Assembly: GCA_026705465.1 (NCBI GenBank)
Contig: JAPPAP010000017.1
Location: 6,100-70,099 of the forward strand
Direction of reading: 5' to 3'
Length of the DNA stretch: 64,000 bases
Source of the DNA: a bacterium
Lineage (GTDB): Bacteria; Actinomycetota; Acidimicrobiia; Acidimicrobiales; Bin134
The position numbers and the translations under genes were made by a program. The number at the start of each line of letters is the position of its first letter. The stretch's first letter is position 1. The notes under the pieces were generated by a model that was not told the DNA's origin, made no database searches, and saw only the letters and a program-made list of their open reading frames with translations. Positions 1 through 64,000 of the stretch are shown one piece after another.

Positions 1-19
1 CGCTGGCCTCGATAAGCGA

Positions 20-307
20 CTACACCACATCGGCTGGGCTCTCTTGAGGGCCAGGATGAAGCGTGGACGGCCTCTGCGCCGATACCCCGCCCGGATAGAA
101 GGCGGTCGGTTGTCCAGCCAGGGCGTCGCTGGTCATCCGATGGCTGGCCTGAGCCCCATACCGGAGATGACAGACGATGTTGAGCCGGCTCCATCCCGGC
201 AGTTGGGAGTCAGCCGAAACGATGTCGGGCTCAACTGCTTCAAGCACCCCGGCCAACTCCCGGTGCCTCGACGCAACCGCCTCGGCAATGCCAACGCCGC
301 CGATCAC
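20..307 (-). CDS. DinB/MDMPI-like (mycothiol-dependent maleylpyruvate isomerase family) N-terminal domain ORF of only 95 aa, probably truncated or decayed
   Basis: The pattern ...SQLPGWSRLNIVCHLRYGA... is typical of DinB_2/MDMPI_N domains. The ORF ends at TAG 20-22, far short of normal family length. Confidence 0.4.
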   Translation of the reverse strand: MIGGVGIAEAVASRHRELAGVLEAVEPDIVSADSQLPGWSRLNIVCHLRYGAQASHRMTSDALAGQPTAFYPGGVSAQRPSTLHPGPQESPADVV

Positions 308-309
308 TG

Positions 310-1128
310 CTACGGCTTGACCACCGCGTCGTCCAGTCGCTGGTGCACCATGGACATTGCGGTTAGGGCATCGACGAGTTCGGTGTCGGTGACATCGCGA
401 TGCAGCTTGGGATCATGGGCAGTGGGGTTGCGGTAGAGGCCGAGCAGTCCCTTGGTGAGGTTGGCGAAGCCTGATTGCTCGCTGTGGTCGGTTGCTGTGA
501 GCCCATCATTTATGGCCAAGACCGGACCACTGGCGTTGGTCAAGGTGTCATCGACCAGAGCTGCGCCGTCGTTTGTGAGACCTGTTAGAGCCCTGATGCG
601 GTCGGGAATGCTCTTGGCAGCCTCCAACAGAGCATGAAAGTTGTTCTTCTGGAGCAATTCGAGCGTGCAGTACCGCATGAGATCCGGATGGGTGTTCCGC
701 CGGCGGAGTTCGGTCAGAATGGTGCCTGCATGCTCCGCTGCTTGGTTCAAGGTGGTGGCCTTGCCTGCCTTTGCCCTGCCGACCTTGCCCTCATCGGTAA
801 TGCGAAGGCCGGCGTGGATGAGTACTTCATCGAGTTCGCTTTGGAGGCGGGCGAATTCGGCCGGCTCGTTGCGAAAGCGAACGGGGGCCATAGCCGAAGC
901 GATGAATGCCACCACGCAGTTGCCGACCCTGTCTCGATTTTGACGAGCGGCCAATGCGTTGAACAGACGCTTCCTCTTGTTCATTCCAGGAGCCACATCA
1001 CGGACCTTTGCCCGGCCCAGGTGAGTGTCAATCTCACTGCCGGTCAGCCCACCTGCTGTGGCTCCTAGGACGTCGGCGATGCCCTCAAGTACATCGGCGG
1101 AGAAAGTCGGGATGGAGTCTTCGGACAC
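310..1128 (-). CDS. TIGR02391 (Hypoth_Ymh) / Abi_C-like protein (abortive-infection-associated family)
   Basis: 272-aa ORF. The C-terminal segment ...GLLGLYRNPTAHDPKLH... matches the conserved RNPxAH core of the TIGR02391 family. It sits in an island of TA/defence genes. Confidence 0.75.
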   Translation of the reverse strand: MSEDSIPTFSADVLEGIADVLGATAGGLTGSEIDTHLGRAKVRDVAPGMNKRKRLFNALAARQNRDRVGNCVVAFIASAMAPVRFRNEPAEFARLQSELDEVLIHAGLRITDEGKVGRAKAGKATTLNQAAEHAGTILTELRRRNTHPDLMRYCTLELLQKNNFHALLEAAKSIPDRIRALTGLTNDGAALVDDTLTNASGPVLAINDGLTATDHSEQSGFANLTKGLLGLYRNPTAHDPKLHRDVTDTELVDALTAMSMVHQRLDDAVVKP

Positions 1129-1424
1129 CTCAAGATCATATGGATCGAGTGCTGGCAGTTTGCCCCCACTTTCGGGTGTGCCTGAGGTCTGATCCTCACT
1201 CCTCGAAGACTCGTCAACAGCCTTCGGCCGCCAGTGGGTTGATACGTGCCAGCAACCTTGGCCTGTTCATCAGCTCCATCATCGGCCTCGGCCGAGCCGC
1301 CGCCAATCAAACCTCCTCCACCCTCCTCGACGACAGGCGCCACACCCGTAATCGGTCCGAATCCGTCGTTTCCCTCAAATTACCCTGTTGTAATTGTCAT
1401 AGCCTCCCGATACCCTCGCGCGCC

Positions 1425-1577
1425 ATGAAAGACAAGATCCTCATCGTCTTTGCGCTGGCAGTCGGGATCCCAATGCTCTTCGGCAACTTCTGGTTTGTCG
1501 CCGTGACTGGATCCATCGTTGAAGCAACCGTAAATCCCCTATTGGACATGTTCCTAGACTCAATCGGGCCCGACTAA
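1425..1577 (+). CDS. Hypothetical 50-aa hydrophobic small ORF (MKDKILIVFALAVGIPMLFGNFWFVAVTG...)
   Basis: ATG at 1425 in a relatively AT-rich spacer. One clear hydrophobic helix. No recognisable family. Confidence 0.2.
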   Translation: MKDKILIVFALAVGIPMLFGNFWFVAVTGSIVEATVNPLLDMFLDSIGPD

Positions 1578-1787
1578 AACTCCAGGTCAACACCGGTACA
1601 CACCGCCTAGAGCCCCGTGGGTCCAGTTCCTAGTGGGGTTCGCAAACTAGCCCTAGGCCTTCTCAGGCAGTGTCTTTCGAAGCCGACTCATTCGAGGTTC
1701 TAGACAGGCCTTAGCTCCCGACATCGTGACCAACTGTCACAGGTGCTCGTTAAAGTCGAACGTCAGCGTCAATATTGGAGATTCAAG

Positions 1788-2795
1788 ATGGCAACCGCCC
1801 ACAAGGACGATTACCCAAAGCAAGACTTGGAGCAGGCACTCCGTATCCCTCGTCTGATCCTGGAGCAGAACGCCGGAAAGCCCTGCAGCCGAGAGGAGGT
1901 GGCTGCATTCGCTGGCGTCGCCCTCACGGGGAGGTTCAAATCCGAGATCACATCTTGCAAGCGGTATGGCCTTCTTGAGGAGGATGTCGAACTAACGGTT
2001 TCGGGCCGGGCACGTGCCATCCTCAGGCCTCAGTCGAATCAGGCCGATATGTCGGCAAGGCGCGACGCAATCCGAGCGGCACCGGTCATAGGTGACATCT
2101 ACGACTACTACAAGAGTGAGAATCTCCCTGACGACCAGTTCTTTCGCAACGCACTGATCGAGCGGTTTGGCATTCGCGAGGAAAGAGTGCCCGATGTTAC
2201 GAGGGTCCTCATGAAGTCACTTGAATATGCAGGCCTTCTTGAGAAACATGAGGATCACGTTCGGGTGCTTGATCCATCAGGAGGGGGCGAACGCGACGCC
2301 GAAGTCGCCGTGGACCGCGAAAGAGCATCGGAAGAAGATCACCACGAAGAAGAGGATGAACGTTCGACGTGCTTTGTCGTACAGCCCTTCGCTGAACCAT
2401 ATGGCGGGTACTTCAGCCTCATCTATGAGCCAGCGATCGAAGGTGCAGGTCTCCAGGCTATGCGAGCGGATGCAGAGATCTTCGGAACCGGGAAGATCAT
2501 GGATCAGATTTTCGCGGGAATTCGAGAAGCGACAGTGTTGGTTGCTGAGCTCACAACAAGGAATCCAAACGTCCTCTACGAACTTGGCCTGGCACACGCC
2601 CTACAAAAGCCCGTAGTGCTGGTCTCAAACAACGAAGGTGACGTGCCATTTGACCTCAGCCACATTCGAGTGATCTATTACGACACAAGCGATCCGTTTT
2701 GGGGTGAGAAGCTGAAGGGCAAGATCACTGATCACCTGAAGTTGGCCCTTGAACATCCAGACGAGATCACCTTTGATCCAACTGGTTCGGGCTAG
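1788..2795 (+). CDS. Two-domain protein: helical/wHTH-like N-terminal region, acidic linker, C-terminal nucleoside 2-deoxyribosyltransferase-like / TIR-like Rossmann domain
   Basis: GGAGA lies 8 nt upstream of ATG 1788. The C-terminal pattern CFVVQPF...IYEPAIE...RADAE...ATVLVAELTTRNPNVLYELGLAHALQKPVVLV is characteristic of NDT-like/TIR-like domains seen in conflict systems. Confidence 0.65.
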   Translation: MATAHKDDYPKQDLEQALRIPRLILEQNAGKPCSREEVAAFAGVALTGRFKSEITSCKRYGLLEEDVELTVSGRARAILRPQSNQADMSARRDAIRAAPVIGDIYDYYKSENLPDDQFFRNALIERFGIREERVPDVTRVLMKSLEYAGLLEKHEDHVRVLDPSGGGERDAEVAVDRERASEEDHHEEEDERSTCFVVQPFAEPYGGYFSLIYEPAIEGAGLQAMRADAEIFGTGKIMDQIFAGIREATVLVAELTTRNPNVLYELGLAHALQKPVVLVSNNEGDVPFDLSHIRVIYYDTSDPFWGEKLKGKITDHLKLALEHPDEITFDPTGSG

Positions 2796-2857
2796 ATGCT
2801 GTTCAACAATGGGGCAAGGACGGCTGGCCGTAGTGCCATGAGAGACAGAATTCACGG

Positions 2858-3622
2858 GTGTTTCGAGCGGGGGCACGGTCGGTGAGCGCATTCACGCCCT
2901 ACGTGAGCGAGCAGCTCAAGGCGTACGTCTATCTGTTGATCGATCCGCGCGACGGAGAGGTCTTCTATGTGGGCAAGGGAAACGGGAACCGGGTGTTCGC
3001 CCACGCCCAAGATGCCCTTGGCGACGAGGAGGCGGCGAGCGACAAGCTGGATCGGATCAGGGAGATCCATGGCGCAGGCCAACAAGTCGAACATCAGCTG
3101 CTGCGGTTCGGGCTCACCGACCGAACGGCATTCGAGGTCGAAGCAGCGGCAATTCAGCTGCTGGGCATGGACGAGCTCACCAACAAGGTCGAGGGACATC
3201 ACGTTTGGCGGCGGGGCCGAATGACCACTGATGTCGCAATATCGCTCTTTGATGCTCCCTAAGCGCCTGAGATCAAAGAGCGGGTGATCCTGTTTCGGAT
3301 TCCCCGGCTCTGGTCACCGGAGATGTCCGCCGAGGAACTGTACGAGACAACGCAAGGCTGGTGGACGCTTGGGGCCCGCCGCAAAGGCGCCGACTACGCC
3401 TTTGCCGTCAACCGGGGTGTCATCCGCGAGGTGTATCGGATTGACAGCTGGCGACAGCGACAGCCAGGCGACCGGGACTGGGAACAAGACATCGGCAAAT
3501 CCCGCAAGCGGTGGGGCTTCAGCGGCGAGGTTGCCGATGAGCTCGCGCACTACCGCAACACCAGCATGCGCCACCTCTTCAAACAGGGCGAGTCCTCACC
3601 CTTCAAGTACGTGAACTGCTGA
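2858..3622 (+). pseudogene. GIY-YIG nuclease family gene interrupted by a single in-frame TAA (3260-3262)
   Basis: ORFs 2858-3262 and 3284-3622 are in the same frame. The N-terminal part has YVYLLIDPRDGEVFYVGKGNGNR (GIY-YIG). Read-through gives ...SLFDAP*APEIKERVILFRIPRLW... with no frameshift. Confidence 0.7.
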
Positions 3623-3645
3623 GATTGAGCTTCGCCTAGCTGTAG
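3311..3645. repeat. Direct repeat copy 1 (3-prime end of the GIY-YIG gene plus about 20 nt of flank)
   Basis: Near-identical to 4591-4782, except that 3443-3586 is absent from copy 2. Confidence 0.85.
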
Positions 3646-3694
3646 TGCCCATAGAGGTTGTGGACGCGTGAGCCAGGTGTTGTCTGTCAAATGG

Positions 3695-4018
3695 TCACGG
3701 CGGTGGAAAAGTCGTGGCGAATCGGCGTGCGGTGGTTTCGTCTCCGGCGATGGTCAGGTCTGCGACATCCACGCGGCCCAACAGCAGCCCTAGTAGATCG
3801 GCTTTCGGCCCCGAGATGGTTGCTTCGACTTGGCAGGCCTTGCCGGGAGAAGCCGATACCACGCCTTGGGACACTGCCACGTTGAACTATGGGCCGTCGG
3901 TGGCCACCAGGTTCCATGAGCCCGATGGGGCTTGGCCGGGGGTGTGGCGTCGTGGGAGCCAGGCGATCCTCATGGGGAGTGCGGCGTCGATGAACGGATC
4001 GCTCCAACCGGAGAGGCC
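3695..4018 (-). pseudogene. Remnant of the C-terminal domain of an MDMPI/DinB-family gene, with an in-frame TAG at 3887-3889
   Basis: ORFs 3887-4096 and 3695-3880 share a frame. The joined product ...WNLVATDGP*FNVAVSQG...ATISGPKADLLGLLLGRVDVADLTIAGDETTARRF resembles MDMPI_C. There is no N-terminal half upstream, because the yefM promoter occupies that position. Confidence 0.4.
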
Positions 4019-4033
4019 AAGTTGGAAGTTGCG

Positions 4034-4060
4034 TTCTGTATAGAATTCTGTACAATTCTC
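4034..4060 (+). promoter_or_regulatory. Putative YefM/Phd operator: two TTCTGTA direct repeats 12 bp apart, the second containing a TGTACA palindrome
   Basis: The sequence is gcgTTCTGTAtagaaTTCTGTACAattctc, about 40 bp upstream of ATG 4095, in an AT-rich patch. Confidence 0.4.
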
Positions 4061-4094
4061 CAATAGCCAAGCCCGACGACTGCGGGAGACTCCC

Positions 4095-4331
4095 ATGACC
4101 CCACTTACCGAGGCCCGCAGCCGCCTCAGCGAAATTGTTGACGATGTTGCTTCGACTGGCTCGACGATCGAGATCTCTCGTCACGGGCGGCCTGTAGCTG
4201 TGGTCATGAGCTACGAAGAGTATGAGTCGCTACTGGAAACGCTGAACATCCTCGCCGATGACGCGACCATGGACGCCATCGCTGAAGCCGAGCGAGAAAT
4301 CGCTTCAGGCGATCTAGTCGAACTCGACTGA
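4095..4331 (+). CDS. Type II antitoxin, Phd/YefM family
   Basis: 78 aa. The sequence MTPLTEARSRLSEIVDDV...ISRHGRPVAVVMSYEEYESLLETL is a classic Phd/YefM N-terminal fold pattern. Confidence 0.9.
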   Translation: MTPLTEARSRLSEIVDDVASTGSTIEISRHGRPVAVVMSYEEYESLLETLNILADDATMDAIAEAEREIASGDLVELD

Positions 4332-4338
4332 GGGCCTC

Positions 4339-4581
4339 GTGGCAAAGTTGGCGCGCCGCGCCGAGAAGGATCTCAACGACCTGCCTGAGGCGCTGGCGGT
4401 CAAGGCAAAGGAGATCATCCGGCGTCTCGACCATGAGCCTCACCTAGGCAAGAAACTGTCGGGGCCCCTTCAAGGCAAGCGTTCTACCCGCCTTGGGCGG
4501 TCGCATCGAATCATCTACACGGCAAGCGAAGGCCAGGTCATCGTGCTGACGATTTCACACAGAAGGGACGCCTACCGCTGA
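4339..4581 (+). CDS. Type II toxin, RelE/ParE family
   Basis: 80 aa, GTG start 8 nt after the antitoxin stop. The sequence ...KKLSGPLQGKRSTRLGRSHRIIYTASEGQVIVLTISHRRDAY is the RelE/ParE signature. Confidence 0.9.
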   Translation: MAKLARRAEKDLNDLPEALAVKAKEIIRRLDHEPHLGKKLSGPLQGKRSTRLGRSHRIIYTASEGQVIVLTISHRRDAYR

Positions 4582-4590
4582 TGCTGGAAG

Positions 4591-4782
4591 TGGTCACCGG
4601 AGATGTCCGCCGAGGAACTGTACGAGACAACGCAAGGCTGGTGGACGCTTGGGGCCCCGCCGCAACGGCGCCGACTACGCTTTTGTCGTCAACCGGGGAG
4701 TCATCCGCGAGGTGTATCGGATTGGCGAGTCCTCACCCTTCAAGTACGTGAACTGCTGAGCTCGGCCTTGCCTTAGCTGGGC
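4591..4782. repeat. Direct repeat copy 2: degenerate duplicate of the GIY-YIG gene 3-prime end
   Basis: Matches 3311-3442 and 3587-3645. It carries a 1-nt insertion (ggggcccc versus ggggccc), a few substitutions and a 144-bp internal deletion. Confidence 0.85.
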
Positions 4783-5045
4783 GAGGCAGGTCGCCGATCT
4801 TCTGCTTTCCTTCTGCGCAATCTGCCCAAAATGCCCCACGAGTCAGGAATGAGGCCCCGGTTCACGGTGATTGACGGCAGCACCTTAGGCATACGGACTT
4901 CGTTCTCGTTGTGGTCGCTGCCCTGGGGTTCGGTGCTCATGTGATCAGGCTATCTGCAAGAGCCAATATATTCGATGCCCTCCGATAAGCCCAGAACCCC
5001 ACCACTTGATGGGATATCCCATCGAGCCGCCTATCGTGTTCCTGC

Positions 5046-5573
5046 ATGGCCGACAAGCAGATCTATGTGATTGCTGGCCCTAACGGTGCGGGAAAGACCA
5101 CGTTTGCGATGAGGTATCTGCAAGGCGAAATACCTGGCCTGCACTTCGTCAACGCCGACCTCATAGCTGCTGGGTTGTCACCGCTTGATCGCGGAACAGG
5201 GGTGGAAGCTGTAGCCGGCCGGCTAATGCTGGCCGAAATCAACCGTCTGGCTGCCCAAGGGCACAGCTTTGCCTTCGAGACCACCCTGGCGGGCCGCAGC
5301 TACTTGAGGCGTATCGACCGGTGGCGACGTGACGGCTATCGGGTGGTGCTGGTGTATCTGAGTCTTGGGAGCCCCGAGGATGCTGTGCGGCGGGTAGCGG
5401 AGCGGGTGAGACAGGGTGGCCATTCAGTGCCTGAAGATGTGATTCGCAGGCGTTTCGACGCTGGACTGCGGAATTTGCGCGAGCACTACATTGGTAGGGT
5501 TGATGAGTGGAGAGTGTTGGACAACTCCGGACCGGTGCCGCTGCTTGTCGAACAAGGCGTGAATCATGACTGA
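5046..5573 (+). CDS. Zeta-toxin-like P-loop kinase / COG4185-type predicted ATPase
   Basis: The Walker A motif is in IAGPNGAGKTT. Size (175 aa) and the later ...FETTLAG... and ...GGHSVPEDVIRRRF... patterns are typical of the zeta-toxin/AAA_33 family. Confidence 0.85.
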   Translation: MADKQIYVIAGPNGAGKTTFAMRYLQGEIPGLHFVNADLIAAGLSPLDRGTGVEAVAGRLMLAEINRLAAQGHSFAFETTLAGRSYLRRIDRWRRDGYRVVLVYLSLGSPEDAVRRVAERVRQGGHSVPEDVIRRRFDAGLRNLREHYIGRVDEWRVLDNSGPVPLLVEQGVNHD

Positions 5574-5808
5574 GCCGAGCGATATCCACCAGAAGGACTC
5601 TGGCAACCATCCCCCTATCCTGCGCGGCGAAGAGTTGACCGAATCCATCTTGCGGTCGCTGAGGCTGGCCGCCAAGGACGCGCACCTATTGGCATATCAA
5701 ACCGGCACGGGGGTGGTGACGCGGCGCAATGGCAAGGTACAGCTCGTGCCTCCCGACCCGGCCATGTACGAAGACCTCATTCCGCCTCCCTTCCAAGCCA
5801 GCGACTAG
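5566..5808 (+). CDS. Small partner protein of the zeta-like ATPase (putative antitoxin/regulator)
   Basis: ATGA-type overlap with the kinase stop (5566 versus 5573). The segment ...AAKDAHLLAYQTGTGVVTRRNGKVQLVPPD resembles small proteins commonly paired with COG4185 ATPases. Confidence 0.55.
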   Translation: MTEPSDIHQKDSGNHPPILRGEELTESILRSLRLAAKDAHLLAYQTGTGVVTRRNGKVQLVPPDPAMYEDLIPPPFQASD

Positions 5809-5912
5809 GGGCATTCAGCAAGGCTCGAGGGCGTATCCGCCTGGCAATCGAGTAGACGGGACAACGGCAAGTCGTTCTCGGTTGGCAGGCAACTGGGAAT
5901 ATCGTTTGTCTC

Positions 5913-6212
5913 ATGCTGTCGCCCCATGTGGTCGAACTCGAGGTTCAAGAGCCGTACAAGCTCTGGCTCCGGTTCGATGACGGCATCACCGGCATAGTCG
6001 ATTTGTCGGATAGCGCGGCGCTTGTCGGCGTCTTCGCTGCATGGACCGACCAGGACTTCTGGCGCTCTGCCCATATCGTGGCCGATTCCGGCGCGGTGGC
6101 GTGGGGCGATGGCACTGAAGTCGACGTCTGTCCGCTAAGCCTCTATCTCGACGTCACTGGCCAATCCTTCGACGAACTGTCCTCCGAAGACCTCTCAGCC
6201 ATCGCTGACTAG
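5913..6212 (+). CDS. DUF2442 domain protein
   Basis: 99 aa. The pattern ...YKLWLRFDDGITGIVDLS...AVAWGDGTEVDVCPLSLY is the DUF2442 pattern. Confidence 0.85.
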   Translation: MLSPHVVELEVQEPYKLWLRFDDGITGIVDLSDSAALVGVFAAWTDQDFWRSAHIVADSGAVAWGDGTEVDVCPLSLYLDVTGQSFDELSSEDLSAIAD

Positions 6213-6278
6213 CCGGCAGTGCCCGAGCCTTCGCCTGGAGCTGAACCTACTTCACAATCTGCGGGCTGAGATGCTCCC

Positions 6279-6359
6279 AAACTGTAGGCTGTCCACTCAA
6301 TAAGTTGTTGGCTATAATCTCGATAAATTGTAGGATGAATCGCTAGCAAACTGTAGGAT
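6279..6359 (+). promoter_or_regulatory. Three direct repeats AAA(C/T)TGTAGG(C/A)T around a TATAAT box, upstream of the AAA/DUF4143 ATPase gene
   Basis: Copies start at 6279, 6325 and 6348, so the spacings are 46 and 23 bp. TATAAT is at 6313-6318 and GAAGGAG is at 6378-6384, ahead of GTG 6391. Confidence 0.4.
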
Positions 6360-6390
6360 AGCAGGAATTGACCAGCTAGAAGGAGCGCCC

Positions 6391-7662
6391 GTGTCCACAA
6401 CGCTCACCCCCAGCGGCTACATCCCACGAGTCAGCGACACCGCGATCCAAGAATTGCTCGACGCCATGCCGGCAATAGTGATCGAAGGCCCCAAAGGGTG
6501 CGGCAAAACATGGAGTGGGCGCAGATTCTGTCAAAGCGAGGTGCTGTTCGATCAGGATCTCAACGCTCGGCAGTCGGTGTCATCGACGCCAGGGTTCATC
6601 TTGGAGGGCAGCGAGCCGCGTCTGCTGGACGAATGGCAGCTCGCAGATGAAGTCTGGAACCAGGTGCGCCGTGCCTGCGACGAGGGGCACGACACAGGCC
6701 GATTCATCCTTACCGGCTCCGCATTACCACCCGACGACATCACCAGGCACTCCGGTGCTGGGCGGATCGGACGCGTGCGGATGCGCACAATGTCATTGCT
6801 CGAGAGCGGCGAGAGCACCGGGGAAGCATCCCTGCGGACACTGCTCAACGGCGAGCCAATGGCCACCCACCGGCCCGATGCCACTTTCAGAGACATCGTG
6901 GATGCGGTATGCCGGGGTGGCTGGCCCCGGCACCTCAACAAGCCGGTCAAAGAAGCCCAACTCCTTCTTCGCAACTATCTCAACGAGATTGCTCGCACCG
7001 ACATCTCCGCAGTAGACGGGATAGCACGCGATCCCCAAGGCGTCCAAAGGCTCATGGCGTCCATCAGCCGCAACATCGCCACTACGGCGTCGTTTTCAAA
7101 ACTGGCAGCGGAAGCCTCAGGAGACAGGAATCTGAATAGAACGACCGCCACGGAGTACCTGCGATCACTGGAACGCCTATTCGTCGTTGAAGACTTGCTC
7201 AATTGGGTTACCCACCTGAGGTCGCGGGCCCGGTTGCGAAGCTCACCCAAACGCCACTTTGTCGATCCTTCGCTGGCCGCAGCCGCCCTCGGAGCCACAC
7301 CCGACCGGCTCATGAGAGAATTGGACGCATTCGGATTCTTGTTCGAGTCGCTAGTGGTGCGCGACCTTCGCATCTACGGGCAGGCCAACGATGCTGACGT
7401 CTATCACTACCGCGACAGCGACAACCTGGAGGCCGACGCCATCGTCGAGGCCCGCGACGGACGGTGGATCGCGGTCGAGGCCAAGCTGGGCGGCCAGCAG
7501 TGGATTGAGGAAGCCGCTCAGTCCTTGCTCCGCCTGAAGGAGAAGGTGGACACCAACCGAGTGGGCGAACCCTCCAAGCTGCTCATCATCACCGCCACCG
7601 GCTACGGCTACGACCGACCCGACGGCACCACCGTCCTCCCTATAACCGCCCTCGGCCCCTAG
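6391..7662 (+). CDS. ATP-binding protein, AAA_14 + DUF4143 architecture (COG1373-type)
   Basis: 423 aa. The P-loop is in IEGPKGCGKTW. The later ...FLFESLVVRDLRIY... region is typical of DUF4143. Confidence 0.9.
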   Translation: MSTTLTPSGYIPRVSDTAIQELLDAMPAIVIEGPKGCGKTWSGRRFCQSEVLFDQDLNARQSVSSTPGFILEGSEPRLLDEWQLADEVWNQVRRACDEGHDTGRFILTGSALPPDDITRHSGAGRIGRVRMRTMSLLESGESTGEASLRTLLNGEPMATHRPDATFRDIVDAVCRGGWPRHLNKPVKEAQLLLRNYLNEIARTDISAVDGIARDPQGVQRLMASISRNIATTASFSKLAAEASGDRNLNRTTATEYLRSLERLFVVEDLLNWVTHLRSRARLRSSPKRHFVDPSLAAAALGATPDRLMRELDAFGFLFESLVVRDLRIYGQANDADVYHYRDSDNLEADAIVEARDGRWIAVEAKLGGQQWIEEAAQSLLRLKEKVDTNRVGEPSKLLIITATGYGYDRPDGTTVLPITALGP

Positions 7663-7715
7663 TCACCCTGTACGGTGCAAGCCCGAGGTGTGCCCGAGTG
7701 CGCTGCGTGGCGGTG

Positions 7716-10061
7716 CTATTCGGCTCGTCTTCCTGCGCTGCGCATCAGCTGGATGAGTTCGGCTGGGTCGTATGGTGCCGGGGGGCCAGGAATGTAGGTG
7801 ACGGCTTCGATGAGGCCGGGGTAGGCGAAGGCGCCGTGGGTCTCGTACGTCGACCATAGGACTGGGGAGCGGCGATCGATGCCGACGTCGATGCCTTGGA
7901 ACGGTGCGAAGCCCATCAGCATCTCGACTCCGTCGAGGGACGCCTGCGGTTGGCTGTCCACGCTTATGATGAAGCTCCAGGTGTAGGGCTCGCCACAACG
8001 AGCGGCGATGTGGATCTGGTGGCGGCCCGGGTCCAAGAGGTTCGCAGCGACGGTCTTTTCGATGCCGTACTCGTTGTACCCGAAATGCACGATGCCATGT
8101 TCGATGTACACCACGTATCCGCCTCCCTGGTCGCCGTGGGCGACGAGGACACCGTCGGCGTCATGGTGCACGATGTCGATCTCGATGTCGAAGTCCCGGA
8201 GGGCGACGAGCTTCTGGGAGCGGTAGCGCTCGAGTGACGGTGTGCCCGCCAGGAGACGGACGGGTTCGTTGAGCGAGGCTTCATCGGGACGGCGCAAAAC
8301 TTGGAGAAGCCCGAGGCCGTCGTCGAGCGGGAACACCTGGTTGTTCCAGGCGGTGCGTTCCCAGGCATCGGCGAGTTCCGCGACGACTTCTGGGTGCTGG
8401 GCGGCCACGTCGTTCACCTCGGTGGGGTCGGTGGTGATGTCGTAGAGCTCCCACTCTGTGTCGTCATAGGCTGCCCCCCGCTGGTGGAGCGTGACGAGTT
8501 TCCATCCATTGCGGTAGAAGCTTCGATTTCCGAAGCACTCCGAGTATTGCTCCGGGTGGGTGCTTTCGGTGGCTCCATGGGTGATGGCGGGGGCGAAGCT
8601 GGCGCCGTCGAGGTCGTTTGGCGTCTCCACCTGGGCGATTTCGAGGATTGTCGGGAGGAGGTCGGTGACGTACTGATACTGGCGATGGATCGTGCCGGCG
8701 CGGTCGGGTCCGATGCCCTTGGGCCACGAAACGATCATGGGCACCCGCACGCCGCCGGCGTGGGTAGAGGACTTGTAGAGCCGAAACGGCGTGTTCGATG
8801 CCATTCCCCATCCGCGGGGGTAGTGCACCATCGCTCGAGGACCGCCGATGAGATCGGGATCGCGCTCGACGTCGAAGTCGCGTCCGAACCCTGCTGGGTT
8901 TCCGAATTGCCGGTAGTAGCTCCGCGTCCCCTGGGCCCCGCCCTCGCGGGTCGCGCCGTTGTCGGAGGTGAACAAGACGACCGTGTTGTCCAGATCGCCC
9001 AGCGCCTCGACCGCAGCCAACAGGCGGCCCAGGTTCTGGTCGACGTTGTCGACCATCGCGGCGTAGACCTCCATGTACCTCGCGAACCTACTTTGAGCCT
9101 CAGCGGGGAGGCTGGCCCAAGCCTCCACCTCGTAGCCAGGCTCGCTGTTGCGGGGCGGCAGCGCCGTGCCCTTGTCGAACAAGCCCAGCTCGATCTGATT
9201 GGCGAACCGGCGCGCTCGGACCTCGTCCCACCCTTGCTGGTAGCGGCCCCGATGCGTGGCGATGTCGTTCGCCTTGGCCTGGAGCGGTCCGTGGACCGCC
9301 CCGTGGGCCAGGTACAAGAAGAAAGGGCGGGTCGAGTCGTGGGATCGCAGCGACTTGAGATAGGAGATCGCCTCGTCGGTGATGTCGTCGGTGAAGTAGT
9401 AGCCGTCGGGGTAGGTGTCGATGGCCACCGGTGAGTTGTCGCGCACGAGCCGATGGGGATGGTGCAGGTTGGTCCAGCCCTCCAGCACGCCGTAGAACCG
9501 GTCGTAGCCCACCTGAAGCGGCCACGAATCACGGGGTGCGCCGTCGTGCATCGCCCCGTCGCGAGTCAAGTGCCACTTGCCGACGGCGAAGGTGGCGTAC
9601 CCCGCGTTGCGAAGGAGCCGGGGGAGCGTGTCGATCGAGGGATCGATCTCCATCGTCCAACCCGGAAAACCCGGGTCGAAGTTGGCGACTGCGGCGAACC
9701 CGGCCCGGTGCGGGTTCATCCCGGTGTGGATGGAGGCGCGAGACGGTGAGCACAGCGGGGCGGTGTGATAGTTCGTGAAGCGCAGGCCCCCGGCGCTGAG
9801 GCGGTCGAGGGTGGGGGTGGAGATCTCCGAGCCGTAGGGGCCGATGTCGGAGAAGCCGAGATCGTCCAGCAAGACGACGATGATGTTGGGGCTGCCCTGG
9901 GCGGGCCGAACCGGTTCGGGCCACCACGGGGTCGAGTCGCCGGCGAGACGGGAGATGTGGCCGCCGAAGGGCTGCGGCTGGTCCCGATGGTCGTCGTTCA
10001 TGCTCGTGTTGTTGTGTGCTCCGGGTTGCTCACGGACTCCGGGTGCCAACCACCGCAGCAC
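7716..10061 (-). CDS. Arylsulfatase (formylglycine-dependent sulfatase family)
   Basis: The sulfatase signature APLCSPSRASIHTG (C-x-P-x-R) is present, and the size is about 760-780 aa. An alternative ATG start at 10001 (MNDDHRD...) removes the overlap with the upstream gene. Confidence 0.9.
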   Translation of the reverse strand: MLRWLAPGVREQPGAHNNTSMNDDHRDQPQPFGGHISRLAGDSTPWWPEPVRPAQGSPNIIVVLLDDLGFSDIGPYGSEISTPTLDRLSAGGLRFTNYHTAPLCSPSRASIHTGMNPHRAGFAAVANFDPGFPGWTMEIDPSIDTLPRLLRNAGYATFAVGKWHLTRDGAMHDGAPRDSWPLQVGYDRFYGVLEGWTNLHHPHRLVRDNSPVAIDTYPDGYYFTDDITDEAISYLKSLRSHDSTRPFFLYLAHGAVHGPLQAKANDIATHRGRYQQGWDEVRARRFANQIELGLFDKGTALPPRNSEPGYEVEAWASLPAEAQSRFARYMEVYAAMVDNVDQNLGRLLAAVEALGDLDNTVVLFTSDNGATREGGAQGTRSYYRQFGNPAGFGRDFDVERDPDLIGGPRAMVHYPRGWGMASNTPFRLYKSSTHAGGVRVPMIVSWPKGIGPDRAGTIHRQYQYVTDLLPTILEIAQVETPNDLDGASFAPAITHGATESTHPEQYSECFGNRSFYRNGWKLVTLHQRGAAYDDTEWELYDITTDPTEVNDVAAQHPEVVAELADAWERTAWNNQVFPLDDGLGLLQVLRRPDEASLNEPVRLLAGTPSLERYRSQKLVALRDFDIEIDIVHHDADGVLVAHGDQGGGYVVYIEHGIVHFGYNEYGIEKTVAANLLDPGRHQIHIAARCGEPYTWSFIISVDSQPQASLDGVEMLMGFAPFQGIDVGIDRRSPVLWSTYETHGAFAYPGLIEAVTYIPGPPAPYDPAELIQLMRSAGRRAE

Positions 10062-10980
10062 CCGACCCGTCCACCGTCACCGACTCGAAGCCGGTCGGGC
10101 CGACGAACGAAGTGCCGTCGAGCGTGATGCGCTCCATGACACGCCGATGGCCCGGCGGCACATCCGCCGGCGCAATGTGGGCCGTTGCCCGGTTGTCCCA
10201 GAACGCGATGCTGCCCGGGCGCCAGCGGAACCGAACCGTGAACTCTCGGCTGCACAGGTGTTCGTTGAGCATTTCGAGCAGGTGGCCGCTCTCTTGGCGT
10301 GAGAGCTCGACGATGTGGCTCGTGTAGTCGGGGTTCACGTACAGCTGGCGCTCGCCAGTTTCGGGGTGCAGGGTCACCACGGGGTGCCGGGCTCGGAGAG
10401 GAGTGGCCATGAACTCGCGGGCGAGCTTGTTCGGTTCCCCCCGCACGACGTGCAAGACGTTGTGGTGGACCGCGGTCAGACCGTCGATGAGCTCACGGAT
10501 GGGGGCAGACAGCGCCGCGTACGCCGCCGCGAGATTCGTCCATTCGGTATCGGCACCGTACGGCGGCAAGGAGACGGCGCGAAGAATCGAACCCATCGGC
10601 GGCGCGGCCATGTACGACAGGTCGTTGTGCCAGCGGTGCTCGATCTCGTTGGCGCCTAGGTCGTCGCTGTGGTTTTCCTTTTCGATCATCACGATCTCCG
10701 GATGCTCCGGGAACCGCGGTGCCAGCGTGGGATGGCCAGGGCACACCGACCCGAAGTTGCGGCCAAGCGCCACGTGCTCGTCTCGGGTGAGTTCCTGATC
10801 CCGGAAGAACACCACCTTCCACTGCAACAGAGCGGCGCGGATGGCGTGAGCAGTGGAGTCGTCCATCGGTTCGCGGAGATCGACGCCGTGAATCTCCGCA
10901 CCGGTGTGCTGAGACATCGGCAGAACCTCGAGCCGGTCGCCGGCATCGATCTTTCCCTGGGCTTTATTGATCACCTTCAT
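10030..10980 (-). CDS. TauD/TfdA-family Fe(II)/2-oxoglutarate dioxygenase (taurine dioxygenase / alkylsulfatase AtsK-like)
   Basis: Family-typical segments include ...GAEIHGVDLREPMDD...LLQWKVVFFRDQELT... and ...WHNDLSYM.... The start is taken at ATG 10980, because the longer ORF (to 11115) has an implausible N-terminus. Confidence 0.85.
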   Translation of the reverse strand: MKVINKAQGKIDAGDRLEVLPMSQHTGAEIHGVDLREPMDDSTAHAIRAALLQWKVVFFRDQELTRDEHVALGRNFGSVCPGHPTLAPRFPEHPEIVMIEKENHSDDLGANEIEHRWHNDLSYMAAPPMGSILRAVSLPPYGADTEWTNLAAAYAALSAPIRELIDGLTAVHHNVLHVVRGEPNKLAREFMATPLRARHPVVTLHPETGERQLYVNPDYTSHIVELSRQESGHLLEMLNEHLCSREFTVRFRWRPGSIAFWDNRATAHIAPADVPPGHRRVMERITLDGTSFVGPTGFESVTVDGSGAAVVGTRSP

Positions 10981-11098
10981 GCAGGGTTGCGTCCCGTAGC
11001 AGTAGCCGTCGTGACAAGCAACTAGCTTATTCTCATCGATGCCTGCGTGACGCTCCTGACCACCCCTTGACCCATCGAGCCACCCGGAGAACACACCC

Positions 11099-12286
11099 AT
11101 GGCCCATCCCACCATCGAACAGATCGCAGAGCTTGGGCCCTACCTGGCCGACCACTCGAGCCAAGCCGATGCACTCGGACGGCTACCCGACGAAACGGGC
11201 AAGTTGCTGAAGGAGACCGGAGTCATTCGGATGTTGCAGCCGCGGGACTTCGGAGGCCTGGAGGCCGACCCCCGCGACTTCCTCAACGCCGTGATGGACG
11301 TGGGGAACCACTGCCCCTCGGCGGGCTGGATCGCTGGTGTGGTGGGCGTTCACCCCTGGGAGCTGGCCCTCAATGACACCCGGCTACAAGAGGAGGTCTG
11401 GGGTGAAGACCCCGACACATGGGTCGCATCGCCGTACGCACCCTCGGGCGTCGCCACGCCAACCGACGGCGGCTTCATCGTCAATGGCCGCTGGTCGTTC
11501 TCCTCGGGCACCGATCTCTGCGACTGGATCGTGCTGGGCGCGATGGTCAAGGAGGCCTCCGCCGGACCCGACGACCCGCCGATCGGCAGCCTCCACGTCA
11601 TGTTGCCCCGCGCCGACTACGAGATCGTCGAGGATTCGTGGAACGTGATTGGGCTCGAGGGGACCGGGAGCAAGGACGTCATCGTCGATGGCTCGTTCGT
11701 GCCCGACTATCGCACACTCGATGTGCGCAAGCTCCTCGACGGTCGCGCCGCCAAGGAGTCGGTCCGCAGCGGCGATCCCCTGTTCAACGTGCCGTGGTCA
11801 GCCGTGTTCCCCGGTGGGGTGGCAGCCGGCCTGATCGGAATCGCCGAGGGCGTGCTCCAGCGAGGCATTGAGTACCAGGCGGGGCGGGTCTCCAACCTCG
11901 GTGTCGTGCAGGCCGACGACCCCCTTTCTCGGCAGGTGCTCGCCGAGGCGGCCGCCGACATCGCCAGCGCTCGCATTCAGCTGGTCCACAACATCGGCGA
12001 GGCATACGACGCGGTTCGAGCCGGCCACACGATTGGGATCGACCAGCGGGTAGCGCTTCGGCGCGATCAGGTCCGGGCGGCGTGGCGGGCCGCGGCGGCA
12101 GCCAACACCGTTTATGACATCTGCGGTGGGAACTCAATCCGTCTCGACAAGCCGGTGCAGCGCTTCTGGCGGGGCATGCACGCCGGACTCCATCACGGCA
12201 TATTCGTCCGAGGCCCGCTGCTCGACCTCGCCGGAGGGGTTCTGATGGGCCTGCCTCCCTCCGGCCCGTCAGCGGTCACCGTCTGA
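11099..12286 (+). CDS. hsaA: Acyl-CoA-dehydrogenase-fold flavin-dependent monooxygenase, HsaA-like (3-HSA hydroxylase oxygenase subunit)
   Basis: The sequences RLPDETGKLLKETGVIRMLQPRDFGGLE...EEVWGEDPDTWVASPYAP...QRFWRGMHAG closely parallel mycobacterial HsaA as I remember it. It is followed by hsaD- and hsaC-like genes in the canonical order. Confidence 0.7.
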   Translation: MAHPTIEQIAELGPYLADHSSQADALGRLPDETGKLLKETGVIRMLQPRDFGGLEADPRDFLNAVMDVGNHCPSAGWIAGVVGVHPWELALNDTRLQEEVWGEDPDTWVASPYAPSGVATPTDGGFIVNGRWSFSSGTDLCDWIVLGAMVKEASAGPDDPPIGSLHVMLPRADYEIVEDSWNVIGLEGTGSKDVIVDGSFVPDYRTLDVRKLLDGRAAKESVRSGDPLFNVPWSAVFPGGVAAGLIGIAEGVLQRGIEYQAGRVSNLGVVQADDPLSRQVLAEAAADIASARIQLVHNIGEAYDAVRAGHTIGIDQRVALRRDQVRAAWRAAAAANTVYDICGGNSIRLDKPVQRFWRGMHAGLHHGIFVRGPLLDLAGGVLMGLPPSGPSAVTV

Positions 12287-12305
12287 GCGCAGTGGTTATC
12301 GGCCC

Positions 12306-13187
12306 ATGAGCGAAACAACGACACCCATCACCGAAGAGGACACCAGCCGAACGCTGCGCGTCGATCACGGTGTCCTGCACTATCACGAGGTGGGCCATGG
12401 TCCGCCGCTGGTCATGCTGCACGGCTCGGGCCCGGGGGCCACCGGCTGGGCGAACTTCGGCGAGAACCTCGCGGCATTCGCCCCCCACTTCCGCTGCCTC
12501 GTGCTGGATCTGCCGGGCTTCGGTGGCAGCTATGCCCCGCCCACCAATCTGGTACTGCACGGGGCCGAGGCCGTTACCGCCTTCGTTGACGGGCTCGGCC
12601 TGGATGCGTTCTCGCTGCTCGGCAATTCACTCGGGGGGAAGTTCGCCGCCCAGGTGGCGGCGGCTCGGCCCGATCAGGTGCGGCGGCTGGCGACCATCGG
12701 CGGGGTCGGACTTCCGCTGCTCAGCCCGTTGCCGTCGGAAGGCATCAGTCGCCTCGTCGACTTCGTTGAGAACCCCACCCGCGAGCTGCTCATCGCCTGG
12801 ATGCGATCGATGGTCTTTGACCCCGCCACCCTCACCGAGGAGTTGATCGACCGTCGCTGGGAGGCGGCAACCGAGCCCGAGGCGCTCGCCAATATCCGCC
12901 AGATCTACAGCCGGGAAAAGCTGTCGTTCCTACGCGACGTCATGCTCGACAACACCAACGAGTTCGTGACTCTGCGCGGGATCCAGGCGCCGACGCTGGT
13001 CACCTGGGGGCGAGACGACCGGGTCACGCCCCTTGACGGGTTGATCCCGGCAATGCGCCTGATTCGGCGCTGCGAAGTCCACATCTTCCCGAACTGCGGG
13101 CACTGGTCGATGATCGAGCGCAAGGACGAGTTCGAGCGGGTCGTGATCGAGTTCCTCACCCGCGATGAGCCGGAGACCACCCCTTGA
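12306..13187 (+). CDS. hsaD: Meta-cleavage-product hydrolase, alpha/beta fold (HsaD/BphD-like)
   Basis: The sequences LHYHEVGHGPPLVMLHGSGPGATGWANF... and the nucleophile elbow GNSLGG are present. It sits between the hsaA- and hsaC-like genes. Confidence 0.75.
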   Translation: MSETTTPITEEDTSRTLRVDHGVLHYHEVGHGPPLVMLHGSGPGATGWANFGENLAAFAPHFRCLVLDLPGFGGSYAPPTNLVLHGAEAVTAFVDGLGLDAFSLLGNSLGGKFAAQVAAARPDQVRRLATIGGVGLPLLSPLPSEGISRLVDFVENPTRELLIAWMRSMVFDPATLTEELIDRRWEAATEPEALANIRQIYSREKLSFLRDVMLDNTNEFVTLRGIQAPTLVTWGRDDRVTPLDGLIPAMRLIRRCEVHIFPNCGHWSMIERKDEFERVVIEFLTRDEPETTP

Positions 13188-13207
13188 GCACACGAAGGTA
13201 GCCAACC

Positions 13208-14089
13208 ATGTCCGTCCTGTCCCTGGGATACGTCCGGCTCGTTAGTCCACACCTGGACGAGTGGCGCAGGTTCGCTGCCGACGTGCTCGGCTTCATGCCC
13301 GCGCCCGGCCCCGACGCGGCCGCGGCCTATTTCCGATGGGACAACTACCCCTACCGCCTGGTCGTCGCCGCAGCTGACACCGCGGGAGTCGACGCCATCG
13401 GCTTCGAAGTCATCAACGACGCCGACCTGCACGCACAGGTCTCTCGCCTCGAACAGGCGGGTGTCGACGTGAGAGTGGGCTCCGACGAAGAGGCCGCCGC
13501 CCGTCTCGTGACCGGTTACGCCTCCTTCGAAGATCCCGCCGGCACCCCGCTGGAGCTCTACCACGGCCCCATTCGCAACGACATTCCGGTGGTGACACCC
13601 CTCGTTTCGAGCTTCGTGACCGGAGACATGGGCTTCGGACACGCCGTTTTGAAGGTCGATGAATTCGAGCCGGTCCTGAACTTCTACCGAGACGTGCTCG
13701 GCTTCCACCTGCGGAACACCTGGCACGCCGGGGCGATGTCGATGGCGTTTTTGGGCTGCAACCCGCGTCACCACACGATCGGAATCGGCGCCGGTCTGCC
13801 TCGGACCCATCCGCTGGGGCACATCATGGTGGAAGTGGCGACCATCGATGATGTCGGCATGGCCCAAGACCGCTGCCTCGACCAGGGAGTCCCTGTCCAC
13901 ATGTCCTTGGGACGCCACACCAACGACGAGATGATCTCTTTCTATTGCCAAGCTCCCGACCCGATGATGGTCGAGTTCGGATGGGGTGGGCTACGAGTCG
14001 AGGATCCCGACCTTGCCGGCACCTACCAGATCTCCCGCCCGAGCTTTTGGGGTCACCGGCCCTTCCCGGCTGGACCAGCACCCGGCTAG
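13208..14089 (+). CDS. hsaC: Extradiol (type I, two-domain VOC) ring-cleavage dioxygenase (HsaC/BphC-like)
   Basis: The sequences MSVLSLGYVRL...GCNPRHHTIGIG...HIMVEVATIDDVG...LGRHTNDEMISFY are typical of BphC/HsaC. Confidence 0.75.
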   Translation: MSVLSLGYVRLVSPHLDEWRRFAADVLGFMPAPGPDAAAAYFRWDNYPYRLVVAAADTAGVDAIGFEVINDADLHAQVSRLEQAGVDVRVGSDEEAAARLVTGYASFEDPAGTPLELYHGPIRNDIPVVTPLVSSFVTGDMGFGHAVLKVDEFEPVLNFYRDVLGFHLRNTWHAGAMSMAFLGCNPRHHTIGIGAGLPRTHPLGHIMVEVATIDDVGMAQDRCLDQGVPVHMSLGRHTNDEMISFYCQAPDPMMVEFGWGGLRVEDPDLAGTYQISRPSFWGHRPFPAGPAPG

Positions 14090-15405
14090 TAGCGGGAGCG
14101 GGGGGAGATGGCGAGGGAGAGGGCTACGGCGACGATGGCGGCGCCGGCGCCTAGAAGGTAGGAGCTGGCCAGGGAGTTGCCGGTGATGTCGGTGCCGATC
14201 ATGATGACCATGGTCTGCATGCCGGTGGTGACGCCGACTTGGGTGAGGGTGCCCCGCATGCCCGAGGCCACGCCGTAGTCCTCGGGCTCCACCGCGTCGG
14301 ATGCGGTGGTGGTGAGCGACGGGAGCTGGATGCCGTGGCCGATGGCCACCACGAACAGCCCCGCCACCGTCCAGCCCAGCGATGCCTGCCAGGCCGACAG
14401 GGCGAAGAACACCATACCCACCGCCAACAGCGACGATCCGACCACCGGGGTCATGCGGGCCCCCAAGCGGGGGTGGATGTAGCCGCCGGCAAAGGCACAC
14501 GAGCTGAACGTGATCGGCCGCACCGCCAACAGCAGCGTGGCCGCCCCCAGGCCCCAGCCCAGCCGCTCGGTGAACAAGAACGGGGTCACCACCAGCCCGC
14601 CCATGAACGAGAAGTTGGCCAGGGTGACCACCCAGATGGGAATGGAGAAGTTGCGCTTTCGCAGGTAGGCCATGCTGATGATCGGCTCGGGCACGCGCTG
14701 CTCAATGCGGGCGAACGCGGCTAGCAGCACAACCCCGCCGGCCATGAGGATGACGCTCACCGAGGTGCCCACGCCGTCGTTGCCCAACAGCGTCAGCCCC
14801 ACCAGCACCAGCGCCACCCCGGCAGTGAGGGTGAGGCCGCCCCAGTAGTCGACCGACACGTCGAGGCCGCCGCCCATCGGGCGGACCACCGTCGCGCTGG
14901 TCACCAGGCCGATCACCGCGATCACCCCGAAGAAGGCGAACACCCACCGCCAGCCGAACTGCTCCACGATCTGCCCGCCCACGATCAGCCCGATGGCGGG
15001 CGCCCCCGACAGCGCCGACTGATACCAGCCAATGGCCCGGGAGCGGGTGGAGATCGGAAACGCCAGCAGCACCATGGCGGTGCCTGCCGCGGTGGCCACC
15101 CCGTTGGCAACCCCGGCCGCCACCCGGAACCCGATCAGGCTCTCGATGCTCCAGGCCAGCCCGCTGAGAGGGGTGACCACCACCAGCATCACCGCCGAGG
15201 CCAAAAATGCCCGGCGGTGGCCGTAGATGTCGCCCAGCTTGCCGCCCAGCGACGTGGACACCGCGGAAGCCAAGATGGCCCCGGTCACCGTCCAGCTGGC
15301 GGCATCGGTTCCGGTGTCGAGGTCGCGGGCGATGTCGCCGACGGCCACCGCGATCACCGTCAGGCTCATGCTCACCCCGAACTGCACGGGGACGATGGCC
15401 GCCAT
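14086..15405 (-). CDS. MFS transporter (DHA-type drug/metabolite:H+ antiporter-like)
   Basis: 439 aa and multi-TM. The N-terminal ...VAVGDIARDL...W.V... and GGKLGDIYGHRR motifs are typical of MFS. Confidence 0.85.
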   Translation of the reverse strand: MAAIVPVQFGVSMSLTVIAVAVGDIARDLDTGTDAASWTVTGAILASAVSTSLGGKLGDIYGHRRAFLASAVMLVVVTPLSGLAWSIESLIGFRVAAGVANGVATAAGTAMVLLAFPISTRSRAIGWYQSALSGAPAIGLIVGGQIVEQFGWRWVFAFFGVIAVIGLVTSATVVRPMGGGLDVSVDYWGGLTLTAGVALVLVGLTLLGNDGVGTSVSVILMAGGVVLLAAFARIEQRVPEPIISMAYLRKRNFSIPIWVVTLANFSFMGGLVVTPFLFTERLGWGLGAATLLLAVRPITFSSCAFAGGYIHPRLGARMTPVVGSSLLAVGMVFFALSAWQASLGWTVAGLFVVAIGHGIQLPSLTTTASDAVEPEDYGVASGMRGTLTQVGVTTGMQTMVIMIGTDITGNSLASSYLLGAGAAIVAVALSLAISPRSRY

Positions 15406-15468
15406 CAGGCGGAACCGGTAGCGGTCGTCGTAGCCGACCGCGGCTGTGCTCAGCGCTTCATGTCGGGA

Positions 15469-16428
15469 TTACCCCGACAGGGCGGCTTGCACCGCGGCGG
15501 CTGCGGTCTCCTGGGCTTCGACGGCGCCGGGGATGGCCAGGGTCATGCCGAAGAAGCCGTGGAACATGCCGTCGTAGCGGTGGACCTCACAGGCCACCCC
15601 GGCCTCCTGGAGGGCGGCCCCGTAGGCCTCGCCCTCGTCGCGCAGCGGGTCGAACTCGGCGGTGATGACGCACGCCGGTGGCAGTCCGCTGAGGTCGGCT
15701 GCTTTGATCGGCGAGGCATAGGGGTTGTCGCGGTCGGCCACAGCGGCGTACTGGTCGTAGAACCAGTCCATCGACTCCTTGGTCAAGAAGTAGTCGAAGC
15801 CGTTCTCGGTCTGCGACGGCCAGGCGTTGGAGTCCATGTCGCAGCAGGGATAGATCAGCAGCTGGTGGGCGATGGCCGGACCGCCCCGGTCGCGGGCCAT
15901 CTGGGCCACTACCGCGGCCAGGTTGCCTCCGGCGCTGTCGCCAGCCACTCCCAGGCGCCCAGCATCGGCCCCGATGGAAGCGGCGTTGGCGGCCACCCAC
16001 TGGGTGGCGGCGTAGCAGTCTTCGGCAGCAGCCGGGAACTTGGCCTCCGGCGCCAGCCGGTAGTCCACCGACACGTACACCATGCCGGTGCGGTTCACCA
16101 TCTCTCGCACCTGGCCGTCGTGGCTGTCGATGCCGCCGATCACCCAGCCCCCGCCGTGGAAGAACACCACCACCGGACGGGGCTCATCGGTGACCTCGGC
16201 CCAGTAGATCCTGATGGGCAGGTCGTCGCCGTCGGCGCCGGCGATCACGCGGTCCTCGGTGCGGGCCACGTCCTCCACCGGCATGTCGCCCAGCTGCATG
16301 CGGTTGCGCAGGTCCTCGGCGGTCAGCGAGGCGATGCCCGCAAAGCTCACGCCGTTTTCTTCCATCATGTCCATAACGGCCTTGGCGGCCGGATCTAGTG
16401 CCATGGGCCGCACCCTAACCGAGCCCAA
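15469..16428 (-). CDS. Alpha/beta hydrolase, hormone-sensitive-lipase-type esterase
   Basis: The oxyanion motif FFHGGGW and the nucleophile motif GDSAGGN are both present. An alternative start is at 16404. Confidence 0.9.
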   Translation of the reverse strand: MGSVRVRPMALDPAAKAVMDMMEENGVSFAGIASLTAEDLRNRMQLGDMPVEDVARTEDRVIAGADGDDLPIRIYWAEVTDEPRPVVVFFHGGGWVIGGIDSHDGQVREMVNRTGMVYVSVDYRLAPEAKFPAAAEDCYAATQWVAANAASIGADAGRLGVAGDSAGGNLAAVVAQMARDRGGPAIAHQLLIYPCCDMDSNAWPSQTENGFDYFLTKESMDWFYDQYAAVADRDNPYASPIKAADLSGLPPACVITAEFDPLRDEGEAYGAALQEAGVACEVHRYDGMFHGFFGMTLAIPGAVEAQETAAAAVQAALSG

Positions 16429-16496
16429 TGCGCCTGCTGTGGGTCGCGGCGTTTACCATCTGCCCGGAGACAGCGCCGACACCCAAGGGGGATGGC

Positions 16497-17609
16497 ATGG
16501 AGTTCGCGATGTTCTACGAGATTCCGGTGGCCCGGCCCTGGACTCGTGAGAGCGAGTACAACGCCTACCAGAACACCATCGAGCAGGCCGTTCTGGGCGA
16601 CAAGATGGGCTTCCACTCGTTTTGGACGGTGGAGCACCACTTCTTGGAGGAATACTCGCACTGCTCCAACCCCGAGGTGCTGTATGGCCACATCGCCGCC
16701 CTCACCGAGAACATGCGGATCGGCTATGGCGTGCGCCTTCTGCCCAAGCCCTACAACCACCCGGTGCGCACCGCGGAGTCGGTGGCGGTGCTCGATCTGA
16801 TCAGCAACGGGCGGGTGGAGTTCGGCACCGGCCGCTCGTCCACCCGGGCCGAGCTGGAGGGATTCAACATCCACCCCAACGAGACCCGGGCCCAGTGGGA
16901 CGAGGCGCTGCGCCACATCGTGGGCTGCTGGACCAACGACGAGTACGAGTTCGAGGGCGAGTACTGGTCGATGCCCAAGCGCCGGGTGCTGCCCAAGCCC
17001 CGCCAGGATCCCCACCCGCCCATCTGGGGGGCCACCAGCTCGGTGCCCGGCCACTACGAGATCGGCAAGCGGGGCATCGGGCTGTGCTCGTTCACCGTGG
17101 GCCAGCCGCCCGAGGACTTGGCCGAGCGGCTCGAGGCCTTCCGCAAGGGCCACGCCGACTGCGACGAGCCGGTGGGGGCGTTCCGCAACGAGCGGGCCGC
17201 CACCTTCACCATGGTGCACTGCAATGAGACCAACGAGAAGGCCCGGGCCGCCGCCGAGGAGTCGTTCGTGTGGTATCCGGGCTACGGGGGCGGGCTCATC
17301 GCCTCGGTAGCCGACTACCTGGCCGACCTGGAGGTGGCCGAGCTGGGCACCTACGAGTACACCGGCGATGCGGCCAAGAGCCGCGACGAGGGGCTTTTGG
17401 GCCAGATCACCATGGACTACATCTGGGAGTCGGGCGCCGGGGTGATAGGCGACCCAGACCGCTGCGTGGAGATCGCCAAGCGCTACGAGGCGGTGGGCTG
17501 CGACCTGCTGTTCTGCCTGTTCAACCCGTACAAGATGGCCCACGAAGATGTGATGACCTCCATCGAGCTCATGGGCAAGTACGTGATCCCGGAGTTCAAG
17601 AAGGACTAG
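16497..17609 (+). CDS. LLM-class (luciferase-like) flavin-dependent monooxygenase
   Basis: The sequence MEFAMFYEIP...GFHSFWTVEHHF... is present. The start is taken at ATG 16497 inside ORF 16428-17609. Confidence 0.85.
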   Translation: MEFAMFYEIPVARPWTRESEYNAYQNTIEQAVLGDKMGFHSFWTVEHHFLEEYSHCSNPEVLYGHIAALTENMRIGYGVRLLPKPYNHPVRTAESVAVLDLISNGRVEFGTGRSSTRAELEGFNIHPNETRAQWDEALRHIVGCWTNDEYEFEGEYWSMPKRRVLPKPRQDPHPPIWGATSSVPGHYEIGKRGIGLCSFTVGQPPEDLAERLEAFRKGHADCDEPVGAFRNERAATFTMVHCNETNEKARAAAEESFVWYPGYGGGLIASVADYLADLEVAELGTYEYTGDAAKSRDEGLLGQITMDYIWESGAGVIGDPDRCVEIAKRYEAVGCDLLFCLFNPYKMAHEDVMTSIELMGKYVIPEFKKD

Positions 17610-17669
17610 GTGGCGCCTTGACCGCCAACTACCTGTACATGAAGAGCTAACCGCAGACTGGAGGCGGCC

Positions 17670-18644
17670 ATGGCCCTGCTCAACATCCGCTACGACTTCC
17701 GGTGCCCGGACATCTGCCCGGTGCCGGTGGAAGAGCTGTACCACGCCGCCATCGAGCAGGCGGTGTGGGCCGAGGACTTGGGCTTCGTGTCGGTGACGCT
17801 GTCGGAGCACCACGGCTCCGAAGACGGCTACCTGCCCTCGTTGGTAGCGCTGGCGTCGGCCATCGCCGCTCGCACCGAGAACATCCACATCATGCTGGCG
17901 GCGTTGATCGCCCCCATGCACGACCCGCTGCGGATCGCCGAGGATCTGGCCGTGCTCGACCGGATCAGCAGGGGCCGCATCAGCGTGACGGTGGCCGGGG
18001 GCTACGTGCCCTCGGAGTTCGAGATGTTCGGGTATACGACGGGCGACCGGGTGCGCCTCACTGTGGAGATGGTGGAGACCCTCAAGGCGGCCTGGACCGG
18101 CGAGCCGTTCGAGTTCCGGGGCCGCACCGTGCGGGTCACCCCCACCCCGTACCAGAATCCTCGGCCGGCCATCTGGCTGGGCGGCAGCGGCGAGCAGGCG
18201 GCCCGCCGAGCCGCCCGGATCGCGGATGGGTTCCTGCCCACCATGCCCGAGTTCTGGGACTTCTACCGCGACGAGGTCATCCAGTTGGGGCGGGATGATC
18301 CCGGCCCGGCCACCTCCGGCGGCGTCGGCTACCTGCACATCACCCACGACCCCGACGCCACTTGGGCCAAGGTCGCCCCCCACGCCCTCCATGAGATGAA
18401 CGCCTACGGCCAGTGGGCGGCCGAGTCGGGCGCCGCCACCGGCTACGAGCCGGTGAACGATGCCGACGCGCTGCGGGCCATGGGCATGCACCACCTGATC
18501 TCCCCGGCCGAGGCCATCGACATGATCAAGGCCATGGGCGACTTCGACGCCCTCATGTTCCACCCCCTCATGGGCGGCCTCGACCCCGCCGTTTCCTGGG
18601 AAAACCTCCGCCTCTTCGAGACCGAGGTCCTACCGCACCTCTAG
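17670..18644 (+). CDS. LLM-class flavin/F420-dependent oxidoreductase
   Basis: The sequences ...LGFVSVTLSEHHGSEDGY...LAVLDRISRGRISVTVAGGY... show a luciferase-like pattern. Confidence 0.85.
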   Translation: MALLNIRYDFRCPDICPVPVEELYHAAIEQAVWAEDLGFVSVTLSEHHGSEDGYLPSLVALASAIAARTENIHIMLAALIAPMHDPLRIAEDLAVLDRISRGRISVTVAGGYVPSEFEMFGYTTGDRVRLTVEMVETLKAAWTGEPFEFRGRTVRVTPTPYQNPRPAIWLGGSGEQAARRAARIADGFLPTMPEFWDFYRDEVIQLGRDDPGPATSGGVGYLHITHDPDATWAKVAPHALHEMNAYGQWAAESGAATGYEPVNDADALRAMGMHHLISPAEAIDMIKAMGDFDALMFHPLMGGLDPAVSWENLRLFETEVLPHL

Positions 18645-19906
18645 CCCTCTGAAGGGACCTGGTAGCGGTCTACATAGGGGGCGAATTGGTCGCACACTTC
18701 GTCGGCTGAGAGGCCGAATTGGTCAAGGGTGTAGCGGTGTCGTCCGAAGCGGTCTTGGGGGTTTTCGTCCATCCAGGCGGCCATCCGGCGGCGGCCTAGG
18801 TCGTCCAGCTCCATGTTGAAGTGGCGGTAGATGCGCTCCACTGAGCCCACCGGGTCGTCCATCAACTCGGCGTATTGGAGGTCGAACACGGTGTCGTCGG
18901 CCCCCTGGCGGTCCCGGAACTCGGTGCCCGCCTTGATGCCGTGGAGGCACTTGTCCCGCCAGGTTCGGCCCACCCGGGCGAAGTCCACCTGGTCGGTGTT
19001 GGTGGCGTGGAGGGTGCTGTTGAGGCTGGCCACCGACCCCACCACTTTGAGCGGGTCGCGGTGGGTCCACACCACCCGGGCATCGGGATACACCGCGTAC
19101 ACCGCGTCCATGTGCCACATGTGCCCCGGCGTCTTCAGCGCCCACCTCTGGGTCGGGATGGCAGATTGCAGCACCTGCAAGCACAGGCGGTGGAACTCAT
19201 AGGCCGGCACCATGTCGCAGGTCTCGAACCATGAGCCGTAGGAGTCGAACGTGCCCTGGGTCTCAAAGTGGATCGACTTGAACTCCCCGCCCAGCAGGGT
19301 CACGCACTCGGTGGGCAGCGTGGCCGCCATCGGGTGCATGGCCTGCACGCTGGGGGCCAGCTTGGACAACTGGCCCGAGCCCTTCACCGATTCGGCAATC
19401 CGGGGATCCTCTTTGTGGCTCGACAGGGTGGGCGGCGGGGCCACCGCGGCGGCCTCCCATGCCAGCAGCGACCGGTTCTGGGGATCGAGATCCAGCAAGT
19501 TGCTGAGCAGGGTGGTGCCGGTGCGGGGCAAACCGCTCACCACGATCGGCCCGGCAACCCGCTCCCGGGCCACCTCAGGATGCTGATTGGCCCAGTCCAC
19601 CACCCGCAGCCGCAACTGGAGCGTGGTATCGAGCAGGCCCCCCATAATCATCCGCCCAAGCTGGCTCAGGTTTCCCTCGTCGTTGACCGAGTCCACCAGG
19701 ATCTCGAACCCCTCCCGCCAACCGTCGGGCCCGAAGTCGTCGAGCTTGGCCGACTCCTGGGCCTTGCTCACCAATGCGTCGGCGTTCAACCGTCCATGTC
19801 CAGGTCGGATGCGGCGGACAGTGCGGCCATAGCCGTTCAGCGCCCGCACCACCAGGGGAAGCGACCGCTTGTCGGTGGCCCTCACGTCTCGCTTGGCTTC
19901 GCTCAT
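18641..19906 (-). CDS. Sulfotransferase family protein (Sulfotransfer_3-like)
   Basis: The PAPS-binding loop-like motif is in GLPRTGTTLLSNLL. The size is 421 aa. Confidence 0.8.
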   Translation of the reverse strand: MSEAKRDVRATDKRSLPLVVRALNGYGRTVRRIRPGHGRLNADALVSKAQESAKLDDFGPDGWREGFEILVDSVNDEGNLSQLGRMIMGGLLDTTLQLRLRVVDWANQHPEVARERVAGPIVVSGLPRTGTTLLSNLLDLDPQNRSLLAWEAAAVAPPPTLSSHKEDPRIAESVKGSGQLSKLAPSVQAMHPMAATLPTECVTLLGGEFKSIHFETQGTFDSYGSWFETCDMVPAYEFHRLCLQVLQSAIPTQRWALKTPGHMWHMDAVYAVYPDARVVWTHRDPLKVVGSVASLNSTLHATNTDQVDFARVGRTWRDKCLHGIKAGTEFRDRQGADDTVFDLQYAELMDDPVGSVERIYRHFNMELDDLGRRRMAAWMDENPQDRFGRHRYTLDQFGLSADEVCDQFAPYVDRYQVPSEG

Positions 19907-19928
19907 AGTGGCGTAGGGTAACCCCCCA

Positions 19929-20792
19929 ATGCCGGAAACCCCCCCGCCTTCGGGCGACTATCCCCCTGAGCACCACATTCTGCGCGACCTCAAGCTGGAG
20001 AGCGAGAGGCCCGAGCGAGGCCGGGCTCTCAGCTATGCCCCACTCGGCCCGGCCCTGCTGACCTCATCGGGCAATGCCCGACTCGGAGTTATCGGCGTCA
20101 CGGTCGACGCAGCAGGAGCGCTGACGGCTCTGATTGAGGCACTACCCGATCGAATCGCCACCCAGGACTTGTCGTACACCGCATCGGGCTTTGCCCGCCA
20201 GGGTCCGCTGATCGCCTCGTGTCGACTGCTACGGGCCGGCCAGCGCCTGATCACCGTGGCCGCCACCCTTGCCGATGGCTGTGGCAGCGACGATCCCAAT
20301 CAGGCTCAGCCCATCGGCGAAGCGATTCTCTCCTTCTCGTTGATCCCCAACCGGCCGGGGAACGACGACCTGTCTCACTTGCAAGAACCGGTCATTGAGC
20401 GGCGCACGATGGGTCTGGCCACCTCGGGATTCGGGAACACGGCGCTGTGGGGTGCCATCGGGCTCGACGTGGTGGACGCCGCCGCCGGCGTGGTGCAGGT
20501 GCTCATGACCGACTACGTGCGCAACAGCTTCGGCACCATCAACGGCGGGGTGATGATCATGGCGGCTGAAGCCGCTGGTGAGCTGGCCGTCCAGGAGGCA
20601 CTGGGGACACCGGTGGCCGCCATGAGCCTCAACTACCGCTTCTTGGACCAAACCCGCATCGGCCCGGCTCAAACGCAGACCACGGTGTTGCGCAACAACG
20701 ACCAAAGCGCAGTGGCCATCGTGAGGCTGATCGACAGCCAGCGCCCTCGCCTTTTGGCCGGCTACGCGGTCATCCAGTTCGCAGCGCAGTAG
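19929..20792 (+). CDS. Tandem hotdog-fold (PaaI-type) thioesterase-like protein
   Basis: The second half has ...FGTINGGVMIMAAEAAGE..., typical of PaaI/4HBT. The first half is a weaker copy. Confidence 0.6.
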   Translation: MPETPPPSGDYPPEHHILRDLKLESERPERGRALSYAPLGPALLTSSGNARLGVIGVTVDAAGALTALIEALPDRIATQDLSYTASGFARQGPLIASCRLLRAGQRLITVAATLADGCGSDDPNQAQPIGEAILSFSLIPNRPGNDDLSHLQEPVIERRTMGLATSGFGNTALWGAIGLDVVDAAAGVVQVLMTDYVRNSFGTINGGVMIMAAEAAGELAVQEALGTPVAAMSLNYRFLDQTRIGPAQTQTTVLRNNDQSAVAIVRLIDSQRPRLLAGYAVIQFAAQ

Positions 20793-20796
20793 CGGC

Positions 20797-21882
20797 TCAG
20801 GCGGTATCGGCGGCGAGGGCGTCGCCGATTCGGAGCAGTTGTGCAGTGGCTCCGCCCAGCGACAGTTCAAGGTGTTTGGCCCACACGTAGTAGCGCCACA
20901 GCGGGTAGTCGCGGTCCACACCCATCCCGCCGTGGAGGTGCTGGGCGGCGTTGGCCACCCGCTGCCCGCCGTCGGCGGCCCAGTACTTGGCCACCGCCAC
21001 CTCGGTCGATGCCTCCAACCCCTGGTCCAGCCGCCAACACGCTTGCAGGGCGGTGAGGCGGATGGCCTCGGTGTCGATGTAGGCGTCGCCCACCCGCTGG
21101 CCGACGGCCTGGAAGGTAGCGATGGGCCGGCCGAACTGCTCTCGCTCGCTGGTGTAGGCCGCGGTAATCCGCAGCGCCTCGCTCACCACTCCCACTGCCA
21201 CTGCGCTCAGCGCCGCCGTACAGCGCTGCACCAGCCACTCCACCGGCCCGGAGTCCTCGCCCAGCCGTTCAGCGGGTGCGTCGGCCAGCACGACCTTTCC
21301 CTCGACCAGCCCCGACGTAGTCTCCTGAAGCACCACCTCGATCTCAGATGCCGCTTTGTCCACCAGGAAGAGCCCGACCTTGTCGCCCGCCGATGCAGTG
21401 ACCAGGAGACAGTCGGCCTGATCGGCAAACGGGACCATCTCTTTGGTCCCGCTCAGTGTCCAGCCATCGTCCGTCTCAGCCGCAGCAACAGACGGGTCAC
21501 CCGGGTCGCGTCCCACTTCCACCAAGGCGGGCGATACCAGGACCGACCCGTCGGCCATGCCTTGAAGGCACGGGTGACTAGGGCTGAACTCGGCCACCGC
21601 CATGGCCGCCACCGGGGCCAGAAACGGCACCCGAGCGGTTGTGCGTCCAATTTCCTCCAACATCAGGCAGGTGGCTAGGAATCCCAGGCCGCCCCCGCCG
21701 CACTTGTCGGGCAGGGAGACGCCCACCAGCCCGGCATCGCTCAATTCCCCCCATACGTCGTCATCGTGGGTTGTGCCTTCGGCCTCCAAGTGCTTGTGCC
21801 GCTCAGGGGTCGACAAGTCGCCCAAGATCTGGCGGCTCAGATCGGCAACCGCCTGCTCCTGCTCGGAAAAGGAGAAATCCAC
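20797..21882 (-). CDS. Acyl-CoA dehydrogenase family protein
   Basis: The sequences ...FGRPIATFQAVGQRVGDAYID... and a C-terminal ...GGMGVDRDYPLWRYY... are present. The start is taken at GTG 21882 (VDFSFSEQEQ), because the upstream 116 codons of the ORF are W/R-rich antisense-type sequence. Confidence 0.85.
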   Translation of the reverse strand: MDFSFSEQEQAVADLSRQILGDLSTPERHKHLEAEGTTHDDDVWGELSDAGLVGVSLPDKCGGGGLGFLATCLMLEEIGRTTARVPFLAPVAAMAVAEFSPSHPCLQGMADGSVLVSPALVEVGRDPGDPSVAAAETDDGWTLSGTKEMVPFADQADCLLVTASAGDKVGLFLVDKAASEIEVVLQETTSGLVEGKVVLADAPAERLGEDSGPVEWLVQRCTAALSAVAVGVVSEALRITAAYTSEREQFGRPIATFQAVGQRVGDAYIDTEAIRLTALQACWRLDQGLEASTEVAVAKYWAADGGQRVANAAQHLHGGMGVDRDYPLWRYYVWAKHLELSLGGATAQLLRIGDALAADTA

Positions 21883-21929
21883 CGGCTCAGTGTGGCACCC
21901 CTCTGACCGGGGGGCGTATTTGAGCAAAA

Positions 21930-22964
21930 ATGGCGGCTCTGCTTCGTAAACCCACCATGAAGATCGCGATCTGGCTGCTAGCCGCGGTCGCCTTGTTCGC
22001 TGCCTGTAGCAGCGACACGCCCACTCCTGCGGCAACCTCGGCAACCACCGCTCCTGTCGAAACACCGGTCTCCCCTGCTCCCACCGCTGTCGCGACCACC
22101 GCACCACCCACGCCGCAAGCCCCGACCCCTGCTCCGGAGCCAACCGCCCCGCCCACCGCGAACCCCACCACCAGCCCGGAGCCAACCGCCCCGCCCACCG
22201 CGGCTCCCACCGCCACATCATCGGGCGCACAGCCGACGGCTTTCCCCGAACCCCCGCCTCCCGCCTGGTCGGGAACGCTGACCTATCAGGTGGTGGCCAC
22301 CCACCCCCACGACACCTCGTCGTTCACCCAGGGGCTGCTGTGGTTCGACGGCCAGCTCTACGAGAGCACCGGGCTGCGGGGACAATCGGTGCTGCGCATC
22401 ATCGAATTGCCCACTGGCCGCGTGCTCCGGGAGACCGCGGCCGATCCCCAGCACTTCGGGGAAGGACTGGCCCTGGTTGACGACCAGCTCATCTGGCTCA
22501 CCTGGCAGGCCGGGACCGCCGGGGTGTACCGCCGGGACACCCTGGAGCAAACCGGCAGCTTCGCCTACGCCAGTGAAGGTTGGGGACTGTGTCACGACGG
22601 CGATCGCCTGGTGATGAGCGACGGGTCGGACACGCTCACCTTCCGCCACCCGGAAACGTTCGAAGCCTTGGGATCGGTAGCGGTCACCCGGGCCGACGGC
22701 AACCCGGTCAACCGGCTGAACGAACTGGAGTGCGTCGGCGACCAGGTGTGGGCCAACGTGTGGCTCACCGATCGCATCGTGATCATCGACCCCGACACCG
22801 GGACGGTTGTCGCCGAGGCCGACATGGCCGGGATCATCAGCCCCCACCCCGCGTTGACCGACAGCGACAGCGTCCTCAACGGCATCGCCTACCGGCCCGA
22901 CACCGGCACGTTCTTGATCACTGGCAAACGCTGGCCCACCATCTTCGAGGTCCGCTTTGAATGA
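21930..22964 (+). CDS. Glutaminyl-peptide cyclotransferase (beta-propeller plant/bacterial type) lipoprotein with a Pro/Thr/Ala-rich linker
   Basis: The signal plus lipobox is MKIAIWLLAAVALFAAC (likely start 21957). The catalytic domain has ...FTQGLLWFDGQLYESTGLRGQSVLR.... Confidence 0.85.
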   Translation: MAALLRKPTMKIAIWLLAAVALFAACSSDTPTPAATSATTAPVETPVSPAPTAVATTAPPTPQAPTPAPEPTAPPTANPTTSPEPTAPPTAAPTATSSGAQPTAFPEPPPPAWSGTLTYQVVATHPHDTSSFTQGLLWFDGQLYESTGLRGQSVLRIIELPTGRVLRETAADPQHFGEGLALVDDQLIWLTWQAGTAGVYRRDTLEQTGSFAYASEGWGLCHDGDRLVMSDGSDTLTFRHPETFEALGSVAVTRADGNPVNRLNELECVGDQVWANVWLTDRIVIIDPDTGTVVAEADMAGIISPHPALTDSDSVLNGIAYRPDTGTFLITGKRWPTIFEVRFE

Positions 22965-23670
22965 CGTCCCGCTGGTCGCCGGAGTGGACGCGGCCAAGGG
23001 CGGCTGGGTCATGGCCGTCACCGCTACCGATCCCGGCTCGCCGGTGGCGTTCTCACTGCGCCCGTCGTTCGCCGACGTGTGGGCCGAAGCCCGATCCCAA
23101 GAACTTCTGGCCATCGGCGTGGACATGCCTATAGGACTGCCCGCCAAGGAGCTGCGCCGCTCCGACATCGAGGCCCGAGGGCTGCTCGGCCCCCGACGCT
23201 CTTCCCTGTTCTGGACCCCGCCTCTTTGCACACTCGAAGCAACCGACCATGCCGAGGCCAATCGGCTGTCGAAAGAGAACACCGGGCGAGGCCTGTCGAT
23301 TCAGGCGTTCTACTTGCTGCCCAAAGTACGGGAGGTGCGGGCTGTGCTGACTCCCGCCGACCTGGCCGCCGAAGCCCGGCCCCAAGCCGCCGAAGTCCAC
23401 CCCGAGACCAGCTTCGCGGTGCTGGCCGGTCAACCCATGTCGGCATCCAAGCGCCAACCCGCGGGACACGCTGAGCGCCTGGCTGCGCTGGCCCGGGAAT
23501 TCGACAACCTCGACACCACACCTCCATCTCTTGCGGGCGCGACCTCCGACGACCTGCTCGACGCGGCCGCCGCGGCCTGGACCGCCCGGCGCATGGCCAA
23601 CAGCACAGCACTGGTCTTGGGAGATGGCGAGGTAGACGCCACCGGCTTCTCTATGGCCATCTGGGCCTGA
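22957..23670 (+). CDS. DUF429 domain protein (predicted RNase H-like nuclease fold)
   Basis: The sequences ...VAGVDAAKGGWVMAV...GVDMPIGLP... are present. The TTG start overlaps the cyclotransferase stop by 8 nt. Confidence 0.7.
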   Translation: MNDVPLVAGVDAAKGGWVMAVTATDPGSPVAFSLRPSFADVWAEARSQELLAIGVDMPIGLPAKELRRSDIEARGLLGPRRSSLFWTPPLCTLEATDHAEANRLSKENTGRGLSIQAFYLLPKVREVRAVLTPADLAAEARPQAAEVHPETSFAVLAGQPMSASKRQPAGHAERLAALAREFDNLDTTPPSLAGATSDDLLDAAAAAWTARRMANSTALVLGDGEVDATGFSMAIWA

Positions 23671-23676
23671 CTCGGC

Positions 23677-24699
23677 CTAGGCAAGCTTCGTGTAGCCGGG
23701 GGTCTCCAGGTGGGGGGTCTTCAGATACACCTTGGCCTCCGGCGATCCCTGGAAACGGCCGTGACTCCACCGCACCTCCACGTGGCCGTCCACATGCACC
23801 GGGGTATCGGTGGCCCTCACAATGAGGTCGCCTCGCCAGCGCACCACCGGCTGCACCCTGGCCTCGGGCCACACGTCGAATGACCGGAACGCAAACCGCT
23901 GGCGGAAGTCCCAGGGAGTGTCCACCCGATAGCGCACCGGCCGGCGGCGATGATCGGTGCCCAGCACGAAATAAGGCGCAGGCTGGAGCCGCAGCAGGCG
24001 CCACAGCGCCTCTTCCCGGCTGATGGCCCGGCGGCCCAGCGCCTTGAGCCACCGCTCGGCGGAGGCTTGCGACACCGCCACCGAGAACCAATGGGCCGGC
24101 TCGGTCAACGAGTCGGGCCACCGACGGGAGAAGGGCTCCTTCAGACTCTTGTGCTGGTCGGCATTCAAGTCGGTCACCGCCGTCGGCAAGTCGTCGAACC
24201 CCTCTTCGTGGTTGGCCAAATACTCCCGGGCGGCCTGGTAGAGGGCCTGGTATTCCGCCAGGGCCACTTGGGCATACCAATCCCCCGCCGACCCCTGCCT
24301 CACCGCCAGCAGTCGCTCGAACAGATGTCCCGGCGACACGTTGTGCAACAGCCTCGACCCGTACTTGCAGCTCACCAGATACACATGGTCGATCCGCAGA
24401 TCAGCCGGAGTCTGCTCATAGGAGGGCGCCTGATGAGGCCCTTTCCACTCCACCCGCCTCGGCCGCCGGCCTCGCAGGCCGTCTTCGGCGGCAGCAAAGG
24501 CCACGCCGTTGGCCCAAGCCTCCTCGAACTGCACCCCGTACTTCCCGTCGGCCCGAGCGGCGGTCAGCTTGTCGTAGTGGCGGTGCTCCACCCCCACCAC
24601 CGCCTCGGGGCGAGTGGCCAGCGCCTCGTCCACCGACGCCAAACCCAGCATCCCCAGCCCGGTGACGATCTCGGTTATCTCGGTTCGAAGCGAAGCCAT
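23677..24699 (-). CDS. Hypothetical protein with a possible PD-(D/E)xK nuclease-like motif
   Basis: Coherent 340-aa ORF from ATG 24699 (MASLRTEITEI). The segment ...PADLRIDHVYLVSCKYGSR... resembles a D...(D/E)xK core. I do not recognise a family. Confidence 0.5.
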   Translation of the reverse strand: MASLRTEITEIVTGLGMLGLASVDEALATRPEAVVGVEHRHYDKLTAARADGKYGVQFEEAWANGVAFAAAEDGLRGRRPRRVEWKGPHQAPSYEQTPADLRIDHVYLVSCKYGSRLLHNVSPGHLFERLLAVRQGSAGDWYAQVALAEYQALYQAAREYLANHEEGFDDLPTAVTDLNADQHKSLKEPFSRRWPDSLTEPAHWFSVAVSQASAERWLKALGRRAISREEALWRLLRLQPAPYFVLGTDHRRRPVRYRVDTPWDFRQRFAFRSFDVWPEARVQPVVRWRGDLIVRATDTPVHVDGHVEVRWSHGRFQGSPEAKVYLKTPHLETPGYTKLA

Positions 24700-24832
24700 C
24701 CCCGCCCATCTTGGTCGCTGGGCTGTCGCTGTGCATGGAGCTTGGCGGGAAAGCAGGAGATTGCACCCAAGATGCGAAACCGCGCCCGATAATGGCATCC
24801 TTAGTGAGTTCCCCTGAGCCCCCCGGAGCACA

Positions 24833-25312
24833 ATGACGTTCAAAAAAGGTGACAAAGTCGTCTACCCCCACCACGGAGCAGCCACCGTGGTCAAGCGAGA
24901 GATGAAAGAGGCATTCGGAGAGAAGACCGAATACCTGGTGCTGCGCATGGCCCACGGCGAGATGGTGCTCTCCGTGCCTGTCGCCAAAGCCGAAGAAGTG
25001 GGCATGCGGTGGCCCATCTCCACCGAAGACGTGGAAGACCTGTTTGAGGTGCTCCGCAAGCGGGACGTGCGCGAGCCCGCCAACTGGAGCCGCCGGTTCA
25101 AGAACCACCAGGAGAAGCTCAAGTCGGGCGACGTCTACCAGGTGGCCGAGGTGGTGCGGAACCTGGCCCTGCGGGACCAGAACAAGGGCCTGTCAGCCGG
25201 TGAGAAGAGCCTGTTCACCAAGGCCCGCAATGTGCTGGTATCGGAGCTGAGCTTCTCACTGAACGTGTCTGAGGACGAGGCCCTCGACCGAGTGGAGGAA
25301 GCCCTGTCCTGA
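24833..25312 (+). CDS. carD: CarD/CdnL-family RNA-polymerase-binding transcription regulator
   Basis: The sequence MTFKKGDKVVYPHHGAATVV...EYLVLRM...RRFKNHQEKLKSGD... is highly characteristic. Confidence 0.95.
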   Translation: MTFKKGDKVVYPHHGAATVVKREMKEAFGEKTEYLVLRMAHGEMVLSVPVAKAEEVGMRWPISTEDVEDLFEVLRKRDVREPANWSRRFKNHQEKLKSGDVYQVAEVVRNLALRDQNKGLSAGEKSLFTKARNVLVSELSFSLNVSEDEALDRVEEALS

Positions 25313-25375
25313 CCCCTGGGCCGGAAAAACAAGCTTCTCTCCGCCACCAGGCCGACGAGTACGCTTACCCCCACA

Positions 25376-25450
25376 CGGGCTGTGGCGCAGTTTGGTCAGC
25401 GCACCTGCTTTGGGAGCAGGGGGTCGCCGGTTCAAATCCGGCCAGCCCGA
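25376..25450 (+). tRNA. tRNA-Pro (anticodon TGG)
   Basis: The cloverleaf was folded by hand. The acceptor stem is CGGGCTG/CAGCCCG, the anticodon stem-loop is CCTGC-TTTGGGA-GCAGG, and the T-arm is GCCGG-TTCAAAT-CCGGC. CCA is not encoded. Confidence 0.9.
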
Positions 25451-25498
25451 CCCCACCGACACGAAGGCCAGCGAAACCAGACCACCTAGAATGCGCCC

Positions 25499-26959
25499 AT
25501 GTCTGGCCCCCCTCCCGGCTTCTTCGATGAGGCTGTCGACGAGCACGGGCAAACCCGGGATCACTACCGGCCGGTGCAGGAGTGGTTCGACCGGCTGACG
25601 CTAGAGCAGGTCAAAGCCCTCGAAGAGCAGCGCAATGAGTCGTTCCGCCGCCAGGGAATCACCTTCACGGTGTACGGCGGCGACGAGGGCACCGAGCGCA
25701 CGTGGCCCATGGACCTGTTCCCCCGGATCATCGACGCCGAGGAGTGGTCCATGCTGGAGCGGGGCCTGATCCAGCGGGTCACCGCCCTCAACCGCTTCCT
25801 CGACGACATCTACGCCGGCGAGCAGGCCATCCTCCACGACGGGATCGTCCCCCGCAGGCTGATCACCTCGTGTACCGGCTTCGAGCGGGAGGCCATGAAC
25901 GTGGCCGTCCCGCTGGGAGCCCGCTGCCTGGTGGCCGGAATCGACCTGGTGCGCGACGCCGACGGCGCCTACCGGGTGCTGGAGGACAACCTGCGCAACC
26001 CCAGCGGCATCTCCTATGTGATCGAGAACCGGGCCGCCATGACCAAGCTGTTGCCCGCCGCCTTCTCCGACCTGGCGGTTCGCTCGGTGGACCACTACGG
26101 CCGCTCGCTGCTGCGGGCCTTGCGCTCCATCGCCCCGCCGGCCTGCGGCGATGACCCCACGGTGGTGGTGCTCACTCCAGGCATCTTCAACTCGGCCTAC
26201 TTCGAGCACGCCTTTTTGGCCCGCAGCATGGGCGCGGAGCTGGTAGAGGGACGAGACCTGGTGGTGGACGACCACATGGTGGCCATGCGCACCACCCGGG
26301 GCCTCGAGCGGGTGGACGTGATCTACCGCCGCATCGACGACGCCTTTCTGGATCCGGTGGTGTTCAACCCCAGCTCCACCCTGGGGGTGCCTGGGCTGAT
26401 GGCCGCCGCTCGGGCAGGCACGGTGTCGGTGGCCAATTCGGTGGGCAACGGGGTGGGCGACGACAAGGCGGTCTACGCCTACGTGCCCGACATGATCCGC
26501 TACTACCTGGGCGAGGAGACGATCATCCCCAACGCCGACACCTACCTGCTGTGGGAGGAGGACCAGCGAGCTGAGGTGCTGAAGCGGCTGGACCAACTGG
26601 TGGTCAAACCGGTGGCCGAGTCCGGCGGCTATGGCATCGTGATCGGGCCCCGGGCCACCGACGCCGAGCTGGCTGAGGCCCGGGAGAAGATCTTGGCCGA
26701 TCCCCGCAACTGGATCGCCCAGGAGGTGGTGAACCTGTCCCGGCTGCCGGCGTGGAGCGGCGACGGATTCGCCCCCCGCCACATCGACCTGCGCCCGTTC
26801 GTGTTGAGCGGCGAGCAGGTGGAGGTGATCCCCGGCGGGCTCACCCGAGTGGCCCTGCGGGAGGGATCGCTCATCGTCAACAGCTCACAGGGCGGGGGAT
26901 CCAAGGACACCTGGGTGCTGGGCAATTCCGACCAACTCGATCAGGCCGCGGCAAGCTGA
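25499..26959 (+). CDS. Circularly permuted type-2 ATP-grasp protein (COG2308)
   Basis: 486 aa. Family-typical segments are ...FTVYGGDEGTERTWPMDLFPRII... and ...VVKPVAESGGYGIVIGP.... Confidence 0.85.
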   Translation: MSGPPPGFFDEAVDEHGQTRDHYRPVQEWFDRLTLEQVKALEEQRNESFRRQGITFTVYGGDEGTERTWPMDLFPRIIDAEEWSMLERGLIQRVTALNRFLDDIYAGEQAILHDGIVPRRLITSCTGFEREAMNVAVPLGARCLVAGIDLVRDADGAYRVLEDNLRNPSGISYVIENRAAMTKLLPAAFSDLAVRSVDHYGRSLLRALRSIAPPACGDDPTVVVLTPGIFNSAYFEHAFLARSMGAELVEGRDLVVDDHMVAMRTTRGLERVDVIYRRIDDAFLDPVVFNPSSTLGVPGLMAAARAGTVSVANSVGNGVGDDKAVYAYVPDMIRYYLGEETIIPNADTYLLWEEDQRAEVLKRLDQLVVKPVAESGGYGIVIGPRATDAELAEAREKILADPRNWIAQEVVNLSRLPAWSGDGFAPRHIDLRPFVLSGEQVEVIPGGLTRVALREGSLIVNSSQGGGSKDTWVLGNSDQLDQAAAS

Positions 26960-27978
26960 TGCTGGCCCGACACGCCGAGGACATGTTCTGGGCCGGCCGC
27001 TACCTGGAGCGGGCCGAGGACACCGCCCGGATGGTGCGGGCCACCCTGCTCAGCACCGTGGCTGAGAGCCCGGCCCAGGCCATCGACCGCATGCAGAACC
27101 TGATCCGCACGCTGCGGCTGGAAGTGCCGACCCCCACCGAAGACGTGGAGACCATGGCCGAGCAATTGGCACCGTCGCCGCCCATGCTGCGGAGCGAGTC
27201 CGGGCTGGGCATCGACGTGCAGGTTGCGGCCACCCGCCTGGTGGCCTCACCGGCGCTGGCCGGATCGGTGGCGTTCTGCATCGGCCGCACCAGGGAGAAC
27301 TTCCGATCCCTGCGGGATCAGATCCCCTCGGAGCTGTGGGAGCAGATCAATGAATTCCACCTCCGGCTCCGCCAAGACGACTTCCCCGCGGCCATGGAGC
27401 ACGACCCGTTCCAAACCCTCGACTTCATCCGGGTGAGCTGCCAGTCGCTCACCGGTGTCATCAGCTCGTCGATGGCCCAGGGCGAGGGCTACCGGTTCTT
27501 GGTGTTGGGCCAGATGCTGGAGCGGGCGCTGATGACCTGCCGGCTGGTCAGCGTCCGCTACCCCGAACTCGACGGATCGTCCTACGACGAGATGGCCCTC
27601 ACCCTCCGGTCGGTCTCGGCCCTGGAGGCCTATCAGCGGGCCAGCCAGTCGTCTCCCCTCGGCTCCGATGTGGCCCGATTCCTCATGGTCGACGGCTCAT
27701 TCCCCCGGTCGGTGCTCTATTGCCTGCGATCAAGCGAGAACCACGTCGAAGCCTTGGCCGCCAACGGCCGGCCCCCGCCCCTTCGACGTCTGGCCCAGCT
27801 CCGCTCAGAGCTGGAGTACGCCGACTTCGACACCATGGTGGGCGACCTGCCCCGTCATCTGTCTGCTCTGGAATCCGGGGTACGGGATGTGGCCATCCTG
27901 GTGGGCAACCACTTCTTCCGCAACGCCGAGTCCTTCGACCTCCACAGCCAGGCGATCATGCCGGGGGTGTCGTCGTGA
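26959..27978 (+). CDS. Alpha-E domain protein (COG2307)
   Basis: It starts MLARHAEDMFWAGRYLERAEDTARM, the canonical alpha-E N-terminus. The ATG overlaps the upstream TGA by 1 nt. Confidence 0.85.
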   Translation: MLARHAEDMFWAGRYLERAEDTARMVRATLLSTVAESPAQAIDRMQNLIRTLRLEVPTPTEDVETMAEQLAPSPPMLRSESGLGIDVQVAATRLVASPALAGSVAFCIGRTRENFRSLRDQIPSELWEQINEFHLRLRQDDFPAAMEHDPFQTLDFIRVSCQSLTGVISSSMAQGEGYRFLVLGQMLERALMTCRLVSVRYPELDGSSYDEMALTLRSVSALEAYQRASQSSPLGSDVARFLMVDGSFPRSVLYCLRSSENHVEALAANGRPPPLRRLAQLRSELEYADFDTMVGDLPRHLSALESGVRDVAILVGNHFFRNAESFDLHSQAIMPGVSS

Positions 27979-28928
27979 GACTGGACATCTGCTACCGAAC
28001 GAAGTTCGCGTTCGACGCCCCGGTGCGGGAGTCCCAGAACGAGATGCGAGCCTGTCCCATCTCCGACGAGCGCCAGCAGCTTCTGAGCTACCGGGTGATC
28101 GTCGAGCCGTCGGCCAGGATGCTGTCGTTCACCGATTATTGGGGCACTCGGGTGGACCACTTCGGCGTCACCGACGCCCACGCCGCACTCGAGGTCATCG
28201 CCGAGGCCTCGGTGGAGACCCAAGACCCGCCGCCGGTGGCCACCGGCCCGCCGTTGGACACGCTGAAGGTGCCGGGGTTCCGCGACCGACACGAAGAATT
28301 CCTCAAGCGCAGCCCCCACACCGACTGGAACGAGGACTTGGCCCAAGCAGCCCGCAGTCTGGCCGAGGCCAACGGGTCGAATGTGACCAGCGCAGTGATG
28401 GAGGTCAACCAGTTCGTTGGAGACAAGCTCTCCTATGAGCCCGGCTCCACCGAAATCGGCGAGCCCATTGCCGACATCGCGGCCAAGGGAGTCGGCGTTT
28501 GCCAGGACTACGCCCATCTGGCCGTGGCCCTGTGCCGAAGCATCGGCATCCCGGCCCGCTATGTGTCCGGCTACCTGTTCTCCAGCGACGACCGCACCGG
28601 CAGCATCGACGGCGATCTCGTTCGGGTGCAGACCCACGCCTGGTTCGAGGCCGCGGTTCCCGGCCTGGGCTGGCTGCCGCTCGATCCCACCAACCAGCTG
28701 GCGGTGGGGCGCCAGCACGTCAAGATCGGCCACGGCCGCGACTACGACGACGTGCCCCCGTTGCGGGGCGTCTACTCCGGCCCGGGCGCTCCCACGCTGG
28801 AGGCGTCAGTGGAGATCCGACAGATGGACCCCACCCGCCCGCCGCGTGCGTCGATGCAGCCCGCGCTCCTGCGGCCCGTGCAAGCTCCCCGCACCCGCCA
28901 GCAACAGGAACAGCAACAACAGCAGTGA
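27975..28928 (+). CDS. Transglutaminase-like cysteine protease family protein (Bact_transglu_N + transglutaminase core) with a C-terminal poly-Gln tail
   Basis: The GTG start overlaps the upstream stop (GTGA). The core is ...GVCQDYAHLAVALCRSIGIPARYVSGY...HAWFE...DPTN.... The protein ends ...RTRQQQEQQQQQ. Confidence 0.85.
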   Translation: MRLDICYRTKFAFDAPVRESQNEMRACPISDERQQLLSYRVIVEPSARMLSFTDYWGTRVDHFGVTDAHAALEVIAEASVETQDPPPVATGPPLDTLKVPGFRDRHEEFLKRSPHTDWNEDLAQAARSLAEANGSNVTSAVMEVNQFVGDKLSYEPGSTEIGEPIADIAAKGVGVCQDYAHLAVALCRSIGIPARYVSGYLFSSDDRTGSIDGDLVRVQTHAWFEAAVPGLGWLPLDPTNQLAVGRQHVKIGHGRDYDDVPPLRGVYSGPGAPTLEASVEIRQMDPTRPPRASMQPALLRPVQAPRTRQQQEQQQQQ

Positions 28929-28941
28929 GTATCTGGTCGCG

Positions 28942-29817
28942 CTAGATCCGGGCCTCGCGCACGTCGAGGCGCCTGAGGAGCTCATCGCCCACAAAGTTCA
29001 AAGCCATGAGCGTGACGAACATCACCCCGCCGGTAATCAACGCGATGTGAGGGGCATCCTCCAGTCTTCCCTTTCCGGCAGCCAGGATGTTGCCCCAGGT
29101 GATGCTGGGCGAGCCCACGCTCACCCCGATGAACGACAGGCTCCCCTCGGCGATGATCACAATTCCCATGGCCAAAAAGGCGATGGATGCCAGAGCCGGC
29201 ACCACATTGGGCATCACTTCCCGGAACAGCAATCGGGGCCATTTGGCCCCCATCATGTGGGCCACGGTCACAAACTCCCGAGCCGCGAACCGCAGCGCTT
29301 GGGCCCGGGCGATGCGGGCGATGGCCGGGATCGTCAAAACGGTCACTGCGATGGTGACGTTCAAGTAGCTCTCTCCCAGCATGGTCACGATGAACAGGGC
29401 GAATACCAGCGCGGGCAGGGCCAGCGCCACATTGACCACGCTGCTCACTCCGAGATCGATCCACTTGCCGAAGTAACCGGCCAACACGCCCAGAACACCG
29501 CCCACCACGATCCCGATGCCCACCGCTGGTCCGGCGATGGACAGCGACAGCCGGCCACCCCACACTGAGCGGGCGAACATGTCCCGACCGAGCTGGTCGG
29601 TGCCGAACCAATGCGACCAACCTGGCCCCTCTTCGGGCTGTCCGGCCAGGGGCTTTTGAGGGTCGTCGAGAAATCCCAGCCAAGGCGCCAGCACGGCGCT
29701 GGCTATCACCAAGGTCAGCCACCCCACCGATAGCCACAGGGCAACATTGTGCCGTTGCCGGCGAGGGGCGACTTCGGGTTGGGAGCCCGTGATGGCGGTG
29801 GTGTGGGCGTCGGTCAT
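28942..29817 (-). CDS. ABC transporter permease (Dpp/Opp C-type)
   Basis: Multi-TM protein with the binding-protein-dependent transport signature region ...AQALRFAAREFVTVAHMMGA.... Confidence 0.9.
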   Translation of the reverse strand: MTDAHTTAITGSQPEVAPRRQRHNVALWLSVGWLTLVIASAVLAPWLGFLDDPQKPLAGQPEEGPGWSHWFGTDQLGRDMFARSVWGGRLSLSIAGPAVGIGIVVGGVLGVLAGYFGKWIDLGVSSVVNVALALPALVFALFIVTMLGESYLNVTIAVTVLTIPAIARIARAQALRFAAREFVTVAHMMGAKWPRLLFREVMPNVVPALASIAFLAMGIVIIAEGSLSFIGVSVGSPSITWGNILAAGKGRLEDAPHIALITGGVMFVTLMALNFVGDELLRRLDVREARI

Positions 29818-30758
29818 TTTCGCCGTATCCGGGGGTCGAGCACGGAGTAGAGCAGATCAACCAGCGTGGTCACGGTGACGAACACCGCGGCGATCAACGC
29901 CACCAGGGTCTGAACCAACAGGAACTCCCGGGCCGCCACCCAACTCACCAGCAGCGATCCGACGCCGTCAAGATCGAATAGGAACTCCACCACGATGGCG
30001 CCGTTCACCGCTTGGGCGGCCTGGATGCCGAAGATGGTGAGCAGGGTGAAGCTGGACGGGCGCAGCACATGGCGGAACAGCACATGGCGCACCGGTAAGC
30101 CCTTGGCCCGGGCTGTGCCCACAAAGTCCTCCTGGAGCGTGCCGATCACGTCGGTACGGAGCAGTCTCAGATAGACGGGAAACAGCCCGGCCGCCAGCGT
30201 CGCCGCGGGAAGGAACATCACCTTGAAATGGGCCACCAGCCCCTCTGAAATCGGCTGATAGCCACTCAAATCGAACCAGTCCAGCCTCACGGCAAACACC
30301 AGGATCAGCAACAGCCCGAGCACGAACACCGGGGTAGACAGCAGCGCGAATGCTCCACCGCTGGCGACCTTGTCGCCCACGCTGTTCTGCCTGTATCCCG
30401 TCCACAGCCCGAGGGGAATGGCCGCACCCAGAGCCAGGATCTGGGAATAGGCCAACAGCAACAGAGTGCGGGGCAATGCGTGGTTGATGGCCTCGCCGAA
30501 CGAACGCCCGGTGAGGTACGACTTCCCGAAGTCTCCGGTGAGCACGTCGCCGCCCCACTTGGCCCACTGCACGATGACCGGCTCGTCCAGATTGCGATCC
30601 CGCTCGCATTCAGCAATCTGCTCTTGGGTGGCGGCCCCGCCGAACGCGGCCACGCACGGGTTGCCGGGCAGCAGGTTCAGCATCCAATAGAACAGCAGGG
30701 TGACCGCCAGCACGACCACCGCAAGCTGGGCCAAGCGCATTCCGATGAACCGGAGCAT
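29814..30758 (-). CDS. ABC transporter permease (Dpp/Opp B-type)
   Basis: It begins MLRFIGMRLAQLAVVVLAVTLLFY..., and ...DFVGTARAKGLPVRHVLFRHVLR... is the EAA-loop region. It has a 4-nt overlap with the downstream permease gene. Confidence 0.9.
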   Translation of the reverse strand: MLRFIGMRLAQLAVVVLAVTLLFYWMLNLLPGNPCVAAFGGAATQEQIAECERDRNLDEPVIVQWAKWGGDVLTGDFGKSYLTGRSFGEAINHALPRTLLLLAYSQILALGAAIPLGLWTGYRQNSVGDKVASGGAFALLSTPVFVLGLLLILVFAVRLDWFDLSGYQPISEGLVAHFKVMFLPAATLAAGLFPVYLRLLRTDVIGTLQEDFVGTARAKGLPVRHVLFRHVLRPSSFTLLTIFGIQAAQAVNGAIVVEFLFDLDGVGSLLVSWVAAREFLLVQTLVALIAAVFVTVTTLVDLLYSVLDPRIRRK

Positions 30759-30811
30759 CGACCCGTCCTATCCCTCTGCCTTTTGGCCTCCTACCGGGCT
30801 GCGACCAGCGG

Positions 30812-32611
30812 TTACTGCTCGATCCAAGCCTCAGTCAAGAAGACTCGCCCGCCGAATACCCTCACGTGCTCAACCCCGCCGGGAAGGGTGAGGTTGTCGA
30901 CGCCATGCACATGGTCGTGGGCGGCGAATAACCAGTTCGAATGGTAGAACCAGATGTAGTGGACGGCCTCGGCAAACGCCCTGTTGATCTCTTCGGCTAG
31001 TTCCCTTCGACGGTCGAGGTCTTTGGTGGTCAAGGCCTCGTCCAACGCGCCATCGATTGCCGGGTTGTTGACCCGGCCGAAGTTCAGCGCGATCCCCTGA
31101 CCGAACTTGCTGTGCCACCAGGTCCGCTCCGCAGCCACGTCGTAGCTTTCGTGCTGGCGCCACAAGAAGGCGGTGAAATTGCCGATCACCGCCTGGGTGA
31201 TGAAGTCGGCCTGGTCCACCTGCGTGATGTCCACATCCAAACCGCAATCGCGCCACATGGAGGCGAGCAGCTCGGTATTGAGGAGGTTGGCCGGGTCATT
31301 GGTAGTACCGATCTGCGCGCTGGAAATACCCAAGCGAGCAATGGTGGCGCTCCCCGCATCGGGATCATGGGCCGGGAATCCCGAGTCCTCCAGATAGCCG
31401 GGAGTTCCCGGTGAGAACGGACCGGAGGCGGGCACTTGCCCGTCCCAGCGGATGGTGTTGAACGTCTGACGGTCGGTGCATTGGGCCAGTGCTCGCCGGA
31501 ACTCTGGGTTGTCGTACGGGGGCCTCGAGTTGTTCAACAAGAGGTAGGTGGTCTCGTTGTACCTCTCCTCCTGCCAGTATGTCTTGAACTGCTCGTTGTA
31601 TTCGTCGATTCGAAGGCCGGTGTTCACGCTGCTGGCATCGAGGTCTCCCGACCTGAGGGCTGCGAACCGGCCATCGGTATCGGGGATGGGGCGGAACTCA
31701 AGTCCATCCAGATAGGGAAGCTGGCGGCCCTCAGCATCGGTGCGCCAGTAGTTCGGATTGCGGACCATCCGGGTGATGTCGTTGGGAATCCACTCGTCCA
31801 GCATGAACGGGCCGGTGCCGATGGGGTTGCGGGCCGCTCCCTCCTGGCCAAGATCGTGCATCGACGGTGCCCCGAAATAGCCGAGATGGCTGGTCAGGAA
31901 GTTGGGAAGGGCGGCATATGACTTGCCCAACACCATCTTGATGGACACATCGTCCACGACCTCGATGGTTTGAATCTCCCAGTCGCTGACGATGATGCCG
32001 GTCAGGGTGCCCTTTTGCTGTTCCTCGAAGTGGCGCTTGAGCGCGGCCCCATCCGCCGGTGTCCCATCGTGGAAGGTGATCCCCGGGCGCAAGGTGAGGG
32101 TCCACTCACTGAAGTCGTCGTTGGAGGTGATGCTCTCCAGCAGATTGGGCACGGCCTCGCCATCGGGACCTTCAATGGTCAAGGTGTCGTAGAGGGCCCG
32201 GAACAGGATGTGACCCGACACCGCGGCCTGGGCATTCACCGGGTTCAGCCCATTGGTGGTCTCCGCCTCCAAGCCCACCACCAGCGTGCCTCCGTACTGA
32301 GGCTCCATCGCTGCTGCGGGGGCTTCATCCTCCGAGCTTGAGGTGTCATCGGGCGCCGCTGCGTCTTGCTCCCCGCTGTCGTCGGTGCTGGGTTGGGCCT
32401 GTTCATCACCATCACCGCTGGGAGCGGGGGCTTCGTCGCCGTCGTCCCCCGAGGGCGCCTCAGGGGCCGCAGTGGCCTCAGCGGCCACTCCGCTGCCGGT
32501 GTCATCGTCGTCGTTCCCGCCGCCGCAGGCCGTGGCCACCAGTGCCACCGCGCAGAGCAGGGCCAGCCACCGCCACAACGCCATTTTTGGGATCCGCCTG
32601 AAACCGAACAT
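30812..32611 (-). CDS. ABC transporter substrate-binding lipoprotein, family 5 (peptide/nickel/opine type)
   Basis: The lipobox is LVATAC, followed by an acidic D/E/G/S linker and then an SBP_bac_5-like body (...YGGTLVVGLEAE...). Confidence 0.9.
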   Translation of the reverse strand: MFGFRRIPKMALWRWLALLCAVALVATACGGGNDDDDTGSGVAAEATAAPEAPSGDDGDEAPAPSGDGDEQAQPSTDDSGEQDAAAPDDTSSSEDEAPAAAMEPQYGGTLVVGLEAETTNGLNPVNAQAAVSGHILFRALYDTLTIEGPDGEAVPNLLESITSNDDFSEWTLTLRPGITFHDGTPADGAALKRHFEEQQKGTLTGIIVSDWEIQTIEVVDDVSIKMVLGKSYAALPNFLTSHLGYFGAPSMHDLGQEGAARNPIGTGPFMLDEWIPNDITRMVRNPNYWRTDAEGRQLPYLDGLEFRPIPDTDGRFAALRSGDLDASSVNTGLRIDEYNEQFKTYWQEERYNETTYLLLNNSRPPYDNPEFRRALAQCTDRQTFNTIRWDGQVPASGPFSPGTPGYLEDSGFPAHDPDAGSATIARLGISSAQIGTTNDPANLLNTELLASMWRDCGLDVDITQVDQADFITQAVIGNFTAFLWRQHESYDVAAERTWWHSKFGQGIALNFGRVNNPAIDGALDEALTTKDLDRRRELAEEINRAFAEAVHYIWFYHSNWLFAAHDHVHGVDNLTLPGGVEHVRVFGGRVFLTEAWIEQ

Positions 32612-32673
32612 GTCACATACCCCCCATGTCGGCAGTAGCTACCACCGTATCGCAGCAAGAAAAAGCGCGCTCC

Positions 32674-34494
32674 CTAGCGATTGTCCAGCCAAGTCTCGGC
32701 CAAGAACACCCGGCCCAGGAACACCTTGGGATGCTCCCCTCCCTCGGGGAGCGTGAGGTTGTCAATCCCATTCACATAGTCCTGAGTGGCCACTAGCCAC
32801 CGCGAGTAGTAGAGCCAAATGTTGTAGACACCCTCGGCGAACGCCCGGCTGACCTCCTCGGCCAGTTCCTGCTGCCGCTCGTCGTCATCGGTGGTGATCA
32901 CCTCATCCAGCGCCGCGTCGATTCGCGAGTCGTTGACTCGCCCGAAGTTGATGGCCGGAATAGGGAGGGGCGGGCCATAGGCGCTGTGCCACCAGAACCG
33001 CTCCATGGCCAGGCTGTACCCGCTGTGGTTGACCGCAATGAATGTGGAGAAGCTCCCGAAGACGGCTTGGGTCACCGCCTCGGTCTGGCCTAGCTGAACG
33101 ATGTCTACGTCCAGCCCGCAGTCGCCCCACATGCTCACCAAGAGCTCGGCTTGGAGGAGGTCCAGGGTGGTGGTTGTGGTGGTTATATCGAAGCGGGGGG
33201 CACCCAGACGCTCAAAGGTCGCCCGACCGGCATCGGGATCGTAAGCCGGAAAACCGGAGTCCTCCAGATAGCCGGGAGTTCCCGGAGAGAACGGCCCGGT
33301 GGCCGGCGGCTGGCCGTCCCAGATCACGGCATTGAGAGTTTGCCGGTCGGTGCACTGGGCCAGCGCCCGGCGAAACTCCAGGTTGTCGAACGGGGGTTTC
33401 GCGGTGTTCATCTGAACATACGTGGTGGCCGAGTACCGGTCGTCCTGCCAGTGGGTCTTGAAGCCCTCGCGGTATTGCTCAACCCTCCTCCCGCTGTTGT
33501 CGACGCTGGCATCCACCTCGCCGGCCCGCAGTGTGTTGAACCGGGTCTCATCGTCTTCAATGGGGCGGAACTCGATGGCGTCAAGGTAGGGAAGCTGTCG
33601 GCCCTGGGCGTCGGTGCGCCAATAGTTCGGGTTGCGCACCACCCGGGTCACATCGTGCTCAGCCCAGTCTTCCAGCATGAATGGGCCGGTTCCGATCGGG
33701 TTGCGGGCACTGTCGGTGCCTAGGTCGTACATGGTCGGGGAAGGCAGAAAGCCGCCCGCGCTGGTGAAGCCCAGGGGGAAATCGGCGAACGATCTTCCCA
33801 AGGTGACCTTCACGCTCAAGTCGTCGATTGCCTCAGCGCTCTGCATCGCAGCATCGTTAATGGCCAGCCGCGACAGGGAGCCCCGCCCCATCTCGTCCAT
33901 ATGTCGGACAAGGGCAGCCGAGTTCACCGGCGAGCCGTCATGGAACGTGATCCCCGGTCGCAGTGTGAACGTCCACTCGGTGTAGTCCTCGTTGGGCGAG
34001 AAGCTCTCCAGCAAGAACGGAATCGGCTCGCCATCGACCCCCTCGATGATCAGCGGGTCATAGATCTGCCGCAACACGATATGTCCCGACGTCGCGGCGG
34101 TGGTCGTAATCGGATTCCATCCCCCCGTGGTCTCCGCGTCCAGCCCGAACACCAGCGTGCCGCCGTAGACAGGTTCGGGTCCGACAGGCGGTTCCTCCTC
34201 GTCGGGCACAGATGGCGCTCCGGTCGACTCCGGCTGGCCTTCGTCATCAGTGCCGCTCTGTTGGCCATCAGGCTGCTCGTCTTCGGCGCTGTCGCCGCCA
34301 TCGTCGCCGCTGTCTTCGCCATCGCCGCTATCGTCGCCGCCCGTCGCGGTCGGTACCGAGGTCTGTTCGACCGCCGCACCGCTGTTATCGCCGTCGCCTC
34401 CCCCACCACAAGCTGAAGCCAGCAGTGCGACCACGCAAAGGGCGACCAACCACTGCCAATGCGTGTTTCTCAAGGATCGAGAACTCTTGAACAC
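32674..34494 (-). CDS. ABC transporter substrate-binding lipoprotein, family 5 (tandem paralogue)
   Basis: The lipobox is LLASAC, followed by an acidic linker. The protein is colinear and clearly similar to the 30812-32611 product along its whole length. Confidence 0.9.
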   Translation of the reverse strand: MFKSSRSLRNTHWQWLVALCVVALLASACGGGGDGDNSGAAVEQTSVPTATGGDDSGDGEDSGDDGGDSAEDEQPDGQQSGTDDEGQPESTGAPSVPDEEEPPVGPEPVYGGTLVFGLDAETTGGWNPITTTAATSGHIVLRQIYDPLIIEGVDGEPIPFLLESFSPNEDYTEWTFTLRPGITFHDGSPVNSAALVRHMDEMGRGSLSRLAINDAAMQSAEAIDDLSVKVTLGRSFADFPLGFTSAGGFLPSPTMYDLGTDSARNPIGTGPFMLEDWAEHDVTRVVRNPNYWRTDAQGRQLPYLDAIEFRPIEDDETRFNTLRAGEVDASVDNSGRRVEQYREGFKTHWQDDRYSATTYVQMNTAKPPFDNLEFRRALAQCTDRQTLNAVIWDGQPPATGPFSPGTPGYLEDSGFPAYDPDAGRATFERLGAPRFDITTTTTTLDLLQAELLVSMWGDCGLDVDIVQLGQTEAVTQAVFGSFSTFIAVNHSGYSLAMERFWWHSAYGPPLPIPAINFGRVNDSRIDAALDEVITTDDDERQQELAEEVSRAFAEGVYNIWLYYSRWLVATQDYVNGIDNLTLPEGGEHPKVFLGRVFLAETWLDNR

Positions 34495-34518
34495 CCATGG
34501 ACCTCCTGCTGCAAACGG

Positions 34519-35514
34519 TCAGAAGCGTAGTTCAGGTGACAAGTATGTGTTCCTTATCTGCTCTCCGAATTCAGAATAAGACAACGCATCAGGCCCGTCA
34601 GGGACAATCACGCCCCGACGGGCGCAATCCTCGGCCATCGTGGCGATCAACGTCGCCTCATCCAGGTCGTCGAGATGCTGGTCGTACACCTCGGCCTCAT
34701 AATCGTCGTCGAATACGAAGGCTTTCCACGACAGCGACACTCGCACCTCGTCGAATGCATGCCGTACCGGCTCATGGCCGGGCTCTTCGATCACCCACTG
34801 CCGATCGGGGGTCAGTGTGATGGTGGCGTCGAAGCCGTACTTGGCGTAGTCGGCCTCTACGCCGATGGACTCCACCCGATGGGGCATGTAGTCGTTGTCG
34901 CCCATCACGCCGTAGTTGTAGGGGGGCTTTACCGACACCAACTCGCCGTCCCAGCCCTCGGGCCAATAGGTGAACTCCCCTCCCGGACCGTCGTAGTACC
35001 AGCACACCGCAGTGGCGATTCGCACCCGCCAGCGATCGAAGCACCCCGAGTGCATCATGCAGTTGAGCAGCCAGGTGGGATAGTCGTCTCGGCCCACTCC
35101 CCGAAAGGAGGGAATATCGGTGTGGCGGGCGTACTGGCCGCTGGGAGCGTTGATGTTCACATAGGTGAAGTAGGGACGCACCACCTCGGCGCCGTAGAGC
35201 TGGCGGGCGGATTCGATGAACCGGGGGTTGTTGACGATGGTGTCTGCTCCCTCCACGGCCTGTTCCTCGGCTCCCCAGGTGGTGCGGAACACAGGTGGCA
35301 CCCGGGGCTCGCCGTCCACCACATCGACGAACGGCGGCACATCGCCGGTCTTGGCCCCGGCCCGAAGGGCAGCCCGGCTCTCCACAAACTCAGCGCCGGC
35401 CAGCGTCAGCGGATGGGGCGACTGGCGCTGCAAGATGCCCAGCAGCACATCGGGGCTCTCCAGGGCCTGTTCCATGATGACCGGAGGTCGGGGCAGGGTG
35501 GTCGTGCGCATCAC
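34519..35514 (-). CDS. Hypothetical protein, first gene of the ABC-importer operon; possible non-heme-iron (HxD...H) oxygenase-like protein
   Basis: Coherent 331-aa ORF with non-antisense composition. It contains ...YARHTDIPSF... and a later ...DYMPHRVES.... I do not recognise a family. An alternative start is at 35475. Confidence 0.55.
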   Translation of the reverse strand: MMRTTTLPRPPVIMEQALESPDVLLGILQRQSPHPLTLAGAEFVESRAALRAGAKTGDVPPFVDVVDGEPRVPPVFRTTWGAEEQAVEGADTIVNNPRFIESARQLYGAEVVRPYFTYVNINAPSGQYARHTDIPSFRGVGRDDYPTWLLNCMMHSGCFDRWRVRIATAVCWYYDGPGGEFTYWPEGWDGELVSVKPPYNYGVMGDNDYMPHRVESIGVEADYAKYGFDATITLTPDRQWVIEEPGHEPVRHAFDEVRVSLSWKAFVFDDDYEAEVYDQHLDDLDEATLIATMAEDCARRGVIVPDGPDALSYSEFGEQIRNTYLSPELRF

Positions 35515-35590
35515 GACACATTACGACACGGGGTAGGGTGGATCAGAAGGGCTCGCCCGAGTCGTCCGGAGTTTTCCGCAAGGAGCTTCT

Positions 35591-36130
35591 ATGGAAACCA
35601 CCACCATCCTGCTGCCCACTGGCGAGGTAAACGAGCCGGCTCAGCCGCTGGCCATTCGCAAAGACTCTCTGGCCGGCGCGGTGGTGGGCATCATCGACAA
35701 CGACATGTGGCGGTCGATGGCCATCATGGCCGACGAGCTGTCCCGCCAACTCGTGGACCGGGCCGGGGCGGCCGGGGTAGTCGTGAGGGCCAGTGGCCCC
35801 ATGCACGGCGCCGACCCGGAGCAGTATCAGCAGGAGATGGAGGCGTTCCACGCCGAAGTCGATGCGGTGATCAGCGGATTGGGCAATTGAGGATCATGCA
35901 CGGCGTGGTGTATCCACGCCAGCAGCACGCTGGAAGCAATGGGAACCCCGGCAGTGGGCCTGGTGACCGAGCAATTCCGGGGCCTGGCCGAGGCCACGGC
36001 CCGGGGGCTGCGGGTGGACAACCAGCCCATCATCGTTCTGCCGTCGGGCTACGACGAGTGGTCGGAGGATGACATCAGGGCCGACATCGCATCCCGCCTC
36101 GACGACATCGTGGACGCCCTAGTGGCATGA
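35591..36130 (+). CDS. UGSC-motif (seleno)protein: 179 codons with in-frame TGA (35888-35890) read as selenocysteine
   Basis: AAGGAG lies 7 nt upstream of ATG 35591. ORFs 35591-35890 and 35939-36130 are in the same frame. Read-through gives ...ISGLGN-U-GSCTAWCIHASSTLEAMGTP.... A hairpin follows immediately downstream. Confidence 0.7.
35897..35924 (+). other. Candidate bacterial SECIS hairpin for the UGSC gene
   Basis: The upper stem GGCGTGG (35902-35908) pairs with CCACGCC (35914-35920), with loop TGTAT. The lower stem TGC (35897-35899) pairs with GCA (35922-35924) across a small internal loop. The apical loop lies about 20 nt after the TGA. Confidence 0.55.
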
Positions 36131-37182
36131 CCCAACGGGTCACAGTTGAAGGCGGCACCGACGAGGTAGAGGCCTATCTGCGAGAGCGGGGAATGACCGA
36201 TGGACTTCCCATCGTTCCCCCCACCCCCGGGCGGGTTGCGGCCGCAGTCGCCGCTTCTGGACTGCCCGCCGACCATGTGGTGAGCGACATCGCCCCGCTG
36301 AACGCGCCGGCCACCGTAGAGAAGATTGCAGTCAACGCGGTGATGGCCGGATGCTCTCCGGAGGTGATGCCGGTGCTCGTCGCCGCCATCGACGCCTTCT
36401 GCGACCCCCAGATGAACGCCCATGGCGTGCAGACCACCACCAACCCGGTGGGGCCGATGCTGGTGGTGAACGGCCCGATTCGCAATCGGCTGGGCTTCAA
36501 CTACGGCGCCGGGTGCTTCGGGCCGGGGTCGCACACCAACGCCACCGTGGGCCGGGCCCTTCGGCTGGCCCTGGTGAATATCGGCGGGGCTATTCCTGGT
36601 GACGTGGACAAGGCGCCGCTGGGCTGGCCCGGCAAGGCCACCTCGCTGTGCGTGGCCGAGAATGAGGAGGCCTCCCCGTACTCGCCGTATCACACCGAAG
36701 CTGGGTTCGATGCCGACGACGACGTGGTAACGGTGCTGGCCGTCAACGGAATGTGGCCCATCACCGACATGCACCACGAACCCGACCAGGTGCTGCACCA
36801 CGTGACCCGCGGGCTGGCCACCAGCGGGCCGTGCGGCGGCCACGACGCCCCCAATCCCTTCCCAACGGTGCTGGTGATGAGCCCGGTCATCGCCGAGATG
36901 GTGGCCAGCGTGCTGCCCACCAAACAGGAGCTGCGAGAGCACCTGTTCGCCGAGGCCCGGGTGCCGCTGGACTTCTACCCCCCGTACCGGCACCAGCCCA
37001 CCCGAGATGTGCTCGAGAATCTCGGGGTGGCCATTGAGAACGACCGGGTGCCCATCGTGCTCTCTCCCGATCACTTCGTGATCCTGGTGGCCGGTGGTGC
37101 GGGCGGGCTTCAGTCAGCGGGGCTGTCGTGCATGCTGGGCATGCCTACCAGCCGGGCGGTCGCAACCGGCTCGGCGGCTTAG
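36127..37182 (+). CDS. Conserved hypothetical protein, translationally coupled to the UGSC gene
   Basis: The ATG overlaps the UGSC gene stop (ATGA at 36127-36130). The 351-aa ORF has normal composition and contains ...MTDGLPIVPPTPGRV... and ...AVMAGCSPEVMP.... I do not recognise a family. Confidence 0.65.
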   Translation: MTQRVTVEGGTDEVEAYLRERGMTDGLPIVPPTPGRVAAAVAASGLPADHVVSDIAPLNAPATVEKIAVNAVMAGCSPEVMPVLVAAIDAFCDPQMNAHGVQTTTNPVGPMLVVNGPIRNRLGFNYGAGCFGPGSHTNATVGRALRLALVNIGGAIPGDVDKAPLGWPGKATSLCVAENEEASPYSPYHTEAGFDADDDVVTVLAVNGMWPITDMHHEPDQVLHHVTRGLATSGPCGGHDAPNPFPTVLVMSPVIAEMVASVLPTKQELREHLFAEARVPLDFYPPYRHQPTRDVLENLGVAIENDRVPIVLSPDHFVILVAGGAGGLQSAGLSCMLGMPTSRAVATGSAA

Positions 37183-37191
37183 CTGAAGGAG

Positions 37192-37464
37192 CTAGTGGAC
37201 CTCAAGGCCGAGTTGCTCAAAAATCTCAGCCCGGCGCTGCTCGTAGGTCTCCTCGTCCATCCCCCCGGCCTGGTACTTCTCGCTCAGCAGGCGAAAGTCC
37301 TCGTACAGCTCGGCTTCTGACTTTCCGTTTGAGGAGGGAGCCTCTACTTCTTCCTCGAAGGGAACCTCAAGCTTGCCGTGACGGCGGGCCTGCTTGGCCG
37401 CAGCCCGCTCGCGCTTGTTCTTCTCTCGCTGTCGCTTCTGAAAGCTCTCTGATCCTCGACCCAT
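37192..37464 (-). CDS. Small protein with a basic N-terminus and a SHOCT-like C-terminus
   Basis: 90 aa, beginning MGRGSESFQKRQREKNKRERAAAKQARR. The C-terminal ...YQAGGMDEETYEQRRAEIFEQLGL resembles the SHOCT short C-terminal domain. Confidence 0.5.
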   Translation of the reverse strand: MGRGSESFQKRQREKNKRERAAAKQARRHGKLEVPFEEEVEAPSSNGKSEAELYEDFRLLSEKYQAGGMDEETYEQRRAEIFEQLGLEVH

Positions 37465-37551
37465 GGCAATCCCTAGTCAGACGTTGAATGCGCAGAAATA
37501 CCATTGTACGCCCTCCCTAGGGCTTTCTGGCACATTTCCGACCGGCGGCAG

Positions 37552-38367
37552 TCAGGCGATAAATCGGTCCGCGAACCGCCGAAGCGAATCAACCGCCTTG
37601 CTGGTGCTTTCCCACGGGGTGACCACCAGACGGTGGGCGCCGGCGTCCTCCCACCGACGCAGATCGTCGAATGATTCACAGCGGCCCTGGGCGGTGATTT
37701 CGATGTCGGGAGCGCCCAGCTCAGCAAGGCGATCGGCCGCGGTCCGAACCGACTCAAAAGTGTCGCCCATGCCCATCCAGCCCTGGAATCGGGCGGCCCG
37801 GCGCAAGGCGGCATCTGACAACCCGCCCACCAAGACCGGAGGATGGGGCTGTTGCACCGGCTTGGGCTCGAACGCCACCGGCTCGAAGTCGTAGAACTCG
37901 CCGTGGTGCTCCACCTCGGGCTCGGTCCAGAGCCGCACGCACACGTCCAAGGCCTCGTCGAGACGGCGGCCCCGGGTGCGGGGGTCCATACCGGTAGCGG
38001 TCCACTCGTTGCGCAGCCACCCCGCCCCCACGCCGACCAGCGCCCGCCCGTTGCTGACGTGGTCCAAGGTGGCGAAGCCCCGGGCGGTGGTGAACGGGTG
38101 GCGCAAGCCGACCAGGTACACGTACACCCCGAGGTTGATGCGGGTGGTGAGCCCTGCCAGGTACGACAGATAGGCCGTGGCGTCGAACACCGGCACCGTC
38201 GGAGGCACGTTGGGGTGATCGACGTCGCCCAGCGAGCCCTCCATCTCAACCGGGAACACCAGATGGTCGGCGATCCAGCACGACTCGAACCCGGCTTCGT
38301 CGGCGGCCTGAGCCACCTCCACCCATGCCCCCGGGTGCAGCGAGATGAAGGGGAACCCGAACTTCAC
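37552..38367 (-). CDS. LLM-class F420-dependent oxidoreductase (Rv2161c-type)
   Basis: The sequence is MKFGFPFISLHPGAWVEVAQAADEAGFESCWIADHLVFP.... Confidence 0.85.
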   Translation of the reverse strand: MKFGFPFISLHPGAWVEVAQAADEAGFESCWIADHLVFPVEMEGSLGDVDHPNVPPTVPVFDATAYLSYLAGLTTRINLGVYVYLVGLRHPFTTARGFATLDHVSNGRALVGVGAGWLRNEWTATGMDPRTRGRRLDEALDVCVRLWTEPEVEHHGEFYDFEPVAFEPKPVQQPHPPVLVGGLSDAALRRAARFQGWMGMGDTFESVRTAADRLAELGAPDIEITAQGRCESFDDLRRWEDAGAHRLVVTPWESTSKAVDSLRRFADRFIA

Positions 38368-38399
38368 CCTCCTGACGCTACAGCGAGCCCTACGATGGC

Positions 38400-39170
38400 T
38401 TGGCCATCAGGAAATGGAGAAGGATTCTGGACCGCAAATTCGCCGCAGCGACCCTGAACAGCCTGGGCCTCGACCCCGACGCCCGGCTGCTGGCGGTGTG
38501 CGCTGGCACCGAGGACTGGGAGCTGCTGTCGTCGCTGGGATTCACCAATGTGGTGGTGTCCAACCTCGACGAGGCGTGCGCCCTGCTGGTGCCCGACGGC
38601 GTTTGGTCGTACCAGGACGCCCAGTCGCTGACCTTTGACGACCGCTCCTTCGACTGGGTGTTCGTGTCTGAGGGGCTGCACCACTGCCGCTCCCCCCACC
38701 GGGCACTGGGAGAGATGTACCGGGTGTGCCGAGAGGGGATTGTGGCCATCGAAGCCCGCGACAGCGCGCTGATGAGACTGGCCGTCCGAGTGGGCATGGC
38801 CGACGCTTACGAACTCGCCGCGGTAACCGACCATGGGTTCCGCACCGGCGGGTTGGACAACACCAGCGTGCCCAACCACGTCTACCGCTGGACAGAGGCC
38901 GAAGTGGTGAAGACCCTGCGGTCCTACGACCCCACCGGCGAGCCCCGCATCGAGTTCCGCCACGGCCTGCGCCTTCCCACCGCCGAGGCCACCGGCCGTC
39001 GCCGACGCTTGGCCGGAAAGCTGGCCAAGCCCGTGCTGCGAGTGCTTTGCGCCGTGTTCAAGCGCCAGTCCAACCAACTAGCTGTCATCGCCCGCCGCCC
39101 CACCGAGTTGTACCCCTGGCTGCATCGAGTAGAGGGCCGAATCCAGTTCAACCCCGACTATTCGAGGTAG
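38400..39170 (+). CDS. Class I SAM-dependent methyltransferase
   Basis: The sequences are ...LLAVCAGTEDWELL...FDWVFVSEGLHHCRSPHRALGEMYRVCREGIVAIE (Methyltransf_11-like). Confidence 0.8.
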   Translation: MAIRKWRRILDRKFAAATLNSLGLDPDARLLAVCAGTEDWELLSSLGFTNVVVSNLDEACALLVPDGVWSYQDAQSLTFDDRSFDWVFVSEGLHHCRSPHRALGEMYRVCREGIVAIEARDSALMRLAVRVGMADAYELAAVTDHGFRTGGLDNTSVPNHVYRWTEAEVVKTLRSYDPTGEPRIEFRHGLRLPTAEATGRRRRLAGKLAKPVLRVLCAVFKRQSNQLAVIARRPTELYPWLHRVEGRIQFNPDYSR

Positions 39171-39208
39171 TCGCGGACACGGAGAAACCGGTAAACTGCG
39201 TCGTTCCT

Positions 39209-39284
39209 GCCCCGTTCGTCTAGAGGCCTAGGACGCCAGATTCTCAATCTGGTAACACGGGTTCGAATCCCGTACGGGGTGCCA
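39209..39284 (+). tRNA. tRNA-Glu (anticodon CTC), CCA encoded
   Basis: The acceptor stem is GCCCCGT/ACGGGGT, the anticodon stem-loop is CCAGA-TTCTCAA-TCTGG and the T-arm is ACGGG-TTCGAAT-CCCGT. The 3-prime end is GCCA. Confidence 0.9.
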
Positions 39285-39321
39285 CTACTGCGGACGAGCT
39301 TGCACGGGTATACTTCACAGT

Positions 39322-39543
39322 ATGCCTGATTCGACTACCATTAAGGTCTCCTTGCGGACTCGGGATGCTTTGCGTCAGCTCGCCGATCGAGAAGGGCTCA
39401 CATTCGACGCCCAGCTCGAGAAGATGATCCGACGGGAGCGCCGTCGCATCATCGGGGCTCAGCTAGCGGGTGCCCCACTCGATGCTGATGACGAGGCAGT
39501 GCTCGATGCGTCGGCAAGCGACGTTGCTGATGCAAGCGGGTGA
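39322..39543 (+). CDS. mazE: Type II antitoxin (ribbon-helix-helix, MazE-like)
   Basis: 73 aa, with TTIKVSLRTRDALRQLADREG (RHH-like). It overlaps the downstream MazF-like gene. Confidence 0.7.
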   Translation: MPDSTTIKVSLRTRDALRQLADREGLTFDAQLEKMIRRERRRIIGAQLAGAPLDADDEAVLDASASDVADASG

Positions 39544-39844
39544 CATCGTTCGCTGCGACTTCGGGACACCGGCGAGGGGTGAGCCGGGGTTTATCCGCCC
39601 GGCGATCATTATCACCTCCGATGATGTGCTGGAGTTCCGGCAACACGCGATCGTGGTCGTACCCTGCACGACAACGAAGCGGGGATGGTTGAGCGAGGTG
39701 GCCATAGAGGGATTCGGCGTCGCCCAGGCCCACCTGCCGATGACCATTAGTGTCGACCGCGTCGTCGAGACGACAGGAACGAACGTCGGCTTCGTCGCGC
39801 TTCAACAGATCCGAGAACTCATCGCCGATCTTCTCGGCCTTTGA
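39530..39844 (+). CDS. mazF: Type II toxin, MazF/PemK endoribonuclease family
   Basis: The sequence MQAGDIVRCDFGTPARGEPGFIRPAIIITSD...VVPCTTT...GVAQAHLPMTISVDRVV... is the MazF pattern. The start at 39530 lies inside ORF 39470-39844. Confidence 0.8.
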   Translation: MQAGDIVRCDFGTPARGEPGFIRPAIIITSDDVLEFRQHAIVVVPCTTTKRGWLSEVAIEGFGVAQAHLPMTISVDRVVETTGTNVGFVALQQIRELIADLLGL

Positions 39845-39854
39845 CCTATCCACA

Positions 39855-41129
39855 TCAGGCAGCCGGGGCTCTTCGGTGCTGATGCCTGACCGCGAATAGT
39901 TGGCAGGCCATGCCGGCGGTGCCGTAGGAGAGGTAGCCGATGCCGACGGGGGTGACGGTGCCGCTGATGGCTTGGTTGATGAGTTCGGCCAGTCCGGCGC
40001 CGATCAGCATCATGGTGAAGCCGAGCACCGCGGCGGCGGTGCCCGCCATCTCGCCCATGGGTTCGAGCGCAAGGCTCTGGCCCAGTGGAAAAAACGCCAC
40101 CATGCAGGCATTGGCCAAGCTGAAGATGGTGATCCACAGAATGAATGGCGGCCTTCCTTCGGCGGTCAGAGCCAGGCCCAGCATGGCGCTGGCCGCACAG
40201 ATTTGTAGGCCGCCGGCGCTGAGCGCCACCGAGCGGGCCCGAAATCGGTGCAGCGCCCGGTTGTTGAGCAGGGTCACCAGGCCCATGCCAGCGGCCATGA
40301 TCGAGAAGTAGGGGACGAACCAGCGCTCCTGGTCGAAGACATCACCAAAGATCAACTCGGAGCTGGCCAGGAACGAGAAGAAGGCGCCTGCGCAGAACAT
40401 GCTGGCCAGGGTGTAGCCGAGCGTCACTGGGTGGGTGGTTACCGACCGGAACCCGGCCATCGTTGACCGGAAAGTAAGCGGTCGCCGATGCTCGGGCTTC
40501 AGCGTCTCCTCCAGTCGCAGCGACCAAGCGATGATCACCACGGCGGTGAACACGCTGAAGACCATCACATACCGCCACGAACCCAGTTCCACTAAGCGCT
40601 CTCCCAGCGGCGGACCGGCCACCGGAGCCCAGAAGAACACCGCCATGACCAGGGTCATCACGCGGGCCATGGCGTCGCCGGAGTAGTAGTCCCGCACGAT
40701 GGCCTGCGCCGCCGTTCGGGGGCCGGCCGCGGCGAAACCCCAAATGAAGCGGCTCACGTAGAGCATGCCCAATGTCACCGACAGGGTGGCCATCAGCGAC
40801 GCCAGGCCGTACAACACCATGCTTCCGACGAGGATCCTCTTTCGACCCAGAGCGTCGGCCATGGGGCCGTAGACCAGGTTGCCGATGCCCGACCCAACGA
40901 AGAACAGCGTGATGGTCAGCGACAGGCCGGTGGAGTCCTCCGGCAGGTTGAACGCATCTCTCATGGCTGAGAACGCTGGGAGCAGGGTGTCGATGGCCAG
41001 AGCCGACACGGCGCTGATCATGGCGATGAAGAGGATGAACTCACGTTCGCCCAAACGGCGGCCAGTGTCAGTGGATGCGGGAGCGCTCACACCGGCCGAC
41101 TTCTCATAACGGCGTAGCCTGTCCGCCAT
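39855..41129 (-). CDS. MFS transporter (Bcr/CflA drug-resistance subfamily-like)
   Basis: 12-TM-type protein with the ...GPMADALGRKRIL... motif A. Confidence 0.85.
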   Translation of the reverse strand: MADRLRRYEKSAGVSAPASTDTGRRLGEREFILFIAMISAVSALAIDTLLPAFSAMRDAFNLPEDSTGLSLTITLFFVGSGIGNLVYGPMADALGRKRILVGSMVLYGLASLMATLSVTLGMLYVSRFIWGFAAAGPRTAAQAIVRDYYSGDAMARVMTLVMAVFFWAPVAGPPLGERLVELGSWRYVMVFSVFTAVVIIAWSLRLEETLKPEHRRPLTFRSTMAGFRSVTTHPVTLGYTLASMFCAGAFFSFLASSELIFGDVFDQERWFVPYFSIMAAGMGLVTLLNNRALHRFRARSVALSAGGLQICAASAMLGLALTAEGRPPFILWITIFSLANACMVAFFPLGQSLALEPMGEMAGTAAAVLGFTMMLIGAGLAELINQAISGTVTPVGIGYLSYGTAGMACQLFAVRHQHRRAPAA

Positions 41130-41194
41130 ATGGAGATGAAGTCAAAGGAGTATCGCCAACCAACTTTGGTGATCAGGGGAGTTCTAGACACGAA

Positions 41195-41965
41195 ATGGCC
41201 AAGGAAATGACAGCGTTGGAAGGCAAGGTGGCGCTGGTTACCGGCGCGGCCCGGGGTCTTGGTGCGGAGATCGTGCACCGCATGGTGGCGGCCGGTGCCT
41301 TGGTGACCGCTGCTGACAAGCGAGTGGACGACGGGGCCGCAGCAGCTGCTGAGGCGGGGGCCGAGTTCTTCGAGTTGGACGTGACCGACGCCGAGCATTG
41401 GGCCGGTGCGGTAGATGCGGCCGCTGCTGCTGGCCGCCTCGACATCTTGGTCAACAATGCGGCGATAACAAGGGTGGTCCCAATCTTGGACTGCGACCCC
41501 GCTGATTTCCGCAAGGTGATCGACACCAACCTGGTTGGCACTTTCCTGGGCATCCAGGCCGTCGCGCCGGCCATGGCGTCGAGCGGGGGAGGGTCCATCG
41601 TAAATCTGAGTTCGCCCAGCGCGTTCGAGGGCACGGTGGGGATGCCGGCCTACTCCACCTCAAAGTGGGGCATCCGGGGGCTGACCCGCACCGCGGCCCT
41701 TGAGCTGGCCGATCTTGGAATTCGAGTCAACACCGTGGTGCCCGGTCCCCTTAGGACCGCGATGACCCGTCGGCCCGGCTGGGAAGACGAGGACTACGAG
41801 CGCCACTACGGGGCCACCGTGCCGTTGCGGCGCATGGCCGACCTCGGAGAGGTGGCCGACCTGGTGGTCTGGTTGGCCTCCGACCAAGCCTCTTACTGCA
41901 CCGGCGGCGACTACGCCGCCGACGGCGGCTTGGGAGCAGGCACGCCTGCGCCTTTCTCGGACTAG
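41195..41965 (+). CDS. SDR family oxidoreductase (hydroxysteroid dehydrogenase-like)
   Basis: The motifs TGAARGLG and YSTSK are present. The start at 41195 lies inside ORF 41075-41965. Confidence 0.9.
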   Translation: MAKEMTALEGKVALVTGAARGLGAEIVHRMVAAGALVTAADKRVDDGAAAAAEAGAEFFELDVTDAEHWAGAVDAAAAAGRLDILVNNAAITRVVPILDCDPADFRKVIDTNLVGTFLGIQAVAPAMASSGGGSIVNLSSPSAFEGTVGMPAYSTSKWGIRGLTRTAALELADLGIRVNTVVPGPLRTAMTRRPGWEDEDYERHYGATVPLRRMADLGEVADLVVWLASDQASYCTGGDYAADGGLGAGTPAPFSD

Positions 41966-42015
41966 CGCGCGAGACTTACGCCGACCACGAGACGACAGAG
42001 AAAACGGAGCAACCG

Positions 42016-42798
42016 ATGGGCCGTATGGACGGAAAAGTCGCGCTGGTGACCGGAGCGAGCGGCGGGATCGGCATGGCCACGCTGCGCCGGCTGGCCGGAG
42101 AGGGTGCCGCGGTGGTGGGTGTCGACCTCGTTAACGATAAGGGCGAGAAGTTGGTGGCCGAACTGACCGAGAGTGGGGCCCGGGCGGTGTACCAGCACTG
42201 CGATGTCTGCTCGCTGGAAGAAGTGACCGCCGCCGTGGAGCGAGCGGTGTCGGAATTCGGCCGTATCGATGTGCTGTTCAACAACGCGGCTACCAGCACC
42301 GGGGGTTACATCCCCGATCTCGATGCCGAGGGCTGGGACTCCAGCCTGCGGGTGATGCTTACCGCGGCCATGTACGGCATGAAGGCGGCCATCCCCCACA
42401 TGGCTGCCCAGGGAGGTGGCTCCATTGTCAGCACCTCGTCGATCTACGGGGTGGTGGCCTCTCCGGGCAACGCCCCTTACTGCACGGCCAAGGCCGGGCT
42501 CATAAACCTGACCCGCACTGCGGCAGTGGAATGGGGTCGCAAGAACATCCGGGTCAACGCCATTTGTCCCGGCGTGGTGGAGACGCCCATGTACGACGCG
42601 GTACTCGACATCGGCCTCAAGACCCATGAGGAGATCTCCGCAATGCACGCCTTGGGACGCACCATCCAGCCTGAGGAGATTGCCGACCTCGTGCTGTTCT
42701 TGGCTTCGGACGAGTCTTCGGCCATCACCGGCCAGGCCATCGTCATCGACGGCGGCCTGCTGTCCGAATGCAACTTGACCGGGGTGCCGCCGGCCTGA
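42016..42798 (+). CDS. SDR family oxidoreductase
   Basis: The motifs TGASGGIG, NNAA and YCTAK are present. Confidence 0.9.
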   Translation: MGRMDGKVALVTGASGGIGMATLRRLAGEGAAVVGVDLVNDKGEKLVAELTESGARAVYQHCDVCSLEEVTAAVERAVSEFGRIDVLFNNAATSTGGYIPDLDAEGWDSSLRVMLTAAMYGMKAAIPHMAAQGGGSIVSTSSIYGVVASPGNAPYCTAKAGLINLTRTAAVEWGRKNIRVNAICPGVVETPMYDAVLDIGLKTHEEISAMHALGRTIQPEEIADLVLFLASDESSAITGQAIVIDGGLLSECNLTGVPPA

Positions 42799-42801
42799 GG
42801 G

Positions 42802-42826
42802 GCCCGCCCCAAATTCAAGGGCGGGC
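42802..42826. terminator. Hairpin between convergent genes (GCCCGCCC-N9-GGGCGGGC)
   Basis: A perfect 8-bp GC stem at 42802-42809 / 42819-42826. It overlaps the stop (42815-42817) of the extended methyltransferase reading frame. Confidence 0.5.
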
Positions 42827-43882
42827 TTGGTAGATGATGTTGGCGTTGGTCTCGGTGACCCGCTCGAAGCTGGAGTAGCCAGCGGCGGTGAATACTTCCC
42901 GCATGGCGGCTTCGCCGGCTTGAGCGCCCATCCCCAACCCGACGGGTTGGGCCAGCGAGCATGGAATTCAAAACACCGCGGAGGCACCGTACGACGTGGC
43001 TGCCATCGGGTTCTCAGTCAGGTTGCGGACGTGGCCGTCCAGTGCGAACGGCTCCACCATAAGTACCGAACCCCCCTCGGCCAGCTGGCTGCGGGCGTGG
43101 GCGGCAATCCCCACCGGATCTCCCATGTCGTGGAGGCAGTCCAAGAAGAAGATCACGTCGTAGGGCCCCTGGTATCCCTTGGAATCGGCCACCTCGAAGG
43201 AGGCGTTGGCCACGCCAGCTTCGGCGGCCACCTCCCTGGCCTGTTCGATGGACGGGCCGTGGAAGTCGAAACCCGTGAAGTGGGATTCGGGGTAGGCCGA
43301 GGCCAGAATCTGCACCGAGTCGCCGCAGCCGCAGCCCACATCGGCCGCGGTGGCCCCGGCCCGGAGCTTCTCGTCGATGCCGTCGGCGGCCGGGATCCAC
43401 TCGTTGGCCAAGTACATCTCGTACTGGGGTCGGAAGAACCGGGCGGTGGAAGTGAACAGGCTGGGGTGGTGGTCACCCCAGGGCAAACCGCCGTCACCCC
43501 GGAAGGCGTCGAGGACTTCGTCCATGTCGGCAAACATCGCCCGAAACATGCCGATGCCCCCAGCCAAGAATGCGGGACTTGCCTCCCAGGCCAGCACCGC
43601 AGCAGCCTCATCGGTCAGCTGGAATGTGGCATCTTCATCGTCCTGGCCGTCTATCTCCACCAGCTCGACCGCAGCCTGCTGGCGCAGCCACTCGGTAACC
43701 AGGCGTGGATGGCAGCCCGTCGCCTCGGCCAAAGCCTCGGCAGTCATCGGCCCCGCCCCGGCCATGGCCTGATACAGACCCAGCTCGTCGCCGATGTGGA
43801 CCATGGCCATGGTGGTGGCCCCGGCCATGTGGGTGGCCACCTCCCCGGCCAGCTCGGTTACCCGGTCAACGTCGATGTCCAT
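42815..43882 (-). CDS. Class I SAM-dependent methyltransferase with an N-terminal wHTH dimerisation domain; predicted selenoprotein (in-frame TGA at 42968-42970)
   Basis: The ORF track stops at 42968. The same frame continues for 50 more codons (IPCSLAQPVGLGMGAQAGEAAMREVFTAAGYSSFERVTETNANIIYQARP) that look like the normal C-terminus of this family. A hairpin lies 17 nt after the TGA. The methyltransferase call itself is firm (confidence 0.9). Confidence 0.6.
42933..42951 (-). other. Candidate bacterial SECIS hairpin for the methyltransferase gene
   Basis: The mRNA sense reads CCCAACCC-GUC-GGGUUGGG, an 8-bp perfect stem, or a 7-bp stem with a CGUCG loop. It starts 17 nt after the UGA. Confidence 0.5.
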
Positions 43883-43927
43883 GTCAGTTCCTTCTCGGTG
43901 ATGTACCGGCTGGAACCCTAGTGGTGT

Positions 43928-44794
43928 CTATGTGGAGTAGCGGCCAGTAGTACGGCGCTTCCAACCGGCGGCGGCCAGGTTGCCGCCGTCCACGTGGATA
44001 GTGGAGCCGGTGACGAATCGGGACAGGTCCCCGGCCAGGTACACGATCGCGGCGGCGCAGTCGTGAACCGAGCCGCCCTCCAGCCACGGCTGAGGGGCCA
44101 GCTCGGATCGGTCGTCGGTGCTCTCGTCGCCGAGCATGCTCTCGCCCTCGGTGGGGATCACGTCGGGAGCGATGCAGTTGACCCGGATCCCGGCCGGGGC
44201 CAGCTCCAGCGACAGACTCTTGGTCAGATTGGCCTGGGCCGCCTTCATCGCCGAGTAGATGGAGAAGCCGGGACCGGCCCGATGGGCCTCGATGGAGGTG
44301 ACGTTGATGATCGACCCTCCATCGCTCATCAGCGGAATGCACCCCCGGATGAATCCGGTGACCTGGGTGAAATTCTCGGCGATGAGCGCGGCCTCGCCCT
44401 TGAGGTTGATGTCGGCAAACGGGGAGTTGAACGTGCCGCCGGCGTTGTTCACCAGTACGTCCATTCGCCCGAAGGCCTCGCCCACCTCGGCCAGCCAGGC
44501 ATCCCGTGGTTCGGGATGGCGGACGTCGAACAGACCGGTCACACATCGCCGGCCCTGTGCCTCCACCGCGGCGGCGGCCCGGGCCATGTCTTCGGCTTCC
44601 CGGTCGCAAATGGCCACATCGGCGCCGAAGCGGGCCAGGGCCACCGCGGTGGCCGCCCCTATCCCCCGAGCTCCGCCGGTGACGATGGCCACCTTGTCGG
44701 TGAGCAGCACACTGGACGGGTCCAGGATGTTGTCTTCACTCCAAATGGGATCCATATCGCTCTCAAGGCCGCCCAGAGTCCACTCCCCACTCAT
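43928..44794 (-). CDS. SDR family oxidoreductase
   Basis: The motifs TGGARGIG, NNAG and YSAMK are present. Confidence 0.9.
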   Translation of the reverse strand: MSGEWTLGGLESDMDPIWSEDNILDPSSVLLTDKVAIVTGGARGIGAATAVALARFGADVAICDREAEDMARAAAAVEAQGRRCVTGLFDVRHPEPRDAWLAEVGEAFGRMDVLVNNAGGTFNSPFADINLKGEAALIAENFTQVTGFIRGCIPLMSDGGSIINVTSIEAHRAGPGFSIYSAMKAAQANLTKSLSLELAPAGIRVNCIAPDVIPTEGESMLGDESTDDRSELAPQPWLEGGSVHDCAAAIVYLAGDLSRFVTGSTIHVDGGNLAAAGWKRRTTGRYST

Positions 44795-45516
44795 ACGCCA
44801 ACCCCTACCGCCGAACCGATTCCGAACGTGCCAGCCGCGGCTGCGGCCACAAAAATCAGGTGTCTCAGCGAGCCCCGTAGGATCGACCGGCTGGTGGCCA
44901 GCGCGAGCGCACCTCCCACCAGCACAGCCCCGACCGCCCCAAGGATGATCGATGCCACGATGGCGCCGTTGCCTCCGGCGAAGAACCAGGGCAGCAGCGG
45001 CAAGATCGCACCAAGCGCGAAGGACACGAACGAGGACATCGCCGCAAACACCGGATTGCCCAGTTCGTTGGGATCGATGCCCATCTCCTCTCGAGCGTGA
45101 ACCTCTAGGGCCTTCTCCGGGTCATCCATGATGTTGGCGGCCATCTCCCGTGCCATGTCCGGGTCGACTCCTCGCGACTCGTAGATCTCGGCCAGCTCCT
45201 CCACCTCGTGTTCGGGGTTGCGAACATGCTCTCGCCGCTCCATGTCCAGTTCTCGCTCCAGTAGCTCCCGTTGAGCCTGCATCGACAGGTATTCACCGGC
45301 GGCCATCGACACTGCCCCAGCAATGAGGCCGGCAATCCCAACCAGGCGCACGAGCCCCTGTCCCGAAGTGCCTCCGGCCACACCCAAGATGATCGCCATG
45401 TTGGACACCAGGCCGTCGCTCACCCCGAACACCGCCGCCCGGTATCCGCCCCGGGTCACATTGCGGTGGTGCCCCTCGCCGAGGTGCCCAGAGCCGCTGC
45501 TCTTCCTTGCGAACAC
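44791..45516 (-). CDS. VIT1/CCC1-family iron/manganese transporter
   Basis: The sequence ...RAAVFGVSDGLVSNMAIILGVAGG... and C-terminal TM helices are present. It has a 4-nt overlap with the downstream SDR gene. Confidence 0.85.
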   Translation of the reverse strand: MFARKSSGSGHLGEGHHRNVTRGGYRAAVFGVSDGLVSNMAIILGVAGGTSGQGLVRLVGIAGLIAGAVSMAAGEYLSMQAQRELLERELDMERREHVRNPEHEVEELAEIYESRGVDPDMAREMAANIMDDPEKALEVHAREEMGIDPNELGNPVFAAMSSFVSFALGAILPLLPWFFAGGNGAIVASIILGAVGAVLVGGALALATSRSILRGSLRHLIFVAAAAAGTFGIGSAVGVGV

Positions 45517-45555
45517 CGTCTCAACCTACCGTTTGAATGGGACCATTGGCGGTGT

Positions 45556-45585
45556 ATGGTAGAAAAATAAATTCGATTCTACCAT
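45556..45585. promoter_or_regulatory. Perfect 9-bp inverted repeat ATGGTAGAA-N12-TTCTACCAT, putative VapB operator
   Basis: It lies 13 bp upstream of ATG 45598 in an AT-rich patch. Confidence 0.5.
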
Positions 45586-45597
45586 GAGAGAATTTCA

Positions 45598-45855
45598 ATG
45601 AGTCTCAATATCAAGAATGACGAGACGTGCCGACTGGCCAGCGAGTTGGCCAGCCTCACGGGCGAGACGATGACCGGGGCAATCACCGTGGCCTTGCAAG
45701 AGCGCCTCGAACGCGAACAGCGCAGCCGCAGTGTTGAAGCCCGCATGGAAGCGATTGAGGCCATTGCCCAACGCTGTTCCAAACTTCTTCGGCCGGGGCC
45801 ATCAGCAGTGGAACACGGTGACTTTCTGTACGACGAGCACGGGGCTCCGAAGTGA
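45598..45855 (+). CDS. vapB: Type II antitoxin VapB (Rv0623-like/PSK_trans_fac type)
   Basis: The sequence is MSLNIKNDETCRLASELASLTGETMTGAITVALQERLE.... Confidence 0.85.
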   Translation: MSLNIKNDETCRLASELASLTGETMTGAITVALQERLEREQRSRSVEARMEAIEAIAQRCSKLLRPGPSAVEHGDFLYDEHGAPK

Positions 45856-46238
45856 TCGTGGACACCTCGGCCGTGCTGGCCATCCTCCTCAAAGAGTCCG
45901 ATTACGAGCACTACAAGAGAGCGATTGCGGAAGCCGAACGCTGCCTTATGTCTGTCGCCAACTTTTTCGAGTCCACCATTGTTCTTGAAGGCCGTGTCGG
46001 TTTTGGTGGCGGCCATGAACTCGACCTCCTCATCGAAGAATCTCCCATCCAGCTCGTTGAGGTCACCGCCGAGCATGCCCAAGTCGCCCGCCGGGCCTGG
46101 CGGCAGTTCGGCAAGGGCAACCACCCCGCGGCGCTGAACTTTGGGGACTGCTTCGCCTACGCCTTGGCCAAGGAGACCGGGGAACCTCTCTTGTTCAAGG
46201 GCAACGACTTCGCACTCACCGACATCGAAGCTGCGTAG
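45852..46238 (+). CDS. vapC: Type II toxin VapC (PIN-domain ribonuclease)
   Basis: The sequences MIVDTSAVLAIL...NFGDCFAYALAKETGEPLLFKGNDF are present. It has a 4-nt overlap with vapB. Confidence 0.9.
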   Translation: MIVDTSAVLAILLKESDYEHYKRAIAEAERCLMSVANFFESTIVLEGRVGFGGGHELDLLIEESPIQLVEVTAEHAQVARRAWRQFGKGNHPAALNFGDCFAYALAKETGEPLLFKGNDFALTDIEAA

Positions 46239-46256
46239 CCCCACCGGCAGCCAAGC

Positions 46257-47522
46257 TCAGACACCACTGCGGGGAGCTAGCACGATCTGCTCCTCATCGT
46301 TGGCTCTCACCACCCAATGGTTACCCCGGCGGAAGACCTCGGCGCCGGGTGCGCTCAAGTCGTCGCCGTCTCGAACCCAGCTCACCGCTTGGCTCATGGC
46401 CACTTCAACCAACCCAGCGCGACCGGCGGCCATGGCCTCCGCCGCCGCACGACACGCCACCAACCCGGCAACCGGATCTGCGGCCGCGTCGCCAACGAAC
46501 CACGGCAGTCCTCCGTCGGGGTCTGACAGCCAAAGGCCACCGCTCACCGCGGCGTCATCGCCGAATCCGGCCCGCCCGTCGCCGTGGCCGGTGATCGAAA
46601 CCCACACCAACCCAGCGTTCTCCGCCACCTCCAGCCGGTCGATTCCCCAGTTGGCCCACACCCGGGGCCGCAGGCCGTCCACCACGACTGCCGATTCCCC
46701 ACACAGTTCCAGAAATCGACGGCGACCGTCCTCAAACCCCAGGTCGATGACCGTGTCCTTCTTGCCCTGATTCAGCCGCTCATAAAAAGCGGCCGAGCCG
46801 TACCGGGCCCCATCGGGACGGCCTGGTGCCTCTATCTTCAGCACCTCGAATCCGAATACCCCTAGCAGCGAAGCGCACAGAGGCCCGGCCCACAGCGAAC
46901 TCAAATCCAGCACCAGCTTGCGGTCTGGTACCGCCGGTCCGGCGTCGGTGAGCGAACAGGGCTCGGGTGGCGGGGGCGGACGGACGGCCTCGCCCACCGC
47001 CAAGCCCAGCCATTCGGCCCGCTCGATCAACTCGGCCACCGGCTTTTCCCGCACCCCCGCGGCCACTGCGGCCCAAACATCGCCCCCGGCCAGATCGCCC
47101 ATCTCCAGCCAAGCGGGAACCGCCTCGGTGTCGCTGGTGCGGGCCAACGACACCGCCAGCACCCCGTCGGCGGCGGCCACCATGCGGCACGCTCCTCCCA
47201 CCGATACGGAGCCTCTTCGACCACGGCCCACCAGTGCGGCCCGCTCGCCCAGAAAACCGGCGGCGTCTGCCCGCAGCGCCTTGCCGCACAGGCGGCTGAT
47301 ATCGCTCACCACGCCATCAAGTCGCTCAACCCAGCGCCCGGAGGCCAGCGCCGGGGGGCCGTCCTCCGGGCCGCTCAAGCCCATCAGCCCCGACTCAGCC
47401 CAAACCAACGCCGGATGACGCCCACGGTCCAAGGTATGGCTTACAAGTGGTCCGTCTGCGGATTGGCTGGAGCGGATCGCGACGGCAGCGGCGTTCTTCG
47501 CAAGGCGCACCGACGCAGCCAT
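46257..47522 (-). CDS. CoA-transferase family III (CaiB/BaiF-like) protein
   Basis: The sequences are ...LVLDLSSLWAGPLCASLLGVFGFEVLKIEAPGRPDG.... The start is placed at ATG 47522 so as not to overlap the conserved small gene on the opposite strand, and it is uncertain. Confidence 0.7.
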   Translation of the reverse strand: MAASVRLAKNAAAVAIRSSQSADGPLVSHTLDRGRHPALVWAESGLMGLSGPEDGPPALASGRWVERLDGVVSDISRLCGKALRADAAGFLGERAALVGRGRRGSVSVGGACRMVAAADGVLAVSLARTSDTEAVPAWLEMGDLAGGDVWAAVAAGVREKPVAELIERAEWLGLAVGEAVRPPPPPEPCSLTDAGPAVPDRKLVLDLSSLWAGPLCASLLGVFGFEVLKIEAPGRPDGARYGSAAFYERLNQGKKDTVIDLGFEDGRRRFLELCGESAVVVDGLRPRVWANWGIDRLEVAENAGLVWVSITGHGDGRAGFGDDAAVSGGLWLSDPDGGLPWFVGDAAADPVAGLVACRAAAEAMAAGRAGLVEVAMSQAVSWVRDGDDLSAPGAEVFRRGNHWVVRANDEEQIVLAPRSGV

Positions 47523-47673
47523 ACCCGGAGCGTACGGCAAGGAGGAGCAACGCAGCGAGGGGCGTCGATGCCTAGCAGGACGCCCAGGCCAATTCGCAGA
47601 CGGACCACTTACGCAGTTTGTACCTGTTAGGGCTGAAGGGAAAAGATTGGGAGATATCTCCCAGGAGGTAGGA

Positions 47674-47979
47674 ATGGACTTGAAACCGGGTAGCCGCCTC
47701 AAGAGCTCGGTGTGCGACACCGAGCTGATCGTGGTGAAAGCACCAAGCGGCGACGTGGACATCACCTGCGGCGGCTCGCCGATGGCCGATCCGGCCGACG
47801 CCGAGCGTAACGGCGAGGTTGCCGCCGATGCTGCCGAGGGCACCGCGCTGGGCAAGCGCTACGTGAACGAAGACGAATCCCTCGAGGTTCTGTGCACCAA
47901 GCCCGGCGACGGCTCGCTGGCACTGGGGGGCACCCCGCTCAGCCTGAAAGAGGCCAAGCCCCTCCCGGCCTCCGACTAG
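47674..47979 (+). CDS. Small conserved hypothetical protein preceding an acyl-CoA ligase gene
   Basis: GGAGGTAGGA lies immediately upstream of ATG 47674. The sequences are MDLKPGSRLKSSVCDTELIVVKAP...GKRYVNEDESLEVLCTKPGDGSL..., a pattern I have seen upstream of FadD-type genes in actinobacteria. Confidence 0.65.
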   Translation: MDLKPGSRLKSSVCDTELIVVKAPSGDVDITCGGSPMADPADAERNGEVAADAAEGTALGKRYVNEDESLEVLCTKPGDGSLALGGTPLSLKEAKPLPASD

Positions 47980-48024
47980 TCAGGGCAAACGCCCACCGGG
48001 AGACGCACCGCAGAGAATGAGCCC

Positions 48025-49536
48025 ATGAACCTGATGATGCTGCTGGAGATGGCCTCCAGCGGTTTCGGCGACCGCACCGCGGTTGGATCCCAGGGACAGG
48101 GGCTCACCTACGAGCAGCTGTTCCAACGGTCCGGGGCCGCCGCCACGCACTTCCGGGACGCGGACATCGACCGGGTGAGCCTGGTGGACGTCAGCAGCGA
48201 GGCCCTGCCCATCGCCCTTTTCGGCTCAGCCTGGGCCGGAGTGCCGTTCGTCCCCCTCAACTACCGGCTGACGGTGCCCGAACTGCGCCATCTGGCCGCC
48301 GAGGTGGCTCCCTCGGTCACGGTGTGCAACGACGACGCATTGTCGGCCATAGGTGACCTCGACGGCGTGCGAGCCGTTGTGCGGCCCGATTTCCTGTCCC
48401 AGTGGGCTGAGGGAAGCGCCCCTGACAGCGACTGGAACGTCGACCCGGATGAAATCGCCATCCTCCTCTACACCAGCGGCACCACCGGTGCCCCCAAGGC
48501 GGCAGTGCTGCGCCACAAGCACTTGGTGTCGTACATCATCGGCTCGGTGGAGTTCATGGGGGCAGCCGAGGACGAGGCCACCCTGGTGTCGGTGCCCCCC
48601 TACCACGTGGCCGGAATGGCCGCGATCTTGAGCTCGGTGTACGCCGGGCGCCGCATCGTGCAACTTCCCAACTTCGACGCCGCCGACTGGGTGAACCTGG
48701 TCCGCGCCGAAGGCGTCACCCACGCCATGGTGGTACCCACCATGCTGGCCCGCATCACCGAACATCTGGACGACGTCGGGGGCGGGCTCCCCTCGTTGCG
48801 GGCCCTCTCCTACGGTGGCGGCAAGATGCCCGCTCCGGTCATCGCCCGAGCGCTGGAGTTGCTGCCCGAGACCAACTTCGTGAATGCCTACGGCCTCACC
48901 GAGACCAGCTCCACCGTGGCCGTTCTCGGACCTGATGAGCACCGGGAGGCCCACCGCTCCGACGATCCGGCCGTGCGGGCCCGACTGGGCTCGGCGGGCC
49001 GACCGCTGCCCGCCATCGAGGTGGACATCCGCGACGAGGAGGGCGAGCCGGTTCCCACCGGCACCTCCGGCGAGATCTGGGTACGAGGCGAGCAGGTGTC
49101 GGGCGAATACCTGGGTCGCAACTCCCGGGTCACCCCCGACGGCTGGTTCCCCACCAACGACGGGGGCTCGCTGGACGACGACGGCTACCTGTTCGTGGAA
49201 GGCCGCATTGACGACATCATCGTGCGGGGCGGGGAGAACATCTCCCCCGGCGAGATCGAGGACGTGCTGTTGAGCCACCCGTCAGTGGCCGACGCTGCCG
49301 CCGTCGGCGTGCCCGACGAGCAGTGGGGAGAGGCGGTGGCCGCGGTGGTGGTGCCGGCCAAGGGGCAGACGGTGGACATCGCCGAACTCCAGGAGTTTGT
49401 GAAGACTCAGATGCGGTCTTCACGGACCCCGGACCGCATCGAGGTGCGCGACGAGCTGCCCTACAACGAGACCGGCAAGCTTCTACGTCGGATCCTGAGA
49501 GATGAGCTCGCCAGTTCAGGCAACAGGTCTGGCTGA
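48025..49536 (+). CDS. AMP-dependent acyl-CoA synthetase/ligase (class I adenylate-forming)
   Basis: The motifs LLYTSGTTGAPKA, ...YGLTETS... and ...GEIWVRGEQVSGEY... are present. Confidence 0.9.
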   Translation: MNLMMLLEMASSGFGDRTAVGSQGQGLTYEQLFQRSGAAATHFRDADIDRVSLVDVSSEALPIALFGSAWAGVPFVPLNYRLTVPELRHLAAEVAPSVTVCNDDALSAIGDLDGVRAVVRPDFLSQWAEGSAPDSDWNVDPDEIAILLYTSGTTGAPKAAVLRHKHLVSYIIGSVEFMGAAEDEATLVSVPPYHVAGMAAILSSVYAGRRIVQLPNFDAADWVNLVRAEGVTHAMVVPTMLARITEHLDDVGGGLPSLRALSYGGGKMPAPVIARALELLPETNFVNAYGLTETSSTVAVLGPDEHREAHRSDDPAVRARLGSAGRPLPAIEVDIRDEEGEPVPTGTSGEIWVRGEQVSGEYLGRNSRVTPDGWFPTNDGGSLDDDGYLFVEGRIDDIIVRGGENISPGEIEDVLLSHPSVADAAAVGVPDEQWGEAVAAVVVPAKGQTVDIAELQEFVKTQMRSSRTPDRIEVRDELPYNETGKLLRRILRDELASSGNRSG

Positions 49537-50557
49537 GGCCGAGACACTGCTGTCGCTCCCCTACGCCGGGGAGGACTACGGACTGGCCGACTGCCCGGTG
49601 ATCCTTGTCGAGCTGACCCCGGCCGACCTCTCGCAATGGCCGTCGCCTGAGACGGCCGAGCTGGTGAAGAGCACCCCCGCCGTGATGGTGGCCTCCGTGC
49701 CCGAAGACCGCGACCCGACCGATACCCCAAAGCTGGCCGAGATCTGCGCCCCCTTCGACATCGTGCTCGCCTCTGGAGACCTTTCCGTAGCGCTGGCCGT
49801 ACCCGCCAGCGAGCTCGACCAAATCGCCGCGGCGGCAACGGCATCGCCAGCCGCAGCGGTGGCACTGGTCCAACTCCTGCGCCTGAGCCAAGACCGCACC
49901 ACCGCCGACGGGCTGGTGGCCGAGTCGCTGGCCTACTCCACCCTTCAGTCCGGCCCTCAGTTCCAGGCTTGGCTGGCGTCCCAGCCCAGCCGTCTGGTTC
50001 CCGACAACCCCGAGCCCGCAGTGCTGGCTGAGCGCGACGGCTCCACCCTGCGGCTCACCCTCAACCGGCCCGAGCGCCACAACGCCTTCAGCGCCGAGAT
50101 GCGCGATGGGTTGGTCGAGCAGCTCCGGGCCGCGTGGGCCGACCCCAGCCTCGACGGCATCGTGCTCGACGGCGCCGGTCCCACGTTCTGCTCCGGCGGC
50201 GACCTGGCCGAGTTCGGCACCACCCCCGACCCGGGTACCGCCCACCGGGTCCGCTCAGTGCGCAGCGCCGCCTTCTGGCTCGACCGGCTGGCGGCCAAAG
50301 CCCGGGTTGCGGTCCATGGCACCTGCGTGGGGGCCGGCGTAGAACTGCCCGCCTACGCCCACGACGTGGCCGCCCACCCCGACACCACCTTCCGCCTGCC
50401 CGAGGTGGCCATGGGCCTGGTGCCCGGCGCGGGCGGCACCGTCAGCATCGCCCGCCGCATCGGGCGCCAGCGCCTCTGCTACTTCGCCCTCACCAACTCC
50501 GAGATCGACGCCACCACCGCCCTGAGCTGGGGCCTCATCGACCGCATCGAGGGCTAG
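49502..50557 (+). CDS. Enoyl-CoA hydratase/isomerase (crotonase) family protein with a long N-terminal extension
   Basis: The crotonase core ...LRLTLNRPERHNAFSAEMRDGL...GAGPTFCSGGDLAEF... lies in the C-terminal half. The start is uncertain, and the ORF overlaps the ligase 3-prime end by 35 nt. Confidence 0.75.
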   Translation: MSSPVQATGLAEAETLLSLPYAGEDYGLADCPVILVELTPADLSQWPSPETAELVKSTPAVMVASVPEDRDPTDTPKLAEICAPFDIVLASGDLSVALAVPASELDQIAAAATASPAAAVALVQLLRLSQDRTTADGLVAESLAYSTLQSGPQFQAWLASQPSRLVPDNPEPAVLAERDGSTLRLTLNRPERHNAFSAEMRDGLVEQLRAAWADPSLDGIVLDGAGPTFCSGGDLAEFGTTPDPGTAHRVRSVRSAAFWLDRLAAKARVAVHGTCVGAGVELPAYAHDVAAHPDTTFRLPEVAMGLVPGAGGTVSIARRIGRQRLCYFALTNSEIDATTALSWGLIDRIEG

Positions 50558-51291
50558 AAGAGGCTAGGGACCCCCAGCTCGGTGCCGCCGGTTACGGGGA
50601 GGGTGGCGCCGGTGATGTAAGCGGCTTTGGGGGAGGCCAGAAAGACGATGGCGTGGGCCACGTCTTCGGGTTCGCCCATGCGGCCCAGTGGGTAGCGGCG
50701 GCCGAAGTCGGCCTTCTCCTCGGGAGTCATCGAGGCGGTGAGGTGCATGGTGTCGATAGGGCCGGGGGCCACCGCGTTCACTCGAACGTCAGGGCCGTAT
50801 TCGGCGGCCAAGTCCCTGGTCATGGCGATCACCCCGGCCTTGGCCGAGGCGTAGGCCACATGCGGGGTGGTGAACCGCAGGGCGGCGATGGAGGCCACGT
50901 TCACCACATTGCCCCCGGCCTCGGCCAGCGCGGGATAGGCCCGGCGGATGAGCAGGAAGAAGGAGCGCAGATTGGTGGAGAGCTGGTCGTCCCACTCCTC
51001 GGGGGTGATCTCGGCGGTGGGCTTGAGCACCCATACCCCGGCGTTGTTCACCAGCACGTCGAGGCGTCCGAACGCGGCCAAAGTGTCATCGACAATGGCG
51101 TGGGCGTCGCCGGTGTCGCCCACATCTCCGCCCAGCCGCAGCGCGAGCTCCTCCACCGCCTCCAAGGCCTCGACGTCTCGATCCGCCCCAACCACCGTCG
51201 CCCCGGCGGCGGCGAACTCGACCGCGGTGGCCCGACCGATACCCCGGGCCGCCCCGGTGACGATCACCACCTTGTCGGCGAAACCGGACAT
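50554..51291 (-). CDS. SDR family oxidoreductase
   Basis: MSGFADKVVIVTGAARGIG, NNAG and YASAK are present. The start at 51291 lies inside ORF 50554-51390. Confidence 0.9.
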   Translation of the reverse strand: MSGFADKVVIVTGAARGIGRATAVEFAAAGATVVGADRDVEALEAVEELALRLGGDVGDTGDAHAIVDDTLAAFGRLDVLVNNAGVWVLKPTAEITPEEWDDQLSTNLRSFFLLIRRAYPALAEAGGNVVNVASIAALRFTTPHVAYASAKAGVIAMTRDLAAEYGPDVRVNAVAPGPIDTMHLTASMTPEEKADFGRRYPLGRMGEPEDVAHAIVFLASPKAAYITGATLPVTGGTELGVPSLF

Positions 51292-51298
51292 GGCCCGA

Positions 51299-52456
51299 TT
51301 ACAGGCGCTCGATGATGGTGACGTTGGCCTGGCCGCCGCCCTCGCACATGGTCTGCAGGCCGTAGCGGCCGCCGGTGCGCTCCAGCTCATTCAACAGCGT
51401 GGTCATCAACCGGGCGCCGGTGGCCCCCAACGGGTGGCCCAGAGCGATAGCCCCGCCATTCACGTTGACCTTCTCGTGGGGCACGTCGTGCTCGCCCATC
51501 CAGGCCAGCACCACCGGGGCGAAGGCCTCGTTGCACTCGAACAGATCGATGTCGTCGATGGTCATGCCGGTTCGGGCTAGCGCGTATTCGGTGGCTGGAA
51601 TGGGGCCGGTGAGCATGAAGATGGGATCGGCGCCCCGCACCGACATGTGGTGGAAGCGGGCCCGGGGCTTGAGTCCGTGGTCGGCCACTGCCTGCTCCCC
51701 GGCGATCAGCATGGCGCAGCCCGCATCGGAGATCTGGCTGGACACCGCCGCGGTCAGCCGCCCGCCCTCAGCCAACGGCGACAAGCTGGCCATCTTCTCC
51801 AGGGTGGTGCCCCGGCGGATGCCCTCGTCGAACTCCAGGCCGGCCAGGGGCAGGATCTCGTTGTCGAAGCGGCCCTCGTCGGTAGCGGTGGCCGCCCGCT
51901 CGTGGCTGGCCAGCGCGAATTCCTCCATCTGCTCCCGGCTGATGTCCCAGTGCTCAGCGATCAGCTCCGCGCCCCGAAACTGCGACACCTCCTGGGTGCC
52001 GTAGCGGTCGACCCAGCCGTCGGAACCGGTGAAGGGGTCGGGGTCCTCCACCCCCACGTGCTGGGCCACCTCCATGGCCGAGCCGATGGGGATCATGCTC
52101 ATGTTCTGCACGCCGCCGGCCACCACCATGTCGTTCACCCCGGCCATCACCGCCTGAGCGGCGAAGTGGACGGCCTGCTGGGCCGATCCGCATTGGCGGT
52201 CGATGGTGGTGCCGGGCACGTGCTCGGGCAGTCCGGCGGCCAGCCAGGCGGTGCGGGCGATATCGCCCGCTTGGGGGCCGAGGGCGTCCACGCAGCCGTA
52301 CATCACGTCGTCGACCGCAGCCGGGTCGACACCGGTCCGCTCGAGCAGTCCGGTAATGGGGTGGGCCCCCAGATCAGCCGGGTGGATCTGCGAGAGGCTT
52401 CCGCCCCGTCGTCCCACCGGGGTGCGGACTGCGTCGATGATGTATGCCTCAGCCAT
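51299..52456 (-). CDS. Thiolase (acetyl-CoA C-acyltransferase)
   Basis: The sequences are MAEAYIIDAVRTPVGRRGG..., ...NEAFA... and a C-terminal ...CEGGGQANVTIIE. Confidence 0.95.
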   Translation of the reverse strand: MAEAYIIDAVRTPVGRRGGSLSQIHPADLGAHPITGLLERTGVDPAAVDDVMYGCVDALGPQAGDIARTAWLAAGLPEHVPGTTIDRQCGSAQQAVHFAAQAVMAGVNDMVVAGGVQNMSMIPIGSAMEVAQHVGVEDPDPFTGSDGWVDRYGTQEVSQFRGAELIAEHWDISREQMEEFALASHERAATATDEGRFDNEILPLAGLEFDEGIRRGTTLEKMASLSPLAEGGRLTAAVSSQISDAGCAMLIAGEQAVADHGLKPRARFHHMSVRGADPIFMLTGPIPATEYALARTGMTIDDIDLFECNEAFAPVVLAWMGEHDVPHEKVNVNGGAIALGHPLGATGARLMTTLLNELERTGGRYGLQTMCEGGGQANVTIIERL

Positions 52457-52581
52457 GGCTGCTCCTCGTTCTGGTACTTGAAATCATCGCGGCTCCCGGG
52501 GCAGGCCCAACAATTCGGTTTGCCGATTACCGCGGCTCCCTCGGCAACCCGAACAAGTTGGTTCGCTCTGGTCTCATCCAA

Positions 52582-53772
52582 TTACCTCGGTTCGCGAGGA
52601 AGCCCCAAGACCCGCTCGCCAATGATGTTGCGCTGAATCTCGTTCGACCCGGCATAGATGGTGTGGGCCCGGCTGTACAAGAAGGTGCGCTGCCAGGAGT
52701 CCAGCGAATAGGCCTCGCCCTCGTCGGCCGCCACCGCCATGGCGTCCGCCCCCCGCAACTCCACCATCAGCTCGCCCAGCGAACGATGCCAGTTCGACCA
52801 CAACAGCTTGCCGATGGACATCTCCGGCCCCGGCACACCGCCGGCGTCCACCACGGTGAGCATTCGCAGGTTGTTGTACCGCATGATCTCCAACGTGGCG
52901 TAGGCCTGGGCCAGCCCTTGGCGCACCACCAGGTCGTCGGCGGTGCCGCTGGCCCTGGCCTCGGCCAGCAATGCGTCCAGCTCTTGGCGGAAGTAGGTCT
53001 GCTGGCCCAGCGTGGACGCCCCCCGCTCGAAGGCCAGCGTGCCCATGGCCACCTCCCAGCCCCGGCCGGGCTGGCCCACCACCAGATGGGCGTCGGTCAC
53101 CGCGTCGTCGAAGAAGACCTCGTTGAACTCGGTTCCCCCGGTGATCTGCACGATGGGGCGGATCTCAATCCCCGGCTGGTCCATGGGCACCAGCAGGTAG
53201 GAAAGCCCGGCGTGGCGCGACGAGTCGGGATCGGTGCGACACACCACGAAGCACCAGTCGGAGTACTGGGCCAGCGAAGTCCAGATCTTCTGGCCGTTGA
53301 CCACCCAGCGATCGCCGTCGAGCACCGCTTTGGTGCCCACGTTGGCCAAGTCCGAGCCGGCATTGGGCTCGGAATAGCCCTGGCACCAGAACTCATCCCC
53401 CGACAGGATCGGAGGCACAAACCGCTCCTGCTGCTCGGGCGTGCCGTAAGCCACCAGGGTCGGACCCAGCAGCGTGACCCCCAAGTTGGGCAGTCGCCCC
53501 GGCGCCCGAGCCTCCACGTAGGTCTGGTGGAACAGCACCTGCTCCGACAGGCTGCACTCCCGACCGCCCAAGTGGGCCGGAAAGTCAATTCCCAGCCAGC
53601 CGCCGCCAGCCAGCTCGCGCTCCCAGGCGATCTGCTGTTCAGCGGGTATGTCCTCCTGGCCCATCCCGCCGCGACCTCGCAGCTCGGCGAACTCCCCCAC
53701 TAGGTGCTCCTCCAGCCACGTCCGCACCTCGTCTCGGAAGTTCTTCTCGCCAGGGCTGAGGTCGAAATCCAT
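52582..53772 (-). CDS. Acyl-CoA dehydrogenase
   Basis: The sequences are MDFDLSPGEKNFRDEVRTWLEE..., ...QGYSEPNAGSDLA... and ...IYAGSNEIQRNIIGERVLGLP. Confidence 0.95.
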   Translation of the reverse strand: MDFDLSPGEKNFRDEVRTWLEEHLVGEFAELRGRGGMGQEDIPAEQQIAWERELAGGGWLGIDFPAHLGGRECSLSEQVLFHQTYVEARAPGRLPNLGVTLLGPTLVAYGTPEQQERFVPPILSGDEFWCQGYSEPNAGSDLANVGTKAVLDGDRWVVNGQKIWTSLAQYSDWCFVVCRTDPDSSRHAGLSYLLVPMDQPGIEIRPIVQITGGTEFNEVFFDDAVTDAHLVVGQPGRGWEVAMGTLAFERGASTLGQQTYFRQELDALLAEARASGTADDLVVRQGLAQAYATLEIMRYNNLRMLTVVDAGGVPGPEMSIGKLLWSNWHRSLGELMVELRGADAMAVAADEGEAYSLDSWQRTFLYSRAHTIYAGSNEIQRNIIGERVLGLPREPR

Positions 53773-53824
53773 CTGCCGGAAATCTACCGGCGGCTGGGAT
53801 CACTCCCCCAAGGCATAGGGGGAA

Positions 53825-55615
53825 CTACGCCTCGTCGGCCCTTACCTGAATGGTGTGCCACCCAGTAGCACCATCAGGCGCTGGGGCCCGGATCTCCGAA
53901 GTCTGTGTAGTACCGGTGCCATCAGTGGCCCGTACTCTGACCCGGTGCTCTCCGGGGGTGGCGTTCCAGGTCACCATCCACTGCCGCCAAGAGTTGATCG
54001 TGGTCTCGCGGCTGAGCTCGGCCTCCACCCAATCCTCTTCGTCTACCTGCACTTCCACCTTCTCAATGGCCCGACTGGGGGCCCAGGCCACCCCGGCAAT
54101 GGCGGTGGGGCCGGGATCGATGGTGGAGTCTCTGCGGGGCACATCGATTCGGGACTGGGTCTTGATCGGCCCCTCCTTGGACCAGCCACGAGGAATCCAA
54201 TAGCCGTCGAATGCCTCCCAGGTGGTGAGTTCGATGTCGGACAGCCACTTGGTGGCCGATACGTAGCCGTAGAGTCCGGCTACCACCAACCGGGCGGGAA
54301 AGCCGTGGGAGATGGGCAGCGGTTCGCCGTTCATCTGCACGGCCACCATGGCGATCCGCCCGTCGAGCGCCACCTCAGTGGGAAAGCCGGCGGTCCACCG
54401 GTCAACCGAACGGCCCACAATCTGAGTAGCACCGGGCTGCACCCCGGCCTGATCCAACACGGTTGCCAACGGGACGCCAACCCACTCCGCGTTGCCCACC
54501 AGGCGTCCGCCCACGCGGTTGGACACGCACGACAAGGTCACCTGCTCTCGAACCAGTCCCAAATCCAACAGCTCCTCGTATCCGATCTCCACTTCCCGAT
54601 CCACCATGCCGTGGATCCGCAGAGACCAGTCCTGCGGGTCGATCTGGGGATAGGAGAGCGCGGTATCGATCAGGTAGAAGTCCTCGTTGGGGGTGATGAG
54701 CGGCGCGATGCCGGCTATGTAGTCGAAGTTGGGCTCCCTGAGCGGCTCAGCCGTGACCGAGGGAGTGGGCTCAGCGGTGGGATCGGCAGTGGCCTCGGCG
54801 GTGGGATCGGCGCCAGCAGTGGGCGTGGATTCTGGCGTGGCGCCAGGAGTGGGATCGGCCCCGCCGTCGCCTCCCGCAGCCTGCTCAGTGGGCCTCGGAG
54901 TGGATCGCGGAGTCGGAGTGGCAATGGTGCGCCCCTGGAGGGCTTCGGTCGCGAACCCGCTGCGAGCACCTTCAACGGTGTCGCGTCGTCGCAGCCATCG
55001 CCCGAGCAGGCCGCCGGCCAGCGAGGCCCCGGCCATAACGCCGACTGCCCCAACGAAGCGCCGACGGTCGTTGAACCGGCCTCGCCCGACCATTGGAACC
55101 GAGCGGTCTTCATCAGGTTCGTCAACTGCCCCCCGAGATTTGTCGGCCAGGGCCAGCACATAGAGACTCAAGAACACCGCGATGCCGAATGCGCCCGACA
55201 GGAGTCCCGACATCCAGCCCAAACCGTCGCTGGACAGGGGGTTGCGGGCCGCGGCCCATCCGCCGACCACGGCGAAGACAACCAGTCCAGCAGGCATCAC
55301 CCACGGGCGCTTTCGTGAAGGCCAGCCCAGCACTGCGCCAAGCAATACCGACACGACCACGATGCCCCACACCAGTGCCGGCTTCTGCGCGGTGCCCAGG
55401 TTGTCGATAGACCAGCGGGCGATATCACCAGGGGTCTTGTCAACGATCACATCGGCCACCGAGACCACCAACGACGGGATCTCGCGGCTCAGCCCCGACA
55501 GGATCTCGCTCAAGCCCAGCGCGGCCCCCGCGGCCACGATTCCGGCTGAGATCGCCTGAAGCGGCGAGATACCAGTTCGCCGCTCGGCTGACGCGGTCGC
55601 TTCCGGTTCGGTCAT
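53825..55615 (-). CDS. Molybdopterin-dependent oxidoreductase (sulfite-oxidase fold) with an N-terminal multi-TM region and a Pro/Thr-rich linker
   Basis: There are N-terminal TM helices. The core is ...LSCVSNRVGGRLVGNAEWVGVPL... (Oxidored_molyb), followed by a C-terminal Ig-like dimerisation region. Confidence 0.85.
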   Translation of the reverse strand: MTEPEATASAERRTGISPLQAISAGIVAAGAALGLSEILSGLSREIPSLVVSVADVIVDKTPGDIARWSIDNLGTAQKPALVWGIVVVSVLLGAVLGWPSRKRPWVMPAGLVVFAVVGGWAAARNPLSSDGLGWMSGLLSGAFGIAVFLSLYVLALADKSRGAVDEPDEDRSVPMVGRGRFNDRRRFVGAVGVMAGASLAGGLLGRWLRRRDTVEGARSGFATEALQGRTIATPTPRSTPRPTEQAAGGDGGADPTPGATPESTPTAGADPTAEATADPTAEPTPSVTAEPLREPNFDYIAGIAPLITPNEDFYLIDTALSYPQIDPQDWSLRIHGMVDREVEIGYEELLDLGLVREQVTLSCVSNRVGGRLVGNAEWVGVPLATVLDQAGVQPGATQIVGRSVDRWTAGFPTEVALDGRIAMVAVQMNGEPLPISHGFPARLVVAGLYGYVSATKWLSDIELTTWEAFDGYWIPRGWSKEGPIKTQSRIDVPRRDSTIDPGPTAIAGVAWAPSRAIEKVEVQVDEEDWVEAELSRETTINSWRQWMVTWNATPGEHRVRVRATDGTGTTQTSEIRAPAPDGATGWHTIQVRADEA

Positions 55616-55715
55616 GTCTGCATTCCGATCAGTTCGTGGCCCGGGTGTCTTCCTCCGGCGGCCTGTGGCTAAGGCTATTGTGAATTTCCGCTGTTTGGGC
55701 CAATAGCCTCTCCAC

Positions 55716-56726
55716 TTGGAGCCGGATTATGGAACTCGTGCCGATCAGCATCCGATGACACCGTTGGAGGCCCTGGGCGTCGACCAGGCATGGCGAGACA
55801 TGGCCCAAGGCCAAGCGGGTGTGCTGGGGCGGGTGGTGCAGGTGGACCGGGGAGAGTGCGAGGTAGTGACCGACGACGGCCAGATCCGGGTCTCCTCCGA
55901 CTCCCAGCGGGCCCAAGGCGATGTGGCCCCGGTAACCGGCGACTGGATTACCGTCGTTCCTGGCCCCGATGACACGCTCGTGGTGGAGCAGGTGCTGGAT
56001 CGGCGCACGGTGGTGGTGAGGCGGGATCCGGCCGAGCACGCCCGACCCCAGACACTGGTAGCCAATGCCGATGTGGTCGGAGTAGTACACGGACTCGACC
56101 GGCGCATCAACCCAGCCCAGCTAGAGCGTTTCTGCGTGGTGGGCTGGCAGTCGGGTGCGGCTGTGGCGGTGATCCTGGCCAAAGCCGACCTCCGCCGCCA
56201 TCCCGGGCGAGACGCCGAGAAGGCCGCCATCCTGGCACCGGGGACGACGGTGGTGATTACCGCGGCATTGCGGGGCGAGGGGCTCGACCAGGTGGCCGCG
56301 CTGTTGGAGGGCAATCGCACCTTGGCGCTGCTGGGACCATCAGGGGTGGGCAAATCGACGCTGATCAATGCCTTAGCGGGCACCGAGGTCCAGGCCACCC
56401 AGGAAGTGCGGGCCGGCGATGCCAAGGGCCGCCACACCACCATCGCCCGTCGGCTCATCCCGCTGCCCAATGGGGGATCGATCGTGGACACACCGGGCAT
56501 CCGAGCCGTGGGACCGTGGGACGCGTGGGAGGGTTTGGCTGCGGCCTACGCCGAGGTCGACGCCCTCGACCAGGATTGCCGTTTCGCCGAGGACTGCTGG
56601 CATCAGGGCCAGCCGGGCTGCGCGGTAGCGGGCAACGTGGACGAGGGACGGCTGCGGCGCTACTTGGAGCTGGCCGAGGAGCTGGCCGACCAAGACCTCG
56701 ACCGGGCCCGTCGGCGGAGCAAGTAG
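55716..56726 (+). CDS. rsgA: Ribosome small-subunit-dependent GTPase A
   Basis: GPSGVGKSTLINAL and DTPGIR are present, as is the zinc knuckle CRFAEDCWHQGQPGCAV. Confidence 0.9.
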   Translation: MEPDYGTRADQHPMTPLEALGVDQAWRDMAQGQAGVLGRVVQVDRGECEVVTDDGQIRVSSDSQRAQGDVAPVTGDWITVVPGPDDTLVVEQVLDRRTVVVRRDPAEHARPQTLVANADVVGVVHGLDRRINPAQLERFCVVGWQSGAAVAVILAKADLRRHPGRDAEKAAILAPGTTVVITAALRGEGLDQVAALLEGNRTLALLGPSGVGKSTLINALAGTEVQATQEVRAGDAKGRHTTIARRLIPLPNGGSIVDTPGIRAVGPWDAWEGLAAAYAEVDALDQDCRFAEDCWHQGQPGCAVAGNVDEGRLRRYLELAEELADQDLDRARRRSK

Positions 56727-56794
56727 CCCGCTGCGTCCCGATTTCAGATGGGCCGGCCGCTGGGGTCAGATTGTCGACTTGGCGGGTTGGTGGC

Positions 56795-57607
56795 TTAGCG
56801 GGCTTCGGCCTCGGCTTGGGCACGGATTCGGAGTTCTTCCTGCTCCTCGGTGCGGGCGGGCAGGTGGTGGGTGAGCCAGCCGCCGTCCACGAACAAAGTG
56901 TGGCCGGTGATATAGGAGGCCTCGTCGCTGGCCAAAAAAACCGCAGCGTCGGCAATGTCGCCGGGCTCGCCGAACCGGTTCAGCGGAACCATTTCGGCCA
57001 TCGTCTTCTCCATTTCGGGCACCGCCCGCAGACCCTCGGTCATGCGAGTCTTCATGTAACCGGGCCCCACGGCGTTGACCCGGATGCCGAACTCCCCCAG
57101 CGCCATGGCCCCGCTGCGGGTTAGCGAGATCACCCCGGCCTTGGAAGCGGCGTATGCCGGTGTGAGGGGATGACCCTCCGCCCCAAGAATGGAGGCGGTG
57201 TTCAAGAGCACGCCGCCATTGCCTCGCGCCACCATGTGGCGGGCCGCGATCTGATTGCACAGAAAAACCCCGGTGAGGTTCACCGCAATCATCCGGTCCC
57301 AGAACTCGTCGTCCATCTCCAAGTACTTGGGGGAGTTGGCGATGCCGGCGTTGGCCACCATGATGTCCAGCTTTCCGTGGCGTCCAACCACGTTGTCCAC
57401 CAGGCTCTGTACCGATGCCCGGTCGGACACGTCGCACTGGCGGGTCTCCACCCCCAATTCGTCGGCCACCTGCTCCATGGCGGCTTCGTCTACATCGGCC
57501 ACCACTACCACCGCGCCCTCGGCAGCGAACTTTCGGGAGATGGACTCACCGAGACCGTTAGCACCCCCGGTGACGATGGCCACCCGTCCTTCCAAACGAT
57601 TGCTCAT
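56795..57607 (-). CDS. SDR family oxidoreductase (FabG-like)
   Basis: The motifs TGGANGLG, NAG and YAASK are present. Confidence 0.9.
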   Translation of the reverse strand: MSNRLEGRVAIVTGGANGLGESISRKFAAEGAVVVVADVDEAAMEQVADELGVETRQCDVSDRASVQSLVDNVVGRHGKLDIMVANAGIANSPKYLEMDDEFWDRMIAVNLTGVFLCNQIAARHMVARGNGGVLLNTASILGAEGHPLTPAYAASKAGVISLTRSGAMALGEFGIRVNAVGPGYMKTRMTEGLRAVPEMEKTMAEMVPLNRFGEPGDIADAAVFLASDEASYITGHTLFVDGGWLTHHLPARTEEQEELRIRAQAEAEAR

Positions 57608-57615
57608 GCCGACAT

Positions 57616-57700
57616 ATTCACAAACAGAGCACCAGATGCGCTAGAAAGCCAGGATGCCGAGCGCAACGCCATTAGCTAACAAGATCGCAGCCGTCACCGG
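57616..57700. repeat. 85-bp direct repeat, copy A (upstream of the P450 gene)
   Basis: 7 mismatches over 85 nt versus 59041-59125, and only 2 mismatches in the last 65 nt. It contains the start codon and first 15 codons of the SDR gene whose start is at 59079. Confidence 0.9.
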
Positions 57701-57746
57701 CCCCGACCGAACACGAACCAATTCCCGAGATAGGCCCGAATCATGA
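57654..57746 (+). other. 30-codon leader ORF formed by the duplicated SDR 5-prime fragment, ending in ATGA overlap with the P450 start
   Basis: The ORF is MPSATPLANKIAAVTG (as in the SDR) followed by PDRTRTNSRDRPES and a stop. Its TGA at 57744-57746 overlaps the P450 ATG at 57743-57745. Confidence 0.35.
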
Positions 57747-58972
57747 CAACAGTTGCCGCCGCATCCGGGCCAGACATCCTGGCACCGGAGTTCAACGCCG
57801 ACCCGTATCCGTTCTACGCCGAGATGCGGGAGTCCTACCCGCTGTACCACCACGAGGTCTCGGGGTTCTGGATGGTGTCTCGCTACCAGGACGTGGAGCG
57901 GGTCTTCAAAGACGGCGAGTCGTTCTCCAGCCGCAACTACGAGTGGCAGAACGAACCCATCCACGGCGGTCGCACGATGCTGCAGCTCGACGGCCGCGAG
58001 CACTCCGCCCACCGCAACATCGTCGGCCCGCAGTTCCGCGGCGCCTACCTCGAGGAGCGGGTGCGCGGGATCATCGAGCATACGGCGCACAAGCTGATCG
58101 ACCGGTTCGAGGCGGACGGTGCCGTGGACCTGCGCAAGCAATTCACCAAGAAGTTCCCGCTCGACGTGATCATGTACATGATCGGCCTGCCGCTGGAGGA
58201 TCACGAGACCTTCCGCCACTGGGTCGATCTGGGTATCGAGTTCCAGTCCAACTTCGCCGGCGACTCCGAGGTGGAGCGGCGCGGCCTTCAGGCCCAGAAG
58301 GAGTTCGCCGACTATCTGACTCCGATCATCGCCGACCGGCGGTCGAATCCTGGCGAGGACCTTCTGTCGAAGATGCTGGAAGGGAGTTCCGACGGCATCA
58401 CCATGGAGGACTGGGAGGTGCGGTCTTTCACAAGCCTGCTGGTCAGCGCCGGCGGCGAGACGACCGACAACGCGCTGGCCTCAATGGTGTGCCGCCTGCT
58501 GGAGAATCCCGAGCAGATGGAGGCCGTGCGCAACGACCGATCGCTAATCACCGCGGCTCTCGCCGAAACGCTGCGCCACTCGGGACCTGTGCAGATGATC
58601 ATGCGCCAGGCCGAGCGCGACACCGAACTCTCCGGCGGTGTGGTGCCCGCCGGCGGCACGGTTGCCTGCGTCCTGGGGGCGGCCAACCGTGACCCCGACC
58701 AGTTTGCCGATCCCGACACGTTCGACATCCACCGCTCTGACCTGGACGTGGCGAAGGCGTTCAATGCGGCCGCCAATCATGTGGAGTTCGCCCTCGGCCG
58801 GCACTTCTGCGTCGGGGCGCATCTGTCCCGGGTGGAGGTGGACGTCGCCATGGACACTCTCCTCGACCGGCTTCCCGGGATGGACTTCGCCGCCGGATTC
58901 GAGGCCGACGAGACCGGCATCTTCACCCGCGGGCCCCGCCGCGTGGACCTCGTCTTCCAGCCCGCCGCCTGA
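57743..58972 (+). CDS. Cytochrome P450
   Basis: The heme loop is FALGRHFCVGAHL. The EXXR region is AETLRH and the I-helix is AGGETT. Confidence 0.95.
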   Translation: MTTVAAASGPDILAPEFNADPYPFYAEMRESYPLYHHEVSGFWMVSRYQDVERVFKDGESFSSRNYEWQNEPIHGGRTMLQLDGREHSAHRNIVGPQFRGAYLEERVRGIIEHTAHKLIDRFEADGAVDLRKQFTKKFPLDVIMYMIGLPLEDHETFRHWVDLGIEFQSNFAGDSEVERRGLQAQKEFADYLTPIIADRRSNPGEDLLSKMLEGSSDGITMEDWEVRSFTSLLVSAGGETTDNALASMVCRLLENPEQMEAVRNDRSLITAALAETLRHSGPVQMIMRQAERDTELSGGVVPAGGTVACVLGAANRDPDQFADPDTFDIHRSDLDVAKAFNAAANHVEFALGRHFCVGAHLSRVEVDVAMDTLLDRLPGMDFAAGFEADETGIFTRGPRRVDLVFQPAA

Positions 58973-59040
58973 GGCCGCACCGGTGCGCCGGGTGTTGGGC
59001 GATCTGGTCGACGGCGGGGCCACACCGGGGGGCCTGACCA

Positions 59041-59125
59041 ATTCACAGGCAGACCACTACATGCGCTAGAAAGCCCGGATGCCGAGCGCAACGCCATTAG
59101 CCAACAAGATCGCAGCCGTCACCGG
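59041..59125. repeat. 85-bp direct repeat, copy B (5-prime region of the SDR gene)
   Basis: See copy A at 57616-57700. Confidence 0.9.
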
Positions 59126-59909
59126 TGGAGGCGGGGGAATCGGGGGCGGAATCTCCCGATTATTCGCCGAGGCGGGGGCCGCGGTCGTGGTCAACGACAT
59201 CGACGCCGACCTGGCCAACGCCGCGGTGAGCGACATCACCGACGCCGGGGGACGGGCCATCTCGGTGGTGGGCGACATTACCGACGCTGCGGTGGTGGCC
59301 GAGTTCCACCAGGCCGCGGTCGAGTTCGGTGACGGACGGGTCGACGTGCTGGTCAACAACGTGGGCGACTACCGGCCGGGTGCCGGCAAGTTCATCAGGA
59401 CCACCGAAGCCGATTGGGACGCCCAGATCGACATCACCTTCCGCCACGTGTTGCGCTGTACCCATGCCTTTCTGCCCACCATGGTGGAAGGGGGCGGCGG
59501 CACCATCGTGAACGTGTCCACGGTGGAGGCCATGCGGGCCATGCCCCGGATCGCGGTGTATTCGGCCTCCAACGCCGCCATCATCGCGTTCACCCGATCC
59601 GTCGCCTTGGAGATGGCCGACCAGAACATCCGGGTCAACTGCATCGCCCCCGACATGGCCGTCACCCTGCAAACCCCCCTCGACCAGATGCTGCGGGGTC
59701 GCCCTCTCGAGCAGGTGACCCGGAACATCCCCCTGTGCCGCTTCGGCAATCCCGACGACTTCGCCGAGGTGGCCCTGTTCCTGGCTTCCGATCAGTCCCG
59801 CTTCATGACCGGCCAGACCCTCCCGGTGGACGGCGGCACGATGACCGCCCAGGGCTGGTACCGCCGCGCCGACGGCCGCGGCTTCACCAACCTCCCCGAC
59901 GCTCCTTGA
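59079..59909 (+). CDS. SDR family oxidoreductase
   Basis: The motifs TGGGGGIG, NNVG and YSASN are present, with the remaining catalytic residues downstream. Confidence 0.85.
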   Translation: MPSATPLANKIAAVTGGGGGIGGGISRLFAEAGAAVVVNDIDADLANAAVSDITDAGGRAISVVGDITDAAVVAEFHQAAVEFGDGRVDVLVNNVGDYRPGAGKFIRTTEADWDAQIDITFRHVLRCTHAFLPTMVEGGGGTIVNVSTVEAMRAMPRIAVYSASNAAIIAFTRSVALEMADQNIRVNCIAPDMAVTLQTPLDQMLRGRPLEQVTRNIPLCRFGNPDDFAEVALFLASDQSRFMTGQTLPVDGGTMTAQGWYRRADGRGFTNLPDAP

Positions 59910-59921
59910 TCTGAGGGAGGC

Positions 59922-61031
59922 TCAGTCCAGGCCGTATTGGGGAAGGCGGCCGTTGGCAATCATGGTGAGGCTGCCGGTGCCAGTCTCGTCGGGATCGTCG
60001 GTGGTGACCGTAACCGGGGCGATGCGATGCATCGGCGTGAACACCTCGCCGGTGGCGGCCACCACGTCGGCGGGATGGCTCACGTCCCAGATCTCGTGCT
60101 CGACGTAGGACTCGCCCCGGTACACGCCGAGTCCGAGCTCGTCGTTCCAGCCGCCGCTATACCCCAAACCGGCCATGGCCACTGCCGAACCGAGTGGCGC
60201 AGAGCCGAGCCGAAGCGAAGCGCCGTCGTCAAGGGTCACCGCCATATCGGCCGACGAGAAACGCCGGGTGTCGGAAAAGAAGTCCAACGACAGATCGGCC
60301 TGGGTGACGTGGCGATCTGTGTCGGGAGCGTCCCGGTCCCGGATCAGCCCGGTGAGGTACACCCGTTCGGGGCCCCGCTCCATGATCTGCACGTGGCCGG
60401 CCCGACGGTTGGTGGAGAAGAACAGGAAGTAGAACAGCGTGCCGGCCTCGCTGTGTTGCCGGGGCGGGCCGGTCACCGGCTCGGGGATGCCCATGGCGGG
60501 GCGTACTCCCCAGGAGTGGTCCCGGCCGCCCCACCAGCCGTCGACCTCTAGGCCCTCGTCGCCGATCGTGATCCAGCCGTCCACCACCCCCACCTGGTTG
60601 AAGCGCTGGTAGTCCTGGGCCACCCGTCCCCGCTCCCGCTCCACGTGGGGCTTCTCGATCTCCGGGGCCAGCTCGGCCCGCCACACCAGATCGCAGGCGA
60701 TGGAGTGATCGCCGGGGGCCAGGATCACCCGCAGCTCTTCCAGCGGGACCGTCGGCTCCACCCGCATCGGCCCCACCTCGGGCTCGAAGCGGGGACGAAG
60801 GGCTCGCGACGCTCGCAGATTGTGCTGGGTGCCCCCCCGCACCATCACCACCCCGCCATCGATCACGTTCATGTTGTTGTAGGAGCCCATGGTGAACTGC
60901 ACTGCGGCCTGTCCCGCCGGGTCGTAGACGGCAAACCAGTAGCGGTCGAAGAACCGGGGGTCAGACGTGCCGACGTGCTCGAACGGCTCGGCAATCTGGT
61001 GCCATAGGGTGTCGTCAAGGGGTCCAAGCAT
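59922..61031 (-). CDS. Conserved hypothetical protein
   Basis: 369-aa ORF with normal composition, beginning MLGPLDDTLWHQIAEPFEHVGTSDPRFFDRYWFAVYDP.... I do not recognise a family. Confidence 0.6.
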   Translation of the reverse strand: MLGPLDDTLWHQIAEPFEHVGTSDPRFFDRYWFAVYDPAGQAAVQFTMGSYNNMNVIDGGVVMVRGGTQHNLRASRALRPRFEPEVGPMRVEPTVPLEELRVILAPGDHSIACDLVWRAELAPEIEKPHVERERGRVAQDYQRFNQVGVVDGWITIGDEGLEVDGWWGGRDHSWGVRPAMGIPEPVTGPPRQHSEAGTLFYFLFFSTNRRAGHVQIMERGPERVYLTGLIRDRDAPDTDRHVTQADLSLDFFSDTRRFSSADMAVTLDDGASLRLGSAPLGSAVAMAGLGYSGGWNDELGLGVYRGESYVEHEIWDVSHPADVVAATGEVFTPMHRIAPVTVTTDDPDETGTGSLTMIANGRLPQYGLD

Positions 61032-61033
61032 GG

Positions 61034-61402
61034 CTACTTCAGCCTTTCTGTGGAATCGGCCAGGTAGGCCCGCACCGCGGGGGACGGCTCAGATCCGCTC
61101 ATGATCTCATCGGTGAGCTGGGCCCGCAGACTCCGGTGATACTCCTCGGCGGCGGCCAGGGCGGGCACACCGGGCACGGCTTCCTCCAGCGCCGCGGGTT
61201 CGATCCCCAAGACCTCTTCCAGAGCCCGTATGTCGGTCACCAGATCGGGCAGCACCTCAGACCATCGTGCCGCGGCGTGCTCCAGGGCCGCGGCCGCGAA
61301 GGCGATCTGCTCCTGCGTATAGGAGTCAGACACCTCGGGGGCGGCCAACTCCACCAGCACCCGGCGGGCCCCGATGATCTGCTCGCTCAATGTCGGTCTC
61401 AT
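61034..61402 (-). CDS. Hypothetical protein
   Basis: The start at ATG 61402 overlaps the upstream phosphotransferase stop by 4 nt. The gene is packed 3 nt from the downstream gene. Confidence 0.5.
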   Translation of the reverse strand: MRPTLSEQIIGARRVLVELAAPEVSDSYTQEQIAFAAAALEHAAARWSEVLPDLVTDIRALEEVLGIEPAALEEAVPGVPALAAAEEYHRSLRAQLTDEIMSGSEPSPAVRAYLADSTERLK

Positions 61403-62412
61403 CCCAACTCCTCCGCGGTCTGGGCCAACAGCAATTTGGTTAGTTGTCCAGCTCCTAACCACACCCGAAGGGTGCGGTCGTCACAGAAGCTGCGCACCCC
61501 GGTGATGACAATGGCCGCCAGCTTGTAGTTGGCCAGCACCTGCCAGAACCGCAGCGCATCCCGGTCGACGGTCCGGCCGGTGCGAGCCTCGTAGGCCGAC
61601 ACCAGATCGTCCACCTCCCACCGTCCGGGAATCTGGTGCTCGACCCGGCGAAGCGGGTTGGTCACCCATCCCACATCCTCGGTCGGATCTCCCAGGTGGA
61701 CGGTCTCCCAGTCCAGCAGCACCTGCACCTGGTCGCCGTCGAACAGCACATTGCCCGGCTTGATGTCGCCGTGGACCGCGGTGATCTCACCGGGCTCCGG
61801 CCGGTTGCGGCGCATCCACTGCTCGATATAGGCCAGCACCGGCTGAGGCTCCAATGACTGGCGCTCGATCACCGCGGCCCATTCGTCGATGGCTGCCTCC
61901 GCCGGATCGCTCGGCACAGCCAGCACCTCGTCCAGTCGGGCGCCTTTCCAGTCCAGAGCGTGAATCTCGATCATCAGATCCACCATCTGCGAGGCGATCC
62001 CCACTCTGGAGTCTTCGTCGGGCCGACCGTCGCCTCCCTGCAGAATGAAGTGGTCATTGTGCCCGTCGTAGCGGGTCATCACCATTGCCGGGCGGCCCAG
62101 TTCCGACCCGTCGGCGTCCAGCCACACCACCTCGGGGGCCCGCACCGGCTGGTCGTGCAATCGACGCAGCACCTCGAACTCCATCCGGCGGTCGGTTTCC
62201 AGCACGCTGCCCACCGGATCCCGCCGAAGGAACAGCTGTCGATGGTGCGACTGCCCCTCGTCTTCCCAGTGCAGATCGAACGGCCAGTTCTCCCGTGACT
62301 GCCCCCCGATGGCCCGAGCCTCGCCCTCCACCCGAAGCCCGTCAACCTCGCCCAAGCGCGCTCGGATGAATCCTTCTAACGCGGCGTCAAAGTCACAGGC
62401 CATTGCCGCCAC
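61399..62412 (-). CDS. Phosphotransferase (APH/choline-kinase-like) family protein
   Basis: The catalytic and Mg loops are in HGDIKPGNVLFDGDQVQVLLDWE. Confidence 0.9.
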   Translation of the reverse strand: MAAMACDFDAALEGFIRARLGEVDGLRVEGEARAIGGQSRENWPFDLHWEDEGQSHHRQLFLRRDPVGSVLETDRRMEFEVLRRLHDQPVRAPEVVWLDADGSELGRPAMVMTRYDGHNDHFILQGGDGRPDEDSRVGIASQMVDLMIEIHALDWKGARLDEVLAVPSDPAEAAIDEWAAVIERQSLEPQPVLAYIEQWMRRNRPEPGEITAVHGDIKPGNVLFDGDQVQVLLDWETVHLGDPTEDVGWVTNPLRRVEHQIPGRWEVDDLVSAYEARTGRTVDRDALRFWQVLANYKLAAIVITGVRSFCDDRTLRVWLGAGQLTKLLLAQTAEELG

Positions 62413-62425
62413 ACGCTACTCAGTG

Positions 62426-62499
62426 TGGAGCTGAGCGGACTCGAACCGCCGGCCTCCTCGTTGCGAACGAGGCGCTCTAGCCAACTGAGCTACAGCCCC
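62426..62499 (-). tRNA. tRNA-Ala (anticodon CGC)
   Basis: The reverse complement reads GGGGCTGTAGCTCAGTTGG... with the G3:U70 identity pair. The anticodon stem-loop is CCTCG-TTCGCAA-CGAGG. CCA is not encoded. Confidence 0.9.
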
Positions 62500-62575
62500 A
62501 AATGCCGAATCAAGCCTAATGGGAGCCGCGCGCGGAACCGCGATTGGGATCAACAGGAGTCAGCAGAAAAAAGGA

Positions 62576-63103
62576 TCAGCGTTCGCCACCGGAGGCCACA
62601 TCCCAAGACCGGGATTGCGGGGCATCCACGTCTATCGGGTTGAGCCGCTCTTCGCGGGTGCGCTGGTGCTGCACTAGCAGCATGGCGTAGCCCAGCAGCA
62701 AAGCATCAATCAGCAGATGAATCACCAGGGCAAGGCCGCCGAAATACACGGCAAAGACGAACGTGGCCAGCGCGCTGAAGATGAGGGTCACGAGGATGCG
62801 GCGCCGACGGCGACGAGCATCAATTAAGGTGCGAGGTATTCCCCGAGACGAGCTCGACCCCATCTGAGAAGCGTACACCCGAGGGGGCAACGCGATATTG
62901 GGCCGAAGCGCGACCACCGGTGCCGACATTGCCCCCCTCTCAGCGAGGCGGGGGTGCACCGAGCGAATGGGAAGACCGAAACCAAGCTGTGACGAACGAC
63001 GCCTGCCCCTGAACTGGCCGCTGCGAGCCCGCCGGATCAGGGGTGGTATCAAAAAGGCAGCCCACGCGGCTGCCAAGATCATTAGCAACACTGACGTCAC
63101 CAA
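62576..63103 (-). CDS. Hypothetical membrane protein
   Basis: An N-terminal TM helix (VLLMILAAAWAAFLIPPLI) and two C-terminal TM helices are present. The start is TTG. Confidence 0.5.
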   Translation of the reverse strand: MVTSVLLMILAAAWAAFLIPPLIRRARSGQFRGRRRSSQLGFGLPIRSVHPRLAERGAMSAPVVALRPNIALPPRVYASQMGSSSSRGIPRTLIDARRRRRRILVTLIFSALATFVFAVYFGGLALVIHLLIDALLLGYAMLLVQHQRTREERLNPIDVDAPQSRSWDVASGGER

Positions 63104-63311
63104 TCTCGGGGGTCCCTTGCTGAGATAATGGTAAGCCGTGAACGCGCGCCCGATGGTGGATAGTCGTGCTTCAACTCCCCCTCAAGGACTCTTGCACTCT
63201 TCGTGACCATCTGCCGACGGACATTACGGCTGCTTGACACTTGTTACGGTTCTACTACAAAAAGTCCACCCGTGCCACCCGCTCTTTCCGCCGGCTGTTC
63301 GCGGTGGTGGC

Positions 63312-63815
63312 TCAGTCGTCGTAGACCGCGTCGGCGTCTCCGGAGCGCCGGTAGGAACCGGAGCGTCCACCCGTCTTCTCCCACAGGGCGACTTCGCCGA
63401 TCACCATCTCCTTGTCCCGCGATTTGCACATGTCGTACACGGTCAGCGCGGCCACGGAACACGCAGTGAGGGCTTCCATCTCCACCCCGGTCCGATCGAC
63501 CGTTTCCACCTCGGCCTCGATCTCGATATAGGTGTCCTCGATCCTGAAATTCACCAACACTGCCCCCACCAGCAACGGGTGGCACAGCGGAATGAGCTCG
63601 GGAGTGCGTTTGGCCGCCTGGATTCCCGCCACCCGGGCCACTGCCAGCACATCCCCTTTCCCTATGGCCCCCCGGGCCACCGCGGAGGCGGTGTCGGCGC
63701 TCATGAACACCTTGGCCCGAGCTATGGCCCGGCGATGCGAGGGGTCCTTGGGGGTAACGTCCACCATGCGGGCGCGTCCCAAGGGGTCGATGTGGGTGAA
63801 CCCGGCGTCGGTCAT
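63312..63815 (-). CDS. moaC: Cyclic pyranopterin monophosphate synthase MoaC
   Basis: The sequences are ...MVDVTPKD...GDVLAVARVAGIQAAKRTPELIPLCHPL...VEMEALTA.... Confidence 0.95.
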   Translation of the reverse strand: MTDAGFTHIDPLGRARMVDVTPKDPSHRRAIARAKVFMSADTASAVARGAIGKGDVLAVARVAGIQAAKRTPELIPLCHPLLVGAVLVNFRIEDTYIEIEAEVETVDRTGVEMEALTACSVAALTVYDMCKSRDKEMVIGEVALWEKTGGRSGSYRRSGDADAVYDD

Positions 63816-63816
63816 T

Positions 63817-64000
63817 TCACCCCCCGATCTGGGACATCGAGCGGCCAGGGCGGATGAAATGCACCTGGTTGATGGCGTGACCGGCCCATTTGTCCTTCAC
63901 CACATCGGAGATGACCGCGGCGATCTCATCATCGCTCGCTCCCGAGCGCAGCAGCTTCCGGAGATCGTGCTCGTCCACGGCGAACAGGCAATTGCGGAAC
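63817..64000 (-). CDS. moaA: GTP 3',8-cyclase MoaA, C-terminal part (gene continues beyond the window)
   Basis: The translated end ...FRNCLFAVDEHDLRKLLRSGASDDEIAAVISDVVKDKWAGHAI...RSMSQIGG matches the MoaA C-terminus. The stop is at 63817-63819, 1 nt before the moaC start. Confidence 0.85.
   Translation of the reverse strand, partial: FRNCLFAVDEHDLRKLLRSGASDDEIAAVISDVVKDKWAGHAINQVHFIRPGRSMSQIGG

Follow-up and report, generated by a model that had tools for sequence, protein, structure and literature searches.

In the 64-kb window, that is, the whole stretch of bacterial DNA that was analysed, an in-frame UGA codon at 35888-35890 is very probably decoded as selenocysteine (Sec), within a gene that belongs to the UGSC family of selenoproteins. 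The gene adds a new member to a known family and does not stand for an element of a new type; its current annotation is wrong, as gene callers cut it into two ORFs of 99 and 63 aa. Its value lies chiefly in the partner family encoded next to it, and in the unusually clear evidence for a SECIS hairpin, the RNA element expected downstream of a Sec codon. The elements of the gene model are the following:

35580-35585, forward strand: Shine-Dalgarno sequence AAGGAG, with a 5-nt spacer to the ATG at 35591 (sequence reading)
35591-36130, forward strand: predicted selenoprotein gene of the UGSC family, complete, with 179 codons and the stop TGA at 36128-36130 (translation, PF24696)
35888-35890, forward strand: in-frame TGA, predicted Sec codon (U100), first residue of U-G-S-C (TGA/Cys alignment)

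Translation places the ORFs 35591-35890 and 35939-36130 in one frame, with the TGA at 35888-35890 as the sole break: the ATG at 35939 lies 348 nt, or 116 codons, past the ATG at 35591, and the ORF that starts there runs to the TGA at 36128-36130. Reading through generates a product of 179 residues (...AVISGLGN-U-GSCTAWCIHASSTLEAMGTPAVGLVTEQF...), in which the peptide across the predicted Sec junction is ...EVDAVISGLGN-U-GSCTAWCIHASSTLEAMGTPAVGLVTEQFR. The motif is found in the context N-U-G-S-C-T, and the frame continues downstream as N-[TGA]-G-S-C-T-A-W. Upstream of the ATG at 35939, the sequence features no ribosome binding site. An earlier note on this DNA, made from the letters alone, had described two ORFs in one frame, interrupted only by the TGA and adding up to 179 codons, with a strong AAGGAG ahead of the first ATG and none ahead of the second; translation and sequence agree with it on each of these points. 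Its further claim, that the ORF track splits a single selenoprotein gene, is matched by the public gene calls of an orthologue, which are split likewise.

Among ordinary stops in the window, TGA is used most often (26 out of 55 genes), and it also terminates the UGSC gene itself, which indicates that no general reassignment of TGA is at work. When the window was screened for other ORFs split by a TGA, no second credible selenoprotein gene was found; the remaining candidates resembled antisense-frame artefacts of high GC content.

Family membership was evaluated on the read-through product, with the TGA taken as Cys. The match to the Pfam family PF24696 (UGSC) scores 115.9 bits (E 2.9e-33, cut-off 25) and covers practically the full profile, window residues 6-178 being aligned to profile positions 2-171 of 172. 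NCBIfam NF041046, the equivalog model named "UGSC family (seleno)protein", is matched across profile positions 2-146 of 147, with 84.1 bits (E 9.5e-24); this score does not reach the curated naming cut-off of 125 bits, and the Cys homologue P0013, with 66.9 bits, is likewise under it. On the sequence evidence homology is clear, but the branch of the window protein lies outside the trusted range of the equivalog. The family name given in the earlier note is the right one (PF24696, NF041046; PMC2398784).

The 12 closest protein clusters, in a database of 5.8 billion proteins, are about 99-145 residues long and every one of them ends in ...AVISGLGN: they are the same gene, cut by gene callers at the same TGA. 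In the precomputed annotations of an orthologue, both fragments match PF24696 separately. Full-length relatives carry a Cys at the position of the TGA: P0013 and P0014 read GLGN-C-GSCTAW, while P0015, a Rhodococcus protein already named UGSC family (seleno)protein, reads GLGN-C-GSCTA. The motif C-G-S/A-C is found in the Cys forms P0013-P0016, P0160 and others, and the TGA column aligns with Cys throughout these, including the full-length fusion proteins described below.

Homologues were also collected as genomic loci, with one genome per species, for a total of 53 loci: 33 come from sponge-associated Acidimicrobiia, Ca. Poriferisocius among them, and are close orthologues (81-99%), 3 are from Dehalococcoidia/Chloroflexota at about 50%, and 17 from other Acidimicrobiia/Actinomycetota at about 30-40%. 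Orthologues of 97-99% identity are present on the complete chromosomes NZ_OZ244791.1, NZ_OZ241977.1 and OZ242341.1. The first codon of the motif is TGA in 52 of these species-level loci and TGC in one (L038). All 54 sequences keep an open frame after this codon, for 79-106 codons or, in a fusion, for 474. Among 34 close sequences, variable sites are distributed over the three codon positions as 25/9/58 in the 69 codons past the hairpin, and as 37/30/77 in the 95 codons before the TGA; judged by this pattern, the segment downstream of the TGA is evolving as coding sequence, in the same way as the upstream one. The ATG at 35939 is not conserved: its place is taken by Leu in L030, L033 and L034, and by Arg or other residues in L035 and L040-54. 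The earlier note had proposed to align the read-through product to the family HMM and to look, in homologues, for a Cys opposite the TGA, for termination at this position, and for conservation of the downstream segment as part of one protein. The alignment, as seen above, spans the whole profile; Cys is present in one of the 53 genomes and in many database proteins; homologues do not end at the TGA; and the downstream segment belongs to the same protein by profile coverage, by the distribution of variable sites and by the lack of a conserved internal start.

A hairpin is predicted immediately 3' of the TGA, with the following parts:

35897-35924, forward strand: putative SECIS element, with the lower stem UGC 35897-35899 / GCA 35922-35924 (MFE fold and comparison)
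35902-35908 and 35914-35920, forward strand: upper stem GGCGUGG / CCACGCC, 7 bp (MFE fold)
35909-35913, forward strand: apical loop UGUAU, 5 nt (MFE fold)

The upper stem starts 11 nt past the TGA and, together with the loop, encodes the peptide T-A-W-C-I-H-A. Its folding energy is unexceptional when compared to shuffled sequences (z = -0.68; 51 out of 200 shuffles of this 65% GC sequence fold as well), and no SECIS family was reported by Rfam, either at gathering thresholds on the whole window or in a permissive scan of 35400-36300. The case for a SECIS must therefore rest on comparative data. The consensus model of bacterial SECIS elements (bSECIS) allows 3-9 nt in the loop, 4-16 bp in the stem and 16-37 nt between UGA and loop, sets an MFE of -7.5 kcal/mol or lower, and places a G at loop position 1 or 2, usually with G or U after it (PMC13188914). 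The window hairpin falls within every one of these limits: the loop is 5 nt long and starts with U-G, the stem has 7 bp, the distance from UGA to loop is 18 nt (35891-35908), and the 48 nt from the UGA onward fold with an MFE of -17.7 kcal/mol.

The synonymous sites of the hairpin are nearly frozen. Over 51 distinct sequences, third-position entropy is 0-0.24 bits in codons +4 to +10 (ACG GCG TGG TGT ATC CAC GCC), while flanking codons for equally invariant amino acids score much higher (Gly+1 1.11, Ser+2 1.44, Cys+3 0.94, Gly-4 1.77, Gly+18 1.56); the 21 nt of codons +4 to +10 are identical between proteins of only about 30% identity. In the alignment, 99.2% of the hairpin cells are paired, and none of 500 shuffles reaches either this pairing value or the covariation score. 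Pair 18-30 changes three times from G:C to G:U (CAC to CAU), and pair 16-32 changes from G:C to U:A in L057, L058 and L060, which are from Amycolatopsis, a deltaproteobacterial MAG and a betaproteobacterial MAG, respectively. The change in pair 16-32 leaves a trace in the protein, where an Ala-to-Ser and an Ala-to-Asp change are coupled: they occur together because their codons base-pair.

A fusion subfamily (L039, L063-65) encodes another peptide in this region, T-P-A-V-L-R-A, yet its hairpin starts at the same nucleotide: it is made of GCCCGC / CGUGYU / GCGGGC, with the loop C-G-U-G-Y-U, and one of its pairs has turned from G:C into A:U in L063. In the Cys-form fusions L062 and L066, this peptide is specified by other synonymous codons, and no such hairpin is present. 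For L038, the sole TGC locus of the 53, which is unfused, a stable hairpin is found past the Cys codon (10220-10270 of that locus) in another register, with an 8-nt loop lacking the leading G; this could be a chance product of GC-rich sequence or a decayed SECIS. As this Cys form also folds stably, stability alone discriminates poorly. Across the loci compared, the TGA, the downstream frame and the SECIS-type hairpin are conserved jointly, the Cys form of L038 keeping a stable hairpin that is differently placed, and the SECIS-type element is under selection and tied to the TGA. The earlier note had pointed to a perfect 7-bp stem 11 nt past the TGA, closed by UGUAU and extended by a TGC/GCA lower stem, and had considered it to have the position and shape of a bacterial SECIS. 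The stem is confirmed by the sequence and its MFE fold, and the interpretation holds as well, in view of its agreement with the bSECIS model, the frozen synonymous sites and the compensatory changes.

The machinery for Sec insertion was searched for by tblastn, with SelA, SelB and SelD from E. coli and Amycolatopsis as queries against the window and 1.1 Mb of related loci, by ARAGORN for tRNA-Sec on the window and 54 loci, and by Pfam across essentially all ORFs of the window. The E. coli and Amycolatopsis queries and ARAGORN detected no selA, selB, selD or tRNA-Sec, either in the 64-kb window or across the 1.1 Mb of the 54 related loci, and Pfam found no sel genes in the window. The Amycolatopsis acidicola locus (L057, VMNW02000008.1, 791-8518) features, in order, trxB, trx, tRNA-Sec, selB, an MFS transporter, UGSC with its TGA, the partner gene, selA and selD. 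The placement of this module inside a sel gene cluster is strong, if indirect, support for Sec decoding. Amycolatopsis acidicola also offers a cultivable organism for studying the family.

Other accounts of the TGA have to be weighed against Sec decoding. A nonsense mutation, or a sequencing or assembly artefact, would leave a dead gene, as might be suspected from the split gene calls in every public record seen and from the lack of Sec machinery in the window and the 1.1 Mb of related loci. The same TGA, however, recurs in 52 independent species-level assemblies from two phyla, in front of an intact frame that varies mainly at third positions and of a hairpin with frozen synonymous sites: conservation effectively refutes this account, to which next to no probability can be given. 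It is also very improbable that two real products are made, a 99-aa protein ending at the TGA and a 63-aa one translated separately from 35939. An ATG is indeed available there, and the separate matches of the two fragments to PF24696 in precomputed annotations would fit; but GSCTAW, the family's most conserved motif, is encoded by the 48 nt between the ORFs, the ATG has no ribosome binding site ahead of it and gives way to codons for Leu, Arg or other residues in many orthologues, and the Cys homologues are single chains.

Read-through might also take place without selenium, by a near-cognate Trp or Cys tRNA or by a Cys-charged tRNA(Sec), the hairpin being a generic stimulator or a pause site. 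The missing sel genes, over the same window and 1.1 Mb, are compatible with this, and the existence of Cys forms indicates that Cys is functional at the site. Yet the placement of the hairpin and its G-containing loop are those of a bSECIS, the Amycolatopsis module is embedded among selC, selB, selA and selD, and TGA forms far outnumber Cys forms: in the Global Ocean Sampling (GOS) selenoproteome, where UGSC is the fifth most abundant selenoprotein family, 255 Sec sequences are counted versus 21 with Cys (PMC2398784). Selenium-free read-through is thus left with a small probability. The preferred reading is SelB-dependent insertion of Sec, by which a 179-residue protein with a U100-x-x-C103 redox pair would be made; the comparative evidence allows high confidence in it.

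The fold of the UGSC protein was predicted from an AF2 model of the Cys homologue P0015 (31% identical to the window protein), built on a 22-row alignment (pLDDT 83.9, pTM 0.79). The model is built of five beta-alpha units and has C-G-S-C where strand 3 leads into helix 3; its best PDB fold matches, at TM of about 0.5, include flavodoxins, MdaB, WrbA and the flavodoxin domains of flavodiiron proteins. Its top 50 PDB fold matches contain no thioredoxin-fold protein and neither GrdB nor PrdB, and a search of PDB with the UGSC profile returned insignificant matches only. With moderate confidence, the predicted fold is flavodoxin-like and not thioredoxin-like; the matches are generic, and the model is that of the homologue P0015. 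A likely Trx-like fold had been suggested for UGSC in the GOS paper (PMC2398784), from which the present prediction differs: the P0015 model does not support a thioredoxin fold.

Immediately downstream, the start of a second gene overlaps the end of the UGSC one:

36127-37182, forward strand: partner gene, 351 aa, its start ATG overlapping the UGSC stop (ATGA), of an unannotated family

The partner family is characterized by the invariant motifs and residues DGLPxxPPT, E65, NAVMAGC (Cys76), QTTTNP, NGP, NATIGRAxRL, D161, K170, E178 and H189. In almost every one of the 53 loci, including those where UGSC identity is as low as about 30%, UGSC is followed directly by a partner homologue; the exceptions are L039, with a separate partner copy elsewhere on the contig, and L037, where none was found. 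The pair is also adjacent in deltaproteobacterial and betaproteobacterial MAGs, and in some cases the partner occurs alone. Over 4,200 database clusters belong to the family, and no Pfam domain is found in any of them. The partner itself has no Pfam, NCBIfam or PDB sequence match and no match in a profile search of PDB, and no consistent result came from scanning all 32 partner homologues with Pfam. Its AF2 model scores well (pLDDT 87.9, pTM 0.88). Class I fumarate hydratase (TM 0.24) and the Toblerone-fold cyclic amide hydrolases (about 0.2) were considered as relatives, and homology was rejected, as Foldseek TM values were 0.17-0.28.

In L039, UGSC and the partner form one 576-residue frame with a single TGA. 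Over 6,500 relatives came up when this fusion was used as a query: the majority of the best matches have 466-469 residues, and are Sec forms cut just past the TGA, while a minority of 578-607 residues is full length with Cys; some are already named "UGSC family (seleno)protein" by NCBI. P0194 is an example of a natural fusion in the Cys form. In its treatment of UGSC, the GOS study reports a fusion to a second conserved domain, "Unknown_1" (PMC2398784), which very probably is the partner family. Conserved adjacency, translational coupling as read from the overlapping ATGA, and frequent fusion show, at the level of gene organization, that the UGSC and 351-aa families are functionally linked.

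Of the two Cys-form fusion loci examined, both have a TrxR-like Pyr_redox_2 gene (about 305-319 aa) directly adjoining the fusion (L062, 7800-8717; L066, 4991-5950). In L057, trxB-trx is located just upstream of the Sec cluster. An association with TrxR-like genes is seen in only 2-3 loci overall; no TrxR-like gene was found in the 64-kb window by Pfam over essentially all ORFs. Other neighbours of the module are transporters and catabolic oxidoreductases, among them MFS, TctC, SBP_bac_5, Mo-hydroxylase and Rieske oxygenase contexts. In the deltaproteobacterial MAG (L058/L059, 1-6068), UGSC with its TGA and the partner follow an operon for a molybdenum hydroxylase of the xanthine dehydrogenase type (Fer2, FAD_binding_5, MoCoBD).

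On the other side of the UGSC gene, and divergent from it, a gene on the reverse strand (34519-35514) encodes a protein of 331 aa with no Pfam or NCBIfam match, 76-92% conserved within Poriferisocius-type loci. It was considered as a part of the module and rejected, being conserved only in loci of that type.

A mechanism may be proposed for the module. During translation the UGA at 35888-35890 would be decoded as Sec, the hairpin acting as a bacterial SECIS that recruits SelB-GTP-Sec-tRNA(Sec) while the UGA is in the ribosomal A site. The product would be a flavodoxin-like alpha/beta domain, where U100-G-S-C103 is predicted to lie where strand 3 leads into the N-terminus of helix 3: this is the usual location of redox-active UxxC/CxxC sites, and the pair may cycle through a selenenylsulfide. 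The UGSC protein would work with the product of the translationally coupled gene at 36127-37182. Tentatively, and with a probability set somewhat below even, the two may constitute a small-molecule reductase or another redox enzyme, in which the partner domain, with its invariant Cys76 and invariant polar residues, would bind the substrate, the U/C pair would supply nucleophile and electrons, and a system of the thioredoxin reductase type would recharge the pair.

In a wider perspective, there is nearly an even chance that UGSC and the "DGLPxxPPT / NAVMAGC" 351-aa protein represent a widespread selenium-dependent redox enzyme, either two-component or fused, spanning thousands of sequence clusters in Actinomycetota, Chloroflexota, Proteobacteria, Nitrospinota and others, with a catalytic partner without a close solved fold and with recharging by a TrxR-like flavoprotein. 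As the module is located inside the sel gene cluster, it may be the reason why some actinomycetes keep the Sec machinery. Leads to the function of UGSC are offered by the linkage to the partner, by the TrxR-like neighbours at both Cys-form fusion loci and by the placement in the Amycolatopsis sel cluster.

The splitting of the gene in every public record seen implies that too few selenium users are counted among sponge-symbiont Acidimicrobiia and Dehalococcoidia; a single corrected model of the gene transfers to dozens of genomes. The locus also provides a clean example of an RNA element dictating a protein sequence, T-A-W-C-I-H-A being fixed by the SECIS hairpin.

A few further features of the window were observed. 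Two tandem SBP_bac_5 solute-binding genes (30812-32611 and 32674-34494, reverse strand) have two ABC permease genes (28942-30758) downstream of them; only one SBP_bac_5 copy is present in at least one close relative (L001), suggesting a recent tandem duplication or loss. The region 1-6400 has a GC content of 0.59, versus 0.62-0.70 elsewhere in the window, and contains short ORFs, a Hypoth_Ymh protein, a GIY-YIG (LEM-3-like) nuclease and a DUF4143 AAA ATPase; it has the look of a mobile island or of one that was acquired. Next to a tRNA-Glu(CTC) (39209-39284) there is a gene for a MazF/PemK-like toxin (39470-39844); the distance and orientation of the tRNA vary in related genomes, which marks 39209-39844 as a rearrangement-prone spot. 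Finally, the region 7716-20000 contains a sulfatase, a TauD-like dioxygenase, a sulfotransferase, two luciferase-like monooxygenases, esterases and an MFS transporter, a cluster consistent with the use of sulfated or organosulfur compounds.

UGSC has been present in selenoproteome surveys since at least 2008 (PMC2398784) and is found in recent reviews (PMC9312934, PMC13188914), always as a family of unknown function. The window protein is like the other members (PF24696; NF041046) in its full-length HMM match, in featuring U/C-G-S-C at the same column, and in a length within the range of about 150-180 residues. It differs in that it stays below the NF041046 cut-off and so belongs to a divergent branch; it comes from a sponge-symbiont lineage of Acidimicrobiia, Ca. 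Poriferisocius, and is split in public MAG records.

When compared to the E. coli fdhF-type SECIS, the window hairpin shares its position in the coding sequence, immediately 3' of the UGA, and a small loop with an early G-U. The minimal fdhF SECIS requires an 11-nt gap between the UGA and the upper stem, and the gap in the window is equal. The two differ in that the window element has no sequence similarity to the E. coli one, no Rfam model and no bulged U evident in the upper stem.

At the level of the whole system, UGSC recalls GrdB and PrdB, the UxxC selenoproteins of substrate-specific reductases, and the thioredoxin-recharged selenoprotein systems, which similarly combine a UxxC motif and a small selenoprotein or domain with a larger, substrate-handling partner. 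Neither PDB profile nor fold searches detected sequence or fold similarity to GrdB or PrdB, and no pyruvoyl-proenzyme signature was recognized in the partner; the likeness is one of analogy only. The analogy would extend to the thioredoxin-recharged systems in one further respect, a TrxR-like gene being adjacent to the module in some UGSC loci.

Follow-up and report, generated by a model that had tools for sequence, protein, structure and literature searches.

Does a methyltransferase reading frame that meets a TGA codon end there, or is the codon read through and the protein completed with selenocysteine (Sec)? The question arises on the minus strand of a 64,000-nucleotide stretch of DNA (the window), in which a 304-codon ORF (43882-42968) extends from an ATG at 43882-43880 to a TGA at 42970-42968, and the same frame then continues for 50 sense codons, IPCSLAQPVGLGMGAQAGEAAMREVFTAAGYSSFERVTETNANIIYQARP (42818..42967), to a further TGA at 42815..42817. 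This arrangement was described in the first-pass annotation, and its coordinates and frame were reproduced from the sequence. Translation of the whole (42815..43882, minus strand) gives a gene of 355 codons with a single in-frame TGA, codon 305 (42968..42970), the proposed selenocysteine codon; the terminal stop is placed as in the Cys-containing orthologues, which end alike (...IIYQARP). Aligned homologues open with an identical MDIDVDR at the start site, and an inferred Shine-Dalgarno-like AAGGA (43889..43893, minus strand) can be read in the sequence 6 nt 5' of the ATG; a promoter and terminator scan around the gene found nothing. The evidence set out below argues that the gene at 43882-42815 very probably encodes a 355-residue selenoprotein, with UGA at codon 305 read as selenocysteine.

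Annotation pipelines had been expected to truncate such a gene, and products of 304 amino acids are indeed what ENA, JGI, Logan and NCBI hold (P0005 and P0007-P0013, of which P0013 is labelled "methyltransferase domain-containing protein" in NCBI/UniRef; P0006 has no called-gene record). If codon 305 is read as proposed, the correct product has 355 residues including selenocysteine, every source checked carries a 304-residue fragment of it, and the mis-annotated gene occurs in many sponge-symbiont genomes. EVFTAAGYSSFER and VTETNANIIYQARP are examples of peptides whose detection would match the 355-residue product.

The 355-residue product is a full-length class I SAM methyltransferase of the Rv2258c/TnmJ type, in which a winged-helix dimerisation domain at the N-terminus precedes a Rossmann methyltransferase domain. 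Pfam matches are to PF21320 (39.1 bits, cut-off 24.1) and PF13847 (59.9 bits), motif I (DVGCGxG, D181-G187) is invariant in alignment A2, and sequence matches in the PDB are to TnmJ (8g5s; 4e-43, aligned through the last residue) and Rv2258c (5f8c). An AlphaFold2 model of P0001, an 89%-identical Cys orthologue used as a stand-in for the window protein, has a pLDDT of 91.8 and superposes on 8G5S, 5F8C and 5F8F with TM scores of 0.86-0.90 (about 0.9) and rmsd of 2.2-2.7 A over some 350 columns. In this model of the Cys orthologue the continuation supplies the final part of helix 294-310, helix 323-333 and the two closing beta strands, and residue 305 sits on the long helix that separates beta-5 from the C-terminal beta-hairpin. 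The orthologous-group consensus around the site is S-x-x-x-C-T-P-N/C-S-L-S/A-Q. The proposal that the continuation is the normal C-terminus of the family is thus borne out, full-length homologues aligning across the extra 50 residues.

Across 170 loci from three collections, the codon in the TGA column is TGC in 135, TGT in 25, TGA in 10, and nothing else; the column is an invariant Cys in alignment A2. The earlier expectation of Cys at the TGA position therefore held in 160/160 non-TGA homologues, all with TGC or TGT, and these come from many phyla, with identities of 43-56% once the close clade is set aside. Four further TGA forms were fetched after the 170-locus tally, and the TGA forms now come from 11 distinct assemblies (the window, L001, L004, L005, L011, L012, L013 and L173-L176). 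The carriers are sponge-associated Acidimicrobiia, whose assemblies were produced independently by different projects with different technologies. L012 represents a complete chromosome, L004 and L015 lie on one chromosome of 3,447,695 bp, and the complete chromosomes bearing the TGA form include OZ242355.1, NZ_OZ244793.1 and the 3.14-Mb contig ERZ25068043:ctg12670_61x_c, while OZ246892.1 bears the Cys form. The 50-codon continuation is uninterrupted in all 11 of the TGA-bearing assemblies, and neither TAA nor TAG ever stands at codon 305, while the terminal stop can be TGA or TAG. A scan of metagenome contigs recovered only distant Cys homologues. The UxxC motif that had also been proposed is present in the window gene as U-I-P-C but is not conserved: the motif is U-[IVT]-P-[CS] across TGA forms, with U-T-P-S in L001, and the consensus of the family reads C-T-P-N.

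Purifying selection on the continuation is strong. Pairwise among the TGA lineages, dN/dS after the TGA is 0.01-0.13 at dS of 0.14-1.3 (Nei-Gojobori), and in 21/21 pairs the downstream value is equal to or below that of 150 upstream codons. Because of this selection, the 50 codons are taken to be translated.

Folding of the sequence downstream of the TGA gives a SECIS-like hairpin, CCCAACCC-GUC-GGGUUGGG (42933..42951, minus strand), with 8 perfect pairs and -14.4 kcal/mol when folded alone. The spacer between TGA and hairpin is 16 nt, and the loop G-U falls at +28/+29 (U of UGA = +1). The 8-bp perfect stem beginning at the 17th nucleotide, with GU in its loop, had been noted in the first-pass annotation and was recovered by folding. 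Across TGA forms, the hairpins have a GUC or GGUC loop, 7-8 bp, a spacing of 23-24 nt and energies of -10.9 to -16.7 kcal/mol, the 3-4-nt loop opening with G followed by U or G. The suggested check against a bacterial SECIS model gave agreement with all four published bSECIS constraints: an apical loop of 3-9 nt with G in the first two loop positions, an upper stem of at least 4 bp, a UGA-loop distance of 16-37 nt, and MFE of at most -7.5 kcal/mol (PMC13188914). The 11 TGA forms share a common structure of 5 bp, a 1-nt 3' bulge, 2 bp and an NGUN tetraloop, with 77/77 cells paired; all 7 pairs are present in every clade member and in 0/154 distant Cys homologues. Covariation is confined to one pair (GC 6, AU 3, GU 2) and is weak, with 28-39 of 500 shuffles matching the observed score. 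Folding energies range from -11.7 to -19.9 kcal/mol in 15 clade members and from -13.1 to -19.9 in the 11 TGA forms, against a mean of -9.3 for distant homologues. Compared with synonymous recodings of the same peptide, hairpin stability was not significant (13-68% of recodings fold at least as well), and it is unremarkable for this peptide given its GC-rich codon usage; the hairpin is thus compatible with Sec insertion and does not constitute independent evidence for it. It also forms equally well in the clade's Cys forms, and so cannot separate these from the Sec forms. A gathering-threshold scan of the window against Rfam returned three tRNAs and no SECIS family; the scan is uninformative here, because the canonical hairpin of the neighbouring gene described next was missed too.

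This second gene in the same window, at 35591-36130, is of the UGSC family and has a TGA in the motif N-[TGA]-G-S-C. It matches NF041046 at E = 9.5e-24 and 84 bits, under the 125-bit equivalog cut-off, and PF24696 is recorded on the UGSC fragments of relatives. It thus combines the features by which the family is recognised, a U-G-S-C motif with a TGA-encoded Sec position and NF041046/PF24696 homology. Its hairpin is canonical, a 7-bp stem from 11 nt past the UGA with loop G23-U24; the loop G-U of the methyltransferase lies 5 nt farther from its UGA. The UGSC TGA is kept in L001, L004 and L005, all of which have the TGA-form methyltransferase. These two genes contain the only credible in-frame TGAs in the 64-kb window, as judged by a scan for coding-like GC3 on both sides, and TGA closes 27 of the 51 GC3-supported segments in the window. 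With TGA an ordinary stop and only two in-frame cases, reassignment of the genetic code is excluded.

The machinery for Sec insertion was searched for in the sequence at hand, which amounts to a few percent of a genome. ARAGORN found no tRNA-Sec in the window and 11 loci, and tblastn with E. coli SelA, SelB and SelD found no selA, selB or selD in the window and all loci. The organism would be expected to carry selA, selB, selC and selD if the reading proposed here is correct, and the TGA-bearing UGSC gene in the window and in three relatives lends this indirect support. MAG bin134 (MPNQ), the source of L016, has the Cys form of the methyltransferase and is reported without SelA and SelB (PMC5649159 Table S4).

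Several other explanations of the TGA have to be weighed against these findings. A misread or misassembled TGC or TGT is suggested by the TGA being one base off a Cys codon, but the same TGA is seen in 11 independent assemblies, complete long-read chromosomes among them, and the chance of an error, which had been raised at the outset, is practically negligible. The TGA could instead be a genuine stop, leaving a truncated methyltransferase or young pseudogene followed by 50 codons of untranslated remnant. Every annotation source treats it in this way (the 304-aa P0005 and P0007-P0013), and Sec machinery was not found in the window and fetched loci. However, a remnant would drift, yet 11 lineages diverged by dS up to 1.3 keep the frame with the low dN/dS given above; a stop would cost the protein the Cys that is invariant in the family, helix 323-333 and the two final beta strands of the Rossmann fold; and the codon is always TGA, never another stop. 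A true stop is accordingly very improbable. Equally improbable is a split gene, in which residues 1-304 would assemble with a separately started C-terminal piece. Small ORFs of 29-46 aa are called after the TGA in some relatives, but no start codon or ribosome-binding site is conserved there, the first ATG is at codon +13 (TTG in two lineages) and differences in the preceding codons +1 to +12 are mostly synonymous, and the split would delete the invariant Cys position.

These arguments bear on whether the codon is translated, and a further alternative concerns what is inserted. The UGA might be recoded to a residue other than Sec, either Cys, by way of a tRNA(Sec)-like Cys tRNA and SelB, or Trp or Cys by near-cognate read-through. 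What the comparisons establish is limited to translation of the codon and tolerance of Cys at this position, and insertion of Cys through SelB is known from some bacteria. On the other hand, Sec is the defining feature of the family to which the neighbouring UGSC gene belongs, and plain read-through would be inefficient and would leave unexplained why a TGA one base from TGC or TGT has been kept in 11 lineages. Insertion of a non-Sec residue is thus improbable, and the inserted residue is presumably Sec rather than another amino acid. The interpretation as a selenoprotein, first offered as a candidate, is strengthened by the Cys pairing, the TGA shared by 11 assemblies, purifying selection, a SECIS-compatible hairpin and the presence in these genomes of another TGA-containing gene, from a known selenoprotein family. 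In the proposed mechanism, the UGA at codon 305 would be decoded as Sec, the downstream hairpin would set a G-U-containing apical loop 23-24 nt past the UGA, and the Sec would stand in for a Cys that is invariant in an orthologous group of Rv2258c/TnmJ-type SAM-dependent small-molecule methyltransferases.

A single clade holds a mixture of Sec and Cys forms. The Sec form was probably ancestral in the sponge-symbiont Acidimicrobiia clade, with some lineages having reverted to Cys, and the mixture, including one Cys form in a MAG reported without SelA/SelB, provides a small natural experiment on how host-associated bacteria gain and lose Sec. Sec is normally found at chemically active positions, and its proposed presence here therefore singles out the position of Cys305 for scrutiny in an uncharacterised family. 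Residue 305 may line the acceptor-substrate pocket and act in catalysis or in substrate or metalloid binding; the observations that suggest this are its invariance and the position of its helix, which is presumably topologically equivalent to the substrate-pocket helix of COMT-type enzymes. A broader and rather doubtful suggestion is that Sec marks a chemically active residue throughout the widespread Rv2258c-related family, found in Acidimicrobiia, Pseudomonas, Rhizobium, Acidobacteriota and others, and that the residue takes part directly in the chemistry of the acceptor pocket and is not there for structure. Were this so, the Cys or Sec might, as in ArsM, be a ligand for a soft metalloid or a thiophilic substrate, or alternatively serve as nucleophile or as a methyl-relay (Se-methyl-selenocysteine) intermediate, and the Sec forms of sponge symbionts would be natural high-activity variants that reveal the family mechanism.

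Comparison with known systems begins with the hairpin. In the E. coli fdhF SECIS, as here, a hairpin directly follows the UGA within the coding sequence and presents G-U in a small apical loop, and in six relatives of the window gene the loop is a GGUC tetraloop and the stem has one bulged nucleotide, as in fdhF. The fdhF loop G-U is at +23/+24, and that of the methyltransferase, at +28/+29, is 5 nt farther from the UGA; the window variant differs further in its 3-nt GUC loop on a perfect 8-bp stem, and the bulge in the relatives is on the 3' side, unlike that of fdhF.

The closest known enzymes are Rv2258c of M. tuberculosis (PDB 5F8C/5F8E/5F8F) and TnmJ of the tiancimycin cluster (PDB 8G5S), which share the two-domain architecture and fold at 28-30% identity. 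The window protein belongs to an orthologous group separate from both, with the motif C-T-P-N/C-S-L-S/A-Q...GAQxGE, and the literature searched named no substrate for either Rv2258c or this group. The window gene is flanked by SDR, CoA-ligase and beta-oxidation genes, which would suggest phenolic or acid substrates. At the aligned position Rv2258c has Cys (...LMHCMTVSLA), TnmJ has Ser and the window gene has the UGA codon. The next-best structural neighbours are COMT-type methyltransferases (MfnG, RedM, MmcR, ASMT, DtpM; TM 0.6-0.7), which are only distantly related, the profile alignment ending at beta-5, short of residue 305. In hhalign, with a COMT query identical to the sequence of PDB 1KYW, the catalytic His269 of alfalfa COMT is opposite the invariant H251 of DCLHD and E297 is opposite E277; placement of His269 on H251 led to rejection of U305 as the counterpart of the catalytic His. 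A correspondence of C249 and U305 with the As(III)-binding Cys156 and Cys206 of AS3MT was likewise dropped as a claim: in a profile alignment with human AS3MT (19% probability; sequence checked against 8XT7), C249 is opposite Cys156 but U305 is not opposite Cys206.

Class I SAM methyltransferases that contain Sec are already known, namely ArsM (NF008823, UxxG), MduS and methyltransferase/UXPK-star (NF047649), and in these, as proposed here, Sec takes the place of a conserved Cys outside a thioredoxin-like fold (PMC13188914). The window protein differs from all three in its N-terminal winged-helix domain. Its U-I-P-C differs from the UxxG of ArsM, and no ArsM model is among its NCBIfam matches at E <= 0.01; it has no Cys three residues before Sec, in contrast to the CxxU of MduS, which was compared by description only; and it scores 19 bits against NF047649, for which the cut-off is 460 and whose UXPK-star proteins pair UxxG with a UXPK motif near the C-terminus. 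MduS/UXPK-star double selenoproteins have two Sec, compared with one here. Among methyltransferases, the 2026 catalogue of prokaryotic selenoproteins lists ArsM and its fusions, Ogt, MduS and the UXPK-star fusion, and the winged-helix, COMT-like methyltransferase family is absent from it (PMC13188914). If the Sec reading is true, the gene described here adds to these known bacterial selenoproteins an enzyme family uncharacterised in function.

The methyltransferase gene starts at an ATG at 43882 on the minus strand, with an AAGGA 6 nt upstream, and translates as 304 codons up to an internal TGA at 42970-42968, after which the same frame continues through 50 sense codons to a TGA at 42817-42815. 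The first-pass annotation had described this frame, its 50-codon continuation and a hairpin beyond the TGA, and its description was accurate in coordinates, frame and the eight base pairs. A window-wide scan for in-frame TGA with coding-like third-position GC (GC3) on both sides yielded five sites, with only two credible, in the methyltransferase gene and in the UGSC gene (35888-35890); two of the remaining three look like antisense frames, because a GC3-supported gene occupies the same position on the opposite strand. The 355-residue read-through product matches the Pfam Rv2258c-type winged-helix domain PF21320 (39 bits, cut-off 24) and the class I SAM methyltransferase domain PF13847 (60 bits). 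Among solved structures it is closest to TnmJ (8g5s, E = 4e-43), in an alignment that extends through the final residue, and to Rv2258c of M. tuberculosis (5f8c).

Protein searches recovered close relatives of two sorts, one of 351-356 aa that spans the extra 50 residues and has Cys at the TGA column, as had been anticipated, and the other of 302-311 aa, ending exactly there. All database copies of the TGA form are such 302-311-aa truncations, confirming that annotation cuts the gene short. Across 170 loci from an index of protein-encoding contigs, a species-representative genome collection and a metagenome collection, the codon aligned with the TGA was TGC (135), TGT (25) or TGA (10), and no other. 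Cys forms occur in Acidimicrobiia, other Actinomycetota, Pseudomonas, Rhizobium, Bradyrhizobium, Acidobacteriota, Planctomycetota and others, and those beyond the close clade share 43-56% identity with the window protein. Four sequences located afterwards bring the TGA form to 11 distinct representatives (the window and the relatives' loci L001, L004, L005, L011, L012, L013 and L173-L176), all 11 from Acidimicrobiia and several of them under record names that indicate sponge association (Candidatus Poriferisocius).

Assembly error at the TGA, a concern of the first-pass annotation, is excluded by this recurrence in 11 distinct sequences, complete chromosomes among them (L012 is one; L004 and L015 come from a single 3,447,695-bp chromosome). 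Reassignment of the genetic code is ruled out because TGA also serves as an ordinary stop in the window and is the most frequent one, closing 27 of 51 GC3-supported segments; in the TGA forms the internal stop is TGA in every case, and either TGA or TAG closes the full-length frame. Exactly 50 uninterrupted sense codons follow the TGA in 11 of 11 TGA forms, and the substitutions within them indicate that these codons are translated: pairwise Nei-Gojobori dN/dS is 0.01-0.13 (dS 0.14 to 1.3), at or below that of 150 upstream codons in 21 of 21 pairs. When codons +1 to +15 are aligned, their variation is mainly synonymous, starting at codon +1 (for example CCA/CCG/CCT, TCG/TCA/TCC/TCT, CAA/CAG, CCC/CCG, GTC/GTG and GGG/GGC/GGT). 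Because the earliest ATG after the TGA is codon +13, a C-terminal peptide with its own start cannot account for this constraint. Recoding of the methyltransferase UGA as Sec is the predicted and highly probable reading, and the gene is a well-supported candidate for a previously unannotated selenoprotein gene.

The hairpin, CCCAACCC-GUC-GGGUUGGG (42951-42933, minus strand), begins 16 nt after the internal TGA and has eight perfect pairs, with -14.4 kcal/mol when folded alone. The same variant, CCCAACCC-GUC-GGGUUGGG, is present in the window, L011 and L176; L001 and L004 have CCCAGCCC-GUG-GGGCUGGG, with a compensatory A-U to G-C change, and six sequences have CCCAGCC-GGUC-GG(C/U)(C/U)UGGG, whose fold consists of 5 bp, a single bulged nucleotide on the 3' side, 2 bp and a GGUC tetraloop. 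Common to all 11 TGA forms is a structure of 5 bp, bulge, 2 bp and NGUN loop, in which 77 of 77 cells are paired and one pair covaries (GC in 6, AU in 3, GU in 2); the in-register 8-bp version pairs 86% of cells. In the bacterial SECIS model (PMC13188914, Fig. 2 legend), the apical loop has 3-9 nt with a G among its first two positions followed by G or U, the upper stem at least 4 bp, the UGA-loop spacing is 16-37 nt and the MFE at most -7.5 kcal/mol. The methyltransferase hairpins conform to this model throughout (spacing 23-24 nt; MFE -10.9 to -16.7 kcal/mol). Two controls limit the weight of the hairpin as proof. Equally stable folds arose in 13-68% of synonymous recodings of the peptide SLAQPVGLGMG with window codon usage, the Q-P-V-G-L coding sequence being inherently self-complementary in a GC-rich genome, and the shared structure can also be formed by the clade's Cys forms. 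All seven pairs are found in 0 of 154 distant Cys homologues, which mostly read L-S-Q-E-V-G-L at the site, and the hairpin is thus clade-specific; segment MFE averages -9.3 kcal/mol in the distant homologues versus -11.7 to -19.9 kcal/mol in 15 clade members (-13.1 to -19.9 kcal/mol in the 11 TGA forms).

A neighbor-joining tree of the clade, built without bootstrap, places the TGA forms in two groups, one of nine members including the window and the other a basal pair, L001/L004 (Ca. Poriferisocius), with Cys forms between them (proteins P0006 and P0004, and the group L007/L010/L014/L016/P0002). By its topology the tree implies either that Sec is ancestral and reverted to Cys two or three times, or that Sec was gained repeatedly; reversions are favored because a SECIS-like remnant is present in the Cys forms. 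A SECIS-competent structure probably arose in the clade ancestor along with an E-to-P substitution, surviving as a remnant in lineages reverted to Cys. In one Cys form, P0006 (Ca. Poriferisocius sp., 380 aa), the linker that follows the winged-helix domain contains an insertion of roughly 25 residues, with many Gly, Glu, His and Pro, that no other clade member has.

The UGSC-family selenoprotein gene (35591-36130, plus strand; NF041046, E = 9.5e-24) has its TGA at 35888-35890 within the hallmark N-U-G-S-C motif, and is called as two ORFs by gene callers in relatives. Its SECIS hairpin (35902-35920, plus strand) has a 7-bp stem, GGCGUGG/CCACGCC, from 11 nt after the UGA, and a UGUAU loop with G-U at +23/+24, a canonical bacterial SECIS. 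This TGA is conserved in L001, L004 and L005, all of which also have the methyltransferase TGA form. No selA, selB, selD or tRNA-Sec gene was found in the 64-kb window or any fetched locus, and the UGSC gene and published bin data supply indirect evidence that the organism decodes Sec. According to Slaby et al. 2017 (PMC5649159), most sponge-symbiont bins contain SelA together with SelB, and bin134 has SelA = 0, SelB = 0 and SelD = 1 (Table S4, PMC5649159). The Cys-form locus L016 (MPNQ01000017.1) derives from bin134 (MPNQ), and a Cys form in a genome without SelA/SelB fits the Sec interpretation. Absence of SelA/SelB from bin134 is not certain because the bin is about 90% complete; its orphan SelD could reflect selenouridine or other selenium use.

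Genes near the methyltransferase give no clear clue to its substrate. Its upstream neighbor, at a distance of 45 nt, is an SDR gene (43928-44794, minus strand) that most relatives share; in L001 and L002 an amidohydrolase gene separates the two. Farther upstream are VIT1 and CoA-transferase genes in the window, and acyl-CoA ligase, enoyl-CoA hydratase, thiolase and acyl-CoA dehydrogenase genes in relatives; downstream in the window are two convergent SDR genes and an MFS transporter gene. A tRNA-Glu(CTC) lies 50-300 nt downstream on the same strand in 10 of 11 close relatives scanned (L001 11142-11217, L005 11119-11194, L007 11121-11196, for example), none being found in L016, and adjoins a phage-type integrase in L007 and L008. 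The window's copy (39209-39284, plus) is on the opposite strand at a distance of about 3.5 kb, beyond the two SDR and MFS genes, an arrangement suggestive of local inversion or rearrangement. At 36073-37182 (plus strand), an ORF of 369 aa that has strong coding GC3 and no Pfam match shares 58 nt with the end of the UGSC gene; a functional link between them is possible, since an unannotated ORF of about 351 aa also adjoins the UGSC gene in L001, L004 and L005. Between the two selenoprotein genes are a luciferase-like monooxygenase gene (37552-38406, minus strand) and a second, unrelated methyltransferase gene (Methyltransf_11; 38376-39170, plus strand), neighbors shared by L005.

An AlphaFold2 model of P0001, an 89%-identical Cys orthologue standing in for the window protein, has a pLDDT of 91.8 and a TM of about 0.9 on 8g5s and 5f8f, followed by the COMT-type small-molecule methyltransferases MfnG, RedM, MmcR and ASMT (TM 0.6-0.7). 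Helix 294-310, which carries residue 305, follows strand beta-5 (267-278) and precedes the C-terminal helix and beta-hairpin; on this model a 304-residue product would lose the tail of helix 294-310 together with helix 323-333 and the two final strands. Cys at the 305 column is invariant across the orthologous group; the aligned position is Cys in Rv2258c and Ser in TnmJ. The proposed UxxC motif is not conserved (L001 has U-T-P-S and most homologues C-T-P-N), making a CxxC-type redox couple unlikely. Residue 305 is not the COMT catalytic His, as alfalfa COMT His269 aligns with H251 (DCLHD), and an alignment to human AS3MT, of only 19% probability, places C249 on the arsenic-binding Cys156 and residue 305 off Cys206. 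We take the helix with residue 305 to be topologically equivalent to the helix lining the acceptor pocket of COMT-type enzymes, and a chemically active Cys is the usual residue replaced by Sec; by analogy, residue 305 therefore probably contacts substrate or participates in catalysis.

Sec-UGA with an in-frame SECIS is an entirely conventional mechanism, and new Cys/Sec families are found regularly. The finding puts right the annotation of this gene throughout a symbiont clade, brings an unusual enzyme class into the selenoproteome, and points to the likely key residue of an uncharacterized methyltransferase family. An NCBIfam search with the protein gave no selenoprotein model above threshold. 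Methyltransferase-domain selenoproteins in a 2026 prokaryotic review include ArsM (UxxG), two ArsM fusions, methylated-DNA-protein-cysteine methyltransferase, MduS (PF13649, CxxU, two Sec) and a UXPK-star fusion (PMC13188914). Unlike the window protein, none of these has the Rv2258c winged-helix architecture, and none has the U-x-P-[CS] context of its family.
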